From positions 4,659 to 68,658 of the forward strand of contig JAUYKH010000041.1 in the NCBI GenBank assembly GCA_030700065.1: a stretch of 64,000 nt of DNA, in the 5' to 3' direction. The stretch comes from a bacterium. Lineage in GTDB: Bacteria; Patescibacteriota; Doudnabacteria; UBA920; 2-01-FULL-46-14. Below, one piece after another: positions 1 to 64,000 of the stretch. The notes under the pieces were generated by a model. That model made no database searches and was not told the DNA's origin. It worked only from the letters and a program-made list of their open reading frames with translations. The position numbers and the translations under genes are program-made. How positions within the stretch are numbered: position 1 is the first letter of the stretch; every line of letters begins with the position of its first letter.

Positions 1-185
1 ATTTAAAAAATTATTTTGTCATCCTCCCCGAAAACGGCGAAACATTTGATGTCAAAACCCGCTTTGCCAAGTATTTGGAAACTGGCCGGCCGCTTGATGG
101 GGGATTTAGTTATCGCAGCAATAATAATGGTCAATTCTTGACTGCGGAAGAGCTCCAGAAGCTGGTCGAAAATCTTAATTTATGA
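1..185 (+). CDS. 3' end of an upstream gene (partial; C-terminal ~60 aa, stop TGA 183-185), function unknown
   Basis: Open frame from window edge to TGA at 183-185 (..GRPLDGGFSYRSNNNGQFLTAEELQKLVENLNL*), co-directional and 4 nt before the next start. Confidence 0.3.
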   Translation, partial: LKNYFVILPENGETFDVKTRFAKYLETGRPLDGGFSYRSNNNGQFLTAEELQKLVENLNL

Positions 186-189
186 TGCG

Positions 190-1311
190 ATGATCCCATA
201 TAGCCGACAAACAATTGACCAAAGCGATGTCCGGACAGTGCTTTGGGTTTTAAATTCCGAGTATCTTACGCAAGGACCGAAGATTTTGAAGTTCGAAAAA
301 GCCCTCTCCAGAGCCTACGGCGCGCGTTACGCAGTTGCGGTATCAAGCGGCACGGCGGCTCTGCACTTGGCTTATCTGGCGGCAGGTCTCGAGAAGGGGA
401 ATGAGGTAATTACCACTCCGAATACTTTTGCCGCCACTGCGAATATGCTCCTCGCGGTGGGGGCGAAGCCAATCTTTTGCGATATTCGCCAAGACACCTA
501 CAATGTTGACGAAAAGCAGATAGAAAGATTGATCAATAAAAGGACAAAGGCGATAGTGCCGGTTCACTTTGCCGGACAACCTTGCGACATGGATGCTATT
601 TTGCGAATTGCAAGAAAACACAAGCTGATTGTCATTGAGGACGCCTGTCACGCGCTGGGCGCGAGATACAAGAATCGAAAAATAGGCTCTTTAGGTTCGG
701 ATATGAGTGTGTTTAGTTTTCATGCTGTCAAAGCCATTACGACTGGCGAAGGCGGCGCCATTTTGACAGATAACAAAATTTTTTATCAAAAGCTTTTGCT
801 GCAGCGAACCCATGGGATTTCCAAAAATCACCAAGGGAAGAACATAATGACGACCCTCGGCTATAATTACCGGTTGACAGACATACAGGCGGCTCTGGGA
901 ATTTCTCAACTGCAAAAGCTTGATAAGTTTATAAAGATGCGCCGGCAAATATCCACTTGGTATAGGAGTGAACTCAAAGACTTGCAAGCGGTAATTTTGC
1001 CAAAAGAAGTAAAAGGTAACAATTCCGGATGGCATTTGTATGTGATTCTGCTGAAAAATTCGAGCTTGCGCGATTCGCTTTGGTCTTATTTGAGGGGAAA
1101 AGGCATTGGCGCGAATTTTCATTACCCGGCGGTTTACGGCCACCCTTATTATCGAAAAATCGGATATCAAAAAACGAAACTTCCAGTAATGGAGGATTAT
1201 CAACGCTCTTGCCTGACCCTGCCATGCTACCCCGCGCTTTCGCGCCGACAGGTTGGTTTCATCGCCAGGACAATTAAACAGTTTTTCATAAAGCATGGAA
1301 AAGCTCACTGA
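190..1311 (+). CDS. DegT/DnrJ/EryC1/StrS-family PLP-dependent sugar aminotransferase (PseC-like)
   Basis: 373 aa. N-term MIPYSRQTIDQSDV..LTQGPKILKFEKAL and putative PLP-lysine context SFHAVKAITTGEGG are typical of DegT/PseC sugar aminotransferases. Confidence 0.8.
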   Translation: MIPYSRQTIDQSDVRTVLWVLNSEYLTQGPKILKFEKALSRAYGARYAVAVSSGTAALHLAYLAAGLEKGNEVITTPNTFAATANMLLAVGAKPIFCDIRQDTYNVDEKQIERLINKRTKAIVPVHFAGQPCDMDAILRIARKHKLIVIEDACHALGARYKNRKIGSLGSDMSVFSFHAVKAITTGEGGAILTDNKIFYQKLLLQRTHGISKNHQGKNIMTTLGYNYRLTDIQAALGISQLQKLDKFIKMRRQISTWYRSELKDLQAVILPKEVKGNNSGWHLYVILLKNSSLRDSLWSYLRGKGIGANFHYPAVYGHPYYRKIGYQKTKLPVMEDYQRSCLTLPCYPALSRRQVGFIARTIKQFFIKHGKAH

Positions 1312-2311
1312 CGAGTACCCCTACAACAAAAAACATACCCGACATCAAGCCAACCGACTCGCGGAAATTGAGGGTTATCTTTCGGGGTTTTGGAGGCGGC
1401 CCGCTTTGGTTTTGGGTTCCGCGCGAGCGGTAATTTACCACACCGTGAAGCATTTCGGACTTAAACGTCAGGATCACATTCTGGTGCCCGATTTTTTGTG
1501 CCAGTCAATCCTCAATATTTTGAACACCACGAGTTTCCCCGTGAAATACCCGGATGAGCGAACACGAGCTGTGCTGGTTTTTCACCAGTGGGGCTATCCG
1601 CAGAAAATGGATGAGGTGATGGGCGAGGCAAAGAGGCGCGGGTTTATCGTCGTTGAAGATTGCGCGCACGCGTTCGATTCTAAATACAAGGGCCGTTTGG
1701 TGGGAACCTTTGGCGATGCAGCCGTGTTTAGCTTTGCCAAAATGTTTCCGACTTATTTGGGAGGAGTGTTGCTGTCCGAGAATGAGGAGCTAATGAGGCA
1801 TGTTAGTAAGGAGCGGCAGTTGCGCAATAATTTTTCGAATCGTCTGTTCAATTTTTTCGCGTTCAAGATTGCGAAGCGAAGCTTTGAGAAGGGAAAATCA
1901 AGATTTTGGCTCGACCTCATTTACCTCAAGAGCATCCACTATCTAAATGTCGGCAAAAAGGCGTTGGAATTTTTGCCCTCCGACATTACCGCGTTCACGA
2001 GAGGTTTGTCAGCACGCAGAGCAAACTATCTATATCTTCGCGGTGCCATAAGAAGGGAATATCTGATTCCCGATTGGGAGGATGATATTGAAGCTAACCC
2101 AATACTTATGCCGGTATTTTTACCGAGTGAAAAGTTGCCCGCGGCCAGCCAGACGCTTCTCAAGGCGGGGATACTGGCGGAAGTTTTGCATTTTGACGTG
2201 AATCGCAATGTTTTTGCGGCAAATTACCGGAAGTGCTTGGCCATCCCTTGTCATCAGGAAATTGAAAAAGAGCAGCTTTCCTTAATTGCAGAAACAATTA
2301 ACCGCATTTGA
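1295..2311 (+). CDS. Divergent DegT-like aminotransferase-fold protein (paralog A)
   Basis: 338 aa. ILVPDFL..RTRAVLVFHQWGYPQKMDEVM..VVEDCAHAF..FSFAKMFP has the DegT core pattern (ViEDcAha, SF-K lysine). Clearly paralogous to 3046-4044. Confidence 0.5.
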   Translation: MEKLTDEYPYNKKHTRHQANRLAEIEGYLSGFWRRPALVLGSARAVIYHTVKHFGLKRQDHILVPDFLCQSILNILNTTSFPVKYPDERTRAVLVFHQWGYPQKMDEVMGEAKRRGFIVVEDCAHAFDSKYKGRLVGTFGDAAVFSFAKMFPTYLGGVLLSENEELMRHVSKERQLRNNFSNRLFNFFAFKIAKRSFEKGKSRFWLDLIYLKSIHYLNVGKKALEFLPSDITAFTRGLSARRANYLYLRGAIRREYLIPDWEDDIEANPILMPVFLPSEKLPAASQTLLKAGILAEVLHFDVNRNVFAANYRKCLAIPCHQEIEKEQLSLIAETINRI

Positions 2312-3049
2312 ATGGGCAATATTCAATTTTTCAATGAGTTAGCTCGCCGGAAGATTTTGTCCAATGCACGGATGGCCTCGCTGGATTTTGGCGTCTATGA
2401 TCGGACCTTTGCTGATATCGATCGAAAAATTGAATTTCTGCCGGGCGATGTGGTTTTGGATTTGGGCGGAGGGACAGGGCAGATTTCGGGTTTGATCGCC
2501 GGAAAGGCAGGTCGCGTCGTTCTCGCGGACGGGGCCGGGGAAGCACTTCGGGCCGCGCGCGAAATTTTAGCCGATTTGCCGAACCTGTCTTTCGTACACT
2601 TGAATATAGAGCAAAGTCCGTTGGTTTTTGCAAACTCTGCTTTCGATAAGATTATATGTTATAGCGTCGTACATTATTTAAAGGATCAAAGCAGTTTCGC
2701 GGCGCTCATCTCCGAAATGCTAAGGATCGTTAAATCTGAAGGCAAGATTTTTATCGGTGATATTCCGCTTTCCGATAAAGGAAAGCGCTATCTTGACGAA
2801 CGAAAGAAGCATTTTTTTCAAAACTTGTTGGGGAACTTGAAATATTATTTTAGGAAATTTTTGACCGCGTTTTTTTACCGCCTGAAAGGAATTCGCGACA
2901 CACAAGTTTCGGGCGTGGTTTATTCGAAGGACGGTATGGAAGAAGTGCTTAGCCGTATCGGGGGTATAAACTATCGCTTCCTCGAACAGGATGCCTCGCT
3001 TCCCTTCGCCAATTCACGTGAAGATTTGTTGATTATCAAAAAACAATGA
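2312..3049 (+). CDS. Class I SAM-dependent methyltransferase
   Basis: 245 aa with motif I VLDLGGGTGQISGLIA and downstream acidic/hydrophobic methyltransferase motifs. Confidence 0.6.
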   Translation: MGNIQFFNELARRKILSNARMASLDFGVYDRTFADIDRKIEFLPGDVVLDLGGGTGQISGLIAGKAGRVVLADGAGEALRAAREILADLPNLSFVHLNIEQSPLVFANSAFDKIICYSVVHYLKDQSSFAALISEMLRIVKSEGKIFIGDIPLSDKGKRYLDERKKHFFQNLLGNLKYYFRKFLTAFFYRLKGIRDTQVSGVVYSKDGMEEVLSRIGGINYRFLEQDASLPFANSREDLLIIKKQ

Positions 3050-4044
3050 TTTATGAGGTGGAACAACCTAATTTTTTGGATCTTTTGGGCTTTGCGAGGC
3101 CGCGACCCAACAACCCCGATCTCCTAAAGGGGATTACTCTTGTCGGGTCAGGGAAAGGCGCCTTGGCTTTGGTCTTGAGGCACTTGAAAGAACGAGGGGT
3201 TATCAGAAACAAATTGGACGAGATACTTGTTCCAGATTGGCTGGGGTATTGGGTGTATAACCAAATTCAACCCTACGCTTTTCCGGCCAAGCGTTTGTCA
3301 GATCGCACGCGGGCGATATTGGTGTATCATCAATACGGTTTTCCGCAGGACATGGACAAAATAATGGCAACAGCTAGAGAAAAAAATTTGGTCGTCATTG
3401 AAGATTGCGCGCATGCGGTTTTTTCCCATTACCGGGGAAGGCGTTTGGGCTTCATTGGCGATTATTCGATATTTAGCTTTTCCAAGTGGGCGTTTTGTTA
3501 CGCCCTCGGCGGAGTACGGGGAAATGATGAATTTGAGGAATTTGCCAAAGAGGCAATAGGGAATACCGCCTTCGGATTGACAATGTTCAAGGATAGCGCG
3601 AAATGGTTTTATGAAAAAAGCAGACACTCCAAATATGCGAATTATTTGATTCAGATGTCTTATGCCCTCTATGGGCAGGCCCTCAAACCGGGGGCAGCCG
3701 CAGTCCGCCTTTTGAAGGCCAAACTGGAAGCGGAGATTAATTTGCGGCAAAAACGCTACCAGGAGTTCCGTCGAGCAACCGATTCGTCAGGTCTGTGCGA
3801 CCGTTTGGAAAAGGATGGGGTAACGCCTTATGTCATCCCGATACGAGTAAGGTTGGATCGGCAGGAATCCGTCGTCAGCGCGTTGGCCGTAGCCGGCATA
3901 GAATCCGGGATTTATCAATTTGACGCAAACCGCAATTTATTGGCGCCAAATTATATCTCGACCGTTTGGATTCCCTGCCACGGTGGAATATCGGAAAATG
4001 CATTTGCACAAATCATTGAAATTGTAAAAAAAAACAATGAATGA
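3046..4044 (+). CDS. Divergent DegT-like aminotransferase-fold protein (paralog B)
   Basis: 332 aa. ILVPDWL..RTRAILVYHQYGFPQDMDKIM..VIEDCAHAV..FSFSKWAF is collinear with paralog A. Confidence 0.5.
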   Translation: MIYEVEQPNFLDLLGFARPRPNNPDLLKGITLVGSGKGALALVLRHLKERGVIRNKLDEILVPDWLGYWVYNQIQPYAFPAKRLSDRTRAILVYHQYGFPQDMDKIMATAREKNLVVIEDCAHAVFSHYRGRRLGFIGDYSIFSFSKWAFCYALGGVRGNDEFEEFAKEAIGNTAFGLTMFKDSAKWFYEKSRHSKYANYLIQMSYALYGQALKPGAAAVRLLKAKLEAEINLRQKRYQEFRRATDSSGLCDRLEKDGVTPYVIPIRVRLDRQESVVSALAVAGIESGIYQFDANRNLLAPNYISTVWIPCHGGISENAFAQIIEIVKKNNE

Positions 4045-5080
4045 TTTTCGGACAATTTCAATCGAAACTAGCCCGCAGGAGTTCACTGATGTATGGGTGA
4101 AGTTCCAGGCTACGCACGAAACAAGTCCTTACTATCTGCCCACGACCTTGGAATATTTTCGCGCCTACTCCGGGAAGCGTCTTGCGGCAGAACGAAGTTT
4201 TGTCGTGGTTAGGGGGGATGAACCGGTGGCATTAGCCTTCGTTCCGATTGAAGAGGTGAAGGGGAAAAGGAGCATCAGCATCGGACAATATTTTACCCTT
4301 GCTCCTCTCTGGGAGCCTCTAAAAAATCTTTTGGGTTTTGTTATGGCTGAAATTGACCGTATCGCGACAGAAACTAAAGCCGCGAAAGCAATGTTTCGCA
4401 TCGACCTTTTGCAGCACAAACAATATCCCTATAATTTTTTATTGAACTACGATTATTTAAACACCTCACTTTTGGGATATTTGGTTGACTGTGGGAGTCC
4501 GTCCTGGCGGCGCAACCACGAGCGCGCGATTCGAAAAATTTCTTCTAATCCCGATTATTCAGTTTATATTATGGATCAAACCAATAAAGACTATGTTGTT
4601 CACGAACATTACCGCCAATTGCATCACAAAGCCGCAGGCAAGGTAACTCGGAGCAAGGAAAGTTTTGATTTGCAGTATCGGATGCTTGAAGAAGGAAATG
4701 CGATTTTGGTTGGCCTTAAACACAAAGATCGATTTATTGCGTTTACTTACTTTATGTTTTATAAAAACGGCGCTATCTCTTTTTCTGCCGCAGATGATCC
4801 CGAATATAACGAGTTGCCATTGTATCACATTATCAATGCCGAAGGATTAAAGTATTTGCAAAAGCATGGGGTTTTAGAAATGGACATGGGTCAGCCGCTT
4901 AATATCTCAAACCAGCCCTTTAATTTTCCCGATCAAAAACAGAAAAATATCACGCTTTTCAAAACCGGCTTCGAGGGGCGGTTTATGAATGAATTTCGCG
5001 CAATTAAGTATTTCACCAAAGAAACGTTTTTAGAGGACCAGCAAAATTTTTCCAAAAGGTATCAAGAGGCATTGTCATGA
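4037..5080 (+). CDS. FemAB/BioF2-like GNAT-fold acyltransferase (putative)
   Basis: 347 aa, about twice GNAT length. The C-terminal half (ILVGLKHKDRFIAFTYFMFYKNGAISFSAADDPEY) resembles the Acetyltransf_6/FemAB family. Call made by pattern only. Confidence 0.4.
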   Translation: MNDFRTISIETSPQEFTDVWVKFQATHETSPYYLPTTLEYFRAYSGKRLAAERSFVVVRGDEPVALAFVPIEEVKGKRSISIGQYFTLAPLWEPLKNLLGFVMAEIDRIATETKAAKAMFRIDLLQHKQYPYNFLLNYDYLNTSLLGYLVDCGSPSWRRNHERAIRKISSNPDYSVYIMDQTNKDYVVHEHYRQLHHKAAGKVTRSKESFDLQYRMLEEGNAILVGLKHKDRFIAFTYFMFYKNGAISFSAADDPEYNELPLYHIINAEGLKYLQKHGVLEMDMGQPLNISNQPFNFPDQKQKNITLFKTGFEGRFMNEFRAIKYFTKETFLEDQQNFSKRYQEALS

Positions 5081-6024
5081 ACAAAAATACCCCAATTTTA
5101 ATAATAGGTTTTGGTTCAATCGGGCGCAGGCACTACGCGAATTTGTTGAAACTAGGTTATAAGAATGTCTGGGTTTATGATATTAATCAGAGACGAATTA
5201 AGAATTACGAATTAAGAATTACGAAATTGAGTAAGTCGAACCTGCAAAATTTCAAAATAGTATTTGTCTGTTCGCCGAACCACCTGCATTTAAAACATGC
5301 CCTCGCGGCCGTAAAGGCCGGATGTGATCTGTTCATTGAAAAACCGCTGTCGCATAATTTGAAAGGGGTTGCGTGGTTAAGCAAACTGGCACGGAAAAAT
5401 AGGTTAATCAATATGGTTGCGTGTAATATGCGTTTTCATCCGGCTCTCGAGTTTGTCAAAAAATGTTTACAAACTCGAAAACTTGGGAAAATTTATAGCA
5501 TAGCTCACGAATGCGGGCATTATTTACCATTTTGGCGAAAGGCAGAGGATTATCGAAAAAATTACGCAGCCAAAAAATCAACCGGCGGGGGAATTATTCT
5601 GGATGACGTTCACGAATTCGATCTGCTTTTCTGGCTAAACAACTTTTCAGCAGTGAAAAAACGATTTTTGATTTTTGATCACATTTCAGATTTGCGGATT
5701 GAAACCGAGGACATGAGTTTGGCTGGTTACGAGTTTGATAATAAAGTTTTTGGTTTGGTAAAGAGCGATTACCTGCAGAAGTATTACAGTCGAAGCGTAA
5801 AAATTGTCGGTGAAAAAGGTAACTTGATTTGGGATTACAAGGAAAATATCGTTTGGTTTGCTGACGAAAAAAGAAAAAACAAGTTATTGACAATCAAGAA
5901 TTACGATTCAAACGAGATGTATGTCCGCGAGCTAGAATATTTTTTGAACAGCGTACGTACTCGAAAAAAAACCGAAAACGATATAGCCCATGCCCGCACA
6001 GTCCTTAAAAATTGTTTGCCATGA
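5077..6024 (+). CDS. Gfo/Idh/MocA-family NAD(P)-dependent oxidoreductase
   Basis: N-terminal Rossmann ILIIGFGSIGRRHYANL and VFVCSPNHLHLKHALAAVKAGCDLFIEKPL pattern. Confidence 0.6.
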   Translation: MNKNTPILIIGFGSIGRRHYANLLKLGYKNVWVYDINQRRIKNYELRITKLSKSNLQNFKIVFVCSPNHLHLKHALAAVKAGCDLFIEKPLSHNLKGVAWLSKLARKNRLINMVACNMRFHPALEFVKKCLQTRKLGKIYSIAHECGHYLPFWRKAEDYRKNYAAKKSTGGGIILDDVHEFDLLFWLNNFSAVKKRFLIFDHISDLRIETEDMSLAGYEFDNKVFGLVKSDYLQKYYSRSVKIVGEKGNLIWDYKENIVWFADEKRKNKLLTIKNYDSNEMYVRELEYFLNSVRTRKKTENDIAHARTVLKNCLP

Positions 6025-6770
6025 CTAAAACACTTTGTATAATCCAAGCCAGAATGAGTTCCACGCGGCTGCCCGGTAAGGTTTTGAAAGAAGTTAGCGG
6101 GGCAAGTCTTATTGAACATGAAATTCGCAAGCTCAAAATGGCTCGTTTGATTGATAAAATTGTCCTGGCCACGACCACTGGTTCAGAAGACGACAGGCTG
6201 GTGGGTGCGTGCCGCCGGCTGGAAATTGATTGTTTTCGCGGCAGCAAAGATGACGTTTTGGGTAGGTACCTTAAATGTGCGAAGCAGTTTCCAGAGTATG
6301 ACGTAATCATTCGGGCCACTGGCGACTGCCCCCTTATCGATCCTGGTGTCGCAGATAATACAATATTTTTTTTCAAAAGCAATAATTACGATTATGTGAG
6401 CAATTCTAACCCACCGACTTTCCCAGATGGAATGGATATCGAAGTTTTTAGCAGGCAATCTCTTGAAAAAGCCGACCGCGAGGCACAGAAGACGGCCGAG
6501 CGAGAACACGTGACTCTCTATATCAGAGAAAGCGGAAAATTTAAAATCGGCAACTTTATCGGGGATAAAGATTATTCCAAGTACCGCTTGACGGTCGACA
6601 ATCCCGAGGATTTTGAAGTTATAAAGGCTGTGATTGAGAATTTCAACCCCGATTCGACCTTTCTGGATTATATTGATTTTCTTGAAGGGCATCCGGACAT
6701 CATGGCCAAGAACATGTCCATTAAAAGAAATGAGGGCTTAATCAAATCGTTAAATAAAGAGAAAATATGA
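6012..6770 (+). CDS. Cytidylyltransferase (SpsF / acylneuraminate cytidylyltransferase-like, CTP_transf_3)
   Basis: MTKTLCIIQARMSSTRLPGKVLKEVSGASLI..ATGDCPLIDP is the classic SpsF/PseF-type N-terminus. Confidence 0.65.
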   Translation: MFAMTKTLCIIQARMSSTRLPGKVLKEVSGASLIEHEIRKLKMARLIDKIVLATTTGSEDDRLVGACRRLEIDCFRGSKDDVLGRYLKCAKQFPEYDVIIRATGDCPLIDPGVADNTIFFFKSNNYDYVSNSNPPTFPDGMDIEVFSRQSLEKADREAQKTAEREHVTLYIRESGKFKIGNFIGDKDYSKYRLTVDNPEDFEVIKAVIENFNPDSTFLDYIDFLEGHPDIMAKNMSIKRNEGLIKSLNKEKI

Positions 6771-8053
6771 AGCGATTCAAGAAAAGCAATAAATTTTTCA
6801 AAAAAGTCAGCCGAGTGATTCCACTTGCGTCTCAAACCTTTAGTAAGAGTTATTTGCAGTTTATCAAGGGGCAAGCGCCTCTGTTCTTGGAGCGCGGGGC
6901 GGGAGCGCGAGTTTGGGATATTGATGGCCATGAGTATATAGATTTTATCAACGGGCTTTTGTCAGTAATTTTGGGTTATCGCTACCCGGCAGTGGACAAA
7001 GCGATTAAAAAGCAGTTGGAACGCGGAATCAGTTTATCCCTTTCCTCGCCCTTGGAATACGAACTGGCCGAGCTTCTAAAAAAACATATCCCATGTGCGG
7101 AAATGGTGCGTTTTGGGAAAAATGGTTCAGATGTAACGAGTGGCGCCGTCCGGTTGGCCCGGGCGGTCACAAAGCGCGACCACATTATAGTTTGTGGTTA
7201 TCACGGGTGGCATGATTGGTATATCGGTTCGACCACGAGACATTTGGGAGTTCCAGAGAGCACTCGGAAGCTTACCCATAAGTTTGTCTATAATAATATT
7301 GACTCACTTGAAAAAATATTGAAGAGATACAAAGGCCAGGTTGCGGCAGTGATCATGGAGCCGATGAGCTATGAAGAACCAAAAGATAACTTCTTGCAAA
7401 AGGTAAAAAAAATCACGCATGAGCATGGGGCTTTGCTTATTTTTGACGAGGTCATCACTGGTTTTCACTTCAGTCTAGGGGGAGCTCAAAAATATTATGG
7501 CGTCACTCCGGATTTGGCCGCCTTTGGCAAGGCCATGGCCAATGGTATGCCGATCGCCGCTTTGGTGGGGCGGCGCAAATACATGCAAAAAGTCGGAGAC
7601 ATATTCTACTCATTTACGTTCGGCGGGGAAGCGCTATCTTTGGCCGCAGCCATTGCCACAATTAAGGAAATGGAGCGTCGAAATGTGATCGGGTATCTTT
7701 GGCGCCTCGGGAAATACTTGCAGGACAACACCAGGGGACTGCTTGCAAAATATGGTCTGGACGTCATCATCAAGGTTGAAGGAAAGCCCTTTTGGCAGGT
7801 GTTTATTATCTCCCAGCATAAAAAATACTCTGGCTTAGAGATTAAAAGCTTCATTCAGCAAGAAGTCTTACAGGCGGGTTTCTTGTGGTATGGACAGCAT
7901 AATATGAGCTTTAGTCATACTCGCCGTGATATTGATAAGCTTTTGGTTGCGTATGATGATATTTTTGGCCGATTGAAAGAATATCTGGAAAGCGACAAGT
8001 TGAGAAGACATCTGAAGGGGAAGCCTATTACGAATATTTTTAAAGTAAGATGA
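6767..8053 (+). CDS. Class III (GSA-aminomutase-like) PLP aminotransferase
   Basis: 428 aa: GKNGSDVTSGAVRLARA..FDEVITGFHF..AAFGKAMANGMPIAALVG is the HemL-like aminotransferase class-III pattern often paired with SpsF-type genes. Confidence 0.7.
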   Translation: MKRFKKSNKFFKKVSRVIPLASQTFSKSYLQFIKGQAPLFLERGAGARVWDIDGHEYIDFINGLLSVILGYRYPAVDKAIKKQLERGISLSLSSPLEYELAELLKKHIPCAEMVRFGKNGSDVTSGAVRLARAVTKRDHIIVCGYHGWHDWYIGSTTRHLGVPESTRKLTHKFVYNNIDSLEKILKRYKGQVAAVIMEPMSYEEPKDNFLQKVKKITHEHGALLIFDEVITGFHFSLGGAQKYYGVTPDLAAFGKAMANGMPIAALVGRRKYMQKVGDIFYSFTFGGEALSLAAAIATIKEMERRNVIGYLWRLGKYLQDNTRGLLAKYGLDVIIKVEGKPFWQVFIISQHKKYSGLEIKSFIQQEVLQAGFLWYGQHNMSFSHTRRDIDKLLVAYDDIFGRLKEYLESDKLRRHLKGKPITNIFKVR

Positions 8054-8670
8054 AAAATTTACAAGGAAAAGTTATTGTTTTCATTCTGGGCGGGTGGATA
8101 AAAAAAGAGCCGGATGGAACCTGGCATACAGTGGAGTTCGAGGAAGACGCGGAAGAAGTCAGTGGTTTTGGGGGCCGATTGCGGGTTCTGGCTGCGAAGT
8201 ACCTTCTAGACGAGCATCCGGATTATTGGGTCGTGCCTTCGGGTAGTAAAGGGAAATTTGAAAAAATTGAGGATGCACCGACCCTGGCAGAATTAATGAA
8301 AAAGGAGCTTATACAGCTTGGGGTAGGTGAGGCAAAAATCATCAAGGAGGAGAAGGCGGGAACGACTCATCAGGAATTGCAGGAACTTAAAAAAATAGTG
8401 CGCGAATTTGGAGTCAAAAAAGCAATTGTTTTGTCTAATCGCTATCATTTGGCCAGGGTAGAAGCATTTGTCGAAAAAGATGTGGAGTTAAGAGAGCTTG
8501 TTCAACGAAGTATCCTTGAATTTCAGGAGGCAGAAGAGGTGGTATTGAGGCATGACGAGGCATGGGGTCAGAGGATAAAGGATGCCTATGAAAGTGAAAA
8601 AATGAAATCGATTATTGCTAGTGAAAACGAGGGTATAGAGCAGATAAAAAACAGCACTTATAAATACTAA
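8050..8670 (+). CDS. DUF218 (YdcF/SanA-like) domain protein
   Basis: ILGGW..GGRLRVLAAKYLL..VVPSGSKG..APTLAELMKKELIQLGV..AGTTHQELQEL..KKAIVLSNRYHLAR matches the DUF218 motif arrangement. Confidence 0.45.
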   Translation: MKNLQGKVIVFILGGWIKKEPDGTWHTVEFEEDAEEVSGFGGRLRVLAAKYLLDEHPDYWVVPSGSKGKFEKIEDAPTLAELMKKELIQLGVGEAKIIKEEKAGTTHQELQELKKIVREFGVKKAIVLSNRYHLARVEAFVEKDVELRELVQRSILEFQEAEEVVLRHDEAWGQRIKDAYESEKMKSIIASENEGIEQIKNSTYKY

Positions 8671-8676
8671 TCTGTT

Positions 8677-9426
8677 ATGAACAGTCAGGCTAAAAATTTA
8701 CTAATTATTTTCGGAACCTCTGGCGGATTAGGTCGGGCAATTTATGATCATGCCGCGCAATTTCCCGAGAATGATTTTTTGGTCGTAAATCGGAAGGCAT
8801 TGAAGCTTGATCACAAAAATACGGTTTCGGTCCAATTAGATTTGTCCAAAATTTTATCCGCAAGCGAACTGGCTGAATTATTTAGGAAGATTAAGGTTGA
8901 CGGTTACAATAATATTTTTCTGATTAACAACGCGGGGACGATACAGCCGATCAAGCCCCTGGGCCGAATCCAGCACGAAGATATCTTTAAAGCATCTTAT
9001 GTTAATTATTTAAATTACGCGGCAATTATTAACGCGTTTATCAAGTCGTTTGGCAAACTCCCTGGGCAAAAGAGGGTTGTGAATATTACTTCCGGCTCTG
9101 CCGTGTCTCCGCAGTATGGGATTTCGTTATATTGCAGTGCCAAGGCCGCCCTGGAAATGTTGACCATGAGCGTTTACAAGGAACAAGAAATTTTACACGA
9201 GATCAAAATTATGGCGATAAGACCCGGTGCGATGAATACTGCCATGCAGCAGTCAATCAGACAGAGCTCCGCAGAGGACTTTAAGGCGGTTGCACACAGC
9301 AAACAACTATTTGAAGATGACAGGCTGTGTCCGCCAGAAGACGTAGCAAAACGTATTTACAAAGTTTTGTTTGACGATAAGTATTGGTCAAAACCAATTT
9401 TAGAGATAAGCGAGGTAACATTATGA
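8677..9426 (+). CDS. Short-chain dehydrogenase/reductase (SDR)
   Basis: FGTSGGLGRAI Rossmann, NNAG, and catalytic YCSAKAAL (YxxxK). Confidence 0.65.
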   Translation: MNSQAKNLLIIFGTSGGLGRAIYDHAAQFPENDFLVVNRKALKLDHKNTVSVQLDLSKILSASELAELFRKIKVDGYNNIFLINNAGTIQPIKPLGRIQHEDIFKASYVNYLNYAAIINAFIKSFGKLPGQKRVVNITSGSAVSPQYGISLYCSAKAALEMLTMSVYKEQEILHEIKIMAIRPGAMNTAMQQSIRQSSAEDFKAVAHSKQLFEDDRLCPPEDVAKRIYKVLFDDKYWSKPILEISEVTL

Positions 9427-10433
9427 ATGTTTTGGTAACAGCTATTGGGGGCGATTTGGGGCAGGGGGTCTTGAAATCTCTCCGATTATTAAAGTATAAA
9501 CCGAGAATTGTGGGTACAGACATTACCCCAACCGCACCCGGTTTGTTTTTGGCGGACAAGGGGTATGTCGTCGAGCCGGTTACTAATGAAAAAAAGTTTC
9601 TGTGGCAGATTGTCAAAATTTGTCGGAAGGAAAAGATTGACATTGTTTTCGTCTGTTTTGAGAAGGAACAGTTTTTAATTGCCGCTCACCTCGGCGACTT
9701 GGCCCTACAAACTAAAGCTTATTTTTTGGTGCAGCCGTATTCAGTGCTGAAAATGTGCCAAAATAAATTAAAGCTTTATCGTTTTTTGGCAAGACACGGG
9801 GTCAGGATTCCCGCGACCGCCGCCACAAAACCGGAAGCCGGAAAACTCATTCGAAAATTTGCTTTTCCCCTGGTGATTAAATCCCGAAGAGGAAGTGGTT
9901 CGCGGAGTTTTCGGCTCATAAACAGCAAGCGGGAGTTTGGGTGGTGGTGGCGAAATACTGAATATCCGATACTGCAAGAGCATATCGCCAATAGAAATGG
10001 TGACGAATTTACGGTCGGAGTTTTCTTGGACAAGAAAGCTAGGGCGTTAGGCAGCATTGCCATGAAGCGCGAGCTTAAAGGCGGCGTAACCATTCATGCT
10101 ATTGTTGATGAATTTCCCAGGATTGAGGCGTTGGCCGCCGGAACCGCCGAAGCAATCGGGGCGATCGGCCCTTGCAACGTGCAAATCAGAATGGATAAAA
10201 ACAACCAGCCGTGTATTATCGAAGTCAATGCCAGGATTTCAGGGACTGCGATATTTCGATCCAAGCTTGGATTTAATGAGGCCGGGGCGGCGATTGATTA
10301 TTTTATGTTCAATAAAAGGCCGCAGCTTCGAACCAGAAAGGCAGTTGTTATGAAAATTTGGGATGAGCTCATTATTGATCCAAAGAAGTATGAATTCTTA
10401 AAAAGACGCGGCTACCTAAGCGCCGGCAAATAG
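9423..10433 (+). CDS. ATP-grasp domain protein
   Basis: MNVLVTAIGGDLGQG..; LVIKSRRGSGSRSF; C-terminal IEVNARISG pattern typical of ATP-grasp ligases. ATG at 9423 is preceded by GAGGT. The ORF-track start at 9384 is in the same frame. Confidence 0.55.
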   Translation: MNVLVTAIGGDLGQGVLKSLRLLKYKPRIVGTDITPTAPGLFLADKGYVVEPVTNEKKFLWQIVKICRKEKIDIVFVCFEKEQFLIAAHLGDLALQTKAYFLVQPYSVLKMCQNKLKLYRFLARHGVRIPATAATKPEAGKLIRKFAFPLVIKSRRGSGSRSFRLINSKREFGWWWRNTEYPILQEHIANRNGDEFTVGVFLDKKARALGSIAMKRELKGGVTIHAIVDEFPRIEALAAGTAEAIGAIGPCNVQIRMDKNNQPCIIEVNARISGTAIFRSKLGFNEAGAAIDYFMFNKRPQLRTRKAVVMKIWDELIIDPKKYEFLKRRGYLSAGK

Positions 10434-10434
10434 C

Positions 10435-11115
10435 ATGAAAAAACTTCTTGTCTTTGATTGCTACCAAACCCTAATTTATAAACCGGGTCTCGGAACGGCC
10501 CTGCAAAAATTCCTGGCTAAAGAGTTAAAAGCCCAGGTATCTTTGAAGCACATAAATTTGGCTTTTAAAATAATGTATAATCGGCATAAATTCCAGCACG
10601 CAAAATTTAGCACCGAAAAACAACGAAGGAATTATTACCGCGGATATAATCAATATCTCCTGAACACCCTGGGCCTTGATATTTCCATCCCGGTGGCCGA
10701 CAGATTAAATAAAGTTTTATCCCGGGTGCCCTACGTTAGTTATCCAGACGTGATCTCGACCCTCCAATATTTGAAATCGCGACATTACCAGTTGGGGTTG
10801 CTGGCGAATTGGACAAGCCAACTCGAGCAAGTATTGAGCAGGATAAAACTTACGAAATATTTTGATTTCGTGTTTGCTTCTCACAATTTGGGGGTTCAAA
10901 AGCCGGACCCAAGGTTTTTTACCAAGGCTTTACGCAGGCACAGAAAAAAATACGATAAAGTTTACTACGTTGGGGACGATTATGATCTTGATGTTATACC
11001 GGCCAGAAGGGCGAAATTAATACCCGTTTTGATTGATCGCGAGAATAATTATCCGACACAAACAGACTGTACAAAGGTGAAAACCCTGCGAAGCTTAATT
11101 CATATCATTAATTAG
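10435..11115 (+). CDS. HAD-superfamily hydrolase (haloacid-dehalogenase-like, DxYxT motif I)
   Basis: Motif I VFDCYQTL, a DxYxT variant as in L-2-haloacid dehalogenase-like HADs, and motif IV VGDDYDLDV. Confidence 0.5.
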   Translation: MKKLLVFDCYQTLIYKPGLGTALQKFLAKELKAQVSLKHINLAFKIMYNRHKFQHAKFSTEKQRRNYYRGYNQYLLNTLGLDISIPVADRLNKVLSRVPYVSYPDVISTLQYLKSRHYQLGLLANWTSQLEQVLSRIKLTKYFDFVFASHNLGVQKPDPRFFTKALRRHRKKYDKVYYVGDDYDLDVIPARRAKLIPVLIDRENNYPTQTDCTKVKTLRSLIHIIN

Positions 11116-11124
11116 ATAAATTCC

Positions 11125-12177
11125 ATGGAAATGACAATCGGCAATAAAAAGATCGGGCATGATTTTCCTACGTTTGTCGTCGCGGAAATGTCGGGTAATC
11201 ACAACCAAGATATTAACAGGGCGTATCAAATTATTGACGCGGCCGCCGAAGCCGGAGCAGATGCCATTAAGCTCCAAACTTATACTGCTGACACAATCAC
11301 GATTGATTCTGATGAGGCGCCTTTTCGTCTCGGTGCCGATGTTAATGAAGCGTGGGCCGGACAGACATTATATAAATTGTATCAACAGGCTTTCACTCCT
11401 TGGGGGTGGCAACCTAAACTTAAAGAATATGCAGAAAAGAAAGGCCTGATTTGTTTCTCAACGCCCTTTGACGAAACATCGGTAGACTTTCTGGAAAACC
11501 TGAATGTCCCGGCATACAAAGTTGCATCTTTTGAGTTGGTTGATATTCCACTTTTGAAAAAGATCGGGCAGACAAAAAAACCGGTGATTATATCCCGGGG
11601 CATGGCTTCACTCGAAGAAATTGAACTAGCGGTGGAAACTCTCAAAAAGGCCGGAACGTCTGGGGTAGCGGTTTTGCACTGTGTGAGTGCTTATCCAGCG
11701 CGGCCAGATCAGATGAACCTCGCAACAATTCCTGATTTGGCAAAAAGATTTGATGTGATTCCTGGCCTCTCCGACCACACTTTAGGTATTACCGTCCCAA
11801 TTGCGGCAGTGACTTTAGGGGCGAAAATAATAGAAAAGCACTTTACCTTGGCTCGCGCTGATGGGGGGCCGGATGCCTCATTTTCTTTGGAACCTAAAGA
11901 ATTGAAGGAGTTGGTGGATGCCATCAGGGACATAGAAAAGGCCGTGGGTAAACCGACTTATGGGGCTTCGGGCGGTGAATCAGAATACTTAAAGTATAGG
12001 CGTTCATTGTTTGCGGTAGCAGATATCAAGAAAGGCGAAGCGTTTACCAAAGATAACATTCGTTCGATTCGGCCCGGTTTCGGTCTGCCGCCAAAATATT
12101 TTGAACAAATAATTGGGAAAAAAGCGAAACAAGACATCAAACGAGGAACACCTTTGGGTTGGGAGATGATCAAGTGA
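11125..12177 (+). CDS. N-acetylneuraminate/pseudaminate/legionaminate-type synthase (NeuB family) #1
   Basis: FVVAEMSGNHNQDINRAYQIIDAAAEAGADAIKLQTY..LHCVSAYPA..GLSDHTLG plus a C-terminal SAF/antifreeze-like tail. This is the hallmark NeuB TIM-barrel pattern. Confidence 0.8.
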   Translation: MEMTIGNKKIGHDFPTFVVAEMSGNHNQDINRAYQIIDAAAEAGADAIKLQTYTADTITIDSDEAPFRLGADVNEAWAGQTLYKLYQQAFTPWGWQPKLKEYAEKKGLICFSTPFDETSVDFLENLNVPAYKVASFELVDIPLLKKIGQTKKPVIISRGMASLEEIELAVETLKKAGTSGVAVLHCVSAYPARPDQMNLATIPDLAKRFDVIPGLSDHTLGITVPIAAVTLGAKIIEKHFTLARADGGPDASFSLEPKELKELVDAIRDIEKAVGKPTYGASGGESEYLKYRRSLFAVADIKKGEAFTKDNIRSIRPGFGLPPKYFEQIIGKKAKQDIKRGTPLGWEMIK

Positions 12178-12251
12178 ATTGCTCCTTGTTGAGAGCGGGC
12201 GAACAGAGTAAAATGTATAGACGAATAAATTAATTTTTTGAAGAAAAAACT

Positions 12252-13364
12252 ATGAAGTGGACACGAACAATCTCATTCAAACCTGAAAAAATCCAGCAAG
12301 AAGCCTGGACTTTCGAAGATGGGAACGAAACAAAAAAATATTCAGTCGAAGTGACTTTGGGTAAGCCGATTGATATTTTGTCCCTTAAAATGAGCAGGGT
12401 TGAGGATTTTAAATCCAAGGTTGAGACTGTGAAGGCTTCGCGGACTGAAGTTTACGCAAATCCTGTCAACCTGGAAGAGGTCAAGAATTGTCCGATATGC
12501 CAAAACCCGTCTGACCGATTGAGGCAGATCCTCAATATATATGGCGCCGTTTACACTTCCTGCGAGAAATGTTTCCATTGCTACGCCCTTTCTAAGCCCA
12601 CGGACGCGTACCTCGCGAGTTTTTACAAAACGAACGATTCTTACCAAAGCACATATGCCGACAAAAATACTCAAAAGCAGCGTCTGGAATGGATCTCCAA
12701 ACCCAAGGCAGAATACGTACTAAATGAATATAAAAAGCGATACGGCAGATTGCCCAAAAAAGTTCTTGATATTGGCGCGGGAAGCGGGCATTTCGTTTAC
12801 CAATTGAGACAAATGGGAATAGATTGCGATGGAGTTGAGATCAGCGAGTCAGGAATCGCTTTCGCGAAAGAAGTTTTTGGCGTCGAACTTTTGAACATTG
12901 ATTTTTTGAAGGAAGCGGATAAATTTGAATGCGACATTGTAACATTTTGGGGACTGATCGAACACGTGAGCAAACCTGTCGAGATGCTCGCGGCTGCGAG
13001 GCGCGCGCTTGGCCCAGACGGCATGGTTGTCGCCGAAGTACCGCGGTTTGAGAGTCTTAGCACAGCAGTACATCGGGCCTTTCCCGATTCAGTAATCAGA
13101 CATTTGGATCCCATGGATCATAATCAGTGTTTTTCAGATTCGTCACTGGCAACTGCTTTTGTTTTGAGCGGTTTGGATATTGTTTCTGCGTGGTATTTTG
13201 GCATGGATGCCTATGAGTTCATATCGCAATTGGCGTACCGTGCGCAAGAAGACAAAGTCATCAAGGTCGCTGGCGAAAAAATTCCTGTGTTTCAGGAGCA
13301 AATCGACCTTGGCCGTCTTTCAGATTTCGTTCTATTTATTGGTATCCCTTCAAAGAAACAATAG
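12252..13364 (+). CDS. Class I SAM-dependent methyltransferase with N-terminal Cys4 zinc-ribbon
   Basis: CPICQN..CEKCFHCY Zn-ribbon, then VLDIGAGSGHFVYQL motif I. Architecture resembles sugar C-/O-methyltransferases (TylC3-like). Confidence 0.55.
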   Translation: MKWTRTISFKPEKIQQEAWTFEDGNETKKYSVEVTLGKPIDILSLKMSRVEDFKSKVETVKASRTEVYANPVNLEEVKNCPICQNPSDRLRQILNIYGAVYTSCEKCFHCYALSKPTDAYLASFYKTNDSYQSTYADKNTQKQRLEWISKPKAEYVLNEYKKRYGRLPKKVLDIGAGSGHFVYQLRQMGIDCDGVEISESGIAFAKEVFGVELLNIDFLKEADKFECDIVTFWGLIEHVSKPVEMLAAARRALGPDGMVVAEVPRFESLSTAVHRAFPDSVIRHLDPMDHNQCFSDSSLATAFVLSGLDIVSAWYFGMDAYEFISQLAYRAQEDKVIKVAGEKIPVFQEQIDLGRLSDFVLFIGIPSKKQ

Positions 13365-13370
13365 TTATTT

Positions 13371-15800
13371 ATGCCTGCAAACAATAAAAAAAGAAAAGCG
13401 ATTATTTTAGGAGCCGGCCCTTTAGGTTTGGTGACCGCGTGGAAACTCCTGGAAAACGGCTGGAAGGTTGAGATTTACGAGAAGCAGAATATGGTTGGCG
13501 GCTTGTGCCGCACGTGGAGGTGGCGGGATTTCCTGGTTGATACCGGCCCGCATATATACCACACTCCAGACCCCCAGCTGGCGAAATTTTGGGAAGCGGA
13601 GTTTGGTGATCTTATGCTGAAGGGAGAATTTTGGTGTAAGAACGTGCGCGGTGATCAATTCGAAGAATATTGGGATTACCCTCTGTCCTGGGAAAGCATA
13701 TCGCGGTATCCGCTTAAGCTTAAGGAAAAAGTCTTGAAAGAATTGCAGGAACGCTCCGAGGAGTCCAAAGTCAAAGCAAGAAATTATACGCAATATATGG
13801 AGGCTCAAGTTGGTCCGACACTGCGTGAAATGTTTTTCAAATCGTATCCCGAAAAAATTTGGGGTATCACAACCGATGAAATGACGCCTGGCTGGGCGCC
13901 AAAACGCATTGAATTTCGGCAGAAAGTAACCCCTTTTTATCACAATCAATGGAACGCGGTCGGCAAATTCGGAACGGGATGCGTCTATGAACGAATTAAG
14001 GAAAAAATTGATTCGTTGGGCGGGAAGGTTTATTTAGGCGCGCAGGTGACCAACATAGTTCCAGAGGGCGGTGGGCGGCTGAAACGGATAACCTTCGCCG
14101 ATCGAGAGGCTGTCGAGATTGGACCGGATGACGTTGTCATCTCCAGTCTGCCAATTACCCTAACCGCCAGATTTTTTGGACATGAAAGCTCGCTGCGCTT
14201 CCGCGGCATTACTTCCGTGTATCTGGCCTACAAAAAAGAGTCGATCCTCCCAAAAGGGATTCATTGGCTCTATTATGGCTCCCCGAATGTTGATTTTAAC
14301 CGCATTACCGAACCCAAAAAACTCTCTCCTTACGTCGCGCCTACGGGCGAGACTTATCTCACTGTGGAAATTACCATGAGCCCCGGGGATGAAATCGACC
14401 GCATGGATCCGCAGGAGTTGTCAGGGCGCGTGGCCGCTCAAGTGGAAAAAGCCGGTCTGGCCCGAAAAGAGGAAGTGATTGACTCGAGCGTGAATAAGGA
14501 AAGGTTTGTCTATCCCTTGCAGTACGCGGGATATCAGGAAGAACTGGCAAAAACACGCGCTGTTGTTTCCAAATATCAGCAGCTGTTTTCCATCGGCACT
14601 GGCGGGGATTTTAGTTACGCTGATAGTCAAATTCTTTTTCATAAGGCATTTGATACGGTCTCCATTCTATGCGGAAAAGATTCGTCTTATACCCAGGTGA
14701 TTCGCCAGACTCCGCAAATTAGTTTCAACCAGATAGTTCGAATGGGTGAACGTAAAGTTGGTGATGGCGAGCAGCCCTATATCATCGCCGAAGCGGGACT
14801 CAATCACAACGGGAGCCTCGATCTGGCCAAACAGCTGGTTGACGCGGCCGCGAAAACCGGCGCGGATGCTGTAAAGTTTCAAACGTTTCAGGCGAAAAAT
14901 CGAATTTCCAGGAAAGTGAAGGCCGTCAAATATGCTGAAACAGTCATTGGCACGGAAGAGACGCTTTACGAGATGTTTGACCGATTGGCCATGTCGTTTG
15001 AGGACCAGAAACAACTGTTTGCTTACGCCAAGGATAGGGGAATCGAGGTTTTTTCGACCCCCTTTGACGAGGAAAGTGTGGATTTTCTCGAGTCGGTCGG
15101 CGTGAGGTTTTATAAAATTGCCTCAATGGATCTCGTCAATTTACCCTTGATTGAGCGCGCGGCAAAAACTGGCAAACCGATTATTCTTTCGACCGGGATG
15201 TCGACGCTTGGGCAAATAGAAGAGGCGGTCGAGGTCGTACAGAAAGCCGGTAACCCGAATTTGGTGCTTTTGCATTGCAATTCATCGTACCCGGCCGCGC
15301 CCGAGGAGATGAACCTCAATGTTATCAAGACCTTAAAGCAAGCGTTCGGGGTACCGGTGGGGCTTTCTGACCATACTTTGGGTTTAACAGTTTCCCAGAC
15401 TGCTTTAGCGATTGGAGCCAACATGATCGAGAGACATTTTACCCTGGATCGGACGTTTGAGGGACCAGACCACATTCTTTCGTCCGAGCCTCAAGAGTTT
15501 GCCGAGCTTGTGAGATTGTCCAAAAACACCCCCCCGATCAAATTGACAAAACAGATTTCCCAAATCCTTGGCGATGGAGTGAAGCGGATTCAGCCGAGCG
15601 AATACTCAACACTCAACACCCAGCGCAAGAGTCTGTATGCCGCGGCGGATATAGAGACTGGCGAGCCAATTACCAAAGAGAAGATTATTATTAAAGGCCC
15701 GGGCGGGGGACTGCTGCCAAAGTATTTGGATATGGTCGTGGGGCGCGTCGCCCGCAAACGCATCGAGAGCGATTATCCGATTACTTGGGAAGTTATTTAA
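13371..15800 (+). CDS. Fusion protein: N-terminal FAD/NAD(P)-binding amine-oxidase/UDP-galactopyranose-mutase-like oxidoreductase + C-terminal NeuB-family synthase #2
   Basis: 809-aa continuous ORF. N-term ILGAGPLGLVTAWKLLENGWKVEIYEKQNMVGGLCRT is a dinucleotide-binding fold. From about aa 440, YIIAEAGLNHNGSLDLAKQLVDAAAKTGADAVKFQTF..LHCNSSYPA..GLSDHTLG is a full NeuB domain. Confidence 0.7.
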   Translation: MPANNKKRKAIILGAGPLGLVTAWKLLENGWKVEIYEKQNMVGGLCRTWRWRDFLVDTGPHIYHTPDPQLAKFWEAEFGDLMLKGEFWCKNVRGDQFEEYWDYPLSWESISRYPLKLKEKVLKELQERSEESKVKARNYTQYMEAQVGPTLREMFFKSYPEKIWGITTDEMTPGWAPKRIEFRQKVTPFYHNQWNAVGKFGTGCVYERIKEKIDSLGGKVYLGAQVTNIVPEGGGRLKRITFADREAVEIGPDDVVISSLPITLTARFFGHESSLRFRGITSVYLAYKKESILPKGIHWLYYGSPNVDFNRITEPKKLSPYVAPTGETYLTVEITMSPGDEIDRMDPQELSGRVAAQVEKAGLARKEEVIDSSVNKERFVYPLQYAGYQEELAKTRAVVSKYQQLFSIGTGGDFSYADSQILFHKAFDTVSILCGKDSSYTQVIRQTPQISFNQIVRMGERKVGDGEQPYIIAEAGLNHNGSLDLAKQLVDAAAKTGADAVKFQTFQAKNRISRKVKAVKYAETVIGTEETLYEMFDRLAMSFEDQKQLFAYAKDRGIEVFSTPFDEESVDFLESVGVRFYKIASMDLVNLPLIERAAKTGKPIILSTGMSTLGQIEEAVEVVQKAGNPNLVLLHCNSSYPAAPEEMNLNVIKTLKQAFGVPVGLSDHTLGLTVSQTALAIGANMIERHFTLDRTFEGPDHILSSEPQEFAELVRLSKNTPPIKLTKQISQILGDGVKRIQPSEYSTLNTQRKSLYAAADIETGEPITKEKIIIKGPGGGLLPKYLDMVVGRVARKRIESDYPITWEVI

Positions 15801-15809
15801 GGAGAAAAC

Positions 15810-16577
15810 ATGATGAATTTAAAGGATAAAAAAGTTTTGATCACAGGGGCGGCGGGTCAGCTCGGCAGACAATACTGTCAGGCTTTTGCGCAAGCCGGAG
15901 CCGTTGTGATCGCGTCCGATATTGATCTTGAAGCCTGTCAGGAAATCCCGGGTCAGCTCGAGGGGGGTATCGCAAAGCATTATGCCTTGGCATGTGATGT
16001 CGCAGATCCGTCGTCAGTCGAAGCGGCTTTTGCTGAAATTACGAGCCGGTTTGGCTCGCTCGACGTGCTCATCAATAACGCGGGCATCGGCGTATTCGAG
16101 CCTTGGCTTGAGCGGAAGTTTGAGGATTTTATGAAGGTGTTTCGAGTAAACGCGGGCGGGACCTTTCTGTGCACGAAAGCCGCCAGTGTGCTGATGCGCG
16201 ATTCGAAAACCAAGGGGTCTATCATCAATATCGGCTCGATTTACGGTTTGGGAAGCAGTGATCCGAGGATATACGGCGACACGCCCCGGATGAACTCTGA
16301 ATGCTACACCGGGTCAAAAGCAGCCGTTATCGCCATGACCAAATATTTTGCCATCCACTTGGCGCCATATGGTATTCGAGTGAACTGTATTAGCCCGGGT
16401 GGGGTTTTCAACCGGCAAGGCAGTTATTTTGTGGAGCAGTACAGCAATCGCACGCCGATGGGGCGCATGGCGAACGAGGATGAACTGCCAGCTACTGCCG
16501 TATTTTTGGCGTCAGATGGAGCTTCATACATCACCGGACAAAATATAGCGGTTGACGGGGGTTGGACTGCGTGGTGA
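15810..16577 (+). CDS. Short-chain dehydrogenase/reductase (SDR)
   Basis: VLITGAAGQLGRQY, NNAG, YTGSKAAV. Confidence 0.7.
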   Translation: MMNLKDKKVLITGAAGQLGRQYCQAFAQAGAVVIASDIDLEACQEIPGQLEGGIAKHYALACDVADPSSVEAAFAEITSRFGSLDVLINNAGIGVFEPWLERKFEDFMKVFRVNAGGTFLCTKAASVLMRDSKTKGSIINIGSIYGLGSSDPRIYGDTPRMNSECYTGSKAAVIAMTKYFAIHLAPYGIRVNCISPGGVFNRQGSYFVEQYSNRTPMGRMANEDELPATAVFLASDGASYITGQNIAVDGGWTAW

Positions 16578-16595
16578 AAATAATTAGCTAAAAGT

Positions 16596-17744
16596 ATGGA
16601 ACAGGAAATACAATATTTAGAAGCGTGGCTCAAGGAGGCGGAGCTACTGGCCAGAAAAATTAGAAATCAGGCTGATCGGAAGAATGGCATGGCGGTTTTT
16701 ACTATTTCCGCCACGGTCAAGGCCCAGGATAAAAGAAAACCCTTTTTGACGCCTTTGCGGGAAATTACGCATGGGTCTGTCGGAGGGTCGCTCGTATTTT
16801 CTCAAACACAGGCCGCTCTGCTTTGTAAACAAATCGACGGCATCGTAGATTGGATTTTGGTTGATGCCGAAAAAAAGATTCCGATCAGTTTTGGCTACAA
16901 TAAAGAAATTTTGTCGCACTTTAAGCTTCAGCTTTTGGGGCGCAAGGTCGGATATTCCCGCGAGCATATCGAGATGGGGAATCTAAGCGCGGTATGCGCC
17001 CTATATGTCAAGCAAAGCGATTTGCACGAATTTAAGGCCAATGACATTACTGTTGATTCCGTATGGCACGCGCTCTCCCACGCGAAGGGGATACTAAGCG
17101 GAAAAAAGATCGCGATTATCGGCGCCGGCAACATTGGGTTCAAGCTGGCACAACGACTCGTCGAGAGTGGGTGCAGTGTTGATCTAGTGCGCCGTGATGC
17201 GACCCGCGGAACATTGATGGCGGATCTTATCAATGCGGTCAAGCCGAAATCTACGCTGGCCGTGGCGCATTACAATCCTGATCCGCTGCAGGCGTCCGTG
17301 TTTTCCGACGCGATAATCGGCTGCACCAACGGGGTGCCGGTGATTACATGGGAGATGATGCGGGCCATGCGTCCTGATGGGGTTGTCATTGATGTCGGGA
17401 AAGGAACGATCCATGGTGATGCCTTGAGAAAGGGATTAGAGGATGGTGTAAAAATTATCCGCACGGATGTAGCACCGGGAATAGACGGGTTGATTGCCAC
17501 CATTCGAAGCACAAAAAATTTAATGGCTAATGTGATGGGCCGGAAGCTTTTGGGTGATGTGAATGTGGTGTCCGGCGGTTTTATGGGATTGGACGGTGAT
17601 GTCGTCGTAGACAATTATGAGCATCCAACTTATGTCATCGGTATTTCGGACGGTAACGGCGATATCAAGAAAGATTATCCCGAGGCAGACGCCGTGCGAA
17701 TCGACGCGGTAAAAAAATTTATTGGCGTGGAAAAGCAACTATGA
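16596..17744 (+). CDS. NAD(P)-binding Rossmann-fold dehydrogenase (AlaDH/PNT- or shikimate-DH-like C-terminal domain), function unknown
   Basis: GKKIAIIGAGNIGFKLAQRLVESGCSVDLVRRD and IIGCTNGVPVITWEMMRAMRPDGVVIDVGKGTI resemble the AlaDH/PNT C-domain pattern. Confidence 0.35.
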   Translation: MEQEIQYLEAWLKEAELLARKIRNQADRKNGMAVFTISATVKAQDKRKPFLTPLREITHGSVGGSLVFSQTQAALLCKQIDGIVDWILVDAEKKIPISFGYNKEILSHFKLQLLGRKVGYSREHIEMGNLSAVCALYVKQSDLHEFKANDITVDSVWHALSHAKGILSGKKIAIIGAGNIGFKLAQRLVESGCSVDLVRRDATRGTLMADLINAVKPKSTLAVAHYNPDPLQASVFSDAIIGCTNGVPVITWEMMRAMRPDGVVIDVGKGTIHGDALRKGLEDGVKIIRTDVAPGIDGLIATIRSTKNLMANVMGRKLLGDVNVVSGGFMGLDGDVVVDNYEHPTYVIGISDGNGDIKKDYPEADAVRIDAVKKFIGVEKQL

Positions 17745-18427
17745 AAATCTATACTGTTATCCCGGCTCGTTCCGGCAGCAAAAGCATACCAAAAAAGAAT
17801 ATTCGACCGCTGAACGGTAAGCCCCTTTTGCAGTATTCGGTTGAATATTCCCTGCAGTGCCCGCTCGTGTCGCGCACGGTTGTCTCCACGGACTCTGAAG
17901 AGTTTGCCCAAGTTGCCAGAAGCTGCGGGGCGGATGTTCCCTTTATTCGGCCGGCGGAATTCGCGCAGGACGATACGCAGGATTATCCGGTAATGCGGCA
18001 TGCTCTCGACACCCTCGAGTCTATATACAAAGAACAAATAGACGTGCTGGTTTTGCTCCGTCCGACCTCGCCATTTCGTCCGCCAAAGTTAATCGAACGG
18101 GCGGTGGAATTGTTGCAGAAGCATCCGGAAGCTACATCGGTCAGGGCAGTTACTAGGTCTACAGAGCACCCTTACAGGCAATGGGTTATAGAAGAGCCTT
18201 TTATGATTGGATTCGCGAGAGACGTGCACGAGCCTTACAATATTCCCCGTCAAAAATTGCCGAAGGTTCTTTTCCAAACCGGCGATTTGGAAATGGTGAC
18301 TAGGTCAACACTGCTTAGCGGTTCGGTTTCGGGAGATCATGTTTTGCCGCTTTACATCGCTCCGGAAGAGATGCTGGATCTCGACACTTTTTCAGACTGG
18401 GAGGAAGCAGAGAGGAGACAAACCTAA
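17741..18427 (+). CDS. Acylneuraminate cytidylyltransferase (CMP-nonulosonic acid synthetase, NeuA-like) #1
   Basis: MKIYTVIPARSGSKSIPKKNIRPLNGKPLL..VLLRPTSPFR is the classic CMP-NeuAc synthetase N-terminus. Confidence 0.75.
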   Translation: MKIYTVIPARSGSKSIPKKNIRPLNGKPLLQYSVEYSLQCPLVSRTVVSTDSEEFAQVARSCGADVPFIRPAEFAQDDTQDYPVMRHALDTLESIYKEQIDVLVLLRPTSPFRPPKLIERAVELLQKHPEATSVRAVTRSTEHPYRQWVIEEPFMIGFARDVHEPYNIPRQKLPKVLFQTGDLEMVTRSTLLSGSVSGDHVLPLYIAPEEMLDLDTFSDWEEAERRQT

Positions 18428-18428
18428 A

Positions 18429-19328
18429 ATGCGCACCGCGGCGGATCTTTTTCTCGGAACAGTTAAATTAGGAGTACCGGAATACGGCTTCTCTTCGACT
18501 GCTCCGGTAGTCAGCTTTGACGCCCAGCAATTTTTGTGCGAGGCAGTCAAATTAGGAATCAGCCGTTTTGATACGTCCCCTCGTTATGGCAATAGCGAGG
18601 AGGTAATCGGCCAATATATAGGGCAAGCTTCTTCTAAACCATTCGTTGCTTCAAAAATTGACAATCTTGCCCCGAACAATTCAGACACACCAGGGTTGAT
18701 GGAAAAGAGTGTGAATGATTCGTTGGCCAAACTCCACCTTTCTACTCTCGATATTTGTTATTTGCATCAAAACGAGATGGAAATTATCAGCGACCCGTAC
18801 ATCCATCAAGGACTTTCGTTGTTAAAGGAGAAGGGGCTCGTACGACAAGCGGGGGCATCGGTTTACAGCAAAGAAGAATGCTCGTACGCCGTAGATTGCG
18901 GAATTTTTGACGTAATCCAGGCCCCTGTTAGCGTTTTTGATCTTGGGTTTTACAATGACTTCGTTCTTAACAAAAACCCCCCTGTGACCTTGATTGCCCG
19001 TTCTTTGCTTCTGCAAGGCATTCTGGTTAATCGAAGACAAATCAAGGGACAGATCAAACAATCCGACGCTGTGCTTCAATATCTCGATAATTTGGATCAG
19101 CTCGCAAAAGAAGCTGACATGTCAACCCTTGATATGGCACTTGCCTTTGTCTATGGGCTCTCCGGAATCGATTATTACATTATTGGAACCACATCGCTCG
19201 AAAATCTGAAACATAACATTGAATGCTTGAAGCTTGAATTACCGCGGCATATTATAAGTGAAATTAAAGTATTGGCGGGTACTCCGAAACAATGGACTAA
19301 TCCCCGCAATTGGAGTTTAAATGGATAA
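18429..19328 (+). CDS. Aldo/keto reductase family oxidoreductase
   Basis: ..FDTSPRYGNSEEVIG.. and the AKR barrel pattern. ATG at 18429 lies 2 nt after the upstream stop, and the longer in-frame 18339 start would overlap neuA. Confidence 0.55.
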   Translation: MRTAADLFLGTVKLGVPEYGFSSTAPVVSFDAQQFLCEAVKLGISRFDTSPRYGNSEEVIGQYIGQASSKPFVASKIDNLAPNNSDTPGLMEKSVNDSLAKLHLSTLDICYLHQNEMEIISDPYIHQGLSLLKEKGLVRQAGASVYSKEECSYAVDCGIFDVIQAPVSVFDLGFYNDFVLNKNPPVTLIARSLLLQGILVNRRQIKGQIKQSDAVLQYLDNLDQLAKEADMSTLDMALAFVYGLSGIDYYIIGTTSLENLKHNIECLKLELPRHIISEIKVLAGTPKQWTNPRNWSLNG

Positions 19329-20829
19329 ATTTATAGGTAAAAGAATATTGATTTTTCAACAGCGAAGCTGGGGCATCGGCATTGGTCATTTTTTGGCGCA
19401 AAAACTCAAGAGAGAAGGTTGTCGTCTTGCCGCCATAACCTTTAAAAAGTCTACCCAAGATTTTGTGGCGGGTCAACGGGAGGTAGAATACGAGCTTGTA
19501 ATCAATGATGACGAGGTATTGGGGAATTCTCGAGCCTATTTGGCAGGTCAAGATTATTCCCTCGGAGAGATTTGTCGGGATTTGGGGGTGGAAACAATTT
19601 GGCCGCTCGTTCAGAGCATGAGAAATCTTGTGAGATCTTATGGAGAAAAATACTACTACAGTTTTAAGCAGAATGTTCCTGACGAAGAAATTGAGCTTTA
19701 CATCAAAGCCGTTTATAAGTATATACGAGTGATTTTTGAACAATTCAATCCCGACCTTATCCTAAGTCCAAATTTTGTCGCGCTACCTTTTATTATGATG
19801 AATCTTTACGCTGCTCGGCGGAACGTGAAAATGATTGCCGTTACCGACGCAAAAATTAAGGGTATGTTTATGTTCAGCTACAGTTACCGCGATGATGACG
19901 GCCCGCTATTTACCAGACTGGCGGAGTTAAACATCGAAAAAGAAGAAAGCCCAAATAAAGAAAGAGCCAGACAATACATCGCCGAGTTCAGGCAGAAATT
20001 CAAAAATCCCGATCACTTGAATGTCCAGGATAAACCCATCTCACCTTACAAAACTTTACGCCACGAGCTTTCGCCCTATTACCACAGTTTACTTTGGCTA
20101 ATAAAAAAACCGCGGCACGATCTTAAGAACCTTGGCGTAATTATGGACTACCGTCCTCCCCGGATCATTTTGCGCGATCATTATATGCACAAGCGGTATA
20201 AAAGGTTTGCCCAGAATTTCTCCTATTTTCCCTTTGACCGTCTTCGAAAGTTTGTGTATTTTCCTCTGCAGTTTCAGCCCGAGGCCTCGATAGACGTCAT
20301 TGCGCCGTATTTCAGCAACCAAATTGAAACAGCCCGGCTGGTTGCAATGGCCTTGCCGGATGATTATACCCTGGTCGCAAAGGATCACCCTTCGATGGTT
20401 GGTTTGCACTCCCCGGGTTATTTGGAAAAAATTGTACGAACGCCTAATGTGAAATTGATTGATCACCGTCTTGGCAGCGAACAAATTTTGAAAAAAGCCG
20501 ATTTGGTGGTTAGTCCGAACAGCACCACATTGGCAGAGGCCGCGTTTTATAACAAGCCGGCGATCCAGCTCGGGGATTTGGGAATTACTCTTTGTCTTCC
20601 AAATGTTTTTAGGCATACGGATTTTACCACCTTGTCGTCAAAGATCCGAGATGTACTGAAAATTGATTTGCACACATTAGAGTATGAGCGTCTGCTTCAA
20701 AATTTTGTGGCCGCGGTCTACGACACAGGGTTTGATTTTAACTACACCAAGGCATGGGCGAAGGGCTTGAAAGGCGGAGGGGAAGAGCTTTGGCAAATTT
20801 ATAAGAAGGAGATTGAAAGGAACTTATGA
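19321..20829 (+). CDS. Capsule-polysaccharide-biosynthesis (KpsS/KpsC-like, Capsule_synth) family putative glycosyltransferase
   Basis: FVYFPLQFQPEASIDV..VAKDHPSMVG..ADLVVSPNSTTLAEAAFYNKPAIQLGD resembles retaining KpsS/KpsC-type (beta-Kdo-like) transferases. Pattern only. Confidence 0.4.
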   Translation: MDKFIGKRILIFQQRSWGIGIGHFLAQKLKREGCRLAAITFKKSTQDFVAGQREVEYELVINDDEVLGNSRAYLAGQDYSLGEICRDLGVETIWPLVQSMRNLVRSYGEKYYYSFKQNVPDEEIELYIKAVYKYIRVIFEQFNPDLILSPNFVALPFIMMNLYAARRNVKMIAVTDAKIKGMFMFSYSYRDDDGPLFTRLAELNIEKEESPNKERARQYIAEFRQKFKNPDHLNVQDKPISPYKTLRHELSPYYHSLLWLIKKPRHDLKNLGVIMDYRPPRIILRDHYMHKRYKRFAQNFSYFPFDRLRKFVYFPLQFQPEASIDVIAPYFSNQIETARLVAMALPDDYTLVAKDHPSMVGLHSPGYLEKIVRTPNVKLIDHRLGSEQILKKADLVVSPNSTTLAEAAFYNKPAIQLGDLGITLCLPNVFRHTDFTTLSSKIRDVLKIDLHTLEYERLLQNFVAAVYDTGFDFNYTKAWAKGLKGGGEELWQIYKKEIERNL

Positions 20830-22583
20830 ATACGAAAAATTCAAAAACCTATATTGGCATCAATGCTGAACCCGTGGATCCGTCAGTGGCCATAGTGCGA
20901 GACGGGAAAGTGTTGGCGTTCGCGGAAGAAGAGCGTTTTATCCGCTATAAACATGCCCTGAAGGTATACCCGATTCGGGCTTTGCGGTATTGTCTGAAGC
21001 AGACTGGCATATCCCTTCAAGATGTATCAGGCGTGGGAATTGCCTGGGACGTTGAAGCTTATTCGGACGGAAGATTGCGGGAATTTTTTGACAACATGGC
21101 TAAAACTTTGCCTGTGGACAAGGGAACTAAGGCCTGGCAGAATTACATGATCTCAACTCATAATTTCGAAGGCATCAAGAACGTCCATGTAAGGAATTGG
21201 CGGAAAATGGCCGGCGACATCAATATGCCAAAAATTCTATCATTTCCCCATCATTATACCCATGCCTTTCATGCTTATATGCAATCAGGCTTTGACAAGG
21301 CTGTTTGTCTGACAATAGACGGCTCGGGCGATAAGCACTGCACTGTGGTGTGGCGCTGTGAAGGCGACAAGATAGAACCTTTGCGCGAAATCACGATGCC
21401 CTATTCCTTGGGTTGGTTATATGGCGCGATAACCGAATATCTGGGTTTCAAATCCAAAGATGGGGAATATAAAGTGATGGGATTCGGGGCATATGGCGAA
21501 GCTGATCCGGAATTATTACGGAAGTTTGAACAGATTATCTCGGTCGCAGGGGACGGAGTGGAATACCGCCTGAATTCCCGATACATTCATTATGGCCAGC
21601 ATTCTTACTCGGATAGATTCACCGACGAGCTAGTAACTCTTTTTGGGAAACCTCCTCGCTTGCCGGACGAAGAAATCAATCATTGGCACGAAAATTTAGC
21701 TTTTGTGCTGCAAAAAAAACTGGAGGAGGCGGCAGTTCGGCTTGTGCATTGGGGGATTTCCAAAACGGGCATTCAAAACGTCTGCGTTGGCGGCGGCGTT
21801 GGGCACAATATTAAAATGAACAATGCTATTTTTGCCCTGCCGGAAGTTGAGTCGATATTCGTCCATCCCTTGTGCAGTGATTTGGGCGGCGCGGCCGGCG
21901 CAGCTTTGGCGGCTTGTTTTAATGAAACAGGCATCCGACCCGAAAAATTGGAAACCTTAGCTCTGGGACCAGAATTCTCTGACCAGGAAATTGAGGAAAT
22001 GCTAAAAATCGTCCGCGTGCCGTACGAAAAATTTGATGATATTTGCGCACCTGTCTCAAAAGAACTGGCGCGCGGCCGAGTTGTGGGGTGGTTTCAGGGC
22101 CGTATGGAAGCCGGTCCCCGCGCTTTGGGACAGCGCAGCATCTTGGCTGATCCCCGCGATGTAAAAAGTCGCGACAGAGTGAATGGAGTGGTCAAATTTA
22201 GGGAATACTGGCGGCCATTTTGTCCCTCCCTCACCTTGGAGTCCATGGAACATTACTTTGATAAGTATACAGAGGCTCCTTTTATGAATCTGGCATTTGT
22301 TGCCAATGAAAGATTAAAAAAAGAAGCGCCCGCTGTCGTGCACATTGACGGCACAGCGCGAGTGCAGACTGTCAGGCCCGACCACAATCCGCTTTTCCAC
22401 CGGCTACTCAAGACTTTTGAGAAAGAGTCAGGGGTGCCCGTGCTCCTTAATACCTCGTTTAACGTAAAAGGCGAGCCGATCGTTTGTACCCCCCAAGATG
22501 CCTTGCGCACCTTCTGGTCCACCGGACTTGACGCGCTCGCGATTGGCAGTTATTTCATTAACAAACATAACCGAAATCAATAG
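20826..22583 (+). CDS. NodU/CmcH-family carbamoyltransferase
   Basis: YIGINAEPVDPSVAIVRDGKVLAFAEEERFIRYKHA.. N-terminus with ~585 aa length and a C-terminal YrdC-like region. Confidence 0.75.
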   Translation: MNTKNSKTYIGINAEPVDPSVAIVRDGKVLAFAEEERFIRYKHALKVYPIRALRYCLKQTGISLQDVSGVGIAWDVEAYSDGRLREFFDNMAKTLPVDKGTKAWQNYMISTHNFEGIKNVHVRNWRKMAGDINMPKILSFPHHYTHAFHAYMQSGFDKAVCLTIDGSGDKHCTVVWRCEGDKIEPLREITMPYSLGWLYGAITEYLGFKSKDGEYKVMGFGAYGEADPELLRKFEQIISVAGDGVEYRLNSRYIHYGQHSYSDRFTDELVTLFGKPPRLPDEEINHWHENLAFVLQKKLEEAAVRLVHWGISKTGIQNVCVGGGVGHNIKMNNAIFALPEVESIFVHPLCSDLGGAAGAALAACFNETGIRPEKLETLALGPEFSDQEIEEMLKIVRVPYEKFDDICAPVSKELARGRVVGWFQGRMEAGPRALGQRSILADPRDVKSRDRVNGVVKFREYWRPFCPSLTLESMEHYFDKYTEAPFMNLAFVANERLKKEAPAVVHIDGTARVQTVRPDHNPLFHRLLKTFEKESGVPVLLNTSFNVKGEPIVCTPQDALRTFWSTGLDALAIGSYFINKHNRNQ

Positions 22584-22585
22584 GT

Positions 22586-23374
22586 ATGTTCGAACAAAAG
22601 CTCAACATCAGTTGCATTATCCCTACCTGCGATCGATCGGAGTATTTAAGAGAAGCATTGGATTCCGTTCTGAAGCAGACTTATGAGCCCTATGAGATAA
22701 TCGTGATAAATAACGGCAAGGATAAGGTTCACCTTTCATCAGAGTTAGCAGACAAAGTTCAGGTATACGACATTATTCCTTATGCCGGCGTGGCTCAAGC
22801 CAGAAATTTTGGGGCGAGCATGGCGACGGGTCATTACCTTGCTTTTTTGGACGATGATTGTCAGTGGGGAGAAAAATATTTGGAAAATATCGTCCCGGTT
22901 TTATTCAAAGGAATCGACTGCGTGTTGAGCGGTCAGTATGTAGTGGAAAACGGCAAGTTTAAACCGCTTCGAATCCCGGTCGGGCAGCTTCGGCAGGAAG
23001 TGTTGTTGGTCCAAAACCCCGGTGCTGGAGGCCCGAACGTTGTCATTTCAAAAGATCTTTTTTTCCGCGTTCGGGGTTATGACCCCAAACTCCCGCCGTC
23101 CGAGGATAAAGCCATGATATTGGAGGTTTTGCGAACTGGAACGGAAGTTTCCTTATTGCCGGAGAACAAGGTGATAATCGGGGTCAATGAAGGGCAAACA
23201 CTTTCGACTAATTATACAAAATTCATTGAAGGGGTTTTTCAGTTCACTCGCAAATATCGTTTTCTGATGAACCGCGAACAATATTTTTTCAATCGATGGA
23301 AGATCGCAAAATCCCGCCTGGCGAAATTATTTTGGGCGGTGCAGTATAGGGTAGCCAGATTTTTAAGGGTTTAA
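22586..23374 (+). CDS. Family 2 glycosyltransferase
   Basis: SCIIPTCDRSEYLREALDSVLKQTY..IIVINNG..AFLDDDC (DxD). Confidence 0.65.
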   Translation: MFEQKLNISCIIPTCDRSEYLREALDSVLKQTYEPYEIIVINNGKDKVHLSSELADKVQVYDIIPYAGVAQARNFGASMATGHYLAFLDDDCQWGEKYLENIVPVLFKGIDCVLSGQYVVENGKFKPLRIPVGQLRQEVLLVQNPGAGGPNVVISKDLFFRVRGYDPKLPPSEDKAMILEVLRTGTEVSLLPENKVIIGVNEGQTLSTNYTKFIEGVFQFTRKYRFLMNREQYFFNRWKIAKSRLAKLFWAVQYRVARFLRV

Positions 23375-23379
23375 TTTTT

Positions 23380-26130
23380 ATGGATTTTTATAGCAAAAAA
23401 TCAATCAAAATAATAGTGACCCTTGGTCCCGCCACCAGAACCGAGGCTGATTTGCGTCAAATCAAGGCGCGCGGGGTTGATTTTGTCCGCATCAATATGT
23501 CTCATTCCACCCTGGAAGATTTAAAGTATTTTATCGGTCTCGCGAAAAAAGTTGATATCCCGTTTATCATTGATACTGAAGGGTCCCAGGTGCGAACCGG
23601 TGAGTTGGCAGAAAATTCGATTGAGCTTGCTGAAAACGGCGAAGTCAAAATTTTTGCATACCCGAAGATTGGCGGGCCGCGGGAAATTGCGCTCAAACCC
23701 GCGTACATTCTACCCCTGCTCGAAAAAGGTGACATCCTGCATGTGGATTTTGAGAGTGCGATTTTGCGTGTCACAGACACTTCGACTCTTCCTCGGGGGT
23801 TTGTCCGAGCAAGAGCCATCAGCGCCGGCAGGGTTGGACGAAATAAAGCCGTAGTAATTGATTCTGTCATGCCCAAACTTCTCAATCTGCCGCCATTATC
23901 CAGCAAGGATTACGAATCAATCAGAATTGGCCTTCAGGAGGGGATAGGGCATGTGGGCGCTTCGTTTATGCGTTCAGCTGATTTTGTTGAGGAGGTACGC
24001 AAAGCAAGCCGGGACAAAATGCAGATCATTTCCAAAATTGAGTGCGTGGACGCGCTTAACAATCTTGGGGAAATTATCCAAGCGTCCGATTATTTGCTTT
24101 TGGACCGCGGTGATTTGAGCAAAGAGGTCCCGATCGAGAAAATTCCATTTTTGCAAAAACATATTATCAACGAGGCGCGCACTTTGGGCAAAGGCGTGTT
24201 TGTCGCCACAAACTTTTTGGAATCAATGGTCGCAAACAAGCGGCCGACCCGCGCGGAGGTGAGTGATGTTATAAACACAATTTTGGACGGGGTGTATGGC
24301 GTGGTGCTTTCGTCCGAGACAGCCATTGGCCGCTATCCCATCCGGAGTATCAACATGATGAACAAACTCATCGCAGAGGGGGAAGGAATGGTAGGCCATC
24401 AGGTGAATGGATTGTCAGATATTGGCCAAAGCAACCTCATACTCCCGCACGGGGGAAAACTGATTGATCGAGTTTTGAGGGAAATTCCCGAGTTTGACTT
24501 TCGCAACATGCCAAAGATTCAAATTGATGACGAGACTTATATGGATCTGGAACAAATCGCTCAAGGAACCTTTAGCCCGCTGGAGGGATTTATGTCCAAA
24601 GAGGAAGTACAAAGCGTGCTCGACCACACGCGTCTGCCAAGCGGAACCATCTGGCCTCTTCCCATTGTTTTGAGCGTTCCCAGCGAGCGAGCGGATAGCA
24701 TTGAAGCCGGACAAACAGTGGTTTTGACGGATCAGACCAGTCAGCCAGTGGCGCTACTGCACGTGGATGATAAGTACCAGTTTGGTTTGAGCGAGTTTGC
24801 GAAAAAATTATATGAAACAGAAAATTTGGAGCATCCGGGAGTTAGAAGGGTGACAAATTATCATCCTTGGTTTCTCGGCGGAAAAATTGATCTCATCAGA
24901 AGGCGGCCTTCGGATCACAAGGAATACGAGCTGACCCCGCGGCAGGCCAGACGTCTCTTTGCCGAACGCGGATGGCGGAGGATTGTCGGATTTCACACCC
25001 GAAATGTCATTCATCGCAGTCACGAGTTCATTCAACTCGCTGCCATGGACCGTGCTTCGGCTGACGGGCTTTTTGTCCATCCCGTGGTCGGCAAAAAAAA
25101 ACCGGGAGATTTTCATGCCGGATACATTATTCGAGCTTACGAAACAATGATGGAAAAATTTTATCCCAAGGACAGCGTGGTTTTGGGAACCTTCGCCACT
25201 TATTCCCGTTACGCCGGACCGCGCGAAGCGCTCTTTACGGCCATTTGCCGGCAAAATTTCGGCTGCAGTCATTTTATTGTAGGTCGGGACCATACCGGCG
25301 TAGGAAATTTTTACCATCCAAAGGCCAGTCACGAAATTTTTGACAAGTTTCCGGAACTTGAAATTATTCCTATCAGATTTGATAAAGTCTTTTATTCAAA
25401 AAAATTGCAAGACCACGTCCACGAGCCAGATGACCTGGGTCACGCGGAAGATGATAAGCTGCATATAAGCGGAACTGATGCGCGAAAACTTTTTGAAAAA
25501 GGCGAAGCCCCGCCGGAGTGGTTCATGCGCCCCGAGATTTCGCAAATAATTTTGGATGCAATAAATCAGGGCGAAGAAGTATTTGTTAAGGACGATCGGC
25601 CGAGCGGGTGCGTATTATGGTTCACGGGGCTTTCCGGTTCGGGCAAGACTACTGTCGCGGACCATTTGAAAGAAAAATTAGAGGTTAGAGGTTACACAGC
25701 GAAAATTTTGGACGGCGATGCCGTCAGGGCGACTCTACACAAAAATTTGGGTTTTACTCGCGAGGATATCAGGAAAAACAATGAAACCATAACGCGTTTA
25801 GCGAAGCAGGAGAGTCAAAAGCACGATTTTGTCTTGGTTCCGGTTATTTCTCCTTACGCAGAGGATCGGCAGATGGCGCGTGAGATAATGGGAAAGAATT
25901 TTTTTCTAGTCTATGCCGACTGTCCGCTTGAGGAATGTATTAAGCGAGACACGAAGGGTCTGTATCGGCGCGCGAGAGCGGGCGAGATCGAAAATCTTAT
26001 TGGTTTTTCAGAAACTAACCCTTATGAAGCGCCACAGGATTCTGATGTGACAATCAGCGCGCACCTGGAAAACCCCGAGCAAAGCTTAAAGAAGGTTTGG
26101 CAGTTTCTTAAAAGCAGGAGATTTGTATGA
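23380..26130 (+). CDS. Tri-domain fusion: pyruvate-kinase-like catalytic domain + ATP sulfurylase (sulfate adenylyltransferase) + APS kinase
   Basis: aa 1-330 carry PK barrel/A-domain signatures (IVTLGPATRT, RINMSHS, IIDTEGSQVRTG, ISKIE, LLLDRGDLSKEV, ATNFLESMVANKRPTRAEVSDV, VVLSSETAIG). The middle domain has IVGFHTRNVIHRSHE and HPVVGKKKPGDF of ATP sulfurylase. The C-terminal domain has WFTGLSGSGKTTVA of APS kinase. It is one 916-aa ORF. Confidence 0.75.
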   Translation: MDFYSKKSIKIIVTLGPATRTEADLRQIKARGVDFVRINMSHSTLEDLKYFIGLAKKVDIPFIIDTEGSQVRTGELAENSIELAENGEVKIFAYPKIGGPREIALKPAYILPLLEKGDILHVDFESAILRVTDTSTLPRGFVRARAISAGRVGRNKAVVIDSVMPKLLNLPPLSSKDYESIRIGLQEGIGHVGASFMRSADFVEEVRKASRDKMQIISKIECVDALNNLGEIIQASDYLLLDRGDLSKEVPIEKIPFLQKHIINEARTLGKGVFVATNFLESMVANKRPTRAEVSDVINTILDGVYGVVLSSETAIGRYPIRSINMMNKLIAEGEGMVGHQVNGLSDIGQSNLILPHGGKLIDRVLREIPEFDFRNMPKIQIDDETYMDLEQIAQGTFSPLEGFMSKEEVQSVLDHTRLPSGTIWPLPIVLSVPSERADSIEAGQTVVLTDQTSQPVALLHVDDKYQFGLSEFAKKLYETENLEHPGVRRVTNYHPWFLGGKIDLIRRRPSDHKEYELTPRQARRLFAERGWRRIVGFHTRNVIHRSHEFIQLAAMDRASADGLFVHPVVGKKKPGDFHAGYIIRAYETMMEKFYPKDSVVLGTFATYSRYAGPREALFTAICRQNFGCSHFIVGRDHTGVGNFYHPKASHEIFDKFPELEIIPIRFDKVFYSKKLQDHVHEPDDLGHAEDDKLHISGTDARKLFEKGEAPPEWFMRPEISQIILDAINQGEEVFVKDDRPSGCVLWFTGLSGSGKTTVADHLKEKLEVRGYTAKILDGDAVRATLHKNLGFTREDIRKNNETITRLAKQESQKHDFVLVPVISPYAEDRQMAREIMGKNFFLVYADCPLEECIKRDTKGLYRRARAGEIENLIGFSETNPYEAPQDSDVTISAHLENPEQSLKKVWQFLKSRRFV

Positions 26131-26948
26131 TAAAATTTTGGGACGAAACCAATTTGGCGATTGAGGCGGCCAGGGCGGCTGGCAAGAAAATTTTGCAGGT
26201 GTATCAAACTGATTTCAAGACAGAACGAAAGGCTGACTATGAACCGATAACTTTGGCGGACCGGACAAGTCAAAAGACAATTCTTGAAGTTTTGGGTTCC
26301 TCTCATCTGCCGGTCCTTTCCGAAGAGCAGGAGGACGATTTATTACGTTTGAAGCAGGAACGCGTGTGGATTGTGGATCCTCTGGATGGGACAGCTGATT
26401 TCGTGGCTCGGACTGATGAATTTTGCGTAATGATTGCATTGGTAGAGAGTCAGATTTCCATACTCGGAGTAATTTATGAGCCGACTAATGATACTTTGTT
26501 TGTGGCCCAAAAGGGGGAAGGGGCGTATATCTGCAAGAATGGTCATTGGGAAAGACTGCGGGTGAGCAATGTACAGGGTCTTGACCAAATTCGGGCGGTC
26601 ATGAGCAGAAATCATTTGTTGGAAGAAGAAAAGGACATTCTGGCAAAAATAGGAGTTAAAAACTTTGTCCAAATGGGCAGTGCGGGACTGAAGGCCGCGG
26701 GGATTGCGGAAGGACGGTTTGATTTGTATTTCACGATGACAAACAAAATAAAACAATGGGATACAGCCGCGGCAAATTGTCTAATAAACGAGGCGGGCGG
26801 AAAAATAACAGATCTCGCGGGCAAAGACCTTATCTATAATATGGAAGATGTTTATCACAGAGATGGTATTTTGATGAGCAATGGAAAGATTCACGGGGAA
26901 GTGCTCAAGATTTATAGGGGTTTCAAAAATAAGCAATCAAATAATTAA
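26127..26948 (+). CDS. Inositol-monophosphatase-family protein (CysQ-like 3'(2'),5'-bisphosphate nucleotidase, putative)
   Basis: WIVDPLDGTADF motif of the IMPase/CysQ family. CysQ role is inferred from adjacency to the PAPS synthase. Confidence 0.55.
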   Translation: MIKFWDETNLAIEAARAAGKKILQVYQTDFKTERKADYEPITLADRTSQKTILEVLGSSHLPVLSEEQEDDLLRLKQERVWIVDPLDGTADFVARTDEFCVMIALVESQISILGVIYEPTNDTLFVAQKGEGAYICKNGHWERLRVSNVQGLDQIRAVMSRNHLLEEEKDILAKIGVKNFVQMGSAGLKAAGIAEGRFDLYFTMTNKIKQWDTAAANCLINEAGGKITDLAGKDLIYNMEDVYHRDGILMSNGKIHGEVLKIYRGFKNKQSNN

Positions 26949-26965
26949 CTTTCTAAAAATCGTTT

Positions 26966-27940
26966 ATGTTGGAACAATTCACTGACAAATTAAGAGGGAA
27001 AAGGATATTAGTCACCGGGGGTGCCGGGTTTTTGGGTTCGCACTTATGCGGAAGACTTCTCGCACATGGAGCAAAAGTGATCTGTTTTGATGATTTGAGC
27101 ACGGGGACAAGGGAAAACATTAACGAATATCTCGGTAGGGACGAATTTGCCTTCGTTACTGGCGATGCAAATAAATTTGCCGATCTTTCGAACGTTTTTG
27201 ACGCAGAGAAGATTGACTATGTTTTTCACTACGCCGCACGGGTTGGCGTAAAACGCACTACAGAACAGCCCCTCGAGGTCCTGGAAGACGTGGAAGGTAT
27301 AAAAAATGTGTTGCATCTTTCCAATAAGCATAACGTCGAAAAGGTTATCTTTTCTTCTTCGTCGGAAGTGTACGGCGAGCCGGTCGAGTTTCCAGAACGG
27401 GAGAACGGTCACGTTAACCCCAAACTCCCATATGCTTCAGTTAAACACATTGGCGAGAAATTCATGGAGTCTTACCACAAAGTCCACGGCCTGCGGACCT
27501 GTTCACTTCGCTTCTTCAATATTTATGGGCCCAAGCAAGACTCCTCGGCTTACGGTTTTGTGGTAGGGATATTTATCAAACAGGCGCTTTCTGGTGGCCC
27601 CTTGACCGTGCTCGGCGACGGGACGCAGACGCGGGATTTTGTGTTCGTGGATGACAATATCAACAGTTCCATTCTCGCCTTGCTCACGAACGCAACCGAT
27701 GGGCATGTGGTCAATATCGGCACTGGCCGTCCCATGACCATCTTGGATATGGCCGAGCTTGTAATCAAAGTCACCGGCAAAGATGTAAAGATTGAATTTT
27801 TGCCTTTCCGCGAGGGTGAAATCAGACATCGCTTCCCCGACGTGAGCAAAATGCGCAGCCTCCTGGGTTACAGGCCGATGCACACGATCGAGGAAGGCGT
27901 TCGTAAAACCATGGAGTGGTATCAGGGGCGATTATCGTAA
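26966..27940 (+). CDS. NAD-dependent epimerase/dehydratase (extended SDR; UDP-sugar 4-epimerase/decarboxylase-like)
   Basis: ILVTGGAGFLGSHLCGRLL and catalytic YASVKHIGEK. Confidence 0.7.
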   Translation: MLEQFTDKLRGKRILVTGGAGFLGSHLCGRLLAHGAKVICFDDLSTGTRENINEYLGRDEFAFVTGDANKFADLSNVFDAEKIDYVFHYAARVGVKRTTEQPLEVLEDVEGIKNVLHLSNKHNVEKVIFSSSSEVYGEPVEFPERENGHVNPKLPYASVKHIGEKFMESYHKVHGLRTCSLRFFNIYGPKQDSSAYGFVVGIFIKQALSGGPLTVLGDGTQTRDFVFVDDNINSSILALLTNATDGHVVNIGTGRPMTILDMAELVIKVTGKDVKIEFLPFREGEIRHRFPDVSKMRSLLGYRPMHTIEEGVRKTMEWYQGRLS

Positions 27941-27951
27941 TTTTAGAAGCC

Positions 27952-29253
27952 ATGTTATTTCGAAAGTTGAAAAATAAATTTCGCTCAAGTATTGTCCCCT
28001 TCTTTATCAAGTTGAGCGTTGCATTGAACTGGCCGCGGCTAACCGCCTGGATTTTGGTCGCGGTTGTTCAGCAGATGAACGAGGGCGGAGAATATAGCGT
28101 GCTGTGTCTGCGACGGAGTGTTTTTATGGACGATATCCAGGCAATGATTCGCTATAGTGGTCGCATTCGGTATTTTGCGATTGAGAGAATGCATTTTACC
28201 ATAATCCTCACCCATTTTTTGTCCAAGGACGAGCAGAGAGCGATTACCGAGAACAATTATCACACACATCCAATTGGGCTCGAGGGAAAAAAGAAATACT
28301 ATGAGTATCTGGGACAAGTACTTCCGATTTTACAAAAAAAGATCGGCTTTCAAGCCATTTTCTCGGGAAATTTTGGATACGTTCAGCAACAGGAGCTGAT
28401 GCAGCTTTGCAAAGACTCAAATATTCCCTTCATAGTTTTTCACAAGGAAGGGCTGATTGCCGGATTTTTTGAGGGGGCGAACGAAATGTACCAGGGACGC
28501 AAGTTCGTGGGCGATAGGTTGCTCATCTACAACGAGAAAATAACCCGGGCATTATTGGATAAAGTATCCGAGTTAACTCCGGAAAAAATCCGTTTAGTCG
28601 GGGTGCCGCGACTTGATCGTTACAAGGAGCCGTTTTACATCCCTCGACGCGCACAAATAGTTTTTTTCTCCTTTTACATAAAAAATTGGATGCCGAAAAT
28701 CATCCATGACGAAAAAAAATATGAAGCAGCCGAAGAGCGGGCATTGTCTTTTCACCGGTGGATTTTAAATTTTGCCAAAAAACATCCAGAGTTTGATGTG
28801 ATTTTAAAAACGAAGGCCGCTGATTTTTACTTGGAATACGCAAAAAAAATATTCGCCGACCCCTCACTACTGAAATTGCCGAACTTAACGGTAAGAAATT
28901 ATGGGGATCCTGTCGAACTGATCAAACAGTCGAGGGCGGTCTTGGGCTACAATTCAATGGCATTAATTGAAGCGCTCATCGCCGGTAAACCGATTTTTTC
29001 ACCTTTTTTTGGGGATTTGGCTGGTCCAGGGAAAGCTTGGGACTATTTTAGCAATTATCCGGAATTGATTAATTATATAAAAACTGAGGATGACCTGGAA
29101 ATGCTTCTTGACCTGGAACGGTTTACGCCTCACGATCAGAAGCTGGTCACGGAGTTTGTCGAGCAGTTTGCCTATCGCCCCGATGGTCAGGCGAGCTTTC
29201 GGGCGGAGCAGGAAGTAATCAACGTTATCGAGGAGTACGCCAATGCCGGTTAA
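27952..29253 (+). CDS. Putative GT-B-like glycosyl/glycerophosphotransferase (TagF-like), start uncertain
   Basis: LVGVPRLDRY and GYNSMALIEALIAGKPIF resemble the Glyphos_transf/GT-B C-terminal pattern. ATG 27952 follows the upstream stop, and an alternative ATG lies at 28126. Confidence 0.3.
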   Translation: MLFRKLKNKFRSSIVPFFIKLSVALNWPRLTAWILVAVVQQMNEGGEYSVLCLRRSVFMDDIQAMIRYSGRIRYFAIERMHFTIILTHFLSKDEQRAITENNYHTHPIGLEGKKKYYEYLGQVLPILQKKIGFQAIFSGNFGYVQQQELMQLCKDSNIPFIVFHKEGLIAGFFEGANEMYQGRKFVGDRLLIYNEKITRALLDKVSELTPEKIRLVGVPRLDRYKEPFYIPRRAQIVFFSFYIKNWMPKIIHDEKKYEAAEERALSFHRWILNFAKKHPEFDVILKTKAADFYLEYAKKIFADPSLLKLPNLTVRNYGDPVELIKQSRAVLGYNSMALIEALIAGKPIFSPFFGDLAGPGKAWDYFSNYPELINYIKTEDDLEMLLDLERFTPHDQKLVTEFVEQFAYRPDGQASFRAEQEVINVIEEYANAG

Positions 29254-29959
29254 TAAAGTCAAATTTGCAGCGTTTAGCCCAGAAGTGGTAGAAATTCACG
29301 AAATGTTTCGCGCGCAGCCAGCGTCGGAGCATATCGCAAAACCGCCGACGCTTGAAGCATTATTTCAGGTGTGCCAGGCGAATGATTTAAAGCGAGTTTT
29401 GGAACTGGGCGGGGGTTTGGGGACAATTAGCCGTCTTTTGCTAAAATATTCCAACGCGCAACTTGATATTTACGAGCATGATGTCTATTTTCGGGATCGC
29501 CTGCGCGAAAATCTCGCCGAATTTACCGGTCGGTATCAAATTTTATCAGATTATAGAACACTACCTCCGCACCGCGACTACGATTTGGTTGTGGTGGACG
29601 GGGGGCATAGCCGCAAAGATGCCCCGGGCGAGGCGAGCGGTTTCAATGCCGCGATTTGGTTTTATTTGAATTATTTGCAATCAGCGCCATTAGTGTATGT
29701 CGAAGGGAAGCGCCATATTCAAAGACTTTGGGCCAGAAAAGCGATTGCCAAACGGTATATCTACTCTCTTCAGCGTTTTGCTGATACAGAATATTTAGGC
29801 GAGCTTGCAAGTGGGGGAGTTCTCATCCACAAAGTGCGAAGTGCTATCTTTCCACGGCGATTGCTCAATTTCATTTTTTGGGAAATAATCGAGGGGAATA
29901 CAGTTCGCAACCATCTATCATTTCGACTGCGGAAATTAACGGACAGGTTTAAAATATGA
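29243..29959 (+). CDS. Class I SAM-dependent O-methyltransferase (family-3/CmcI-like)
   Basis: VLELGGGLGTISRLL motif I and DLVVVDGGH, typical of Methyltransf_24-type enzymes. Confidence 0.5.
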   Translation: MPVNKVKFAAFSPEVVEIHEMFRAQPASEHIAKPPTLEALFQVCQANDLKRVLELGGGLGTISRLLLKYSNAQLDIYEHDVYFRDRLRENLAEFTGRYQILSDYRTLPPHRDYDLVVVDGGHSRKDAPGEASGFNAAIWFYLNYLQSAPLVYVEGKRHIQRLWARKAIAKRYIYSLQRFADTEYLGELASGGVLIHKVRSAIFPRRLLNFIFWEIIEGNTVRNHLSFRLRKLTDRFKI

Positions 29960-30861
29960 CCAAAGTAAGTTTGGTTTGTTATCATTACCTGGCTCGCCAT
30001 GACGAATTCGCAAAAATTCGAGGCCATTCGAAACTGCAATTTCAGGAGCACCTTGATTATTACAGGAAAAATTTTCATTTTGTTTCAGTGAGCGAGCTTT
30101 TAACCGGACTGACCGAAAGCCAGCGGACAAATTTGTTAATCACCTTTGATGATGGACTCAAGGAGCACATTCAAACTTTTGCCCCGCTCCTGGAACAGCA
30201 TGGAATTAGTGGCGTCTTTAGCGTGCCTTCGTGCATTTTGCGCGGCGAGCCGGCCAATCCGCAGATTACTCGATTCGCGGAAAGTTATTACGGGGAGGAT
30301 GAATTCTATAATTTAGTTTCCGCGGAAATCACGTCCGTTTTTCCCGATCATAGCTTTCTGCTTGAGGAAAAAATATCAAATAAAACGTTGTTCAAATGGA
30401 AGCTCCCTATCCAAATGGCTAGACAAATTCTGCTAAATCTGTATAATAAATATTTACTGCCGAAGTTTCCGGACTTTATGCAGAGGATTTATCTGAGTGA
30501 AAATGATATAAAACAAATGCGCGCTTCCGGCCATGTTATTGCTGTCCATTCCGATACTCATCCGGTTATTAGTCGAATCAAAAAAGAAGATCAGGAGCTT
30601 TTGTCTCAACAGATAATTTTTCCCAAAAGGGAATTAGAAAAGCTATTGGGCGAAGAAGTGAATATATTTACCTATCCTCACGGACAGAAAGAAGAAATTT
30701 TTAGTGATCCCGCAGTACTGCAGGACGCAGGATATAAATTTGTTTTTACCACCTTTCAAGACAATACCAGCTTTAATCCATTGTCGGTTGGCCGCTACCA
30801 GTCGTTTGTGGCTGACACAATTCAATCATTAAGCGACAATATCTGGACCTACACAATATGA
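29956..30861 (+). CDS. Polysaccharide deacetylase (NodB/CE4 family)
   Basis: LITFDDGLKEH and IAVHSDTHP metal-binding motifs of CE4 deacetylases. Confidence 0.55.
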   Translation: MTKVSLVCYHYLARHDEFAKIRGHSKLQFQEHLDYYRKNFHFVSVSELLTGLTESQRTNLLITFDDGLKEHIQTFAPLLEQHGISGVFSVPSCILRGEPANPQITRFAESYYGEDEFYNLVSAEITSVFPDHSFLLEEKISNKTLFKWKLPIQMARQILLNLYNKYLLPKFPDFMQRIYLSENDIKQMRASGHVIAVHSDTHPVISRIKKEDQELLSQQIIFPKRELEKLLGEEVNIFTYPHGQKEEIFSDPAVLQDAGYKFVFTTFQDNTSFNPLSVGRYQSFVADTIQSLSDNIWTYTI

Positions 30862-31973
30862 AAGTCAAAATTTTCGGAGCGGGATCAATTGGAAATCACC
30901 TTACCCAGGCCTCAAGGCGGAAGGGGTGGGATGTCACGGTCGTGGATATTGATCCGGCCGCGCTCAAGCGCATGAAAGAAGAGATTTATCCAAAGCGATA
31001 CGGTAGTTGGGACCCGCAAATCAAACTGATGACCCCCGAAGAGGCACCAAAGGGAGGATTTGACGTCATCATGGTAGGTACGCCGCCGCCGGCCAGACTG
31101 AAAGTCGCCATGGAGGCTTTGGAGGGAAAACCTAGAGTTTTACAGCTTGAAAAGCCCTACTTCGTCCCCATGCTAGATGAAAGCCTGAAACGTGAAAACC
31201 AAGAGTTTATGGAGAAGGCAAAATCTTTGGGCATAAAAGTAGTGGTTGGGTACGAATACGCTCTTGGAGAGAGCGCAAAAAAGGCGTTAGATTTTATTTC
31301 GGATAAGGGTTTTGGAAAAATCCGGGTTTTGGAAGTTGCCGTGCGGGAGGAATGGAGCGGGGCATTGGCTGCCCATCCATGGCTCAAAGGGCCGGCTGAT
31401 ACCTATCTTGGTTTTTGGCAGAAAGGGGGAGGCGCGTTAAGCGAGCATTCGCATGCTATACACTACTGGCAACATTTCGCCAGTCACTTAGGTCTGGGAA
31501 CGATTGATGAAGTTTCTGCATCAATGAGAATGGTAAAAGACGCGTTGTTAGATTACGACGAATTAACATATTTGAACATAAAAACTGACCAGAGTTTTAC
31601 CGGCACGATTGTTCAGGATGTGGTAACCGATCCTCCGTATCTGTCTTTGTTTATTCAAAGAGAGAAGGCCTTTGTTAAATGGCTGCGACGGTCTGTTCCG
31701 GGCAAAGGAAATGTCGAGACAATCACGTATGGGAAAAAAGACGAGAATGGTTGGCTGGTCACGACAGAAGATATCCCCGTCGCGAGACCGGACGACTTTT
31801 ACCCAGAGATAAACCATATTGCTGATCTGCTCGAGGAAAAAGTGAAAATTGAGGATTCCCCGATTCGTTTGGAGATGGGTGCACACGTAACCGCGGTAGT
31901 GACGGCAGCACACGAGTCTCGGCTGAACAATGGAAAATTTATTAAAGTAACAAAATATGCCGGTTATCGATAA
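30858..31973 (+). CDS. NAD(P)-binding oxidoreductase (Gfo/Idh/MocA-like N-terminus)
   Basis: MKVKIFGAGSIGNHLTQASRRKGWDVTVVDID Rossmann fold. Confidence 0.45.
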   Translation: MKVKIFGAGSIGNHLTQASRRKGWDVTVVDIDPAALKRMKEEIYPKRYGSWDPQIKLMTPEEAPKGGFDVIMVGTPPPARLKVAMEALEGKPRVLQLEKPYFVPMLDESLKRENQEFMEKAKSLGIKVVVGYEYALGESAKKALDFISDKGFGKIRVLEVAVREEWSGALAAHPWLKGPADTYLGFWQKGGGALSEHSHAIHYWQHFASHLGLGTIDEVSASMRMVKDALLDYDELTYLNIKTDQSFTGTIVQDVVTDPPYLSLFIQREKAFVKWLRRSVPGKGNVETITYGKKDENGWLVTTEDIPVARPDDFYPEINHIADLLEEKVKIEDSPIRLEMGAHVTAVVTAAHESRLNNGKFIKVTKYAGYR

Positions 31974-32649
31974 AAAAATACTTGCGATCATCCCGGCCCG
32001 CGGCGGATCCAAAGGCTTGCCGGGCAAAAATATAAAATTGTTGGTGGGTAAACCGCTCATCGCTTATTCAATTGAAGCGGCAAAAAAATCAAAGCACGTT
32101 GATCGTGTAATCGTGACCAGCGACGACAAGAATATTTTGGAAACTTCTGCACCATTTGGGGCTGAACTTATCCAAAGACCCGCAGAGCTGGCGCTTGATG
32201 AAACCAAGATGCCTCCAGTAATCCAACATGTTATTGACACATTAAAAACAAAGGATAATTATCGACCGGATATTGTTTTGCTTTTGCAGCCAACGTGTCC
32301 ATTGCGCACGAGCAAGCATATAGATGAGGCCATCGAGCATTTTTCGGCCAATGATTTTGACAGCCTCCTAAGCGTTCTGGTTTTATACAAGCAGCAGTTT
32401 GTGGTCGAGAATGAAAAATACTTGCAGCCGCTTCTGAAGGAAAGGCCAAACCGGCAGGACAGAAAGCCGGTGATATTGGAAAATGGCGTGATTTATTTGA
32501 CCATGATAAATCTGATGGAGCAGGGGACAATAGTGGGTGGAAAGATAGGTTATTATCCGATGCATATCGCTGATTCGCCAAACATTGACGACCAGGAAGA
32601 TTTTTTGTTTGCCGAAAGATTGATAAAAGGATCGCGTGACCATGAATAA
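31957..32649 (+). CDS. neuA: Acylneuraminate cytidylyltransferase (NeuA-like) #2
   Basis: ILAIIPARGGSKGLPGKNIKLLVGKPLIAYSIEAA..LLQPTCPLR. Confidence 0.75.
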   Translation: MPVIDKKILAIIPARGGSKGLPGKNIKLLVGKPLIAYSIEAAKKSKHVDRVIVTSDDKNILETSAPFGAELIQRPAELALDETKMPPVIQHVIDTLKTKDNYRPDIVLLLQPTCPLRTSKHIDEAIEHFSANDFDSLLSVLVLYKQQFVVENEKYLQPLLKERPNRQDRKPVILENGVIYLTMINLMEQGTIVGGKIGYYPMHIADSPNIDDQEDFLFAERLIKGSRDHE

Positions 32650-33730
32650 AGAAATCAAAATTGGACGAGTGGTTATTGGAGAGCAATATCCGTTTGTAGT
32701 CATTCCCGAGGCGGGCGATAATCACCACGGCAGCCTCGCCTCCGCCAAAGAGATTGCCCATGCCGCGCTTGAGGCCGGATCCAAGATTATTAAATTTCAA
32801 CTGCACTTGCCGGACGAGGAGATGGATCGAGAGGGCATGCGTCAAACGTCCTCGGAGATGTTTAAGAAATGGGGCGATTTGTACGGCTTTATTCAGAAAA
32901 ATCAGTTGTCTGTCGAAGATCACTCGGAACTTATCCGTTACTGCGAAAAGATCGGCATCCAGTATTTTTGCACACCTTTCTCGGCGAAGGCGGCACAAAT
33001 ACTAACAGAAATTGGCGGTGATGCCGCGTTCAAAATTGGTTCTGGAGAAACCGAAGATCTGCCAATGATTGAGGAGGTCGCTGCTTTGGGTAAGCCGATG
33101 ATGGTTTCCACTGGAATGAGCACTTATGAGGAGATTGATTTAACAGTCGCTGCTATTAAGCAGAAAAATATCCCGTTTTCGTTGGCGCATTGCATATCGT
33201 CCTATCCACCAAAGTCCCTTTCTGAACTTCACCTGGGAGTCATCAGAGAGCTTGGAGCGCGCTACGATACAGTTGTCGGTTTTTCGGATCATACGCCGCC
33301 CGAAGGGCTGGTAATCGAGGGAGGAAAGCCAATTTCAGAAGAGGCAATTTTGTTCGGCGCGATGGGCGCAGGTGCCAGATATCTAGAGAAACATTTTACT
33401 GTCGATAGAAAAGGAAAAGACGCGGATAGCTGGTTTTCTCATGATCCGCAGACCCTCAAAGATCTTATAAATACTGCCGCCGAACTTGATAAGGCGATGG
33501 ATAATAAGCGGGAGGTGTTTGAAGAGGAAAAAGGCGTCTGGATTTGGGCCAAGCGGAGCCTGGTCGCGGCCGAAGATATTCCGGCCGGAGCGAAGATTAC
33601 CCGAGAAATGCTCAAAAGCAAACGTCCGGGAACAGGAATTAGGTCCAAAGATTATCACTCGATTTTGGGGAAAATTGTTAAACACAACATCGCCAAGGAT
33701 AAAATATTACTGTTAACTGATTTAGAATGA
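32636..33730 (+). CDS. neuB: NeuB-family sialic-acid-type synthase #3
   Basis: FVVIPEAGDNHHGSLASAKEIAHAALEAGSKIIKFQLH..AHCISSYPP..GFSDHTPP plus SAF tail. Confidence 0.8.
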   Translation: MTMNKEIKIGRVVIGEQYPFVVIPEAGDNHHGSLASAKEIAHAALEAGSKIIKFQLHLPDEEMDREGMRQTSSEMFKKWGDLYGFIQKNQLSVEDHSELIRYCEKIGIQYFCTPFSAKAAQILTEIGGDAAFKIGSGETEDLPMIEEVAALGKPMMVSTGMSTYEEIDLTVAAIKQKNIPFSLAHCISSYPPKSLSELHLGVIRELGARYDTVVGFSDHTPPEGLVIEGGKPISEEAILFGAMGAGARYLEKHFTVDRKGKDADSWFSHDPQTLKDLINTAAELDKAMDNKREVFEEEKGVWIWAKRSLVAAEDIPAGAKITREMLKSKRPGTGIRSKDYHSILGKIVKHNIAKDKILLLTDLE

Positions 33731-34881
33731 GAAAAATTTGCGCAATCACGGCAAACCGGGCGGATTTCAGCCGGATGGAAACCGCGCTGCGGGAAATAAA
33801 AAAGCATAAAGATCTCGAGCTGCAGCTGGTCGTCATGGGATCTCACCTTTTGTACGATACCGGCAACACGATCGAAGAGATCAGGCAAAAGGGGTTTGGT
33901 GTTGACCGGACTATTTATATGGAAGTGAGCGGCAGCAATCCTTCGACAATGAGCAAATCAGTGGGGCTCGCGATTATCGAACTCTCCTCGGTCTTGGATA
34001 ATTTAAAACCTGATCTGGTTTTGGTTCCAGTGGATCGTTTTGAGTCCCTCGCCATGGGGGTGGCGGCGTCTCTGATGAATTTGCCTATCGCACACATTCA
34101 GGGCGGCGAGATTACTGGCACGATCGATGAGAGCATTAGGCATGCTCTAACCAAGTTGTCGCATATTCATTTTCCGGCCACTGAACTCTCCCGTCAGCGA
34201 ATTATCCGGATGGGGGAGCCGGAAGACCTGGTGTTCAATGTCGGGTGTCCGGGGACTGATTTATTGCTTGAGGCGCCGGTTTTGAACGCCAAGCAGACGA
34301 TTGAGTTGCTTAACCAGGATCTTGCCAATCCGCTCGATCCCGAGAGACCTTTTATATTGATGGTGCAGCATCCAGTGACAACGGAGTTTGGAAGTGCCAC
34401 TAAAGAGATTACGGAATCAATGGAGGCCATGTCCGAGTTTGAAGAGCAGATCATTATTCTCTGGCCGAATATTGACGCGGGAGCGGATGAATTGTCCAGG
34501 GTCCTGCGAAAATATACAATTTTTGCGAAAAACGGAAAAGGAATGAGGATTTTTAAACATTGGCCGACCGAAACTTTCGCCAATATCATGCGTAATGCGG
34601 TCTGCCAGGTAGGAAATTCCTCGAGCGGGATCAGGGAATCGTGTTATTTCGGCACCCCGGTAGTGAATGTTGGCTCGCGCCAACAGGATCGGGAAAGGGG
34701 GAAAAACGTGATGGATGTAGGGTATGATCGTCGCGAGATCGCCGCGGCTGTCCGCCAGCAAATCAAACACGGGAAGTATAAGATGGAGGCAATATATGGC
34801 GATGGCACAGCCGGGAGACAAATTGCCGATATTTTGGCATCCATAAAAATTCCAAGCGTACAAAAGAGGATCAGATACTAG
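33727..34881 (+). CDS. neuC: UDP-N-acetylglucosamine 2-epimerase (hydrolysing; NeuC-like)
   Basis: MRKICAITANRADFSRMETALREI..LVVMGSHLL..HIQGGEITGTIDESIRHALTKLSHIHF is the Epimerase_2 pattern. Confidence 0.8.
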   Translation: MRKICAITANRADFSRMETALREIKKHKDLELQLVVMGSHLLYDTGNTIEEIRQKGFGVDRTIYMEVSGSNPSTMSKSVGLAIIELSSVLDNLKPDLVLVPVDRFESLAMGVAASLMNLPIAHIQGGEITGTIDESIRHALTKLSHIHFPATELSRQRIIRMGEPEDLVFNVGCPGTDLLLEAPVLNAKQTIELLNQDLANPLDPERPFILMVQHPVTTEFGSATKEITESMEAMSEFEEQIIILWPNIDAGADELSRVLRKYTIFAKNGKGMRIFKHWPTETFANIMRNAVCQVGNSSSGIRESCYFGTPVVNVGSRQQDRERGKNVMDVGYDRREIAAAVRQQIKHGKYKMEAIYGDGTAGRQIADILASIKIPSVQKRIRY

Positions 34882-34883
34882 AT

Positions 34884-35807
34884 ATGTCTAAAAGCAAGGG
34901 TCCGGATTTTTTGATAGTCGGGTTGGAAAGAAGCGGAACAAGCTGGGTTTCGGCCCTGCTGAATAGTCATCCGGAGATTGCCTGCATCCCCCCGATGCCG
35001 TTTCGCAAGGAGTCGGGAGAATTTAGAGAAATCGGGGAGATTCATTTGTTTAATACGCTCGCGAGTCTAGAAGTTGGAACAACAGACAAATTTACACGGC
35101 CGGTCGCCAACTACAAAACGACTGATATCAAAATATTCGCAGATTTTGCTGACCTGGAAGGAAAAATTCCCAAAGAGGAGCTGTATAATACATTTATTGA
35201 GCGGTACAACGAGCTTTGCGAATCTTATCGGAAAGGCAAGAAACTTGTGGGAGAGTCTACGCCGGCCTATGTCTTTCACCTTAATTTTATTGACCGATTT
35301 TATCCCGGGATTAAAAAACTTTGCATCATCCGCGATCCCAAAGACAAAGTCGTCTCCTGGCATTTCAATCTTGTGAGAAAAGGGCGGAAACAGGAAGACG
35401 AAAAAATTTCCGATGAATTTATCAAGGAATATTGCGAGACGAGGATTGCCAAAGAATATCAGGCCTTGCTGGATTACCAGGGGCAGATTCACTGTTTTAC
35501 TTACGAAGCCCTGACACACAACCCCCGCAAGGTTGTATCGGGAGTTTTGCGGCACCTTGAAGTAAATGACGACATTGCGCTTACTGACCAAATGGTCAAA
35601 GAAGCATCGTTTGAAAATTTAACCGCAAAGGACAGCGGAAGGGGTAGACAGCAAGGCGAGCAATCTCTAAAAAGTCATTTCCGCAAAGGCATTATTGGAG
35701 ACTGGAAAACCCATCTAACCAATACCCAGATCCATTATATCGAGGGCGAGACCCTACAACTTCGGAAAGAGGTCTTCGAAAAGTACCGCGTCGATCCAAT
35801 CGAATAA
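34884..35807 (+). CDS. PAPS-dependent sulfotransferase
   Basis: 5'-PSB motif LERSGTSW and 3'-PB motif RDPKDKVVSWHF. Confidence 0.65.
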   Translation: MSKSKGPDFLIVGLERSGTSWVSALLNSHPEIACIPPMPFRKESGEFREIGEIHLFNTLASLEVGTTDKFTRPVANYKTTDIKIFADFADLEGKIPKEELYNTFIERYNELCESYRKGKKLVGESTPAYVFHLNFIDRFYPGIKKLCIIRDPKDKVVSWHFNLVRKGRKQEDEKISDEFIKEYCETRIAKEYQALLDYQGQIHCFTYEALTHNPRKVVSGVLRHLEVNDDIALTDQMVKEASFENLTAKDSGRGRQQGEQSLKSHFRKGIIGDWKTHLTNTQIHYIEGETLQLRKEVFEKYRVDPIE

Positions 35808-35820
35808 TTAACCCGAATTC

Positions 35821-36696
35821 ATGTCGAAATTTTTATTTGAGTTTGAAATGCTCGAGGCTTGTCCGGTTTGCGAAAGCCGGGTGATGGTTCCCAATGGCCG
35901 CATCAGCTGGCTGGAGAACGATTTTTGGTATGTGGTCTGTCCCGGATGCGGGCTCAAATATATGAATCCTCGGCCCACAACGCAGTCTTACCGCGATTTT
36001 TATCGGGATTATTTCTGGCAGCAAAAAATTCGAAATGCCGGTTTCCGCGAAGCTGGCCAGACTTGGCAGGGGAAGCCGCAGGAATGGCACAACGAGGAGC
36101 CGTGGAAACCTGAAGATGGGAGAAAAATTTTTATGGACAAATTCAGGAAGGTAAGAGTAGATGCCATTTCTGGCGTTCTGCAAAAATGTATTAATTTGGG
36201 GAAGGACTCCCTGATTCTTGAGGTGGGATGTGGTTTCCCGGCGACCCTGGAAGCACTGCGCGACAAATACGATGCGCAGGTTTATGCTATTGAGCCGTCG
36301 GAAGATGCAAGGCAGATAATCGGAGAAAAAAATATCGAGCTTCTAGGATCTTACGCCGAAGAGCTCCGGGACTTGGCCGCAGGGGACTTACGGTTTGACG
36401 CGATCATCTTTTCTCATGTTCTTGAAAACGCCACTGATCCCTTGCAGGTTATTCGGTGGGCAAATTCATGCCTTTCCGCCAATGGCGTCATTTATATTCA
36501 AACTCCAAATTTGCTAGTATTTGATCAGATGAATCCTTATCATCCTTTCATTTTCTCCAGAAATTCGCTCCGAGTACTCATAGAGAAAGCCGGTCTTGTT
36601 TACGAACCCGTTTCACAGCCAATAGACAAAATGTTGACCGTAATATGTTCTAAAAAACGACAATCCAATTGGCGTATCAATCCGGATGGAAAATAG
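35821..36696 (+). CDS. Class I SAM-dependent methyltransferase with N-terminal Cys4 zinc-ribbon
   Basis: CPVCESR..CPGCG then LEVGCGFPATLEAL motif I. Same architecture as 12252-13364. Confidence 0.55.
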   Translation: MSKFLFEFEMLEACPVCESRVMVPNGRISWLENDFWYVVCPGCGLKYMNPRPTTQSYRDFYRDYFWQQKIRNAGFREAGQTWQGKPQEWHNEEPWKPEDGRKIFMDKFRKVRVDAISGVLQKCINLGKDSLILEVGCGFPATLEALRDKYDAQVYAIEPSEDARQIIGEKNIELLGSYAEELRDLAAGDLRFDAIIFSHVLENATDPLQVIRWANSCLSANGVIYIQTPNLLVFDQMNPYHPFIFSRNSLRVLIEKAGLVYEPVSQPIDKMLTVICSKKRQSNWRINPDGK

Positions 36697-36715
36697 GTTA
36701 TCCACAAGGCCTAAA

Positions 36716-36744
36716 TTGACATATTAAAAAAAATATCATAAACT
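36716..36744 (+). promoter_or_regulatory. Sigma70-like promoter (TTGACA-N17-TAAACT) in the AT-rich gap before the repeat-protein genes
   Basis: TTGACA 36716-36721, 17-nt spacer, TAAACT 36739-36744. The 121-nt intergenic gap is AT-rich. Confidence 0.35.
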
Positions 36745-36817
36745 AATGCTGGATGTTTTTCCATCTATATTTGAAACCAAAATTTGAAAAAATAATTAAA
36801 GTTTTATTAAACAAAAT

Positions 36818-37474
36818 ATGCATAATGCAAGGCAAGTTTTACAAGGTTACTTCGGTCCAAAATATCCCATTGCTGTCGGCGTTTTGACAGCTTTAATTTT
36901 GTCCCCGTTGATTGTGATTTTTATTAGCGCGGCCGTGGCCGTTACCACTGTCAGCACGGACGTCGTAACCGGCGGAAATCTCCAGGCCTCCTCCACCCTT
37001 TTGGTTACTGGTGATGTTTTAACTTATGGCAATAGCACTTTTGGCAATGCCGCCACAGATATCAATCTATTTACCGGTACGCTTCAGGCCACCACAACCG
37101 CTTTGTTTACCGCCGGGATTACGACCTATGGAAATTCAATTTTTGGAGACACCAATGCCGACACAAATACGTTCGCCGGCAACATCACTTTGGAAAATTC
37201 GGAGACACTCGGCAACGCGACGAATAACAATATTTTCTTGGGTGCCAATACCATTTCGCTCGCCACCACGACTGCGACAACCACTGGATCAGTGTGGGTT
37301 TCAGCGAAAGGCGGCATTACCACGACGACCTTGCAGGTTAACGGGAATATTGAGGGCAATGCAGGCGGCGCTACAAGGGGGAGCTGTCTTCAACTTTGGC
37401 AGGAGGATGTGATTTACCGCATCTATGTTGTTGAAGCGAATGCGCTTATGGTTGAGGCCGGAACCTGTCAGTAG
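36818..37474 (+). CDS. Membrane-anchored Thr/Gly/Asn-rich repeat protein (putative surface protein)
   Basis: N-terminal hydrophobic anchor, then periodic T-x-Y-G-N-S-x-F-G-N/D repeats (LTYGNSTFGNAATD, TTYGNSIFGDTNAD). Composition is very high in Thr/Ser/Asn/Gly. Confidence 0.5.
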   Translation: MHNARQVLQGYFGPKYPIAVGVLTALILSPLIVIFISAAVAVTTVSTDVVTGGNLQASSTLLVTGDVLTYGNSTFGNAATDINLFTGTLQATTTALFTAGITTYGNSIFGDTNADTNTFAGNITLENSETLGNATNNNIFLGANTISLATTTATTTGSVWVSAKGGITTTTLQVNGNIEGNAGGATRGSCLQLWQEDVIYRIYVVEANALMVEAGTCQ

Positions 37475-37509
37475 TCCTCGATTCAGCACGATTAAATTAG
37501 CGAAAGCAG

Positions 37510-38769
37510 ATGCTGAAACAAAAAGTTTTTTTAGGGAAAGTCGCTTTAGCAATTTTGATTGTTTGGGGTGCTTTTTTTTCAAGCACGCCGAATGTCGCGG
37601 CAGTAGAATCAGATGTGCTGTTTGATACAGATACACCGATTGCTCTGACCCTCGAAGGGAGAACCAGGACATTTCTGGTGGGGGACGGCTCGAGGGCGGT
37701 AAGTATTCAGGTTGGCGCCAGCAGTATTACTGTCATAGTGGGAACTGCCGGAGAGGGTGAAGACAGTGATACTTTTACCCTGCAGAACAACGCTTCTACG
37801 CCGGCGATGAATTTCTTGATCAACAGCGCGTATGATCCAGTGACTACTTGCAGTGGGGGTTTTGGTTCAGTAAGCCTATCCAATACGGCCACCACCACCT
37901 ATATTATTGCTCCCCAGCCAGACAATCTTTGCGAGACTGGCGCCAGCGGCTCGAGTTCTGGAGGAGGCGGTGGTGGGGGCGGTGGTGTGACCACTCCGAC
38001 CACCCCGACGGTTCCCGCGGAAACTCCCTCTGTGACGGCTCCAGTTGCCGGAGCTCATCCGAACGGCACTTTGATTTTGGATAACGGTACAATTTACCTC
38101 GTGGTTGAGGGCAAAAAGCGCGGGTTTCGGAACCCCGAAGAGTATTTTTCGCACGGTTATAAATTTGCCCAAGCGGTCGCGGCCAATGATGCCGATCGCA
38201 GCTTGTCGGACAGTGACGAGCCGATTGAAAAGGCTCTTGACGGCACGCTGGCGCTGGATAAGACCGACAACCGGACGATTTATATGATTGCCGGCGGACA
38301 GAAGCGCGGGTTCACCTCTGCCGAGGTTTTTCACGCCTTAGGCTACCAGTTTAACCAGGCCGTGCCGATTGATCTGGGCGATTATCCGGCTGGCGATCCT
38401 ATAACTGGCGAATCCACCACCCATCCCAACGGCGCTCTGCTTTTGGACAAAAATGACGGCCGCACTGTTTGGTGGGTCCTAAACGGTCAGCGCCAAGGAT
38501 TTCAGTCGGCCGAGGTATTCTTCACCTATGGATTCTCGTTTGGCAAAATTGTCCCTGCCACTGATGCGGATATGGCTTTGGCAGAAGGCGCTTTGGTTAA
38601 ATTCCGCGACGGCACCATCGTGGCCGACGGCAGCGATTATTATCTTATTTCCGAAGGGAAAAAACGGAAGTTCGTGAATCTTGAGGCAATGCAAAACTTG
38701 GGCTATCAGATGACGAATGCGATTGCGGCATCGCTTGGCGCTTACAAGGTTGGCGACGATATCAACTAA
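37510..38769 (+). CDS. Secreted protein with Gly8/Thr-Pro linker and four tandem ~55-aa G-x-K-R-G-F repeat domains
   Basis: Signal-like N-terminus, then GGGGGGGGVTTPTTPTVP linker. Four repeats follow: GTLILDNGTIYLVVEGKKRGF.., GTLALDKTDNRTIYMIAGGQKRGF.., GALLLDKNDGRTVWWVLNGQRQGF.., GTIVADGSDYYLISEGKKRKF.. Confidence 0.55.
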   Translation: MLKQKVFLGKVALAILIVWGAFFSSTPNVAAVESDVLFDTDTPIALTLEGRTRTFLVGDGSRAVSIQVGASSITVIVGTAGEGEDSDTFTLQNNASTPAMNFLINSAYDPVTTCSGGFGSVSLSNTATTTYIIAPQPDNLCETGASGSSSGGGGGGGGGVTTPTTPTVPAETPSVTAPVAGAHPNGTLILDNGTIYLVVEGKKRGFRNPEEYFSHGYKFAQAVAANDADRSLSDSDEPIEKALDGTLALDKTDNRTIYMIAGGQKRGFTSAEVFHALGYQFNQAVPIDLGDYPAGDPITGESTTHPNGALLLDKNDGRTVWWVLNGQRQGFQSAEVFFTYGFSFGKIVPATDADMALAEGALVKFRDGTIVADGSDYYLISEGKKRKFVNLEAMQNLGYQMTNAIAASLGAYKVGDDIN

Positions 38770-38796
38770 AATAATTATTTTTTTCGCTATCTAAAA

Positions 38797-38828
38797 TTTT
38801 CCCGCTTATGAGCGGGGAAATTTTATTT
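38797..38828 (+). terminator. Rho-independent terminator
   Basis: TTTTCCCGCT-TATG-AGCGGGGAAA hairpin followed by TTTTATTT. Confidence 0.5.
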
Positions 38829-38836
38829 GATATATA

Positions 38837-41092
38837 ATGAACGAGATGATCACAGCTTTTGAAACAAATATTGGGTACAAATTTCTACGCGTGATTTTAT
38901 ACGCGCTCCTTTTGACGCCTTTATGGATTTGGAGCGGTTTTTTGTTTCCTTTTATTACGACCAAAGCTTTATACTTCCGCCTGTTGGTGGAACTGGCGCT
39001 AATAATTTATATTCCACTCGCCTTGAAATATCCCCAGCTTAGGCCACGCTGGAATTGGCTCACCGGCAGCGTTTGGATTTATATAGGCGCAATTTTTTTT
39101 ACCAGCCTTGTTGGGCTTGATTTCAATCATAGTTTTTGGGGGACAGTCGAGCGCGGTGAAGGCATTATCACGCTGCTTCACTTTGCCGCCTATTTTACGA
39201 TTCTGCCCACGGTTTTTCGGACCACCACCGATTGGTATCGTTATCTATTTTCTGCTGTGCTGGTCACACTGGCCGTGGCCGTCTATGGGCTGGCTCAATT
39301 GCTGAATCTTCCCTTTACCGTTGAAACTGGAGGGGGGACGAGAATTTCCGGCACCATCGGCAACGCCGCTTTTTTTGCCGCTTTTCTTGTTTTTGGCATC
39401 TTTCTGTCGCTTTATTTGCTCAAACTGACCCCGTCGGGCGGCAAACGGTTGTTTTTGAAGTCAATATTCGTTTTCGAGTTAATTATGCTTTTTCAGTCGC
39501 AAACTCGGGGAGCCCTGGTGGGCATAGCAGTGGCTTTTGTTCTATACTTCGCTGTCAATTTTTTCCTTATCCATGGTAAGCGAGCGAGAATTATTCACGC
39601 CAGTCTGTTGGCCCTGCTGATTTTAGGCTCTGTTTTGATCTATACAAATCGAGGTAGCGAATGGGTAAAGGGAAATGCTACTTTGCGCCGCATGGCAACT
39701 ATTTCTTTAAGCGATGTTACCACCCAGTCTCGCCTGGACACCTGGAGCGCGTCCTGGAAAGGGTGGAAAGAGAGATTTTGGGGCGGGTATGGCTACGAGA
39801 ATTACGATATAGCTTTCAACAAACATTTTCCGGCTAGAATTTTCAAGGATCAAGGCAGCCAAATTTGGTTTGACCGGGCGCATAACGTCGTCCTGGATAT
39901 CGGCGTTACTTCAGGAATTTTCGGACTCCTGGCCTATTTGGGGATTTTTGGCGTGGCCGTCGCGGGCCTTTATCGCCTTTTTCGATTAAAGGCGGAAGAA
40001 GTGAAACCCCAGCAGAGCGTAATTTTAGCCCTTCTGCTTCTGGCTTACTTTCTGCAAAATTTATTTCTATTCGATACCCACGCCACTTATCTAATGTTTT
40101 TTGTCGCGCTGGCACACGTCGTATTTTTACAGGAAAAATATTTTTTTGCTGAAGATACGCGAATAATTCCAGCAGACAACCGCCGGTTTGTGGTCGCGGC
40201 CGGGTCTATCTTTGGCTTAGCCATACTTGTCGGAGCATATTTCATCAATCTAAAACCCGCAATGGCGAATATTGCCTCAATCAAGGCCATCACCGCCTCA
40301 AGGACCGGCAATTTCGAGCAGGCGAAAGTGTTATTCGAGCAATCACTTTCTTACGGCACATATATGGACCAGGAGATCAGAGAGAGGCTGGTTGATTATC
40401 TGCAAATAACCATTGGCTCGAACAGATCTCAAGAAGAAAAACAAGAAATTTATCAGTTCGTTTTGCAGGAGCTCAAAAAAAGCATTGAGGAGTCGCCGCA
40501 CGACGCCAAAAATTATCTATATTTGATCACTGTTTTAAACCGTTACTCTTCGCAGGTGCCCGCCAATTATGATCGGGTGATGGCGTTGGGTGAAAAAGCC
40601 CTTGAGCTTTCGCCGACCCGCCCGCAAATTTATTTTGAATTAGGATGGTCGTCATTGGCCCAGCATTATTATGATACGGGACTGGGATATTTCCTTACTG
40701 CGATTGACCTAAATCCCTATCCAAAGGAGTCACATTTGAATTTTATAACCGCTGCAATTATTGCCGGCCGCGAGGATCTGGCCGAACAACAAAAAGAAGT
40801 TTTAACCCAAAAAATCGGATACCCGTTGACTGCTGTTGATTATGATGCAATTGGTAAAGCCTACATTGCAGCGAAAAATTACACAAAAGCCGCCGAGAGC
40901 TACGGCGAAGCTACGGCTCTGGATCCTGCGAATTTTGAATATTTGGTGAGGTTGGCTGCCATTTACGGCGAGCTATGCGAACAAGAAAAAGCCGCTTCCG
41001 CGGTCTACAAGGCCATTGATTTGAACCAATCTTTCATCAAGGAGGGGAGAAATTTCTTGACCCAGGTCGAAAACAAATGCGACAAGCAGTAG
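38837..41092 (+). CDS. O-antigen-ligase/Wzy_C-family polytopic membrane protein with C-terminal TPR repeats (candidate O-oligosaccharyltransferase or ligase)
   Basis: About 10 predicted TM helices, a Wzy_C-like loop (QSQTRGALVGIAVAF), and a C-terminal ~300 aa of TPR-like helical repeats. Confidence 0.6.
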   Translation: MNEMITAFETNIGYKFLRVILYALLLTPLWIWSGFLFPFITTKALYFRLLVELALIIYIPLALKYPQLRPRWNWLTGSVWIYIGAIFFTSLVGLDFNHSFWGTVERGEGIITLLHFAAYFTILPTVFRTTTDWYRYLFSAVLVTLAVAVYGLAQLLNLPFTVETGGGTRISGTIGNAAFFAAFLVFGIFLSLYLLKLTPSGGKRLFLKSIFVFELIMLFQSQTRGALVGIAVAFVLYFAVNFFLIHGKRARIIHASLLALLILGSVLIYTNRGSEWVKGNATLRRMATISLSDVTTQSRLDTWSASWKGWKERFWGGYGYENYDIAFNKHFPARIFKDQGSQIWFDRAHNVVLDIGVTSGIFGLLAYLGIFGVAVAGLYRLFRLKAEEVKPQQSVILALLLLAYFLQNLFLFDTHATYLMFFVALAHVVFLQEKYFFAEDTRIIPADNRRFVVAAGSIFGLAILVGAYFINLKPAMANIASIKAITASRTGNFEQAKVLFEQSLSYGTYMDQEIRERLVDYLQITIGSNRSQEEKQEIYQFVLQELKKSIEESPHDAKNYLYLITVLNRYSSQVPANYDRVMALGEKALELSPTRPQIYFELGWSSLAQHYYDTGLGYFLTAIDLNPYPKESHLNFITAAIIAGREDLAEQQKEVLTQKIGYPLTAVDYDAIGKAYIAAKNYTKAAESYGEATALDPANFEYLVRLAAIYGELCEQEKAASAVYKAIDLNQSFIKEGRNFLTQVENKCDKQ

Positions 41093-41095
41093 GAG

Positions 41096-42472
41096 TCACT
41101 GCCCCTTGCCGGAGAGAATGATGTTGATGGTTTTTAGTATTATGCCGATGTCCAGGGCGAAGGAACGGTTCTTGACGTAAAATAAATCATACTGCAATTT
41201 TTTAAAAGCGTCTTTGGCTGACGCGCCGTACTGGAAATTGATCTGGGCCCAACCGGTGAGACCCGGTTTGACCAAATGCCGCTCGTTGTAGAAGGGGATG
41301 ATTGTAAGCAAATCCTTCACTAATTCCGGCCGCTCGGGTCGAGGTCCCACAAGCGTCATCTCGCCCCGCAGAATATTCCAAAATTGAGGAATTTCATCAA
41401 GCCGCATCTTCCGCAGCATTCGCCCGATTTTTGTTACCCGGGGATCATTATTGGTTGCCCACTGCGGTTTTCCGTCTTTTTCCGCGTCTGCGATCATGCT
41501 CCGAAATTTTATGGCCACAAATCGGCGACTAAGGTGGCCGGTTCGCAGCTGTTTGAAAAAAATCCCCCCCCCATCATTAAATTTGATCAGTAGAACAATC
41601 AGGGGGAACAACGGCAGAGAAGCAACCAGCGCGAGAGACGCAAACAATATGTCAAACAATCTTTTGAAAAATTCATAGACGTCTTTTTCGCTTTCAACCA
41701 GATTTTCCAGAAACCAAATATGGCCGATGGTGGTAACAGGGATTTTGCCGGTTAATTTTTCATAAAAAGCAGGCAAGTCACGGAACTCGAGCCGAAGCGA
41801 GAGGCTTTCGTACAGCTGTTCCACGAATTTTGGAGCGGATCGCGGGTCCAGGGCCGTGACTACTGTACCGATATGGTGTTCCCGCAGAAGTTTTTTTAGA
41901 TCGCCGAAGCCGTTGTAGATGATAATGCCGGGAAAATCATTTTGATCCAGGTAGCCGTCGTGTATTATCGCGGCAATTCGGTAGCCAAGCTGCGGTTTTT
42001 GGTTGATTTCATTGATCAGCTCTTTGGCCTCATCGTTTATCCCCAAAACCAAAACCTTGCGCAGGTGGGTCGGCCGCGAAACAAAACCGTTGTACCAATA
42101 GCGCCACAAGGAGAACAGCACGGTATAAACCGCGATGAAAACAAAAAAGACGGTTTGCGGCTTGATGTCGAAAAGTTTGTCGGTGAGCAGGTAAAAATAG
42201 GCGGTTGCCAAACCATAGTTGATCAGCAGCACCGCGATGATTCGGTTGTAAAAACCAATGTCATTGCGACTCGTTACGATGTCATAAAGCCCGCTGATAT
42301 AAAAAACCAGAAGCCAAACAGCAAACAAGACAGTAAACGGCGAGAGGTTTTGGAGCCAATTGTCTCGACTGGGCAATTCCCAATAGCGGATGAGCAGGGT
42401 CAGCCATAACGCGGAAAACAGCAGCAAGATATCCCCCGCGACGAGCATTATTTTTTTGAACCGATTAGGCAT
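41096..42472 (-). CDS. Initiating phosphoglycosyltransferase (bacterial sugar transferase, WbaP/PssY-like)
   Basis: C-terminal KRLFDILFASLALVASLPLF..RFVAIKFRSM..DEIPQFWNILRGEMTLVGPRPERPE is the Bac_transf signature. ATG 42472 (MPNRFKK..) is chosen, and the ORF track extends in frame to a TTG at 42538. Confidence 0.7.
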   Translation of the reverse strand: MPNRFKKIMLVAGDILLLFSALWLTLLIRYWELPSRDNWLQNLSPFTVLFAVWLLVFYISGLYDIVTSRNDIGFYNRIIAVLLINYGLATAYFYLLTDKLFDIKPQTVFFVFIAVYTVLFSLWRYWYNGFVSRPTHLRKVLVLGINDEAKELINEINQKPQLGYRIAAIIHDGYLDQNDFPGIIIYNGFGDLKKLLREHHIGTVVTALDPRSAPKFVEQLYESLSLRLEFRDLPAFYEKLTGKIPVTTIGHIWFLENLVESEKDVYEFFKRLFDILFASLALVASLPLFPLIVLLIKFNDGGGIFFKQLRTGHLSRRFVAIKFRSMIADAEKDGKPQWATNNDPRVTKIGRMLRKMRLDEIPQFWNILRGEMTLVGPRPERPELVKDLLTIIPFYNERHLVKPGLTGWAQINFQYGASAKDAFKKLQYDLFYVKNRSFALDIGIILKTINIILSGKGQ

Positions 42473-42560
42473 TATGCAGGGGATTATAGCAAAAATCCGG
42501 CATATTGCATAGATTTTGGAATTTGAAAAAAAGTCCAAAAAATGATATAATATTAATAAT

Positions 42561-42618
42561 CCGAATCCACTAATGTATCCGAATGCCCCTAATGATTCGG
42601 AGCATTAGGATGGATTCG
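42561..42618. promoter_or_regulatory. Nested inverted repeats (CCGAAT/ATTCGG and CTAATG/CATTAG half-sites) in the divergent promoter region
   Basis: CCGAATCCACTAATG ... CATTAGGATGGATTCG outer imperfect inverted repeat. Inner CCGAATG..CTAATGATTCGG..CATTAGG gives mutually exclusive hairpins or a repeated operator. TATAAT at 42632-42637 is immediately downstream. Confidence 0.3.
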
Positions 42619-42652
42619 TAGATTGGGATTATATAATAGAAACAAAACTAAA

Positions 42653-44407
42653 ATGGCGTTGGCATCAACAGATCTGAAAAAAATATTGGTCGACCAAAAA
42701 GTTATTCAAGCGGAGGATTTTGAAAAATTGGAAAAAGAGGCGAAGGATAAGAAACAAACCGTCGCCAATTATTTGGTGTTCCGCAAAATCATCCCCGAGG
42801 ATCGCCTGGCCAAATTGGTGAGTGATTTTTTGGATGTCCCGGCGATTGATCTCACAAGCTCGGAAATTCCCCAAGACGTGCTCAAGGTCATTCCCGAGCC
42901 GATTGCCCGCCGTCATCAGGTCGTGGCTTTCAAGAAGAAAGGCAACGAACTCGATTTGGCGATGACTGACCCGGAGGATTTGCAGACGAGAGAATTCGTG
43001 AAAAAGAAAACCGGATTTGTCATCAAGCCCTTTTTGGCGACCAAAACCAGTATGGATTACGCGTTGTCGCAATACCACGGCAATTTGAAGGCGGAATTTG
43101 AGAATATCCTGACATCCAAAAAAGAAGGCAAGGGAGGCAGCGTCAAGACTGGGGAAACCGAAGGGGCGGATCTGGCAAAAATGGCGGAAGAGATCCCTGT
43201 CGTCAGAGTGGTTGACACACTCTTGGAGTACTCGATTTTTGAGGGGGCGTCGGATATTCATATCGAACCGCAGGAAAAAGAGGTGATGGTCCGTTATCGC
43301 ATTGATGGAATATTACACGACGCAATGACTCTGCCGAAGGTCATTCAACTCGCGGTCGTGGCGAGGATCAAAGTGCTTTCCAATTTGAAAATTGACGAAC
43401 ACCGCCTGCCCCAGGACGGCAGATTCAAACTGCAGACCGATGAGTATAACATTTCGTTTCGCGTCTCAACTATTCCGATCTTCGACGGAGAGAAGGTGGT
43501 GTTGCGGCTCCTGGACGAGGGGGCAAAGGCCCTGACATTCGAAGAACTCGGGTTTGCCCGGACTTCCCTTGAGGTAATCAAAAGGAATTTGGGCCGCCCC
43601 CACGGAATGACTCTCATTACTGGTCCGACCGGCTCTGGAAAATCAACAACCTTGTACACGATATTGACGAAGTTAAACGTCAAAGGTGTCAATATCAGCA
43701 CGATCGAGGACCCGATTGAATATCGTATTCCGTTCATAAACCAAATGCAGGTGAACCCCAAAATCGGACTTACTTTCGCGGTCGGTCTTCGCGCGCTTTT
43801 GCGGCAGGACCCGAATATTATAATGATCGGTGAAATTCGGGATTTAGAGACATCGGAGGAAGCCATCCATGCGGCAATGACCGGGCACATTGTGCTCTCC
43901 ACATTGCATACGAACAATGCGGCCGGTGCCATTCCCCGCCTGCTGGACATGGGGGTGGAACCTTACCTGATCGCTTCCACTCTGAATACCGTCATCGGCC
44001 AGCGTTTGGTCAGGAAGATTTGTGAGCATTGCAAAAAGTCAGTTTTGCTTTCCGAAAAAGAGGCGAAGAGTTTGTCGCAGGATTTTGACCTGGAAAATCT
44101 TTTGGAAGTGATGAAGCGGGAACAGGTTTTGGACAAGAAGCTCAAGCATATTGAAGACGTGGAATTTTTTGAGGGGGAAGGCTGCGAGAAATGCGGCCGC
44201 ACGGGGTATAAAGGCCGGATGGGCATCTATGAGACTTTGGATATTACTGAAAATATCGCGAAATTGATCATGGGCAGGATGACCACCGCTCAAATACAGG
44301 GGCAGGGCGTCAATGAAGGAATGGTGTTGATGTGGCAGGACGGGTTTATCAAGGCTCATACCGGACTGACTACGATTTCCGAAGTTTTAAGAGTCAGCAA
44401 GGAGTAA
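42653..44407 (+). CDS. pilB: Type IV pilus assembly ATPase PilB (GspE family)
   Basis: N-terminal GspE_N domain, Walker A GPTGSGKSTT, Asp/His boxes, and the tetracysteine CEHC..CEKC motif. ATG 42653 is preferred over the upstream TTG. Confidence 0.8.
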   Translation: MALASTDLKKILVDQKVIQAEDFEKLEKEAKDKKQTVANYLVFRKIIPEDRLAKLVSDFLDVPAIDLTSSEIPQDVLKVIPEPIARRHQVVAFKKKGNELDLAMTDPEDLQTREFVKKKTGFVIKPFLATKTSMDYALSQYHGNLKAEFENILTSKKEGKGGSVKTGETEGADLAKMAEEIPVVRVVDTLLEYSIFEGASDIHIEPQEKEVMVRYRIDGILHDAMTLPKVIQLAVVARIKVLSNLKIDEHRLPQDGRFKLQTDEYNISFRVSTIPIFDGEKVVLRLLDEGAKALTFEELGFARTSLEVIKRNLGRPHGMTLITGPTGSGKSTTLYTILTKLNVKGVNISTIEDPIEYRIPFINQMQVNPKIGLTFAVGLRALLRQDPNIIMIGEIRDLETSEEAIHAAMTGHIVLSTLHTNNAAGAIPRLLDMGVEPYLIASTLNTVIGQRLVRKICEHCKKSVLLSEKEAKSLSQDFDLENLLEVMKREQVLDKKLKHIEDVEFFEGEGCEKCGRTGYKGRMGIYETLDITENIAKLIMGRMTTAQIQGQGVNEGMVLMWQDGFIKAHTGLTTISEVLRVSKE

Positions 44408-44411
44408 CTAC

Positions 44412-45626
44412 ATTCCAGAATTTACTTACACCGCAAAAGACAGGGATGGGAAAACAGTAACCGATACGATTCAATCGGCTTCACGAGAATTATTGGGCCA
44501 AACTTTGAGAACCCAGGGACTTTTACCGACTTCTATTCGGGAAAAAGGGACTCGCGTGTCCCCCATCAGTTTTTTGAAGAATTTTTTAGGACACGTCTCC
44601 CTGCTGGAAAAATTAACTTTCATAAACAATTTGGCCGTGACAATAAGGGCGGGGTTGCCCGTATCGAAAGCGCTCAATGTATTGACCAAGCAGATGCCGA
44701 ACCATTATTTTCGAAAGATCATCGGGGAGATTGCGCATAATGTGGAGGAAGGCAAGACACTTTCGGAAAGCATGGCTCCTTACAAAAATGTCTTTACTCC
44801 GATAGTGGTGAATATGGTCAAGGTGGGGGAGGAAAGCGGCGAGTTGGATAAAACGCTCGAGTATCTCGGCAAACAGGTGGCCAGGGATTACAACCTCATC
44901 CGGAGGACGAGAAGCGCCTTGATTTATCCCGCGGTAGTTGGAGTTGCGCTTGTTGTCATCGGCTACATTATGTTTGCCTTTGTCTTGCCGAAATTGACCG
45001 CCACTTTTAAGGCGTTTGACACTGATTTACCCTTTTTGACAGTGACCATCATCAAGATAGTGGATATTGTTTCGCATTATTCAATTTTGATTTTGGTAAT
45101 GGCGGTAGGGGCGGTTTTTGCGTTTTTGTACTGGCGCAAAACTTCGAACGGGCGTATTATACTGCACCGCATCGTCTTTGCCATCCCAATCGTTAGGATA
45201 TTGGTCAAGAAAATAAATATGGCGCGTTTTACTATCATCTTCAGCGGCCTGATGCGTTCGGGAATGCCAATCGTGGAAGCCCTTCGCATCACCGCGAATA
45301 CCATGACCAATTTGTACTACCAGAGAGCCTTGTCTGACGTATCCGAAAAAGTGAAGGTCGGGGTGGATCTCGTCGTTGCTTTGGAAAAATACCCGAAACT
45401 ATTCACGCCGATGGTTACCGAGATGATTCAGGTCGGAGAGGAGTCCGGCACTATGGAAAAAGTCCTGGGAGAAGTCGCCAACTTTTATGAAGCGGACATT
45501 GATGATACCATGAAAAATTTATCATCGATTGTTGAGCCGGTTTTGGTCATGGTTATCGGCGCGGTCGTGGGAGTCCTGGCCGTCGGACTTATCTTGCCGA
45601 TTTATAGCATTGGGCAGAACATATGA
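44412..45626 (+). CDS. pilC: Type IV pilus platform protein PilC (GspF family), apparent ATT start
   Basis: Two GspF repeats. The conserved N-terminus IPEFTYTAKDRDGKTVTDTIQSASRELLGQTLRTQGLLP lies upstream of the first ATG/TTG/GTG in frame. AAGGAG (44399-44404) sits 7 nt before ATT 44412. Confidence 0.65.
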   Translation: MPEFTYTAKDRDGKTVTDTIQSASRELLGQTLRTQGLLPTSIREKGTRVSPISFLKNFLGHVSLLEKLTFINNLAVTIRAGLPVSKALNVLTKQMPNHYFRKIIGEIAHNVEEGKTLSESMAPYKNVFTPIVVNMVKVGEESGELDKTLEYLGKQVARDYNLIRRTRSALIYPAVVGVALVVIGYIMFAFVLPKLTATFKAFDTDLPFLTVTIIKIVDIVSHYSILILVMAVGAVFAFLYWRKTSNGRIILHRIVFAIPIVRILVKKINMARFTIIFSGLMRSGMPIVEALRITANTMTNLYYQRALSDVSEKVKVGVDLVVALEKYPKLFTPMVTEMIQVGEESGTMEKVLGEVANFYEADIDDTMKNLSSIVEPVLVMVIGAVVGVLAVGLILPIYSIGQNI

Positions 45627-46006
45627 AAAAAAACGGGTTCACAATCATCGAGACAACGATTGCCTTGCTTCTGGTCATGGTGACTATAACTATCTTTGGG
45701 GTCGCACTATCGAGTTTGCCTTTAACGAGAACTGCGCGCAATCAGAACATTGCCTATCACATCGCGGTAAAAAAAATGGAAGAGCTCCGGGATACGCAAT
45801 TTGCGTCTCTGCCCGCAAACTCGACCTTTGCGGACCCCGGACTTGCCAATTTAAGTAACCCCTCCGCAGACTTTACTATTGAAGACTACGCGGGAAGCAG
45901 TCAGATAAAGACAGCGACTGTGACGGTGCAGTGGCAGGAAGAAAGCCATACCCGTGAGGTTGTTTTGGAAACATTGATGAGCGATCATGGCTTGAATAGA
46001 CCATGA
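45623..46006 (+). CDS. Prepilin-type (type IV pilin/pseudopilin) protein
   Basis: MKKNGFTIIETTIALLLVMV has the class III signal with the G-FTxIE cleavage/methylation motif. ATGA overlap with the pilC stop. Confidence 0.6.
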   Translation: MKKNGFTIIETTIALLLVMVTITIFGVALSSLPLTRTARNQNIAYHIAVKKMEELRDTQFASLPANSTFADPGLANLSNPSADFTIEDYAGSSQIKTATVTVQWQEESHTREVVLETLMSDHGLNRP

Positions 46007-46641
46007 AGGAGGGGGTTTACCCAGCACCACTTTTGTATATTATGTTTATTTTTTATAAAAAAAGAATAGGATTATTTATAAAAAGTGGTGTTGGGTTTAC
46101 GTTGGCGGAGATCCTGGTCGTGATTGCGCTTTTAGTCATTCTGATCACAATCGGCGTGCAAATTTTTCTTTATAATAACCGGTTCTACGAAAATCAGGCC
46201 GGAGAGATATTTTCAATCACCGCGACCCGCGAAACGGCGGACCGAATAAATGAGTACGCTCGCGCGGCCGTGGCTTTGGAAAACACACATCTCTACGGTT
46301 CAACAACCTACGCGACGGACGCGCAAACCGTGATCTTCAGAATTCCCGGAATAGACGCGGCCGGCCAGACAATCAGCGGAGTTTATGACTACGCGATTAT
46401 GGGACCCAACCCTTCCGATACAAAGCGCTTGGAATTGATCGTTGATTCGCCTGATCCGGCGAGCGTGCGCGAGCCGCGCCTCCTACTTCTGACCGACAAG
46501 CTGACGAGCATTGCTTTTACTTATGACAATGCCGACCCCGCCCTGGTAAGAAAAGTGGATTACGAGATTATCGTTACGCACACGGGCCGAACCCCGGCTT
46601 CGGAGCAGATTTTCGGGTCGGCAACTTTAAGAAATAAATAA
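46003..46641 (+). CDS. Prepilin-type protein with unusually long leader
   Basis: ..KSGVGFTLAEILVVIALLVIL prepilin motif. ATGA-coupled start 46003 gives a 31-aa leader, and an alternative ATG at 46042 gives 18 aa. Confidence 0.5.
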   Translation: MKEGVYPAPLLYIMFIFYKKRIGLFIKSGVGFTLAEILVVIALLVILITIGVQIFLYNNRFYENQAGEIFSITATRETADRINEYARAAVALENTHLYGSTTYATDAQTVIFRIPGIDAAGQTISGVYDYAIMGPNPSDTKRLELIVDSPDPASVREPRLLLLTDKLTSIAFTYDNADPALVRKVDYEIIVTHTGRTPASEQIFGSATLRNK

Positions 46642-46645
46642 TAAT

Positions 46646-47995
46646 ATGAAACAAAAAAATCAAACCGGCCAAGCCTTAATCATTTCCGTATTGTTTTTGG
46701 TAGTCGTGCTGGTATTGGTCAGCAGTTTGCTGGATTTCGTGGGGTTGAACGTTCGCGGCACAAGAGGCGCGGTGGCAAGAGAGCAGGCGCTGCAGCTCGC
46801 CGAGGCCGGGATTGACAAGGCCGTCTGGCAGCTCAACCAGACAGCCGGGAGCTATATTGGGGAAACCGGCACGGCCCTGTCAACCGGAGTATTTGATGTC
46901 AATGTCGCGACCATCTCCGCTGTTTTGAGGGAGATCACCGCGACTGGCTACGTTCCGGATAAAATCAATACGATCGCAACCAAACAAATCAAGGTTCGGG
47001 CCACAATCGAAACCACGGGGGCAAGTTTTTTCTACGGGATTCAGGTAGGCGAGGGTGGCTTGGTGATGGGCAACAACACTTTTGTTGATGGAAACGTGTA
47101 CAGCAACGGCATCATTGACGGCGATAGCGGCGCGATTATCACGGGCGACGCTTTTTCTGCCGGCCCTTTGGGGCGCATTTTTGACCGATTACAAGTAAGC
47201 GGTCATGCCCATGCCAACCGGATTGATACAAATGTGACCATAGGAGGCAACGCTTATGGGCAAACCATGAACCAGGTTACTGTTGCCGGGAATGTCTATA
47301 CCAACTCGATGAGCAATTGCAGCGTCGATGGGGACGCTTTTTACACCACGCGTGTCTCCTGCACTGTTGGAGGGACTTCGAACACGCCATATTTGGGAGC
47401 GGCGGATCCGCCGATGGAGACCATGCCTCTCTCTGATGAGCAGATCGCGGAGTGGAAATCGCAGGCCGAGGCGGGCGGGACGATTATTGGGGATCTGAAT
47501 GTGCTGAATGGTTCTCAACAAAATTTGGGGCCCAAGAAAATTACTGGAAATATGCTTGTCGATAATAATGCGCGGTTGACAATCACCGGGAAAATCTGGG
47601 TTCAGGGCAATATCATATTTTCCAATAACGCGATTATTGAGCTTCATCCATCCTACGGCGACTTGAGCGAGGCCATTATTGCCGATGGTTTGGCAGACGT
47701 GGTAAATAACGTGGTGTTCCAGAGGGCCGGGCCGGCGAGTTATATCTTGATGGTCACAACTTCAGCCGATCTGAACGCTTTCGATATCAACAACAATGCC
47801 GACACGCTTATTGCGTACGCCGCGAATGGCGGAATTAATATCGCCAATAACGCCAACTTGCGCGAAGTGACGGGTTGGCGAGTGAATTTGGCGAATAATG
47901 CGTCAATCACTTACGAAACCGGACTGGCCAGCCTTTTATTCTCGTCCGGGCCAGGCGCGTCATGGACTATTCTGCGCGGGACATGGCGCGAATGA
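46646..47995 (+). CDS. PilX-N-like minor pilin / pilus-associated protein with Gly/Asn-rich beta-helix-like C-terminal region
   Basis: MKQKNQTGQALIISVLFLVVVLVLV is a PilX_N-type N-terminus. It is followed by degenerate G-N/D-x-repeat stretches (GNNTFVDGNVYSNGIIDGDSGAIITGDAF..). Confidence 0.45.
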   Translation: MKQKNQTGQALIISVLFLVVVLVLVSSLLDFVGLNVRGTRGAVAREQALQLAEAGIDKAVWQLNQTAGSYIGETGTALSTGVFDVNVATISAVLREITATGYVPDKINTIATKQIKVRATIETTGASFFYGIQVGEGGLVMGNNTFVDGNVYSNGIIDGDSGAIITGDAFSAGPLGRIFDRLQVSGHAHANRIDTNVTIGGNAYGQTMNQVTVAGNVYTNSMSNCSVDGDAFYTTRVSCTVGGTSNTPYLGAADPPMETMPLSDEQIAEWKSQAEAGGTIIGDLNVLNGSQQNLGPKKITGNMLVDNNARLTITGKIWVQGNIIFSNNAIIELHPSYGDLSEAIIADGLADVVNNVVFQRAGPASYILMVTTSADLNAFDINNNADTLIAYAANGGINIANNANLREVTGWRVNLANNASITYETGLASLLFSSGPGASWTILRGTWRE

Positions 47996-50495
47996 ATTTT
48001 TTGAACTGGTTGCCGCGGTCAGCGTAGTCTCTGAACATCCCGAAACTCGCCGAGGCCGGGGAGAGCAGACAAATTTTGCCCCGCGGGGTCACTTTGAACG
48101 CAATCGCGACCGCCTTTTTCATGGATGAGACGGCATATTTTTTTGTTTTCAACTTCGTTTTCTTGTCCAAAGCATTCCATATCTTATCGCCAGTGGCAGG
48201 AAATAGAACAAGTGACCGAAGCTGCGATGTTTTAATACGAGATGCAAGCTTCGCAAAAGACAGCCCTCGGTCAAATCCGCCGGCAATAAGTGTTGATACA
48301 TCATCACCCAAAACGTCCAGCGCGCGAATTGTCGCCACAGGGACAGTGGCCAGCGAATCATTGTAAAATTTAATTCCTCGAAATCTGCCGACGTATTCGA
48401 GCCGGTGCGGAAGGGTTTTAAATTTCCTGATAGCCTCCAAAGACAGCCGCGGGGCGATTTTGAAAAGTTTCGCTACCGCCATCGCGGCGGCCACGGCTTC
48501 GGGCGGAATGAGTTTGGGAAGATATTGAGCTTTGGACTCAATGACCCGAACTTTTTTGCTGCGGCTTTTCGAAGCAATTTGCGCCGGAATTTTATTTTTG
48601 GGATTAAAAACAACCGCATCGTCGCTGTTTTGGTGTTGGATAATCCTGCTTTTCGCCCAGGCGTATTTCGCAAAGCTCCCGTGATGGTCCAGATGTTCGG
48701 GAACAATATTCAGTATCACGGCCACGTGCGGGCTGTATCTGATATCCTCCAATTGCTGGCTTGAAAGTTCCATCACAAACAGGGTTTGATCGGTCGCACC
48801 CTCTAGATAATCAAGCGCGGGTTTGCCAATATTGCCGACCAATCTAACGTCTCGATATTTTTGCTTCAAGATCGAGTAGATGAGCGAGGACGTCGTGCTT
48901 TTGCCTTTGGTTCCGGTGATGCCGATAATTTTCCCAGGCGCGTTTGCGAAAAATAGATTCGTGGCCGTGGTCACGTCTTTGCCGCGCAGTTGCGGCAAGC
49001 CAGGCTTGATTCCAGGCGAGCGGATAATCATATCGTAGTTCGCAATGGAATCAAGGTAATTCTTGTTTATTTTTTTATCAGCAATGCCCATTGTGAGGTG
49101 CGGATAGTGTTTTTTCAAATACTTGAGGGTGCTTTGTCCCTCGCGGCCAAAACCCAGGATTAAAATCGAGGGACGCGCAACGGCTCGAAGTCTGCGTTCA
49201 TATTCCGCCGGCAGGAAATGATTTTTATTCCAGGAGCCCAGAACTTTATTATTTATATCCTTGTGTTTAACGAGTTCAAGTGCGAGCCTTATCTCTTCTC
49301 TCGTTGCCACGCACTCGAACGGCTTAATACCAGTTCCTGTCATTTGACGAATATATTTTTTTATTTGAGCGTTTCGGAGGAGATCACTGCCAAAGATTTC
49401 TATCATCTTTGATTTCGGCAAAAACGGCGCCAAAAGAAGATAAGATGACGCGCATTTGGCGCAGTGACCGCACCAGGTATTGGTTTTTTGTCCGACATTG
49501 CAACTGCGAAACGCGAGGCGATGCCTTGTAAAGTGCGAAAAAAGCTGGCTGATTTGTATTTCATAAAGCGGCCGCAAGAAACTGAAGTAATATATATTAA
49601 AATATTTATTTAAATAAGTATTAGAATATTCGCGAAACAGCTTTTCAAACGCAAAAGATTTGGAATACTGATGATTGATTTTTTTGCCTTTGTAAACGAC
49701 GTTTTCCTCATCGGCGCTTCGTTCATTGGAAGCAATAACGTTTTTGTAGCCGTGAATCGCGGCGGCCAGAGCTCCCAAGAAAGCCAGGTACGCGGAAAAA
49801 GGCGTATGGCCGTTGAGGTAGCCGGACTTATTGAGTTTGAGCAACTTGGAATCAATTGTCCTTTTAACATTGATAATGTTTTTATACCCGGCAATGCGAG
49901 CGTTTTCAATGGCGGGCTTCACGTTCCCCAAGACCATCACAGCTTGGCGTTTGTTGAGACCTTTTAGAATTTCTAATGTTACAGCCGAATCTTTTCCTCC
50001 GCCGGCCAAGATAAGATCGCCTTCGGCGATCTTAGAATGTAGAATATGGAATGTAGAATGTTGGGAAGAAACAATGCGGACGAAATCGGGTGTAGTGAAG
50101 TCTATTTTATTCTGATAGAAAAATTCACCCAGGCCGTTTAATAGGAGGTTTTTCCACCAGGTGATCTGCGCGTTGTTTAATTTTCCAGCCTTGATAACAA
50201 TCTCCCTCGGACACGCCGCTTTCCAGTAACTGATTAGTTCAATTAACCCAAGATTAAATACCAAGTTTCTAATTGAACTTGTCATCCCCGACCCGGTCGG
50301 GGATCCACTTGTCGGTATTACAATTTCCGGCCGAAAAACAATATCCGGTTCAAGCACAAACCGGAATTTAATATGTAGGTTGCGACCCAGTTGGCGGATA
50401 TCGAAAGATTCGTAAACCAACCGCGGATGTTTCTTGCGAAGCTCGGAGAGCGTCATAATAATTATGATTTTACCATAAAAATTGTTATTCCGCAC
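47967..50495 (-). CDS. murD: Fusion ORF: N-terminal PP-loop (SGGKDS-type) ATP-pyrophosphatase-like domain + C-terminal UDP-N-acetylmuramoylalanine--D-glutamate ligase MurD
   Basis: 842-aa continuous ORF with a GTG start. N-terminal LAGGGKDSAV PP-loop plus CGHCAKC cysteines. The C-terminal half carries ILGFGREGQS, GITGTKGKSTT and the MurD-type ending ASFGMFRDYADRGNQF. No plausible internal start separates the two halves. Confidence 0.65.
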   Translation of the reverse strand: MRNNNFYGKIIIIMTLSELRKKHPRLVYESFDIRQLGRNLHIKFRFVLEPDIVFRPEIVIPTSGSPTGSGMTSSIRNLVFNLGLIELISYWKAACPREIVIKAGKLNNAQITWWKNLLLNGLGEFFYQNKIDFTTPDFVRIVSSQHSTFHILHSKIAEGDLILAGGGKDSAVTLEILKGLNKRQAVMVLGNVKPAIENARIAGYKNIINVKRTIDSKLLKLNKSGYLNGHTPFSAYLAFLGALAAAIHGYKNVIASNERSADEENVVYKGKKINHQYSKSFAFEKLFREYSNTYLNKYFNIYYFSFLRPLYEIQISQLFSHFTRHRLAFRSCNVGQKTNTWCGHCAKCASSYLLLAPFLPKSKMIEIFGSDLLRNAQIKKYIRQMTGTGIKPFECVATREEIRLALELVKHKDINNKVLGSWNKNHFLPAEYERRLRAVARPSILILGFGREGQSTLKYLKKHYPHLTMGIADKKINKNYLDSIANYDMIIRSPGIKPGLPQLRGKDVTTATNLFFANAPGKIIGITGTKGKSTTSSLIYSILKQKYRDVRLVGNIGKPALDYLEGATDQTLFVMELSSQQLEDIRYSPHVAVILNIVPEHLDHHGSFAKYAWAKSRIIQHQNSDDAVVFNPKNKIPAQIASKSRSKKVRVIESKAQYLPKLIPPEAVAAAMAVAKLFKIAPRLSLEAIRKFKTLPHRLEYVGRFRGIKFYNDSLATVPVATIRALDVLGDDVSTLIAGGFDRGLSFAKLASRIKTSQLRSLVLFPATGDKIWNALDKKTKLKTKKYAVSSMKKAVAIAFKVTPRGKICLLSPASASFGMFRDYADRGNQFKKFIRAMSRAE

Positions 50496-50547
50496 TTGGG
50501 CGAATGATTTGTTTTTGTTATAATGCCTAAAGGGATTGGTGCTTTTG

Positions 50548-50619
50548 GCCCTCGTGGTGAAATGGATATCACAACAGGCTTCGGACCTGTGGGTGGGGGT
50601 TCGATTCCCTCCGAGGGCA
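50548..50619 (+). tRNA. tRNA-Arg (anticodon TCG)
   Basis: Manual cloverleaf: acceptor GCCCTCG/CGAGGGC, D-stem GTGA/TCAC, anticodon stem ACAGG/CCTGT with loop CTTCGGA, T-loop TTCGATT, discriminator A. No CCA encoded. Confidence 0.7.
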
Positions 50620-50627
50620 TTGATAAT

Positions 50628-50837
50628 ATGTTAGAGGAAAAAGACAAAATTTACGGGGCGGAGGACTTGGCGAAGTTTTTCGGCGTTACCCAAAAAACCA
50701 TTTGGGAATGGTGCAAAAAAGGCAAATTGCCCGCGTTTAAGATCGGCAAGGAATGGAAGGTCAGGGTGAGCGATCTGAATAAGACGATCACCGGGAAAAT
50801 AAGTGCGCATAAAGAAAAAGGGACCCCGTTGTTTTAA
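50628..50837 (+). CDS. Excisionase-family helix-turn-helix DNA-binding protein
   Basis: LAKFFGVTQKTIWEWCKKGKLPAFKIGKEWKV is the excisionase/MerR-like HTH pattern. The gene starts immediately after tRNA-Arg. Confidence 0.45.
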   Translation: MLEEKDKIYGAEDLAKFFGVTQKTIWEWCKKGKLPAFKIGKEWKVRVSDLNKTITGKISAHKEKGTPLF

Positions 50838-50921
50838 TGTTCAATTCTCAATTTACAATTTTCAATGAATTTTCAATGTTACAATTATTTAATGTTTGAA
50901 AATTGGTAATTGGAAATTATT

Positions 50922-51962
50922 ATGTCTGTTTACTTCTTCTATGGGCAAGACACGTTCAGTCTTCTCGAGGAGCTCAAGGAATTCAAAGACAAATGGCGTG
51001 TTGATCACCCCAATGCCGGCATGGAAGAACTGCGCGTGGAAAGCAATTCGTCTGATCAGGAATTGCGCATGCGGCTTCGGGAACATCTGGAAAACCAGGG
51101 GCTTTTCGCGAACGAAAAGCTGATTATTATCCATGATTGCATAGATCGCCTAAGCAAACTTTCATCTACCGAAAGGTATATTTTGGACGTGTTGAACAAT
51201 CCGCCTCGTTCTACGGCGCTCATTTTTGTCGAAACCGAGGGGGTCGACAAGAGGCGAACCGCATTCAAGAAACTGAAAAAGGCGGCAACCGTCAGGGAGT
51301 TTGCGCCTCTGGCAAGGGCGAATTTGGAAACCTGGATAAAAAACAGACTGGAAAAACAGCGCGTGAAAATGGAAAAGTCGGCCATCGCCAAATTTTTGGA
51401 TTTGCTTCAGACCGATGATGAAGAAGAAATTTATAATCTTTGGCAGATCGTTTCAGAGCTTGAAAAGCTGATACTGTATTCGGGCGGGAAAAATATTGCC
51501 GAAGGTGACGTGACAAAATTGGTCGCTCCGAATATTTCCCAAAATGTTTTCGCGCTTACCAATCTCTTCGCGGAAGGGGATTCCGCTCAAGCGATCGCGC
51601 TTTTGGATGATCTGGTGGGGCGCGGCCAAATCGCCGAAGAGCGCAACCAATCCATTGCCATTGTCGGGGCGCTGGCTTCGCAAATTCGTTCCCTGCTTCT
51701 GGTGAAGGACCTGGAAGATCAGGGCCCTGCGGAAATTGCAAAAATATTGGACTGGAAAGAGGGGAGGGTGTGGATCAATCTCAAGCTGGCGAAAAAATTT
51801 ACGAAGGCCATCCTGGTTAAATCCCTTGAGGATTTGCGCGCGATTGATTTCCGGCTTAAAACGTCCGAGGAGCCCCCGAAACTTTTATTAAGTCTGTTTA
51901 TTCAAAAAGTGAGTTCGACGACCCGAGCGGATAAGGCATTCTTGCCGGCCTTAAAAATTTGA
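50922..51962 (+). CDS. holA: DNA polymerase III delta subunit (HolA-like)
   Basis: MSVYFFYGQDTFSLLEELKEF.. N-terminus and overall helical-domain pattern of holA. ATG 50922 is preferred over the upstream TTG. Confidence 0.55.
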   Translation: MSVYFFYGQDTFSLLEELKEFKDKWRVDHPNAGMEELRVESNSSDQELRMRLREHLENQGLFANEKLIIIHDCIDRLSKLSSTERYILDVLNNPPRSTALIFVETEGVDKRRTAFKKLKKAATVREFAPLARANLETWIKNRLEKQRVKMEKSAIAKFLDLLQTDDEEEIYNLWQIVSELEKLILYSGGKNIAEGDVTKLVAPNISQNVFALTNLFAEGDSAQAIALLDDLVGRGQIAEERNQSIAIVGALASQIRSLLLVKDLEDQGPAEIAKILDWKEGRVWINLKLAKKFTKAILVKSLEDLRAIDFRLKTSEEPPKLLLSLFIQKVSSTTRADKAFLPALKI

Positions 51963-51996
51963 GGTATATTTAAGGCAAGATATTTAATTTATTACC

Positions 51997-52500
51997 ATGA
52001 AAAATATATTGATTGCGGCGGGAATAATTTTGGCAGTCGGGCTGGGCGTTTGGTATTACGGCAACCGCGCGGAGGATACGGTTCCCAATGAAGACATGCA
52101 GGCAGATAACACGGATAATACCGATCAAACGAATGAAGACGCGGATAGTCCCGCGAACATTCCGCCAGCTGCAGATAACGGGCAGTCAAATAATCCACCC
52201 CCGCAGGAGGATGAAAAACCGGCCTTCGCGGCCGCCATTACCAATACGGAAGATGGATTTTCCCCCTCCTCTGTGACAATCAAAGTCGGCGATACGGTGA
52301 AATGGATAAATCAAGCCGGCGGAAATATGTGGGTTGCCTCTGCGCCCCACCCGGTACACACTGATTATCCGGAGTTCGATCAAAAAAGAGGCGTAGGCAC
52401 GGGCGGAGAATACACCTTTACCTTTACCAAAGCGGGCAACTGGAAATACCACGACCATTTGAATCCCCAGCATTTTGGGGTGGTAAACGTGACTCAATAA
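51997..52500 (+). CDS. Membrane-anchored cupredoxin-like domain protein lacking the Cys copper ligand
   Basis: N-terminal TM, D/N/Q/P-rich linker, and C-terminal VTIKVGDTVKWINQ..YHDHLNPQHFGVVNV plastocyanin-like pattern with no Cys. Confidence 0.35.
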   Translation: MKNILIAAGIILAVGLGVWYYGNRAEDTVPNEDMQADNTDNTDQTNEDADSPANIPPAADNGQSNNPPPQEDEKPAFAAAITNTEDGFSPSSVTIKVGDTVKWINQAGGNMWVASAPHPVHTDYPEFDQKRGVGTGGEYTFTFTKAGNWKYHDHLNPQHFGVVNVTQ

Positions 52501-52516
52501 GTGAATGCTCGTGATT

Positions 52517-53494
52517 TTAGTTCCGCGTGATGATAAAGATCAAATATGCCAGATAGCCGGCGGTGAGCAGAAATCCTTCTGATCGCCGGATGATTTTCCC
52601 CGTGAGGCTGACGAAAAACAGCATGAGGGAAAAAGCGATCATCACCCAGGCGTCGGCAAACCATTCGGTTTTGAACGGGACTGGGCTGATGACGGCATTG
52701 ATGCCGAGAATAAAAAAAGTATTGAAGATGTTACTGCCGACGATATTGCCGACTGCGATGTCGGCTTCTTTTTTGAAGGCGGCGGCAATGGATGTCGCCA
52801 GCTCGGGAAGCGATGTGCCAACTCCGACAATAGTGAGTCCAATCAAGATTTCCGATACGCCCAGAGAGCGGGCAAGCGCGGCGGCTTGGCCCACCACCAT
52901 CTGTCCTCCAACGACCACTCCAACCAGTCCGCCGAGTATGAAAAGAATCGCCCGCGTCCAGGTTTTGCCGCTTTGTTTGTACTCCCGGGCAAATTCTTCT
53001 TCCAGCACGACTTCCCGTTGAGCAAACACAGTTTTTGTAAGGTAATATAGGAAGATGGCAAAGAACAGAAGGAGGGTCAACCCATCGGCGCGGGACAGCT
53101 CGCTGGTCGTTTGCCCGGTCAATGCCTGGTCGGCTATTAGGATTAGAAAAGCGACCGCCGAGAGCGTCATAAACGGGATCTCACGGCTGATCAACACTTT
53201 TTTTATCACAAGCGGCGTAAGCAGGGCCGAAATTCCGACAATGAGCCCAATGTTCGCGATATTACTACCGATGATGTTTCCAAGTCCGAGATCAGATGTC
53301 CCAGGGTGGAGTGCGGAAATGACGTTTACTGCCAGTTCCGGCGAAGAGGTGCCAAAAGCGACAATGGTGAGTCCGATGATGAGCGGTGAAATCCGCAGCT
53401 TTTCGGCAGTGACGACCGCGCCGTCAACCAGAATACCGGCGCCTTTTATCAGAATCGCAAAGCCAAGGATTAGCAGAAGCAGTGTTGTGATCAT
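52517..53494 (-). CDS. CaCA-family cation/Ca2+ antiporter (YrbG-like)
   Basis: Two alpha-repeats with GNIIGSNIANIGLIVG / GNIVGSNIFNTFFILG. Confidence 0.7.
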   Translation of the reverse strand: MITTLLLLILGFAILIKGAGILVDGAVVTAEKLRISPLIIGLTIVAFGTSSPELAVNVISALHPGTSDLGLGNIIGSNIANIGLIVGISALLTPLVIKKVLISREIPFMTLSAVAFLILIADQALTGQTTSELSRADGLTLLLFFAIFLYYLTKTVFAQREVVLEEEFAREYKQSGKTWTRAILFILGGLVGVVVGGQMVVGQAAALARSLGVSEILIGLTIVGVGTSLPELATSIAAAFKKEADIAVGNIVGSNIFNTFFILGINAVISPVPFKTEWFADAWVMIAFSLMLFFVSLTGKIIRRSEGFLLTAGYLAYLIFIITRN

Positions 53495-53498
53495 AGGC

Positions 53499-54353
53499 TT
53501 ATCGCGGCGCTTTGTGCCAGACCCGTTGCGGGAAGGGAATCTCTATGCCTTCACGATCAAAGGCAATTTTGAGTCTTTTGCGCAGTTCGCCCGAGACGTC
53601 CCACTGGCGAATCGGTTTTGTCTCTCCCAAAATTTTGATAATTATGGCTGATTCGCCAAAATCGTCCACTCGCAGAAACTGCGGGGGTTTGACAATGTCT
53701 TTTTTCCATGCCGGATCTTTTGCCAGATCGTTGCCGACGCGGTTTACCACGGCGATGACTTTCTCGAGATTAGAGGAGTAGGCAACACCGACATTCATAT
53801 TGACGCGCGCGTAGTATTTGGACAGGTTGGAAACTTTTTTAATTTCGCCGTGCGGCACGTGGTGCACTGTGCCGTCCAAGTCTCGCAGAGTTGTCATGCG
53901 CAAACTAATGTCTTCCACGAGCCCGCAGGTTCCGTCAAAACACACCACGTCACCCACGCGGTATTGGTTTTCCATGATTATGAATACACCCGAGATAAGG
54001 TCGCGGATAAGATATTGTCCGCCAAAACCGAAAGCCAGGCCTGCGATGCCCGCTGCCGCCAGCAGAGGACCGATCTCCACTCCGACTTCGGATAATATCG
54101 TCAGGCCGGCGACTATCCACAGAAGGACCAGAAGCGTGCCGTTGGCAATGCGGATTAGCGTGTCTTCTCTTTGTTTTTCCGACTCTTTGGAAATAAAGTG
54201 GTCGGTCGTTACAGCCTTTCTTATGAATGTTTCTATAAACCGGCCGCCAAATTTTTTGATAACCAAAGCGAGGATAAGGACTCCCAAAATTGGCAGGCCG
54301 TGGAATACAAGCCACCCAGATAAGGAAGAATAGATGGTTGAAACGGTTTCCAT
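53499..54353 (-). CDS. Small-conductance mechanosensitive channel (MscS family)
   Basis: TM3-like segment plus FIIMENQYRVGDVVCFDGTCGLVEDISLRMTTLRDLDGTVHHVPHGEIK beta-domain pattern. Confidence 0.7.
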   Translation of the reverse strand: METVSTIYSSLSGWLVFHGLPILGVLILALVIKKFGGRFIETFIRKAVTTDHFISKESEKQREDTLIRIANGTLLVLLWIVAGLTILSEVGVEIGPLLAAAGIAGLAFGFGGQYLIRDLISGVFIIMENQYRVGDVVCFDGTCGLVEDISLRMTTLRDLDGTVHHVPHGEIKKVSNLSKYYARVNMNVGVAYSSNLEKVIAVVNRVGNDLAKDPAWKKDIVKPPQFLRVDDFGESAIIIKILGETKPIRQWDVSGELRKRLKIAFDREGIEIPFPQRVWHKAPR

Positions 54354-54400
54354 AGTTTTTGCGTTTTAATTCTCTTGTTTCAGATTAGCACGTATATATT

Positions 54401-54429
54401 TTGACGCAAGGCGCATAAACGTGTATAAT
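54401..54429 (+). promoter_or_regulatory. Near-consensus sigma70 promoter TTGACG-N17-TATAAT
   Basis: TTGACG 54401-54406, 17-nt spacer, TATAAT 54424-54429, upstream of the small membrane-protein gene. Confidence 0.45.
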
Positions 54430-54514
54430 TATATATGTATGGCACAGCATACATTTACCAGTACCAGCTCTTCACAACCTTCTGTGCAAGGGCTTTATTA
54501 TTTAAGTAGCAAAT

Positions 54515-54829
54515 ATGGACAATTCCAAATTGGTTTCCCGGTCTCTGCTTCACGCATTAGGCGTATTGGTTTACGTTTCAGCTGTGGCCTGGATAATGAC
54601 GAACGGCGACCGGCTCTTTGGCCGCGTGGAGGATACAATTTTTGGCCCAATGGTGTTTCTGCTTCTCTTTGTAATATCGGCTACCGTCGTCGGTTCACTC
54701 GTCTTAGCAAAACCAACAATGCTATATCTTGCCGGCCAAAAAGAAGAAGCAATCAAATTTTTCACGTATACTGTTGGGTGGTTGGTAGGAATAACAGTTT
54801 TGCTTATTGCGCTTTTGGCCACCCGTTGA
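54515..54829 (+). CDS. Small 3-TM membrane protein, unknown function
   Basis: ATG start 86 nt downstream of the promoter, with three hydrophobic segments. Preferred over the overlapping out-of-frame 54421-54858 ORF. Confidence 0.4.
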   Translation: MDNSKLVSRSLLHALGVLVYVSAVAWIMTNGDRLFGRVEDTIFGPMVFLLLFVISATVVGSLVLAKPTMLYLAGQKEEAIKFFTYTVGWLVGITVLLIALLATR

Positions 54830-55121
54830 CTTTTTGTACGAAATTTGCTATTAATTAATTGGATTATGATCCCGTCTGACACAGCAGACGAACGCTCTTA
54901 CGCAAAGCTGTGTAAGAGATTTTTGTTAGAGTGCTCGCAAACGTTTCGCTATTGATGGTCTTCTTACAAATTTTTATTTGAGCTGATTGGGCTTCTGCTT
55001 GAGTTCCCCAAAAGGGTCCCAAAAAATCGCGCAGCGGTTTTTGGGGAAGAGGGGGATTCGAGCGGAAGTTGCAGAGAACTCGCTTGCGAGTTTGCGTAAA
55101 CCGCAGCTCCGAATCATCCGA

Positions 55122-55196
55122 GGTGCCTGTAGTTCAATGGCCTGCCCGCCATCGCAAGCATGAGCTTGCTCAGGCGTTGCGGGCGGGTAGAACGCC
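55122..55196 (+). pseudogene. 5' fragment of tRNA-His (G-1, acceptor, D-arm; 28 nt) interrupted in the D-loop by a 47-nt GC-rich hairpin insert
   Basis: GGTGCCTGTAGTTCAATGG (55122-55140) + insert 55141-55187 (CCTGCCCGCCATCGCAAGCATGAGCTTGCTCAGGCGTTGCGGGCGGG) + TAGAACGCC (55188-55196). Identical to positions -1..28 of the intact tRNA-His 250 nt downstream. Confidence 0.45.
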
Positions 55197-55203
55197 TAAA
55201 ATC

Positions 55204-55440
55204 ATGTATTATACTTACGTTTTGGTAAGTAAAAAAGACGAGAAACAATATATTGGTTGGACCGATGATTTAAGACACCGAGTTGATCAGCACAATAAAG
55301 GATTGGTGAATGCGACCAAGAATAGAAGGCCTTTAACCCTGGAATATTATGAGGCCTGCAGGAGTAAAAGCAAAGCCATTGCTCGAGAAAAGTATTTCAA
55401 AACAGGGTTTGGCAGACGTTATTTGAAAAATCGGTTTTAA
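55204..55440 (+). CDS. GIY-YIG nuclease-family protein (UPF0213/YhbQ-like, 78 aa)
   Basis: MYYTYVLVSKKDEKQYIGWTDDLRHRVDQHNKG..EYYE..AIAREKYFK has GIY-YIG motifs. The in-frame N-terminal extension of the ORF track overlaps the tRNA fragment and is rejected. Confidence 0.65.
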   Translation: MYYTYVLVSKKDEKQYIGWTDDLRHRVDQHNKGLVNATKNRRPLTLEYYEACRSKSKAIAREKYFKTGFGRRYLKNRF

Positions 55441-55443
55441 TAT

Positions 55444-55518
55444 GGTGCCTGTAGTTCAATGGTAGAACGCCGCTCTGTGGCAGCGGTCACGAGGGTCCGA
55501 TTCCCTTCAGGCACCCCA
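55444..55518 (+). tRNA. tRNA-His (anticodon GTG) with genomically encoded G-1 and 3' CCA
   Basis: 8-bp acceptor G(-1)GTGCCTG/CAGGCACC, D-stem GTTC/GAAC, anticodon stem CCGCT/AGCGG with loop CTGTGGC, T-arm GAGGG-TCCGATT-CCCTT, then CCA. Confidence 0.75.
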
Positions 55519-55580
55519 CCAAGAAGGCATACCCAGTATTGACCGAAGTGCCTAAATAGATAGATTAGTTTAGCCAGACA

Positions 55581-55607
55581 AAAAATCGCCGAAAGGGCGG
55601 TTTTTTG
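55581..55607 (+). terminator. Rho-independent terminator (A-tract/hairpin/T-tract), simple member of a repeat family
   Basis: AAAAAATCGCC-GAAAG-GGCGGTTTTTTG. Confidence 0.5.
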
Positions 55608-55620
55608 TTATGGTGTAGAT

Positions 55621-56013
55621 ATGGAGAGTTACCAGAACGAACAGCAGAAACTATACCTTGAAGAACTGAAAGAGGTTTCTAAAAGGCGTAGTTTGAGAAA
55701 TGTTACTTTGCTTTCTGCTATGATAGAAGCACATATTTTTTCTTTGGCAAAAACATTTTTAGAGAAAAAAGGCGTTATTTATAGCCCATCAGAATTCGAC
55801 GAATATAGGATGTCAATAAACATTTTAAAATCTAATAATTTATTATCTCCAGACGAGTTAAGAGATGTTAATGAATTTCGTAGGTACAGAAAAGAGATTT
55901 TTCATAACCTATTTAAAGGAAAGCTAACCCGGGCTGGTTTGAACGACAACATTAATAAAGCTTGGACGATTGGTAAGAAGGTTGTTAAAAAATTGTCTCT
56001 TAAACAATTGTAA
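55621..56013 (+). CDS. Hypothetical alpha-helical protein with HEPN-like Rx4H motif
   Basis: 130 aa with ..EFRRYRKEIFHN.. (R-x4-H) near the C-terminus. Weak call. Confidence 0.35.
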   Translation: MESYQNEQQKLYLEELKEVSKRRSLRNVTLLSAMIEAHIFSLAKTFLEKKGVIYSPSEFDEYRMSINILKSNNLLSPDELRDVNEFRRYRKEIFHNLFKGKLTRAGLNDNINKAWTIGKKVVKKLSLKQL

Positions 56014-56056
56014 GAGTTTTATTTTTTGTTATGATAAACCCCGACCGGGGATATCA

Positions 56057-56410
56057 ATGATTTATTTAATAATAATTGGAATAATCGTTGTTTGGTCCAT
56101 AATTGCGTGGGCTGTTAGCAAATATAGGCAAGGAATACGCGACCGCGCCGCCCATGCCGTTTTAGATGACTTCAATTTTGAAGCCGAGAAACAAGAAATT
56201 CTCAATTTGGTTCCCGGCATCCTTCCCGCACCTCTACTTAATAAAGTGACTCATCAAAAGGAATTAGAAATTTACGCGCTTCGGAAAGAATACGAAAAGC
56301 AGTTTTGTCCTCGCGATCACGGCATTATGGTCCGTCGAGTTGGACACTATGGAACATTTTGGGGATGTGGTAATTATCCGAGATGCACATATACTAAGAA
56401 TAAATTGTAG
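56057..56410 (+). CDS. Membrane-anchored protein with C-terminal topoisomerase-type C4 zinc-ribbon
   Basis: MIYLIIIGIIVVWSIIAWAV TM helix. C-terminal CPRDHGIMVRRVGHYGTFWGCGNYPRCTYT matches the zf-C4_Topoisom pattern. Confidence 0.5.
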   Translation: MIYLIIIGIIVVWSIIAWAVSKYRQGIRDRAAHAVLDDFNFEAEKQEILNLVPGILPAPLLNKVTHQKELEIYALRKEYEKQFCPRDHGIMVRRVGHYGTFWGCGNYPRCTYTKNKL

Positions 56411-56412
56411 AC

Positions 56413-57531
56413 ATGGGATATTTTGAAACAAAAAAAGCAGATTTAGAAAATTTGATCGCCACTATCAGTAAAGAGAAGGCTGCTTTTGAGCAGGTCTTAA
56501 AAAGCGAAGTTGTATCGCTTGAAGATAAGATTTCTTGGTTTGAAAAATTGAAAGAGGGTGTTCAACAAATGGCTAAGGAGCGACAAGTTGGTTTTCCGTG
56601 GCTAGCAGAGGCCTACAAGGAGTTGTTTAAAATGCGCGATGAGGTTCTGGTTAAATACCTTAAGAATAAAAAACATGCTGCTATCCAAGCCAGTGAAGTT
56701 GTGAGAGAACAAGGCCGTTTGCGGCGTGAGGCGGTTAAAGAGGCAAAGATCGCCCAATACCTGGTCCAATACTATGAATCAATGGCCCCGTTCCTTCTAG
56801 ACTTTAAAGAGGAAGTCGATGTACCGACAGAAGAGGATCGGAAGTTGTTAGAGGAATATTCAGTCGAAGAAAAGCAGGATGAAGTTATTAGCTTTCTTGC
56901 AAAAGAAGAGTACAGAAAATTGCCAAGTGTAGAAAGAAATCAAATGGCACTCGACCGTTTTTGGAAGCGCCCGAAATCAAAGTGGTTAATTGGGCGGCTA
57001 TACGAGAGGTATGTTGGGTATCTTTATGAAGAGCAGGGTTATAACGTCGACTATATAGGCATTTTTAGAGGTTTTGAAGATTTGGGACGCGATTTAATTT
57101 GTAAAAAAGGGAATGAATTTATTATTATCCAATGCAAAAATTGGGCGCAGTTCAGAACGATATATGAAAAGCACATCTTCCAGTTCTTTGGGACAGTTTT
57201 TCAATATAAAGATGAAAATCCTGATAGACTCGTTAAGTCAATATTCTACACTGCCACGTCGCTTTCTGACCTTGCACGAAGATTTGCGAAAGAACTCGGC
57301 ATCGGCTTAATGGAAAATTTCAAATTGGATCAGCAGTACCCTTGTATCAAATGTAATATCTCCAAGGTCGATGGTACAAAAATATACCATCTTCCTTTTG
57401 ATCAGCAATATGATAAGACCAAGATTGAAGTTAAACGGGGAGAGTTTTATTGCAAAACCGCAAAAGAAGCCGAAGATAAAGGATTCAGGAGGGCGTTCCG
57501 ATATAAAGGTCTATCCAAGTCGAAAACGTAA
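56413..57531 (+). CDS. Restriction-endonuclease-fold (Mrr_cat, PD-(D/E)xK) nuclease-domain protein with N-terminal coiled-coil region
   Basis: YLYEEQGYNVDYIGIFRGFEDLGRDLICKKGNEFIIIQCKNWAQ is the Mrr_cat-type D..(E/Q)CK core. The N-terminal 200 aa are charged and helical. Confidence 0.55.
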   Translation: MGYFETKKADLENLIATISKEKAAFEQVLKSEVVSLEDKISWFEKLKEGVQQMAKERQVGFPWLAEAYKELFKMRDEVLVKYLKNKKHAAIQASEVVREQGRLRREAVKEAKIAQYLVQYYESMAPFLLDFKEEVDVPTEEDRKLLEEYSVEEKQDEVISFLAKEEYRKLPSVERNQMALDRFWKRPKSKWLIGRLYERYVGYLYEEQGYNVDYIGIFRGFEDLGRDLICKKGNEFIIIQCKNWAQFRTIYEKHIFQFFGTVFQYKDENPDRLVKSIFYTATSLSDLARRFAKELGIGLMENFKLDQQYPCIKCNISKVDGTKIYHLPFDQQYDKTKIEVKRGEFYCKTAKEAEDKGFRRAFRYKGLSKSKT

Positions 57532-57778
57532 GTAGCGTGAGTGAAAAGGGTGCCATAGTTCTTCTGGGGAGTCAAAATTGAGACACTAAAACACACCCTT
57601 AAGGACTGTCTCATTTGTCTCGCCCCAGTAGTAGAACAAGTTCACTACGGGGTAAATTTCTGCTAAAATGAGATGGACTGAAGTGCGTTAAAAAGTGCCG
57701 CCAAAGACTCCCAGAAAAGCCCTCAACCGTCTCACTCCGGCCGGTTCTAAACGGAGTTGGCACCCCACACCCAAGCCA

Positions 57779-58156
57779 ATGACAATGATCGATTCTGAAC
57801 AAATAATAAGTGAATATGGCATAGTTATGGAATTGACCTCAGGCTATTCGGCGACTTCAGAGAGGTTTCTGCCACACCCCAAAGACCAAATTAAGGCCGC
57901 CATTTTATCTGCACTTAATAGAGAAAAAGATGTAAAACAGCTTGATGCTTTAATCTCTGGATACGTCCGACTCGCAGCTTTTTTGTCTGATGAAGATGCG
58001 ATAGTCGTGAGAAGATTTGAGGATTTTGTACGTGATAAGGCAGATAATCAATCAAAATATCCAGGGGACGCTACTTTACAAGCTAAGTACTCTCAAATCC
58101 AAAATAATATCGCTAAAGAAATGGAAAAACTAAGCAAGGAAATCGGCATTTCTTAG
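57779..58156 (+). CDS. Hypothetical protein
   Basis: ATG 57779 (MTMIDSEQ..). The ORF track begins at an in-frame GTG at 57695 with a Pro/Lys-rich extension. No recognisable domain. Confidence 0.35.
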   Translation: MTMIDSEQIISEYGIVMELTSGYSATSERFLPHPKDQIKAAILSALNREKDVKQLDALISGYVRLAAFLSDEDAIVVRRFEDFVRDKADNQSKYPGDATLQAKYSQIQNNIAKEMEKLSKEIGIS

Positions 58157-58174
58157 GATGGGAGATATTTCATT

Positions 58175-58345
58175 ATGAGTTATTATTTTATTTGTACATG
58201 TAAAGAAACTTCACATCACCATAAAGGTAAGTGTAAGGACCTCGCTGATACTAATCGAGGCAAATGCCAGACGTGCAAAGATTTTGAACGAGGGTCAAAC
58301 CGAAATGCGAAAATGCATAATCCGATTTCTATTCCAAATAATTAA
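58175..58345 (+). CDS. Candidate small Cys-rich protein (56 aa), below the ORF-track cutoff
   Basis: GGAG 8 nt upstream of the ATG. MSYYFICTCKETSHHHKGKCKD..GKCQTCKDFERG has 6 Cys. Confidence 0.25.
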   Translation: MSYYFICTCKETSHHHKGKCKDLADTNRGKCQTCKDFERGSNRNAKMHNPISIPNN

Positions 58346-58568
58346 TACCATGGTTCAAGAATGCAGTTCTAATACTCCACACTATGCGACCCAGTTAAAT
58401 TTAATTACTTGACCATATGCGTATCAAGAGCAGAAGCGAAGTGAGTATCATTCACTTGCCCAGCAAAGAACATTAGCCCGTCTCGTTTCGGCTTCGCCGA
58501 GGTGGACGAAAGCTGGTAATTCGCTAGAATTGCGTAAATACGCCACCCGGCTGGCGTATTTAGCTCTC

Positions 58569-58590
58569 GGAACAATTCCATGGAATTGTT
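58569..58590. repeat. Perfect 22-bp palindrome GAACAATTCCATGGAATTGTTC (copy 1 of a repeated palindromic element)
   Basis: Self-complementary, and its core AACAATTCCATGGAATTGTT recurs at 59992-60019. Confidence 0.6.
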
Positions 58591-58614
58591 CAATGACTCA
58601 ATATGTGAGCCGTT

Positions 58615-58667
58615 GGGAAATCGCCTAAGGGTCGGAGATCGCGAGCGTAGTCGAGTGGGCGGTTTTT
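58615..58667 (+). repeat. Expanded-loop terminator-like repeat (AAATCGCC..TAGTCGAGTGGGCGGTTTTTT), copy A
   Basis: AAATCGCC..GGCGGTTTTTT outer stem enclosing ~35 nt (..GGTCGGAG..TAGTCGAGT). A near-identical copy lies at 60718-60770. Confidence 0.5.
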
Positions 58668-58682
58668 TGGTATACTTTTTGT

Positions 58683-59414
58683 ATGAAATCACATGATGCT
58701 TTTGGTAAATACCTTCTTTACCAATACAAAAATTTGCCAAATAAGATAAATGAAATCGTTGAAAGAGACGACGGTTTTATCGAGGGCAGTTCTTATTCAG
58801 ACAGGTACTTTGAAGATTATCCAAAGTGGTCAGAAAAAGAAAAAAAAGCTATTGCGCTGGCACGAGGTAGGGTTTTAGACATAGGGTGCGGCGCGGGCAG
58901 ACATTCGCTATATCTGCAACGAAAAGGTTTTGATGTAACAGGGATTGATAATTCTCCTGGGGCCATCAAAGTTTGTAAATTAAGAGGGCTGAAAAAAACA
59001 AGGCTGCTATCTGTTGAACAGATAGGTAATTTCAAGCCCGACTCGTTTGATACCATCATGATGATGGGTAATAATTTTGGGTTATTTGGTAGCTCGCGGA
59101 AGGCCAAAACTCTTCTGGGAAAGTTATCCAAAATAACTTCTCGCCATGCGAAAATTATTGCCGAAAATAGAAATCCTTACAGGACCAATAGAAAAGTTCA
59201 TCTTTCGTACCATGAATTCAATAGAAAGAGAGGGCGTCTGGCCGGGCAACTAAAATTAAGAGTAATATTTAATAAGATAATCGGCGATTGGTTTGATTAT
59301 TTGTTTGTTTCCCCTCAAGAAATGAGAAAGATACTGAATGGTACTGGATGGAAAATTAAAAGGATAATTTCTGAAAAAAGTCCTGATTACATTGTGGTGA
59401 TTGAAAAGTTATAG
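58683..59414 (+). CDS. Class I SAM-dependent methyltransferase
   Basis: VLDIGCGAGRHSLYLQRKGFDVTGIDNS motif I. Confidence 0.6.
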   Translation: MKSHDAFGKYLLYQYKNLPNKINEIVERDDGFIEGSSYSDRYFEDYPKWSEKEKKAIALARGRVLDIGCGAGRHSLYLQRKGFDVTGIDNSPGAIKVCKLRGLKKTRLLSVEQIGNFKPDSFDTIMMMGNNFGLFGSSRKAKTLLGKLSKITSRHAKIIAENRNPYRTNRKVHLSYHEFNRKRGRLAGQLKLRVIFNKIIGDWFDYLFVSPQEMRKILNGTGWKIKRIISEKSPDYIVVIEKL

Positions 59415-59492
59415 ATGGTTCTAGTTTCAACATCCTGCACCACCTGTCCTCCGAAGTTTTTAACGTAGTATGGCCGCGCCCCCAAGAAAATT

Positions 59493-59855
59493 ATGACAAA
59501 ACGAATTGACAAAAGGTTTGCGTATCAAAAAATGGGGTTTCACGAAAGTATTGTGCCGCAAGTTTTTGATGGGAAAATAAGTACTTGGAGATTAAGAGAC
59601 CACAAATTAAGAAAAGGCGATGTTGTGGCTTTTGAAAACAGTCAAACGGGAGAAATCTTCGGCTTCGGAAAGATAACCAAAGTCGTCAAAATAACCGTCG
59701 GACAGATAGACTTAAAGGACGAAACTCACTATAAAACATATAAAAATAGACAAGAACTCATAGGAGCATTCAAGCGTCATAATCCTACTTATAAAGTTAA
59801 CAATCATACACCAGTTTTTGCCTATACATACAAGTTCATAAAAATAAAACTATGA
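59493..59855 (+). CDS. ASCH (PUA-like) domain protein
   Basis: ..WRLRDHKLRKGDVVAFENSQTGEIFGFGKIT.. resembles the ASCH beta-barrel pattern. Confidence 0.45.
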   Translation: MTKRIDKRFAYQKMGFHESIVPQVFDGKISTWRLRDHKLRKGDVVAFENSQTGEIFGFGKITKVVKITVGQIDLKDETHYKTYKNRQELIGAFKRHNPTYKVNNHTPVFAYTYKFIKIKL

Positions 59856-59879
59856 ACGAAACCCAAAAACTCAATGGTT

Positions 59880-60050
59880 ATCCAGCGAAGATGTTAGGGC
59901 AGAAGTTGAAATAAAGTAAGTTCTAATCCTGTTCCCGCCAGAGGCGGGCAGGCACGAATCCGCCCCGGGCAAACGGCTCAGCCGTTGAGCCGTTCAACAA
60001 TTCCATGGAATTGTTGAACCAGCCCTACCGAGGACGGACCTCGTTTTTTG
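59880..60050 (+). ncRNA. Candidate structured non-coding element ending in an intrinsic terminator
   Basis: About 170 nt with no ORF. Stable hairpins CCCGCC-AGAG-GCGGG, AACGGCTCAGCCGTT and tandem AGCCGTT are present. It also holds the 28-bp perfect palindrome GTTCAACAATTCCATGGAATTGTTGAAC (59992-60019) and terminator CGAGG-ACGGA-CCTCG+T6 (60029-60050). Confidence 0.3.
59992..60019. repeat. Perfect 28-bp palindrome GTTCAACAATTCCATGGAATTGTTGAAC (copy 2)
   Basis: Shares a 20-bp core with 58569-58590. Confidence 0.6.
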
Positions 60051-60137
60051 TTTGTGGAAAACTGTCTCAAGGCTCGGTGGTATCGTTAGTCAAAACGACT
60101 TTGACAAAACAATCGGATAGATTAAGATAGACTCATT

Positions 60138-60314
60138 ATGCATATTCTAAAATGCGACAACTGTAGAAAAGAGATTAAAAATCGGGAACAGAGGGTTGTG
60201 GCTGGTTTGGGATGGAACGAAAAGGAATTATGTTTGGACTGCGGTCGGCCAGTCAAAAATTTTTTACTGAAGAAAAAATTGATCAGCGCAGAGGAGTTTG
60301 CCAAGCTCAAATAG
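60138..60314 (+). CDS. Candidate small zinc-ribbon protein (58 aa), below the ORF-track cutoff
   Basis: MHILKCDNCRKEI..LCLDCGRPVK has a CxxC..CxxC pair. More plausible than the overlapping antisense 60122-60361 ORF. Confidence 0.25.
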   Translation: MHILKCDNCRKEIKNREQRVVAGLGWNEKELCLDCGRPVKNFLLKKKLISAEEFAKLK

Positions 60315-60407
60315 CCTTGATCAAAACAGTAGCCGCGCGCATTCATTGACCCGGGGTGCACAACCCCGAAATTGACAAAATATTCAGAAGAAATTAGAGT
60401 AAAAGAT

Positions 60408-60677
60408 ATGAGTGATAATCATTTGAAACAATCTGTAACGAAGGAGTATTTAGGCGAATTCACGGAAAAGGTGCTTTTGCCTGCAATTGCGGAATTATTA
60501 AAGCCGTTGCAGGATGATATAGAGGCTTTGTCTGCCAAAGTCACGACCCATCTAGAGCTCTCCGACAAGCGCTATCTGCAACTAAAAAACAGGGAAAAAC
60601 TTTTAGCCAAATGGATCAAGCAGATTGCGGACAAAACCGGAGTCAGCATTGATCTTGCGGAACTTGAAAAATTTTAG
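60408..60677 (+). CDS. Hypothetical protein (89 aa)
   Basis: ATG 60408 is preceded by TTGACA-N17-TAGAGT. The ORF track starts at an in-frame TTG at 60372. Confidence 0.35.
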   Translation: MSDNHLKQSVTKEYLGEFTEKVLLPAIAELLKPLQDDIEALSAKVTTHLELSDKRYLQLKNREKLLAKWIKQIADKTGVSIDLAELEKF

Positions 60678-60717
60678 AGCGAGTCCATTTGAGGTTTGAA
60701 AACCGTAGGGAACTATT

Positions 60718-60770
60718 AAATCGCCCAAAAGGTCGTAGGCCCCGAGGATTAGTCGAGTGGGCGGTTTTTG
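60718..60770 (+). repeat. Expanded-loop terminator-like repeat, copy B
   Basis: AAATCGCCC AAAAGGTCGTAGGCCCCGAGGATTAGTCGAGT GGGCGGTTTTT is collinear with copy A. Confidence 0.5.
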
Positions 60771-60892
60771 TTCTTTCTTTTTTTATGCTAAACTATATCT
60801 AGGGGGCAGTCCCGACTCGCCCCAAAAAATATTAGAGTTGAGAAATAGTCGAGCTTAACCTTTATTTTAGCTAGTTTTACTTTTTAATAAAC

Positions 60893-61096
60893 ATGTCTAT
60901 GAATGGTGTAGTCAAGAAAAAGACTGACAAGGGTTTTGGATTCATAACCGTTGAAGGTCAGGAAAAGGATTTGTTTTTCCACAGCAAATCCCTCGTCGAC
61001 ATCACATTCGACGAGCTCAACGAGGGCGACAATGTCACCTTTGATGTTGAGGAATCGCCAAAAGGACCAAACGCGGTCAACGTAAAGCGCGTTTAA
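60893..61096 (+). CDS. cspA: Cold-shock protein (CspA family)
   Basis: GVVKKKTDKGFGFITVEGQEKDLFFHSKSL gives the RNP1 KGFGFI and RNP2 motifs. 67 aa. Confidence 0.85.
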   Translation: MSMNGVVKKKTDKGFGFITVEGQEKDLFFHSKSLVDITFDELNEGDNVTFDVEESPKGPNAVNVKRV

Positions 61097-61105
61097 GACC
61101 CTTTT

Positions 61106-61136
61106 CCAAAAAATCGCCCAAAGGGCGATTTTTTGT
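61106..61136 (+). terminator. Rho-independent terminator (simple member of the AAATCGCC..GGCGATTTTT family)
   Basis: AAAAAATCGCCC-AAA-GGGCGATTTTTTG. Confidence 0.55.
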
Positions 61137-61148
61137 TATAATTCGGCT

Positions 61149-62432
61149 ATGAGAATCTCAACTGAACCGCAAAACAGTTTCAACAACTTGGGGATAGCCC
61201 CCAAGCTTTTGGAAATCCTGACAAATTTGAAATTTATTCACCCCACGCCGATCCAGCAGCGTTCAATTCCCATTGCCATCGAAGGAAAGGACCTCATGGG
61301 GATCGCCCAGACGGGGACTGGGAAAACTTTGGCGTTTGGCGTACCTATGATTCAAAGGCTCGCTCAAAGCGGCGGGAAGATGAGAGGGCTGATAATCCTG
61401 CCGACCAGGGAGTTGGCTTTGCAGGTGGATGAAACGCTTCGAAAAGTTGGTGTTACCTTGGGCCTGAAGACCGCTGTTCTGATCGGCGGGCAGGCAATGG
61501 GGCAACAGCTCAAGGCGCTGCGGCAAAAACCGCATATCCTCGTTGCCACTCCTGGCCGGCTCATCGATCATCTGGAAAGCAGAACGGTTGATTTGTCGAA
61601 CGTGGGCATTCTGGTTTTGGACGAAGCGGACCGCATGCTGGATATGGGGTTTGCGCCCCAGATTAGAAAAATTCTCCAGCGGCTTCCGGCACACCGGCAA
61701 ACCATGCTCTTCTCCGCGACCATGCCGGACGAGATTGTAAAAATAGCGAAATCGTATATGAATTTTCCATTAAGCGTAGAGGTCGCCCCATCCGGTACGG
61801 CAGTTCATACTGTAACCCAAGAAGTTTTTTTTGTTGACCGCGAAGCCAAACCCCAAATGTTGCAATCGGTACTCGAAGATTATAAAGGGAGCGTTCTGAT
61901 TTTTTGCCGCACCAAATATGGTGCTAAAAAAATAACCCAAACCGTGCGAAACACCGGACACACGGCCGCCGAAATCCACTCCAACCGTTCATTGAATCAA
62001 AGACTGCAGGCGTTGGATGGATTCAAAATCGGCAAATATAGAGTCCTGGTGGCTACGGACATAGCCGCGCGGGGAATTGACGTCAGCGGCATCGAATTGG
62101 TGATCAACTATGATCTGCCGGCCACGGCCGAGGATTACGTCCACCGCATCGGCCGCACCGGCCGGGCGGGCCTTTCCGGACATGCCATTTCATTCGCGAT
62201 GCCTGATCAAAGGCGCGAGGTCAAAAATATCGAACGGCTGATCCGTAAAACCCTGCCTGTTTCAGTGGCTTCGACCAAGCCCGGTTACGCGCCCGCGCGC
62301 CGGCCGCAGTTTCAGCAACGGCGCCCAAAACCTTTTCACGGCCAATCCCGGCCGCCCCGCGGACGGGACAGGTCAAATTTCAAAAGCGACCGTGGTTATT
62401 TTATGTCCCGTCGCCACCGAACCAATCGCTAA
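61149..62432 (+). CDS. DEAD-box ATP-dependent RNA helicase
   Basis: Q-motif, AQTGTGKT, VLDEADRML, SAT, HRIGRTGRAG, and an Arg-rich C-terminal tail. Confidence 0.85.
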   Translation: MRISTEPQNSFNNLGIAPKLLEILTNLKFIHPTPIQQRSIPIAIEGKDLMGIAQTGTGKTLAFGVPMIQRLAQSGGKMRGLIILPTRELALQVDETLRKVGVTLGLKTAVLIGGQAMGQQLKALRQKPHILVATPGRLIDHLESRTVDLSNVGILVLDEADRMLDMGFAPQIRKILQRLPAHRQTMLFSATMPDEIVKIAKSYMNFPLSVEVAPSGTAVHTVTQEVFFVDREAKPQMLQSVLEDYKGSVLIFCRTKYGAKKITQTVRNTGHTAAEIHSNRSLNQRLQALDGFKIGKYRVLVATDIAARGIDVSGIELVINYDLPATAEDYVHRIGRTGRAGLSGHAISFAMPDQRREVKNIERLIRKTLPVSVASTKPGYAPARRPQFQQRRPKPFHGQSRPPRGRDRSNFKSDRGYFMSRRHRTNR

Positions 62433-62441
62433 AGTTCCTGC

Positions 62442-62855
62442 TTGCCCCATAGCCATATGAACGGATACATAGACAACATCGAAAAAATTACCTTGGAGAA
62501 CGAAAATTTCCGCAAAGTACTCTATACTGCCAAGCACAGTCAATTAGTTGTCATGAGCCTCAAGCCAGGCGAGGAGATAGGGGAGGAGATACACGATCTC
62601 GATCAATTTTTGCGCATTGAATCTGGAAATGGAAGAGCCGTGCTTGACGGGAAAGAAACTCCGATCAGCGACGGGACGGCGATTATCGTGCCCGCGGGAA
62701 CAAGGCACAATATAATAAACACGTCATCAAGCGACCGGTTGAAACTTTATACTATTTACAGTCCGCCGAACCATCGGGACGGCACTGTTCATGTTATAAA
62801 AGCGGATGCCGAAGCAGATGACGAACATTTTGACGGGCACACAACCGAATCCTAG
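62442..62855 (+). CDS. Cupin-domain protein
   Basis: Two-motif cupin pattern (GEEIGEEIHDLDQF .. GTAIIVPAGTRHNI). Confidence 0.55.
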   Translation: MPHSHMNGYIDNIEKITLENENFRKVLYTAKHSQLVVMSLKPGEEIGEEIHDLDQFLRIESGNGRAVLDGKETPISDGTAIIVPAGTRHNIINTSSSDRLKLYTIYSPPNHRDGTVHVIKADAEADDEHFDGHTTES

Positions 62856-62974
62856 TTATAAGTTCCCGCACCCTCAAAAAGAAAACGTCCGGGCATGAAA
62901 AAGCATTTTTTGCTATAATAACATCGCAAAACATGGCAGGGCCGGCCACGAGGCCTACAATTAATTTTAAATTT

Positions 62975-63748
62975 ATGAAACAAAAAACGATTGCCGAACT
63001 ATTTGACCTAAGCGGCAAAACCGCGGTCGTAACCGGAGGAGCGATGGGCATCGGCTACGGCATAGTGAAACGTCTGGCCGAGGCGGGTGCCAACATCGTC
63101 ATCGCGGATATGGCGGAGGCGGAGGGGATGCGTAGGGCGAAGGAGTTGAAGAGCGCAATTTTCGTCAAAACCGATGTGAGTTCTGAAAGCGACGTCAAAA
63201 GGCTGATTTCCGAAACCACTACAAAATTCGGCGGCTTGGATATTTTCGTGAATAACGCCGGGATTTATCCGCCAAAACCGGTTTTGGAGATGGGCCTTGA
63301 TCTCTGGGAAAAAATTCAGGCCGTGAATCTGCGCGGCGTTTTTCTCTGCAGCCGGGAAGCCGCCAAGATAATGATAGAAGGGGGCGGGGGCAGTATTATC
63401 AATATCGGTTCGATAGATTCTCTGCATCCCAGCATGGTTGGTCTGGCCGCTTACGACGCGTCCAAACACGGGGTCTGGGGGTTTACCAAGAACTTCGCTT
63501 TGGAATTGGCGAAAAATCGGATACGGGTCAATGCGATCGCTCCGGGCGGAATTTCGACGGAGGGGGTAGCCGACATGATGAAAGGCGCCGCGAAGGAGAC
63601 GCTCAAGGAGTTTGAAGCCAAAGTTCCCCTGGGCCGATTCGGCCAGCCGGATGATATTGCGACCGTGGCGCTGTTTTTGGCCAGTGGCGCGTCCGCTTAT
63701 ATGACCGGTTCGATGGTCGTGGTCGACGGCGGCGTTCTTCTTCGGTGA
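62975..63748 (+). CDS. SDR-family oxidoreductase (3-oxoacyl-ACP-reductase-like)
   Basis: GKTAVVTGGAMGIGYG, NNAGI, YDASKHGV. ATG 62975 is preferred over the in-frame 62933. Confidence 0.75.
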   Translation: MKQKTIAELFDLSGKTAVVTGGAMGIGYGIVKRLAEAGANIVIADMAEAEGMRRAKELKSAIFVKTDVSSESDVKRLISETTTKFGGLDIFVNNAGIYPPKPVLEMGLDLWEKIQAVNLRGVFLCSREAAKIMIEGGGGSIINIGSIDSLHPSMVGLAAYDASKHGVWGFTKNFALELAKNRIRVNAIAPGGISTEGVADMMKGAAKETLKEFEAKVPLGRFGQPDDIATVALFLASGASAYMTGSMVVVDGGVLLR

Positions 63749-63774
63749 TTTGACGGATTATTAAGCGAATAACT

Positions 63775-63960
63775 ATGAAAACTTATAAATTTTCGTGGGG
63801 CGTGGTCTTGCTCATCGGGATCGCGCTGTGGGTTTTCGAAAGCCTGGCCAAGCTGCTCGGGCTCGTGCTTGTCGTCTTGAGCATCATCTCTCTGTTTCAA
63901 AACAGAGACAAAGTCCACGTGAGCGTGGACGCGAATAAAAAAGACGAGTCAAGCTTTTGA
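63775..63960 (+). CDS. Small 2-TM membrane protein
   Basis: 61 aa with two hydrophobic helices. Followed by a GC hairpin (GGCCGC..GGGCGG) at the window edge. Confidence 0.35.
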   Translation: MKTYKFSWGVVLLIGIALWVFESLAKLLGLVLVVLSIISLFQNRDKVHVSVDANKKDESSF

Positions 63961-64000
63961 TTATTTAATTTGCAAAAAGGCCGCTTTCTGAAGGGCGGTT

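Follow-up and report, generated by a model that had tools for sequence, protein, structure and literature searches.

What does an enzyme that databases call an O-antigen ligase do in a bacterium that should be without LPS? The question is raised by a gene at 38837..41092 (+) of a 64-kb stretch of DNA (hereafter the window), which encodes a membrane protein with a Wzy_C core and a TPR array. The host is a Doudnabacteria-type CPR bacterium, and as such should be ultrasmall and single-membraned and lack LPS. Patescibacteria make up a large share of bacterial diversity, and those that have been cultivated are attached to other microbes, a contact in which pili and surface molecules are the mediators. 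Their protein glycosylation machinery is uncharacterised. In a study of Saccharibacteria pili, O-glycosylation of pilins was only predicted and no enzyme was named (PMC11623550). The Wzy_C-TPR family is the obvious candidate for that enzyme, and a search of open-access papers on O-antigen ligases, TPR proteins or glycosylation in CPR/Patescibacteria returned nothing on it.

Domain architecture, topology and fold

The gene is complete, comprising a single ATG-to-stop ORF of 751 aa, and its product is 99% identical to the NCBI entry 'O-antigen ligase family protein [Candidatus Doudnabacteria]'. Pfam places Wzy_C (PF04932) on aa 211-368 (E = 7.1e-18, 65.3 bits against a cut-off of 31.7), and a Wzy_C match is present in 41/41 aligned relatives. 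Several TPR families exceed their own cut-offs in the C-terminus (e.g. TPR_2, 45.1 bits against 27). The coordinates and the Pfam scan therefore agree with the original prediction of a 751-aa protein built from a Wzy_C core and a C-terminal TPR array. Wzy_C_2 (PF11846), the C-terminal domain of PglL and PglS, has no match in the protein; weak matches of ~27 bits, below the cut-off of 28.5, lie within the TPR region of 4 of the 41 relatives. PglL_A (PF15864), the motif by which proteobacterial PglL is told apart from WaaL, gave no match to the protein at E≤1 and is absent from the 25 Pfam families most often matched by the 41 relatives.

Hydropathy and the AlphaFold model (pLDDT 91.9, pTM 0.89) agree on a 13-helix polytopic core followed by a helical-repeat solenoid. 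The WaaL-fold transmembrane core, with 13 predicted TM helices, spans aa 1-475 (38837..40261, +), and the TPR solenoid aa 476-751 (40262..41089, +). Between TM9 and TM10 a large extracytoplasmic loop (aa 271-350; 39647..39886, +) bears R299 and the motif D346-R347-A348-H349, and forms the putative active site. By hydropathy, a K/R-rich loop (aa 437-448) precedes TM13 (aa 449-472; 40181..40252, +), and in the model a continuous helix (449-489) leads into the TPR array. Since TM13 brings the chain back across the membrane, the TPR domain is predicted by the positive-inside rule to lie outside the cell.

The core shares the three-dimensional fold of the solved WaaL structure (7tpg/7tpj) at a sequence identity of 15-17%. 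When the PDB was searched by sequence with the whole protein and then with its membrane core, WaaL 7tpg was the sole match to the core. No PglL, TfpO or Wzy structure was among the matches of either search, and so structure does not separate a ligase from an oligosaccharyltransferase (OTase). The solved WaaL chain has 403/413 residues, of which the alignment ends at residue 360; its sequence stops about one helix beyond the aligned core and has no counterpart of TM13 or of the 275-aa external TPR domain. WaaL reportedly has 12 TM helices and a cytoplasmic C-terminus. Structural matches to the TPR part include the TPR domains of OGT, SPY, HOP and PilF.

Conserved residues

R224, R299 and H349 do not vary among 41 homologues (33-77% identity), and the loop at aa 271-350 is the most conserved segment of the protein (29/80 columns at ≥90%). 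Residues were mapped onto WaaL from alignments and from Schulz et al. 2013. In the WaaL of Cupriavidus metallidurans, R224 and R299 align to R191 and R265, and H349 falls on the His of the 'EHAHN' motif. In a profile alignment with E. coli WaaL (hhalign, 288 columns), R224 and H349 align to R215 and H338; R299 corresponds to R288 by a shared S/A-R-L motif only, the alignment being gapped at that point. The counterparts in Neisseria meningitidis PglL are R224, R298 and H349 (PMC3643930). The comparison of periplasmic-loop Arg/His residues that had been proposed as a check on the original prediction thus yields a match to both PglL and WaaL. An invariant N408-x4-D413 motif stands in place of the PglL-only residues H400, E404 and P406. 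Within the TPR array, family-wide conservation is strong in the proximal repeats (about aa 500-640), and the distal part (aa 650-751) is variable.

Gene neighbourhood in the window

Upstream lies a glycan-precursor locus of soluble enzymes (190..36696, +; Pfam scans), the presumed source of the transferred glycan. It contains three NeuB homologues, three CMP-sugar synthetase-like genes and aminotransferases, together with methyl-, carbamoyl- and sulfotransferases, a PAPS (activated sulfate donor) synthase fusion and two glycosyltransferase-like genes. Each of its ORFs has at most one predicted TM helix, and neither a flippase nor a second Wzy-like protein is found among them. Across the whole window no flippase was found, Pfam scans detected no Wzz/PCP co-polymerase domain, and no lpx, waa or kds gene is present among the annotated ORFs.

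Two genes for putative surface proteins separate this locus from the Wzy_C-TPR gene. The first, u218 (36818..37474, +), encodes a membrane-anchored, Thr/Asn/Gly-rich repeat protein of 218 aa with one N-terminal TM helix and no Pfam match. The other, u419 (37510..38769, +), encodes a secreted protein of 419 aa that has a signal/anchor helix and likewise no Pfam match; its AlphaFold model (pLDDT 82.5) comprises a beta-sandwich, a disordered Gly/Ser/Thr/Pro linker (aa 145-174) and four ~55-aa repeats (beta3-alpha2). We regard u419 as a candidate acceptor or wall-anchored partner and u218 as a second candidate surface protein. Both had been called putative glycoprotein genes. They are real ORFs with a signal/anchor helix and Thr/Ser/Gly/Pro-rich stretches, but their glycosylation is presumptive. 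A terminator-like hairpin (15-bp stem followed by a T-run; 38792..38825, +) lies between u419 and the Wzy_C-TPR gene.

Downstream, an initiating polyprenyl-phosphate glycosyl-1-phosphate transferase (PGT; Bac_transf) is encoded at 41096..42472 (-). Its mechanical ORF extends to 42538 from a TTG, with the NCBIfam TIGR03025 alignment (388 bits; Pfam Bac_transf, 9e-64) beginning at residue 35 of that longer ORF. The PGT had been described as divergent from the Wzy_C-TPR gene; the two are in fact convergent (tail-to-tail), and the PGT gene is divergent only from pilB. The PilB/GspE-type pilus assembly ATPase occupies 42654..44407 (+), with a likely ATG at 42654 and a mechanical ORF from a TTG at 42623, and matches Pfam T2SSE (1e-124) and MshEN as well as NCBIfam type_IV_pilB (576 bits). 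It is followed by a PilC/GspF platform protein (44493..45626, +; Pfam T2SSF, 1e-57, in two stretches; NCBIfam GspF and PilC). Three minor-pilin-like genes come next, with weak N_methyl, PilV, GspK and PilX_N matches between them. They encode proteins of 127 aa (45623-46006, +; cleavage motif G|FTIIE), 212 aa (46003-46641, +; G|FTLAE) and 449 aa (46646-47995, +; PilX_N/GspK-like), and the same trio follows pilC in syntenic loci.

Neither a major pilin gene nor pilMNO is present in the window. A prepilin-motif search for a major pilin yielded nothing beyond the minor-pilin-like gene of 127 aa and a single false match, internal to an ORF; prepilin-type motifs in the window are confined to the three minor-pilin-like genes, at least 4.5 kb downstream of the Wzy_C-TPR gene. 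Moreover, no major pilin gene adjoins a Wzy_C-TPR gene in the window or in the syntenic pilus operons. Of the pilB-pilC-pilin cluster originally described, pilB, pilC and three minor-pilin-like genes therefore stand, and a major pilin does not.

A promoter-like site (TTGAAA-17-TATAAT with an upstream TG, 11/12 consensus matches; 42523..42551, +) precedes pilB. Because pilB has this site of its own and a convergent PGT gene intervenes, co-transcription of pilB with the Wzy_C-TPR gene was rejected for this genome. The upstream hairpin, the convergent PGT gene and the pilB promoter-like site together argue against co-transcription with the neighbours on either side. In relatives where the gap to pilB is 2-115 bp, co-transcription is plausible.

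Distribution and neighbourhoods across relatives

All 80 genome matches to the family come from Patescibacteria-type MAGs. At 50% identity the family (E≤1e-30) comprises ~2,000 clusters, and on present evidence it seems confined to Patescibacteria. A PGT gene lies head-to-head upstream of the Wzy_C-TPR gene within 2.5 kb in 43/68 loci, in 39 of them within 450 bp, and a Wzx flippase is also present in some loci. The link to pili is narrower: pilB-pilC, minor pilin genes and pilMNO lie directly downstream in 10/73 genome loci, all of the Doudnabacteria-like clade, where they group in clades adjacent to the window protein. Gene context follows the clades of a neighbour-joining tree, a quick reconstruction from BLOSUM distances with no support values that was used for this point only.

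In 19/80 loci a gene with the u419-type repeat module lies on the same strand as the Wzy_C-TPR gene and no more than 1.7 kb from it; the 515 kb of flank at 5-10 kb distance contains no such gene. At one locus (L005) such a gene overlaps the Wzy_C-TPR stop codon by 8 nt. The u419-type proteins carry Pro/Thr/Ser/Gly-rich linkers, and a u218 homologue (42% identical) occupies the same position at another locus (L015). The four-repeat C-terminal module of u419 is found elsewhere in CPR proteins fused to Peptidase_S8, CHAP ('surface antigen'), fn3/Big and CHB_HEX-type domains. It is a novel and portable module, and its fusions are typical of one that anchors proteins to the wall.

Several genomes carry two or more Wzy_C-TPR paralogues. 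In at least 10 assemblies one of two paralogues is linked to PGT/pilus genes and the other to a large surface protein, a pairing that resembles the two-OTase arrangement reported for Acinetobacter (cited in PMC12645811). Some paralogue loci also have a separate membrane-anchored TPR protein of ~240 aa encoded directly upstream. One homologue adjoins ftsW, murD and mraY.

Proposed function

The protein most likely transfers sugars from a lipid carrier to pili or proteins of the cell surface. More specifically, the balance tips slightly towards a protein O-oligosaccharyltransferase (O-OTase) of the WaaL/PglL fold (GT-C). The original prediction of such an enzyme is supported by the host, the fold, the Arg/Arg/His residues, TM13 and the adjacent PGT; it is weakened by the lack of PglL_A, of a major pilin and of a family-wide link to pili. 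Taken one at a time, the acceptor classes within this same slight leaning are less secure than the activity itself: neighbouring or general surface proteins are only a tentative choice, and pilins a somewhat more doubtful one, the two being compatible with each other.

Starting from the observed fold, predicted topology, conserved residues, gene neighbourhoods and taxon, we infer the chemistry of the donor, that the acceptor is a protein, and which proteins would serve, as follows. The adjacent PGT would start the glycan on polyprenyl phosphate at the inner face of the membrane, and the enzymes of the upstream locus would extend it. Judging by gene content, the sugars plausibly include nonulosonic acids, e.g. 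sialic-acid-like sugars, and the glycan may be sulfated, methylated or carbamoylated. A flippase encoded outside the window would then move the lipid-linked glycan to the outer face. There, if the alignment to WaaL and PglL is a guide, R224 and R299 would hold the pyrophosphate and H349 would act as the base. The glycan would be transferred en bloc to hydroxyls of proteins that the TPR solenoid presents on the outside. Proteins or peptides are the usual ligands of TPR domains. Likely acceptors would be u419, with its Gly/Ser/Thr/Pro linker, and u218, both encoded alongside, and in the Doudnabacteria-like clade type IV pilus subunits as well.

Alternative readings

Three other readings have to be weighed against an O-OTase. 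The protein could transfer glycan to a non-protein acceptor, peptidoglycan or a membrane glycolipid, giving a secondary cell-wall glycopolymer that u419-type proteins bind non-covalently, as SLH and CWB2 do in Firmicutes. The partnership with a PGT fits this equally well, and the u419 module behaves as a wall-anchoring module would; given its fusion to varied enzymes, its place beside the Wzy_C-TPR gene could be due to binding of the glycan and not to glycosylation. The strong conservation of the proximal TPR repeats is also easier to reconcile with a constant partner than with diverse protein acceptors, and the homologue beside ftsW, murD and mraY points in the same direction. Moreover, the SLH/CsaB anchoring system is reported to have been lost in CPR (bioRxiv 10.1101/2021.05.31.446380), which makes a replacement plausible. 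We nevertheless hold a wall-polymer ligase to be unlikely, as it leaves the placement ahead of the pilus operon in one clade unexplained and sits poorly with TPR domains as binders of proteins and peptides. WaaL-fold ligases are known to act on the lipid A core and on protein hydroxyls. It is LCP enzymes that attach polymers to peptidoglycan, and we know of no WaaL-fold example. A Wzy-type polymerase, which would join Und-PP-linked repeats into a capsule-like or exopolysaccharide chain with the TPR domain as a chain-length or export scaffold, is less probable again. Pfam Wzy_C does include polymerases, the depositors of 7tpg named it 'polysaccharide polymerase/ligase', the 36-kb glycan locus has no gene for another Wzy-like membrane protein, and some relatives have the PGT, Wzx and Wzy_C trio of the Wzx/Wzy pathway; TPR scaffolds are known in polysaccharide export, going by the reference list of PMC2943079. 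However, the invariant Arg/Arg/His residues are those of ligases and OTases, and the profile that matches E. coli WaaL over 288 columns aligns to the E. coli O16 polymerase WbbH only over 19 columns of the TPR region (hhalign, E = 0.18), WbbH being a single representative of the very diverse Wzy proteins. A polymerase would also leave the tight same-strand pairing with secreted proteins unexplained, and the window has no Wzz/PCP partner for it.

That the protein is a classical WaaL, ligating O-antigen to lipid A core to complete LPS, is very unlikely, even though its database name says as much and the fold and catalytic residues are held in common. The gene lies outside any LPS core locus, the solved WaaL chain has nothing to set against TM13 and the external TPR domain, and several genomes carry more than one paralogue. 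The host lineage also speaks against it, CPR having been placed in a monoderm clade (bioRxiv 10.1101/2021.05.31.446380). For the same reason, the case that had been named as favouring an ordinary ligase, an LPS-bearing organism with this as its sole WaaL homologue, very probably does not apply to this Doudnabacteria-type host. For the Patescibacteria members, whether they are O-OTases or wall ligases, 'O-antigen ligase' is probably a misnomer in the databases.

Implications

The known O-OTase classes have so far all been proteobacterial (PMC12645811, PMC9829042). If the Wzy_C-TPR protein is an O-OTase, these classes would extend to monoderm CPR bacteria, the TPR solenoid would be shown to be an acceptor-recognition device, and new enzymes might become available for bioconjugate engineering. 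Were it a wall glycan ligase instead, it would represent a new route to wall glycopolymers. A more ambitious proposal, possible but on balance doubtful, is that Wzy_C-TPR proteins form a fifth, TPR-guided class of O-OTase that carries out general protein O-glycosylation across monoderm Patescibacteria, with pilus-operon-linked and surface-protein-linked paralogues. In the present genome such an enzyme would give pili and wall-anchored surface proteins a coat of sulfated, nonulosonic-acid-containing glycans at the host-cell interface.

Comparison with known systems

With WaaL (C. metallidurans 7TPG/7TPJ; E. coli) the protein has the Arg/Arg/His residues in common, but CPR presumably lack the lipid A-core acceptor. 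By analogy only, it recalls OGT and SPY, and alike TMTC1-4 and other GT-C + TPR O-glycosyltransferases, in which the glycosyltransferase carries a TPR solenoid on the acceptor side of the membrane. The catalytic folds differ, and the donors of TMTC1-4, OGT and SPY are Dol-P-Man or nucleotide sugars as opposed to a polyprenyl-PP-oligosaccharide.

As with TfpO/PilO and TfpM, the gene for a Wzy_C enzyme lies within a type IV pilus cluster. The pilin glycan that TfpO transfers in Pseudomonas aeruginosa 1244 contains a pseudaminic-acid derivative, which is paralleled by the nonulosonic-acid locus beside the Wzy_C-TPR gene. TfpO and TfpM are proteins of 425-460 aa with no C-terminal domain, encoded immediately beside their cognate major pilin gene (PMC9829042), whereas the present protein has 751 aa and its pilus neighbours are pilB, pilC and minor pilins, with no adjoining major pilin.

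PglL of Neisseria and PglS of Acinetobacter are closer in architecture. Both share the WaaL-like fold, and R224/R298/H349 of PglL correspond to R224/R299/H349 here. PglS has 13 TM helices and a periplasmic C-terminal domain (PMC12800693), as is predicted for the present protein, and a role in recognising internal sequons has been put forward for that domain (PMC9829042); PglL has been described with a C-terminal TPR motif (PMC2943079). In contrast to both, no PglL_A was detected, a long canonical TPR solenoid makes up the C-terminal domain, and the host is a monoderm CPR bacterium and not a proteobacterium.

The S-layer systems of monoderm bacteria offer a further comparison, made here by description. 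WsfB of Paenibacillus alvei is reported to combine Wzy_C with a C-terminal TPR; for WsaB of Geobacillus stearothermophilus the TPR protein is a separate one, WsaA, whose gene lies just upstream. Both are labelled 'predicted' S-layer O-OTases (PMC2943079). The TPR array of the CPR proteins is much longer (~275 aa), the gene is linked to pilus assembly genes, and the candidate acceptors are not known S-layer proteins. In common with WsfB and WsaB, a polytopic Wzy_C enzyme of an LPS-free monoderm has its TPR domain in cis or alongside, and its gene accompanies a glycan cluster with a Bac_transf-type PGT and nearby genes for surface proteins, here u218 and u419.

Architecture and distribution of the Wzy_C-TPR protein

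One uninterrupted reading frame, opening with ATG, spans 38837-41092 (+) and encodes 751 aa. Pfam places Wzy_C (PF04932) at aa 211-368 (E 7e-18; 65 bits, cut-off 31.7), and the C-terminal third matches a set of TPR families. Hydropathy analysis gave ~13 hydrophobic helices, ending by residue 472. An AlphaFold2 model, built from an alignment of 41 homologues, was confident (pLDDT 91.9, pTM 0.89) and contains 13 membrane helices, the last of which (aa 449-489) continues straight into approximately nine helical hairpins. Given the agreement between the ORF, the Pfam matches, hydropathy and the model, the original prediction of a Wzy_C core with a C-terminal TPR array is correct, both domains having been matched in the HMM search that it proposed.

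The best database match is 99% identical and annotated 'O-antigen ligase family protein [Candidatus Doudnabacteria bacterium]', and the next 119 matches listed share the Wzy_C+TPR architecture at roughly 720-820 aa. A search that used only the membrane core matched 2,017 cluster representatives (50% identity) at E<=1e-30. The majority of the 150 best-matching ones are 700-850 aa long, and hence most have a C-terminal extension too. Screening one genome per species returned 80 loci, all in Patescibacteria-type MAGs: Doudna-, Kuenen-, Buchanan-, Falkow-, Komeili- and Uhrbacteria, together with some third-party MAGs under implausible labels; at least 10 assemblies contained two Wzy_C-TPR paralogues. 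Several third-party MAG records with the CPR-type gene whose titles name Gammaproteobacteria, Saccharibacteria, Nitrospirae or Thermoproteales (loci L017, L020, L026, L027, L030, L036, L039, L048, L076, L080 and others) are suggested by gene content and similarity to be taxonomic mislabels or mis-binned contigs.

Putative active site and predicted topology

R224, R299, D346, R347, H349 and D413 are invariant in the 41 homologues (33-77% identity), and the most conserved segment is the external loop at aa 271-350. R191 and R265 of Cupriavidus metallidurans WaaL align with R224 and R299, and the His of its 'EHAHN' motif with H349, whilst profile alignment pairs R215 and H338 of E. coli K-12 WaaL with R224 and H349. 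Schulz et al. described R224/R298/H349 of N. meningitidis PglL as equivalent to R215/R288/H338 of E. coli (PMC3643930). The Arg/His comparison proposed originally thus returned an invariant R224/R299/H349 set with counterparts in both WaaL and PglL. Judged from these alignments, the conserved features are those of a putative ligase or oligosaccharyltransferase-type active site, common to WaaL and O-oligosaccharyltransferases (O-OTases).

The short K/R-rich loops all lie on one side of the membrane; the large conserved loop is on the other, which is also its placement in WaaL. The 13th helix, with a K/R-rich loop before it, is predicted to put the TPR solenoid outside the cell. Structure comparison revealed a resemblance of the TPR part to the peptide-binding TPR domains of OGT, SPY, HOP, PilF and PilW. 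The solenoid is conserved in its proximal repeats and variable in its distal ones, and L591, S592, P593, R595, Y599 and G603 are among the conserved TPR residues.

Gene neighbourhood

A Bac_transf phosphoglycosyltransferase (PGT) gene (41096-42472, or to 42538 from TTG, -; TIGR03025, 388 bits) adjoins the Wzy_C-TPR gene. The original prediction described it as divergent; the adjacency stands, whilst the PGT is in fact convergent with the Wzy_C-TPR gene and divergent from pilB. Beyond it lie pilB and pilC, as predicted, and the predicted pilins are three minor-pilin-like genes (127, 212 and 449 aa), no major pilin gene being found in the window. Neither are there pilMNO genes within the window, where the pilus operon is either cut short or split. 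In Doudnabacteria relatives pilM, pilN and pilO come after the three pilin-like genes; in this window their place is taken by an 842-aa protein (47967-50495, -) with Mur-ligase middle and C-terminal domains at aa 526-814 and an unassigned N-terminal ~500 aa bearing a PP-loop-like 'GGGKDS' motif. A terminator-like hairpin with a 15-bp stem (38792-38825) separates the Wzy_C-TPR gene from u419, and ahead of pilB lies a near-consensus promoter-like site (42523-42551).

Upstream, u218 (36818-37474, +) and u419 (37510-38769, +) encode proteins that are secreted or anchored and match no Pfam family. u218 is membrane-anchored and rich in Thr, Asn and Gly; its short repeats ('YGNSTFGNA' and 'YGNSIFGDT', for example) are degenerate, and another Doudnabacteria genome has a homologue (42% identity) in the equivalent place (L015:6537-7322). 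In the u419 model a signal/anchor helix is followed by a beta-sandwich, then by a disordered Gly/Ser/Thr/Pro linker, and finally by four beta3-alpha2 repeats (aa 183-419); the repeat module matched no Pfam family and no solved structure. In other CPR proteins it is fused to S8 protease, CHAP, fn3/Big and CHB_HEX-type domains, and in this it behaves like a module that anchors proteins at the surface.

Three homologues (45-51% identity) share the order PGT (-), Wzy_C-TPR, pilB, pilC, three minor-pilin-like genes, pilM, pilN, pilO. Of the 80 loci, 73 have enough downstream sequence, and in 10 of these pilB lies directly 3' of the Wzy_C-TPR gene: L008-L015, L031 and L045 (L010 being added to a count of 9). 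On the upstream side, sequence sufficed in 68 loci; 43 of them have a head-to-head PGT within 2.5 kb, and 39 have it within 450 bp. More distant homologues keep the PGT, sometimes with Wzx, and are followed by secreted proteins rather than pilus genes. An HMM of the u419 repeat located a repeat-bearing protein near the Wzy_C-TPR gene in 19/80 loci, never more than 1.7 kb away and always on its strand, and none in 515 kb of flank 5-10 kb away. Repeat-bearing proteins encoded upstream are 1,200-1,300 aa long, often with a small TM+TPR protein before the Wzy_C-TPR gene. Those downstream are 580-720 aa, with a TIG domain in both of the two checked; one such gene overlaps the Wzy_C-TPR stop codon by 8 nt. 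A quick neighbour-joining tree indicates that context tracks clades (PGT with pilB; PGT only; PGT with a downstream repeat protein; a large upstream repeat protein without PGT). A ~240-aa membrane-anchored TPR protein (L061:4594-5325, L062:9181-9900, L078:9220-9936) was observed between a large repeat-bearing surface protein and a paralogous Wzy_C-TPR gene.

The upstream glycan locus

Soluble sugar-modifying enzymes are encoded, all on the same strand, in a 36-kb block upstream of u218/u419 (190-36696, +), a nonulosonic-acid-type locus that is very large for a small-genome CPR bacterium. It includes NeuB homologues (11125-12177, 13371-15800 and 32636-33730, +), CTP_transf_3 (CMP-sugar synthetase-like) genes (6012-6770, 17741-18427 and 31957-32649, +), a carbamoyltransferase (20826-22583, +), three DegT-type aminotransferase-like genes, a NeuC-like 2-epimerase and methyltransferases; the NeuB at 13371-15800 has an N-terminal fusion to an FAD amine-oxidase/UDP-galactopyranose-mutase-like domain. 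A 916-aa PAPS synthase fusion (23380-26130, +) combines a pyruvate-kinase barrel, itself an unusual partner, with PUA_2, ATP sulfurylase and APS kinase. A CysQ-like inositol-monophosphatase-family gene (26127-26948, +) follows, with a sulfotransferase further downstream (34884-35807, +), and together these genes suggest that the glycan may be sulfated. No ORF in the block has more than one predicted TM helix, and therefore it encodes neither a flippase nor a second Wzy-like protein. No Wzx flippase, ABC transporter or Wzz-like protein was found near the glycan genes (190-36696 and 41096-42538); in relatives such as L004, L005 and L006 a Polysacc_synt flippase adjoins the PGT. The host's flippase must be encoded elsewhere in the genome.

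Proposed function and known systems

The best-supported model, which we somewhat favour, is a protein O-OTase. The adjacent PGT would start a glycan on a polyprenyl-PP carrier, the Wzy_C-TPR enzyme would use the polyprenyl-PP-linked glycan, and the outward TPR solenoid would present acceptor proteins, candidates being the neighbouring surface proteins or pilus subunits, to the Arg/Arg/His site. The proposed O-OTase role is partly supported, by the WaaL/PglL-type site and the PGT context; the protein acceptor is inferred and the pilus link is limited to one clade. Since the u419 module behaves as a surface anchor, its adjacency has two readings: u419-type proteins may be O-glycosylated in their Pro/Thr/Ser-rich linkers, or may bind a wall polymer attached by the enzyme.

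The leading rival is a ligase acting on a non-protein wall or lipid acceptor, which we regard as unlikely. A Wzy-type polymerase appears less probable still; the one Wzy sequence compared, E. coli O16 WbbH, gave no match to the profile of the protein. As for a classical WaaL, to which the catalytic residues align, CPR bacteria have been placed within a monoderm clade (bioRxiv 10.1101/2021.05.31.446380) and therefore a lipid A-core acceptor is not expected, making this role highly improbable.

The enzyme is widespread in a poorly understood radiation; its proposed function can be tested, and the glycan predicted for it is unusual. We found no papers on the CPR family in the open-access literature, and a study of Saccharibacteria pili only predicted pilin glycosylation (PMC11623550). 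Amongst known O-OTases, the PglL class as now defined was rejected: PglL_A was detected neither in the protein nor among the 25 most-matched Pfam families of its 41 relatives. Wzy_C_2 matched 4/41 relatives, at scores below threshold. The TfpO/TfpM class was rejected because the protein differs in size and has no major pilin gene beside it. PglS is described as having 13 TM helices and a periplasmic C-terminal domain (PMC12800693), features also predicted for the present protein; in PglS this domain is the proposed recogniser of internal sequons (PMC9829042). The closest analogues, compared by description rather than sequence, come from monoderm Bacillales, in which two S-layer O-OTases have been predicted: WsfB, with Wzy_C and TPR in cis, and WsaB, whose TPR protein WsaA is encoded upstream (PMC2943079). 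The separate ~240-aa TPR protein gene beside paralogous Wzy_C-TPR genes resembles this Geobacillus wsaA-wsaB pair.

Follow-up and report, generated by a model that had tools for sequence, protein, structure and literature searches.

In an uncultured Doudnabacteria (CPR) genome, pilC has ATT at the codon where all close relatives have an ATG start. We consider it probable, at roughly 0.68, that AUU is the initiation codon of pilC, that PilC output is low as a result, and that initiation is probably helped by the nearby stop codon of pilB. Below, the window is the whole stretch of DNA that was analysed, 64,000 nucleotides in length (contig JAUYKH010000041.1, positions 4,659 to 68,658, of GenBank assembly GCA_030700065.1), and all features described are on its forward strand.

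The pilB-pilC junction and the PilC N-terminus

The upstream gene pilB (42653–44407) is listed as an open reading frame of 584 aa from ATG 42653 and encodes a T2SS/T4P assembly ATPase, as recognized by Pfam T2SSE (E = 1.4e-124) and MshEN. The identical Logan contig L173 has the same 584-aa call, and an alternative pilB start at TTG 42623 would give 594 aa. The pilB stop codon (TAA, 44405–44407) precedes the proposed pilC start (ATT, 44412–44414) by 4 nt, and a Shine-Dalgarno (SD)-like hexamer, AAGGAG (44399–44404), is found with 7 nt between its last G and the A of ATT. The pilC reading frame is open from 44391 to its stop codon at 45624–45626, with ATT 44412 in frame. From the upstream in-frame stop (TAA, 44388–44390) to ATT, the codons are GAG TCA GCA AGG AGT AAC TAC, with no canonical start among them; the first such start is TTG (44493–44495, codon 28), exactly 81 nt 3' of ATT, and the next is GTG (44556–44558, codon 49). 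The initial annotation had described the hexamer and the in-frame ATT at this spacing, a conserved PilC N-terminus encoded 81 nt upstream of any in-frame ATG, GTG or TTG, and an arrangement that fits translational coupling; the first two were found exactly as described, and the position of the pilB stop is compatible with the third.

Read from ATT, the full-length pilC (44412–45626) encodes a T2SSF-family platform protein of 404 aa plus the stop, which begins with IPEFTYTAKDRDGKTVTDTIQSASRELLGQTLRTQGLLP... and matches the N-terminus quoted in the initial annotation. Its product matched Pfam T2SSF (PF00482) in two stretches (E = 1.4e-57), spanned the NCBIfam GspF, PilC and HofC profiles end to end with scores below the equivalog cut-offs, and matched PilC of M. 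xanthus (3jc8) over residues 3–401 (E = 2e-55). Orthologues of 404 aa were identified at 92 and 80% identity. The genomic context is also that of PilC/GspF, with pilB directly upstream and pilin-like ORFs with G-F-T-x-x-E N-termini downstream, and the gene order pilB-pilC-pilin is found in related loci as well. The ATG of the downstream pilin-like gene (45623–46006; an ORF of 127 aa with an N-terminal GFTIIE motif, whose homologous neighbours carry N_methyl) overlaps the pilC stop in the sequence ATGA, which points to a tightly packed operon.

Several lines of evidence place ATT at the position of the start methionine. Query residues 2–4 align to positions 1–2 of the NCBIfam GspF, PilC and XpsF profiles, the full-length PilC orthologues all begin with M-[PSA]-x-[FY]-x-Y at the codon equivalent to ATT, and the DNA of the three nearest relatives (L002, L094 and L091) has ATG where the window has ATT. 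Among 125 distinct pilC 5' sequences, the codon at the start site was ATG in 111, TTG in 4 and GTG in 3. The only non-canonical codons found at this site across all relatives were ATT and ATC, and never ACG, AAG, AGG, ATA or CTG. Alignment with PilC orthologues, which had been suggested as a check on the N-terminal extension, revealed that the orthologues carry it.

The N-terminal 45 residues of PilC (44412–44546) contain six invariant columns (Y6, A8, G13, L32, R33 and P39), all of which are kept here. In the AF2 model, residues 1–40 have a pLDDT of 83–87 and the linker of residues 46–58 is of low confidence; the 45 residues are confidently modelled as a compact beta-beta-alpha-beta mini-domain. 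T2SSF_N (PF28597) is precomputed on the PilC orthologues, and this domain is present here when the ORF is read from 44412. A translation start downstream of ATT would remove or truncate the mini-domain.

The hexamer was initially described as a perfect Shine-Dalgarno. It is indeed present at a spacing of 7 nt, but it counts for less as evidence because SD-like motifs are sparse in the window, the hexamer is not enriched there, and its sequence is under pilB coding constraint. SD-like motifs of at least 4 nt were associated with only about 10 of the 61 window genes (about 16%), compared to a background of 8%. AAGGAG occurs 33 times in the window compared to 31 expected, and here it doubles as the final pair of sense codons in pilB (AAG GAG, K-E), where relatives have AAGGAA, AAAGAA or AAGGAG. 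The arrangement AAGGAG-N7-ATT is present in two copies where 0.76 are expected, and a count of two was reached in 18 of 100 shuffles; the bare motif is not beyond chance and gains its significance solely from where it lies relative to the orthologues. An Rfam scan of the window identified two tRNAs only and no 16S rRNA, hence no anti-SD sequence. Given the low SD usage and the location of the 16S anti-SD outside the window, it is uncertain how much AAGGAG helps.

No mRNA structure beyond chance was found around the pilC start, where a weak hairpin pairing GGAGU with AUUCC could form (z = 0.88, non-significant). Other non-canonical starts in the window were sought with Pfam among 10 of the ORFs flagged for long open leaders; in some of the flagged ORFs an SD-like motif precedes a near-cognate codon. 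Eight of the 10 had Pfam matches, all eight have domains that start downstream of the first canonical start codon, and none beyond pilC was found.

Distribution of ATT and ATC at the pilC start site

ATT is found only in the window, the Logan contig L173 and the NCBI contig L001, which share at least 99.8% identity. An ATG is present instead in relatives whose proteins are 92, 89 and 80% identical, and the nearest relatives, at 84% DNA identity, are among those with ATG. The earlier suggestion, by analogy with infC, that such a start is usually regulatory is unsupported, as ATT is limited to one very narrow lineage. Conservation among related species, the hallmark of regulatory starts such as those of infC and ccpN, was not found for ATT and was observed only in a separate clade with ATC. 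From its distribution, the ATT seems to be the outcome of a G-to-T substitution that is recent and tolerated, and not a regulatory device that has been conserved.

The separate clade is Paceibacterota-like and has ATC at the same pilC codon in five distinct sequences (L058, L172, L063, L064/L170 and L174), while its outgroups have ATG GCx. Synonymous divergence among three of its members is up to 0.74, and the codons upstream of their first ATG have a pN/pS of 0.25–0.32 with no indels. This shows, at the level of sequence, that AUH-start pilC alleles can persist. P0067 of contig L093 also has ATC at the pilC start site. This case is down-weighted because it rests on a single contig, because its gene is mosaic (almost identical to L135 in codons 2–33, but with a pS of 0.77 over the remainder), and because L098, the only contig near-identical to L093, begins 13 nt after the ATC. 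Four truncated-looking proteins considered as further cases (P0056, P0068, P0070 and P0131) were rejected, as they have ordinary ATG starts that were skipped by gene callers.

It is conceivable, if rather doubtful, that weak AUH starts of pilC have recurred under selection in the type IV pilus operons of CPR/Patescibacteria, as a means of keeping the PilC:PilB ratio low or of making PilC output sensitive to IF3 and growth state. If so, the ATT of the window, the ATC of the Paceibacterota-like clade and the ATC of L093 would each have arisen independently at a single codon in the set of 125 sequences, and there would be a hidden class of AUH-initiated CPR genes that are systematically truncated by current gene callers.

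Probable initiation at AUU and the alternatives

We propose that a genuine G-to-T substitution occurred in the third base of the ancestral pilC ATG and that full-length PilC would still be produced from AUU. The AUU would be read in the P site by the initiator tRNA, giving an N-terminal fMet; proteins made from tested non-canonical codons, AUC among them, were found to have an N-terminal Met (10.1101/063800). By analogy, the efficiency would be low: initiation at AUU and AUC in E. coli is 1–2% of that at AUG (10.1101/063800), and the conserved AUU and AUA starts of S. aureus, with strong SD, reach about 10% of the AUG level (PMC13009471). Ribosomes would probably be delivered locally by termination of pilB, through termination-reinitiation or coupling, and reinitiation is functional at very short intergenic distances (PMC10666635). 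AAGGAG may assist, and the net outcome would be less PilC per pilB-pilC transcript. Initiation at AUU, aid from coupling or the SD, and the drop in expression level are what we infer from these observations. Initiation at AUU is rare and is overlooked by annotation pipelines, but as a mechanism it has been described before. No literature linking Patescibacteria with ATT start codons was found.

The same young allele could also represent a start-loss mutation, by which pilC was recently inactivated or made strongly hypomorphic and is heading to a pseudogene. This is unlikely. The presence of ATG in all near relatives, the AUU yield in E. coli and the very shallow phylogenetic depth of the ATT allele are in its favour; the allele is, however, common to at least two distinguishable populations, pilC has no indels, stops or other second lesion, and pilB and three downstream pilus ORFs are uninterrupted. 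ATT is also among the few codons that retain initiator activity, only ATT and ATC occur as non-canonical codons at this site in relatives, and in another clade ATC has been passed on stably.

It is similarly improbable that translation starts downstream, at TTG 44493 or GTG 44556, giving a PilC without part or all of its N-terminal domain, with the upstream codons as an undecayed relic. Both codons are canonical, GTG is preceded by AAAGGGA and lies just past the N-terminal domain in the linker, so that a clean deletion of the domain is structurally conceivable, and in a lineage as young as that with ATT a relic could still appear intact. On the other hand, a start at TTG would cut the helix of residues 25–34 and there is no SD-like motif upstream of it, and the N-terminal domain, with its invariant residues, is found in essentially all relatives. 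On the window branch, codons 2–48 of pilC have six synonymous substitutions and one non-synonymous substitution (48 and 17, respectively, in the rest of the gene), which argues for continued translation, and the equivalent upstream codons of the ATC clade are under purifying selection across deep divergence. The N-terminal domain of the window's pilC is shown by this comparison to be intact and to bear a signature of purifying selection on the window branch, although the ATT mutation may be too recent for this signature to extend to the time since it occurred.

A sequencing or assembly artefact, in which the true base is G and the start codon ATG, is very improbable. A single base sets the window apart from its relatives, and consensus sequences of metagenome-assembled genomes can contain errors. 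The window is, however, 100% identical over 7134 nt, ATT included, to the independently assembled L173, and the contig L001 (GCA_034374505.1) has the same ATT while differing from the window at 5 of 3099 positions. ATT is thus present in three assemblies from two assembler types, one of which (L001) represents a distinct population with five SNPs in 3.1 kb. The agreement of the three assemblies effectively excludes the ATG-to-ATT base-call error at 44414 that the initial annotation had raised, and the ATT is to be taken as a real base rather than an assembly error. An exact-pattern scan of JGI metagenomes for the pilB-pilC junction, with N at the third base of the start codon so as to pick up both ATG and ATT alleles, gave no matches and so does not bear on the alleles present in the population.

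A PilB-PilC fusion by +1 frameshifting or stop bypass at AAG-GAG-TAA-C, which would make a separate start unneeded, was rejected and has a negligible probability: the pilC frame is +1 to that of pilB and an SD-like element directly precedes the stop, loosely like prfB, but there is no slippery P-site codon, GAG cannot re-pair as AGU in the +1 frame, in relatives a separate ATG start is found at an equal spacing, and none of the homologues listed is of fusion length (the longest has 434 aa).

Annotation of pilC and comparison with known systems

The two NCBI calls of this pilC (MDP3994170.1 and MDZ4243747.1) start at GTG 44556 and have 356 aa, and the call on the Logan contig (P0121) starts at TTG 44493 and has 377 aa. 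Judged against the orthologues, both public starts are N-terminally truncated and remove the conserved N-terminal domain. The public calls in the Paceibacterota-like ATC clade (385–388 aa) have the same truncation, and several pilC relatives with an ATG start are miscalled because they are without SD. Pilus machines of CPR bacteria are considered central to episymbiosis and to the uptake of DNA, and comparative and structural work on these machines would therefore inherit wrong N-termini from the truncated calls. Beyond model organisms, the results also supply a natural AUU start that is credible and an AUC start that is conserved, and pilC lends itself to testing, in a simple setting, how SD-poor CPR ribosomes deal with translational coupling and weak start codons.

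Like pilC of the window, infC of E. coli has AUU in place of AUG; it is preceded by an SD, and pilC by the SD-like AAGGAG. The reduced initiation efficiency and decoding by the initiator tRNA known for infC are proposed likewise for pilC. In infC, however, AUU is conserved across enterobacteria and is part of an autoregulatory loop in which IF3 discriminates against AUU, whereas pilC encodes a pilus platform protein, its ATT is confined to one lineage, and there is no evident feedback logic. IF3 autoregulation of the infC type does not apply here, as the gene is pilC and no infC was identified in the surveyed part of the window.

The AUU of E. coli pcnB, which encodes poly(A) polymerase I, keeps output low (Binns and Masters 2002, as cited in 10.1101/063800 and PMC13009471), and the pcnB orthologues of other phyla have AUG, GUG or UUG (10.1101/063800). 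The start codon of pcnB thus differs between lineages, like that of pilC; the protein families are different, and the AUU of pcnB was verified experimentally while that of pilC is known from sequence. In S. aureus, cvfC1 (AUU), ccpN (AUA) and infC (AUA) combine a weak AUH start with a strong SD, a pairing that pilC with its SD-like AAGGAG may resemble, and annotation had overlooked them before initiation-site profiling was carried out (PMC13009471). These starts are conserved between species in an SD-dependent Firmicute, in contrast to the ATT of one lineage in the SD-sparse genome with pilC.

A parallel in the same gene and at the same codon position is pilC of the ATC clade, which also has a conserved N-terminus upstream of the first canonical start and truncated public calls. 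It differs from pilC of the window in having ATC in several species-level genomes (pS up to 0.74) and no SD-like motif, and in the position of the pilB stop, which is about 12–20 nt upstream of the pilC start in the ATC clade compared to 4 nt in the window.

The pilB–pilC junction and its surroundings

On re-reading of window 44200-44700, the junction was found to run AGA GTC AGC AAG GAG TAA CTAC ATT CCA GAA TTT ACT TAC ACC GCA AAA GAC, in which the Shine-Dalgarno (SD)-like hexamer AAGGAG (44399-44404) is followed by the pilB stop codon TAA (44405-44407) and by ATT (44412-44414), the candidate codon 1 of pilC. The open pilC frame begins at 44391, after a TAA at 44388-44390, and none of the seven in-frame codons 5' of ATT (GAG TCA GCA AGG AGT AAC TAC) is ATG, GTG or TTG. 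Reading on in frame, one meets a canonical start first at TTG 44493, 81 nt downstream of ATT, and next at GTG 44556. The initial annotation had placed AAGGAG, ATT and the first canonical start accurately. The bare motif AAGGAG-N7-ATT is statistically unremarkable (2 in the window vs 0.76 expected); any significance must therefore rest on homology.

The upstream ORF encodes a PilB/GspE-type ATPase (Pfam T2SSE, E = 1e-124, plus MshEN), while the pilC ORF encodes a platform protein of the PilC/GspF type, in which the T2SSF repeat occurs twice (E = 1e-57) and which aligns end to end with the GspF, Thermus-type PilC and XpsF profiles of NCBIfam. Residues 2-4 of the product read from ATT pair with positions 1-2 of these three profiles, and thus the ATT codon matches the profiles' initiator Met; the alignment with Myxococcus xanthus PilC (3jc8) begins at residue 3. 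The closest database proteins are from Candidatus Doudnabacteria of the CPR/Patescibacteria lineage. Pilin-like genes lie 3' of pilC, the first overlapping the pilC stop as ATGA; together these genes form a compact operon for a type IV pilus.

Elsewhere in the window, a long co-directional run of sugar-modification and glycan-biosynthesis genes (142-38800, + strand) includes a DegT-type aminotransferase, a GFO/IDH/MocA oxidoreductase, a cytidylyltransferase and a sulfotransferase. It is followed by a 751-aa multi-pass membrane ORF (38837-41092), whose counterpart neighbour on a relative's contig, L006, has Wzy_C and TPR matches, and by a Bac_transf sugar transferase (41096-42538, - strand) immediately upstream of the pilus operon. 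An unusually long Mur-ligase-domain protein (47967-50495, - strand; 842 aa) has ~570 residues without a Pfam match ahead of its ligase domains, and two tRNA genes are found at 50548-50619 (+) and 55445-55515 (+).

Codon 1 of pilC among relatives

Full-length orthologues begin with MSEFIYTAK (92% identity), MPEFIYTAK (89%), MSRFVYTAK (80%) or MPEFTYTAR (70%), and their DNA has ATG at the position of the window's ATT; as the initial annotation expected, they carry the N-terminus upstream of the window's first canonical start. The codon homologous to residue 1 was mapped in relatives' loci, drawn both from GTDB species representatives and from metagenomes at JGI. Among 125 distinct pilC 5' sequences, it was ATG in 111, TTG in four, GTG in three, ATC only in six and ATT only in one, the window lineage. 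The non-canonical codons at this site in all relatives surveyed are limited to ATT and ATC, which belong to the near-cognate group with measurable initiation in E. coli. Four apparently truncated database proteins (P0056, P0068, P0070 and P0131) were rejected as further cases, as the gene caller had skipped an ordinary ATG. Several pilC genes of CPR bacteria are publicly called 10-78 codons short despite a normal ATG (L006:2421, L007:2444, L092 with ATG at ~1270, L175 with ATG at ~1471), and N-terminal miscalling of this family appears common in public sets.

ATC is found in a Paceibacterota-like clade (L058:2501-2503, L172, L063:2501-2503, L064:2492-2494 [= L170] and L174, in which it precedes the called start, 1501, by 57 nt), where it is conserved over several species-level genomes. 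The conserved I-A-x-Y-x-Y-[KR]-A-K-S-[LF]-K-G is encoded 5' of the first ATG, which comes 19 codons after ATC, and in three members in-frame stops lie 2-4 codons upstream of ATC. Every public protein call for this clade (P0125-P0129) is truncated at the N-terminus, as are all database clusters at least 78% identical to L058 (350-388 aa), while the outgroups (<=65% identity) are full length and start with ATG GCx (M-A-[ST]-Y). Synonymous divergence among L058, L063 and L064 is 0.29-0.74, yet in the codons that precede their first ATG pN/pS is 0.25-0.32, with no indels. These comparisons show that pilC with a near-cognate AUU/AUC/AUA-type (AUH) start has been maintained through speciation in this clade, which makes a functional AUU start in the window plausible. 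A Doudnabacteria-like pilC (L093:157-159; ENA ERZ4903072 k141_3145751) has ATC GCA instead of ATG CCA, 3' of AAGGGG. Its codons 2-33 are nearly identical to those of another relative, L135 (one non-synonymous change, no synonymous), pS is ~0.77 in the rest of the gene, and the sole near-identical contig, L098, begins 13 nt past the ATC. This is a weak case from a single mosaic contig, with recombination or assembly chimera as possible sources.

Probable initiation at AUU and alternative explanations

With a probability of roughly two-thirds, the initiator tRNA starts pilC translation at AUU and yields full-length PilC at a lowered level; coupling to pilB would help to deliver ribosomes to the AUU. 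In E. coli, initiation from AUU, AUC, AUA and CUG reaches 1-2% of the AUG level, and proteins from tested non-canonical codons, including AUC, carry an N-terminal Met (10.1101/063800). With strong SDs, the yield from non-canonical starts in S. aureus is ~10% (PMC13009471).

The AAGGAG that the initial annotation described as a perfect SD is present, but carries reduced evidential weight. An SD-like motif (even a 4-mer, GGAG, GAGG or AGGA, at -18 to -4) precedes 10 of 61 likely window genes vs 8% background, an approximate count with gene starts set to the first canonical start (those at 190, 1295, 2312 and 13371 included). Most gene starts are preceded by A/T-rich sequence, and SD usage in this genome looks low; the window contains no 16S rRNA gene. 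AAGGAG itself occurs 33 times in the window vs 31 expected, and at 44399-44404 it doubles as pilB codons K-E, within a conserved ...SKE* terminus (AAGGAA or AAAGAA in relatives). The better-supported context feature is the closeness of ATT to the pilB stop, 4 nt before it: the pilC ATG lies 0-10 nt past a stop codon in many relatives, and in experiments on native gene pairs termination-reinitiation operates over gaps of this size and fades by about 14-38 nt (PMC10666635). A 5-bp hairpin between GGAGU in the SD-like motif and AUUCC, formed by the candidate start codon and the next 2 nt (44401-44416), has an energy like that of shuffled controls (z = 0.88).

A recent start-loss, with pilC on its way to a pseudogene, is unlikely, and so is an N-truncated PilC from TTG 44493 or GTG 44556. 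With substitutions polarised against three ATG-bearing relatives, the window branch shows six synonymous and one non-synonymous change in codons 2-48 (48 and 17 in the remainder of pilC) and no indels; under neutrality about three quarters of changes would be non-synonymous. Codons 2-48 have therefore been under purifying selection through most of the branch, although the ATG-to-ATT change may be a late one on it and the ATT lineage itself is very shallow. The window pilC keeps all six invariant columns of the first 45 residues (Y6, A8, G13, L32, R33 and P39), a stretch for which AlphaFold2 confidently predicts a beta-beta-alpha-beta mini-domain (pLDDT 83-87) before a floppy linker (46-58); starting at GTG 44556 would cleanly drop this domain, whereas TTG 44493 would cut a helix.

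The suspected misreading of ATG as ATT is very unlikely, given that ATT is shared by Logan contig L173 (100% identity with the window over 7134 nt) and by L001, a second MAG contig (GCA_034374505.1) that differs at 5 of 3099 positions. An identical 356-aa protein, P0003 (MDP3994170.1, MDZ4243747.1), is present in two MAG submissions and a 377-aa pilC call, P0121, on the Logan assembly of SRR13727534; a JGI metagenome scan for the pilB–pilC junction gave no match. Equally improbable is a PilB-PilC fusion by frameshift.

Comparison with known AUH starts

The practical value of the probable AUU start of pilC is annotation correction; that AUH starts recur at this gene among CPR bacteria may be of wider interest. 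An infC-like regulatory role, hinted at in the initial annotation, is unsupported, because the ATT codon is conserved only within the window lineage. Although the window pilC is not an infC-type feedback system, its output would be limited by a weak AUH start, as is that of pcnB and infC in E. coli and of cvfC1 and ccpN in S. aureus.

Follow-up and report, generated by a model that had tools for sequence, protein, structure and literature searches.

This locus raises the question of what a single bacterial polypeptide that joins a PP-loop domain to a Mur ligase may contribute to the synthesis of peptidoglycan precursors. The polypeptide is encoded on the minus strand of a 64,000-nucleotide stretch of DNA (the window, whose positions are used throughout) from a Doudnabacteria-labelled metagenome-assembled genome (MAG). 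In the initial annotation it was described as an uninterrupted 842-aa ORF, in which a domain with an LAGGGKDS PP-loop (ORF residues 163-170) and a CGHCAKC cluster precedes a MurD half that ends in ASFGMFRDYADRGNQF, and all of these elements are present (47967..50495, minus strand, GTG start, stop codon 47967-47969; ASFGMFRDYADRGNQF at the C-terminus). The ORF is far beyond chance, since its C half scores 294.9 bits on the murD model TIGR01087 (cutoff 212) and its N half matches the MurL model with an E-value of 4.3e-72. Two functions had been suggested for it, namely an amidotransferase acting on the alpha-carboxylate of Glu, or a MurL-type enzyme that epimerises L- to D-Glu at the expense of ATP and acts together with a MurD2-like ligase. 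No specific support was found for the former, and the latter is supported by MurL homology, MurD2 residues and the gene linkage in split relatives. Most probably, the single polypeptide combines both enzymes of the MurD2/MurL route to peptidoglycan D-Glu, their activities being predicted.

The annotated start of this ORF probably has to be corrected. Because homologues and GenBank gene calls begin at the Met encoded by ATG 50456 (ORF residue 14), the probable true coding sequence is 47967..50456 (minus strand) and specifies an 829-aa product that begins with MTLSELRKKH and is identical to GenBank MDP3994174.1; the match P0121 shows 100% identity to ORF residues 14-842. Residue numbers in the following refer to the 842-aa ORF.

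By profile comparison, the N half (MurL module, 49179..50456, minus strand) is a MurL homologue along its whole length. Residues 41-410 align with profile positions 25-394 of the 447 in NCBIfam NF041275 (370 positions, 243 bits), the identical protein carries precomputed Pfam assignments to MurL_N and MurL_epimerase_C, and all 46 invariant columns of the MurL family are kept, including GGKDS and four Cys. The NF041275 equivalog cutoff of 700 bits is not reached, but this model was built for Xanthomonadales only, and other MurL members from Patescibacteria and Bacteroidota, both fused and split, score 212-254 bits; the low score thus reflects distance rather than a missing MurL domain. The only weak match of the N half in a Pfam set without the MurL families, DUF6395 (E 0.045), was treated as noise. 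The HMM- and structure-based classification suggested in the initial annotation accordingly returned MurL, with a QueC-like PP-loop fold.

The AF2 model of the MurL module alone (pLDDT 94.9, pTM 0.94) agrees with this delimitation, and the nearest solved folds are QueC and NAD synthetase. A Rossmann-like alpha/beta core with the SGGxDS loop after strand 1 assigns the module to the QueC-like branch of the PP-loop ATP pyrophosphatase superfamily, and no match to the QueC family proper was found in Pfam or NCBIfam. Its N-terminal subdomain (50022..50456, minus strand, about residues 14-158 with an approximate boundary), composed of a beta-sheet and helices, matched no solved fold. The PP-loop (49986..50009, minus strand) is predicted to bind the alpha-phosphate and pyrophosphate of ATP for adenylation; G167 and D169 are invariant among 70 MurL homologues, and K168 and S170 are conserved in at least 97% of them. 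The MurL profile aligns to the SGGKDS loop of TtuA, whose PP-loop was the sole match to a PDB sequence (E 0.005). The cluster Cys332-x9-Cys342-x2-Cys345-x2-Cys348 (49452..49502, minus strand; WCGHCAKC at residues 341-348), with all four Cys invariant in 70/70 homologues, is predicted by analogy with QueC (7-cyano-7-deazaguanine synthase) to form a structural Zn site. Cys95, Cys395, His230 and His275 are invariant as well and represent candidate acid/base residues. Identity of the module to QueC, and to the QueC-like proteins Cap9 and QatC of anti-phage systems, is only 14-20%. In addition, MurL differs from QueC in having a further domain of ~145 aa at its N-terminus and a helical extension at its C-terminus, as well as in the outcome of the reaction, which is amide or nitrile formation in QueC and is predicted here to be epimerisation and hydrolysis.

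The Mur-ligase module extends over 47970..49178 (minus strand), and its best PDB matches are MurD structures. The equivalents of E. coli MurD K115, N138, H183, K198 and S415 are all kept, Lys115 being represented in the ATP-binding P-loop GTKGKST (48894..48914, minus strand, residues 528-534) and the carbamylated catalytic Lys198 by Lys615 (48651..48653, minus strand). The ligase fold, the P-loop, the carbamyl-Lys and His183 are thus shared with the canonical pathway, in which MurD works together with MurI or a D-amino-acid aminotransferase. However, the canonical route requires free D-Glu, and in the ligases of that route position 182 is occupied by Asp (or Thr), and 'DSK' is found at 319. 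The earlier label of "canonical MurD" is therefore misleading: the C half passes the murD HMM but carries Glu600 (48696..48698, minus strand; Asp182 in E. coli MurD, Glu197 in Xanthomonas oryzae MurD2) and Arg743 (48267..48269, minus strand; Lys348 and Arg358, respectively) at the two stereospecificity determinants, where D-Glu MurDs have Asp (or Thr) and Lys. A canonical MurD would also be expected to have Lys319 and no MurL partner, whereas the present ligase has Leu715 at that position (48351..48353, minus strand) and is fused to MurL.

It was previously shown that the E197D/R358K double mutation switches X. oryzae MurD2 to D-Glu, that K319T allows E. coli MurD to accept L-Glu and that the MurD2 mutants P433A and F435L stay L-Glu specific (PMC8788868). 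The Pro433 and Phe435 positions are hence not decisive; in the C half, the former (A414 in E. coli) is occupied by Ala in place of Pro, and the latter (Leu416 in E. coli) by Phe818 (48042..48044, minus strand). These observations support the view that the C half is of the MurD2 type and predicted to be L-Glu specific, the positions having been assigned by the E. coli numbering of PMC8788868. In solved MurDs specific for D-Glu, the 182 position is taken by Asp or Thr. The residue rule has exceptions, such as the Ala at the Pro433 position here and the presence of Arg348 and Phe416 in some true D-Glu MurDs too. Glu182 was rejected as a universal L-Glu marker, as 24 of the 91 MurL-fused ligases keep Asp at this position. 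Lys319, which never occurs among these 91 proteins, was likewise rejected as a discriminator, since three Lys348-type ligases also lack it.

Fusions of MurL to Mur ligases are recurrent. Among the top 150 cluster representatives, 98 were found to be fused (91 MurL-to-ligase and 7 ligase-to-MurL), as were all of the best 120 full-length matches (120/120), and MurE-MurL and MurB-MurL fusions exist too. Judging from these proteins, fused MurL-ligases are common in Patescibacteria and Bacteroidota, and they appear to be mislabelled everywhere as "D-glutamate ligase". A comparison with MurD2-MurL gene pairs, also suggested at the outset, revealed split relatives in which murL lies immediately upstream of, or overlaps, a murD-type gene; in the closest GTDB relatives the two genes are distinct but overlap, by 31 bp in L002 and by ATGA in L003. 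Moreover, murL was found upstream of 7/7 Glu/Arg-type ligases (one murL being recognised by its tail motif only) and next to 0/3 Lys348-type ligases, one of which adjoins an Aminotran_4 gene. The implicit notion that such a fusion is unusual holds for the literature searched, in which the MurL-MurD2 fusion appears to be undescribed, but not for sequence databases, where it is common. No relevant literature was found on MurL in CPR or cyanobacteria, on fusions or on murI in Patescibacteria. The protein is probably best regarded as a fused and so far uncharacterised form of a pathway that is already known.

At the fusion junction (RAVARPS followed directly by ILILGFGREG; 49137..49187, minus strand), the last MurL helix runs into beta-strand 1 of the ligase, and on examination of all three frames neither an in-frame ATG nor an interrupting stop was found there. 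As one indel could fuse the overlapping genes of the closest GTDB relatives, and as an out-of-frame ATG (MNADFEPLRVPRF*) at ~49201 might be a former murD start, the single ORF could be an assembly or sequencing artefact, caused by a 1-nt indel in a murL/murD overlap, that hides two genes. Such an error is extremely improbable, considering that the junction contains no homopolymer run and that adding one base to separate the genes would make MurL ~35 codons longer into the ligase, unlike any relative. The closest N-half match, P0001, is truncated at its C-terminus and is hence uninformative on the junction. On the other hand, the protein MDZ4243599.1 from an independent MAG (829 aa, 2 substitutions) has an identical junction, and an 830-aa orthologue with 70% identity, from a syntenic locus in a different metagenome, is fused at the same junction. 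Together with the ~100 fused cluster representatives, and with fused homologues numbering in the hundreds, these proteins support the continuity of the junction and indicate that the fusion is not an artefact. The full-length AF2 model (pLDDT 91.7) shows no disordered linker.

For a genuine fusion, two other functions have to be weighed. One is that the ligase is an ordinary D-Glu MurD and that the PP-loop module modifies the Glu alpha-carboxylate in another way, for example by ammonia-dependent amidation to iso-glutamine. This is quite unlikely: although the nearest solved folds belong to amide- or nitrile-forming PP-loop enzymes and the ligase scores above the cutoff of the murD equivalog model, the module is homologous over its full length to MurL, an epimerase shown to need only ATP/Mg, the ligase carries the Glu/Arg pair responsible for L-Glu specificity, no glutaminase domain was found in the protein or nearby, and the Lys348-type (canonical) ligases lack a murL neighbour. 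The known formation of iso-glutamine, which is carried out on lipid II by MurT/GatD with a different fold, also counts against amidation. This lipid II iso-glutaminyl synthase resembles the fused protein in its target, the alpha-carboxylate of the stem-peptide Glu, and in having a Mur-ligase-like subunit, but it differs in its lipid II substrate, acyl-phosphate, glutaminase partner and absence of a PP-loop, and matches the fused protein only at E ~1. Given that small symbiont genomes accumulate degenerate domains, it might also be proposed that one module is catalytically dead or has a structural or regulatory role only, and that a murI or dat gene in another part of the genome accounts for D-Glu. 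However, the invariant residues of both families are all kept, both halves are intact at 70% identity across lineages and both modules fold with high confidence in AF2, which makes a non-functional module very improbable.

The MurD2/MurL reading is based on the homology and the intact motifs of the two halves, on the PP-loop fold and the MurD2 residues, on a real and recurrent fusion and on murL linkage. The X. oryzae MurD2/MurL pathway was reportedly the subject of work by Feng et al. in 2017. Both activities, with their stereochemistry, are inferred, as are the metal site and any channelling. The MurD2-type C module would add L-glutamate to UDP-MurNAc-L-Ala with the conversion of ATP to ADP and Pi, and the MurL module, acting as a QueC-like PP-loop ATP pyrophosphatase, would use a second ATP (yielding AMP and PPi) to adenylate the alpha-carboxylate of the terminal L-Glu, which would render the alpha-proton acidic. 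Free D-Glu would not be needed in such a scheme, and hence neither would a glutamate racemase. The reference system consists of X. oryzae MurD2 (XOO_1320) and MurL (XOO_1319), with orthologues validated in Micromonospora and Salinispora (PMC8788868, PMC5808125). Both protein families, the Glu/Arg specificity pair, the neighbouring position of the genes and the order of an L-Glu ligase followed by a unidirectional ATP-to-AMP epimerase are shared, the chemistry being predicted in the present case. Differences include two proteins in X. oryzae versus one chain here (MurL then MurD2, without a linker), a Patescibacterium as the host, very distant from the taxa that the review lists, a MurL half that is distant from the Xanthomonadales model, and Ala instead of Pro433.

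The fusion probably originated when neighbouring murL and murD2 genes lost their stop/start overlap. It would guarantee a 1:1 stoichiometry and would probably favour hand-over of the L-Glu intermediate; since the full-length model (pTM 0.69) gives no confident inter-module geometry, channelling is a conjecture. In the 64-kb window, the best tblastn match to murI had an E-value of 0.29, with no homologue there, and none of the 50 window ORFs scanned matched the Pfam families Asp_Glu_race or Aminotran_4. More tentatively, and somewhat short of an even chance, the fused enzyme could be the only source of wall D-Glu in this lineage (no MurI, no Dat), with L-Glu handed directly from the ligase to the epimerase site, and MurD2/MurL could be a major D-Glu route across Patescibacteria and parts of Bacteroidota and Cyanobacteria.

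First described in 2017, the MurD2/MurL pathway was still considered in a 2021 review to be restricted to 'relatively few genera', and it was proposed there as a target for narrow-spectrum antibiotics. The fused gene and its thousands of homologues suggest a wide distribution of the pathway among uncultivated Patescibacteria, Bacteroidota and cyanobacteria, where it is often hard-wired as one bifunctional protein of predicted activities. Such a distribution would weaken the "narrow-spectrum" premise, and the naming of fused proteins as D-glutamate ligases would represent a systematic annotation error. If MurD2/MurL is indeed a major route, 'D-glutamate ligase' would be a wrong annotation for thousands of proteins and MurL would be a module that has repeatedly docked onto Mur enzymes (MurB, MurD2, MurE); fusions with MurD2, MurE and MurB provide independent Rosetta-stone evidence for its place in the pathway. 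For genome-reduced symbionts, the fusion would explain how D-Glu is made without a racemase, and it provides a compact system, made up of one polypeptide, in which the MurL mechanism and possible channelling can be studied. Consecutive cytoplasmic enzymes of peptidoglycan-precursor synthesis are also found in one chain in MurE/MurF (NF008896), MurC/Ddl (NF011171) and MurF/Alr (NF008897), but the partners there are different, and none of them involves MurL or an altered stereochemical logic.

With regard to expression, consensus matches for an internal promoter or start of a separate ligase were at chance level only. No Shine-Dalgarno sequence is visible ahead of ATG 50456. A weak sigma-70-like promoter match (ATAACA-16-CATAAT; 50461..50488, minus strand), a consensus match only from a scan that found 6 sites versus 4.2 expected, ends 5 nt before this ATG, and transcription may yield a leaderless mRNA or one whose leader is very short.

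A single unbroken minus-strand ORF, 842 aa long and starting with GTG, occupies 47967..50495 (ORF listing of the window). The ATG at 50456 (ORF residue 14, MTLSELRKKH...) is the start in homologues and in the GenBank call for the identical protein, giving 829 aa; no Shine-Dalgarno sequence lies upstream of this ATG, where a weak -10-like element is the sole signal. The gene represents the MurD2/MurL pathway already described, in which an L-Glu ligase is followed by an L-to-D epimerase, and its novelty lies in the single-chain architecture and in the host range: in contrast to known MurD2/MurL, the window enzyme is one chain and has a Patescibacterial host. MurL turns the terminal L-Glu into D-Glu in one direction only, at the cost of one ATP and with release of AMP (PMC8788868, PMC5808125). 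A 2021 review describes the distribution of the pathway as limited, naming no taxa beyond some Gamma- and Alphaproteobacteria and rare actinomycetes, and a 2018 review adds low-similarity orthologues from cyanobacteria, a fungus, and an amoeba. Neither a MurL-MurD2 fusion nor MurL in Patescibacteria was found in the searchable literature, which covers few subscription journals.

The N-terminal half had no family match in the local Pfam copy and scored 243 bits against the NCBIfam MurL model, which is Xanthomonadales-specific and has an equivalog cutoff of 700 bits. In a public protein collection, MurL_N (PF26299) and MurL_epimerase_C (PF26298) are assigned to the identical protein and all its relatives. 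An AlphaFold model of this half, built from a 70-sequence alignment, was confident (pLDDT 94.9, pTM 0.94), and at the sequence level the only match of the MurL profile was the TtuA PP-loop (E 0.005). In the GGKDS loop, G167 and D169 are invariant among 70 MurL homologues, with conservation of 97% or more at K168 and S170. All strings cited in the initial annotation were found within the ORF, and its proposal of a PP-loop domain was borne out by the model, by the concordant Foldseek search, and by the conservation of this loop. Also invariant in 70/70 homologues are Cys332-x9-Cys342-x2-Cys345-x2-Cys348, a cluster that we take, from the QueC structure, to be a putative zinc site, as well as Cys95, Cys395, His230, and His275; either of these two cysteines or the invariant histidines may be acid/base catalysts.

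By analogy with carboxylate adenylation in QueC, the PP-loop offers a structural reason for MurL to form AMP. The fused enzyme is predicted to have both activities, with the stereochemistry of the alternative route: its PP-loop module would adenylate the new alpha-carboxylate and the activated residue would then be epimerised, while fusion would set the stoichiometry and may favour direct hand-over of the intermediate.

ORF residues 444-836 scored 294.9 bits on TIGR01087 murD (cutoff 212), and MurD structures are the best solved relatives of this half. The ligase half was aligned to E. coli MurD, with crystal numbering checked at K115, N138, H183, K198, S415, and F422, and it carries Glu600 at D182, Arg743 at K348, Phe818 at L416, Ala at A414, and Leu715 at K319. 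X. oryzae MurD2 has Glu197, Arg358, Pro433, and Phe435 at the D182, K348, A414, and L416 positions; its E197D/R358K variant switches completely to D-Glu, P433A and F435L are without effect, and E. coli MurD K319T accepts L-Glu (PMC8788868). The "canonical MurD" label of the initial annotation is not supported, as Glu600 and Arg743 together make up the complete Glu/Arg pair seen in X. oryzae MurD2. Among solved D-Glu MurDs, position 182 is Asp in those of E. coli, T. maritima, and P. aeruginosa and in 7sir, and Thr in that of S. agalactiae; all those compared have 'DSK' at position 319, and some of them have Arg348 and Phe416. Among 91 MurL-fused ligase domains, Arg348 occurs in 89 and Lys319 in none, and position 182 is Glu in 66, Asp in 24, and Gly in one. 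Because Glu182 is present in only 66/91, the MurD2 residue signature is good, not absolute.

An independent check was provided by the gene neighbourhoods of 10 stand-alone ligases close to the window enzyme. murL lies directly upstream of all seven Glu/Arg-type ligases (six detected by HMM; for the seventh ligase, which lies near the end of its contig, murL was identified from the SWNxxxFLPxxY tail motif only) and within ~5 kb of none of the three Lys348-type ligases (7/7 vs 0/3, Fisher's exact probability 1/120). One of these three, a close MurD relative with both Asp182 and Lys348 (L012, 3560-5824), has no murL nearby and is divergent from the adjoining Aminotran_4 gene. The Aminotran_4 family includes D-amino-acid aminotransferase, and this gene may be how a neighbouring lineage obtains D-Glu by the classical route.

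Since the two closest GTDB genomes keep murL and the ligase as separate genes, arranged in the same order with an overlap of 31 bp in L002 and of ATGA in L003, an indel artefact in the window was weighed. GenBank lists the identical protein as MDP3994174.1, encoded on a contig of 74 kb, and there is no base-composition break at the MurL/ligase junction. MDZ4243599.1, from an independent MAG labelled Candidatus Doudnabacteria, has 829 aa, two substitutions, and the same junction. An orthologue from another metagenome (830 aa, 70% identity) also shares the junction, and its locus is syntenic: HTH_17 and holA flank the gene at one end, and PilX-like, PilC, PilB, Bac_transf, and Wzy_C flank it at the other. 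An exhaustive phmmer search was run against 1.84 billion cluster representatives, and its best 150 matches comprised 91 MurL-to-ligase fusions, 7 ligase-to-MurL fusions, 33 MurL alone, and 19 ligase alone; the best 120 matches in a 5.8-billion-sequence collection were all four-domain fusions, from Daviesbacteria, Microgenomates, other Patescibacteria, and Bacteroidota. The artefact was rejected on the strength of the shared junction in MDZ4243599.1, the syntenic orthologue, and the many fused homologues.

The junctions of these authentic fusions are uniformly tight (last MurL helix, 2-4 residues, ligase strand 1), and the full-length AlphaFold model (pLDDT 91.7) has no disordered linker; its pTM of 0.69 makes the inter-module geometry tentative. 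Just before the ligase module, an out-of-frame ATG opens a 13-codon ORF (~49160-49201, minus strand, frame +1 to the long ORF; MNADFEPLRVPRF and stop), which might be left over from an ancestral murD start, as L003 MurD begins MNLQDL..., or might be chance.

As both domain orders exist, MurL-ligase fusion must have arisen more than once. A neighbour-joining tree of 357 MurL domains, indicative only given its roughness and biased sampling, required at least 26 fused/unfused changes; in it, the window protein joins its orthologue in a small clade of fusions nested within a mostly unfused group. MurL is also fused to MurE, which consumes its product (P0222, 932 aa; TIGR01085 463 bits, cutoff 257), and to MurB (P0250, 791 aa; NF000755 348 bits, cutoff 277), and thus partners several cytoplasmic Mur enzymes, not MurD2 alone. 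In Bacteroidales, the 1247-aa P0166 (24-member cluster, e.g., MBR3528486.1) joins MurL, a MurD-type ligase (MurD2), and an M20-family amidohydrolase/carboxypeptidase-like domain, which here stands beside a Glu-handling pair. These MurE, MurB, and MurD2-M20 fusions place the MurL domain in the cytoplasmic UDP-MurNAc-peptide pathway.

The MurL-MurD2 gene is solitary and outside any dcw cluster, and no murI homologue, second Mur ligase, or other peptidoglycan gene was found within the 64-kb window. A type IV pilus operon runs towards it in convergent orientation, and tRNA-Arg, an HTH_17 gene, and holA are transcribed divergently from it. Its 3' end shares 29 bp (47967-47995) with that of the convergent PilX_N-like gene (46646-47995), and a terminator-like hairpin (47973-47990) lies inside this overlap; in the syntenic relative L007, the counterparts are separated by 33 bp. 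L007 also has two GIY-YIG domain genes (14569-15201 and 16463-16759) among its type IV pilus genes, both absent from the window. A listed ORF (50523-50837, plus strand) overlaps tRNA-Arg(tcg) (50548-50619, plus strand), and the real start of the HTH_17 gene is most likely ATG 50628 (69 aa), matching L007.

A nonulosonic-acid/surface-glycan cluster fills the 40 kb upstream. An 809-aa ORF (13371-15800, plus strand) carries an FAD amine-oxidase domain joined to NeuB and SAF, and the same cluster has a second, ordinary NeuB gene (11125-12177, plus strand) and three CMP-sugar cytidylyltransferases; the two NeuB genes and three cytidylyltransferases suggest that this small-genome bacterium has more than one pathway to nonulosonic acids. 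A 916-aa ORF (23380-26130, plus strand) is an unusual four-part fusion of a pyruvate-kinase barrel (residues 7-324), PUA_2, ATP-sulfurylase, and APS kinase, and together with the CysQ-like gene (26127-26948) suggests that PAPS is made for a sulfated surface glycan. Adjoining a complete DegT gene (190-1311), two plus-strand ORFs have partial DegT/DnrJ/EryC1 aminotransferase matches (1295-2311, profile positions 111-196 of 360; 3046-4044, positions 109-306 of 360) and could be paralogues that have diverged or degenerated.
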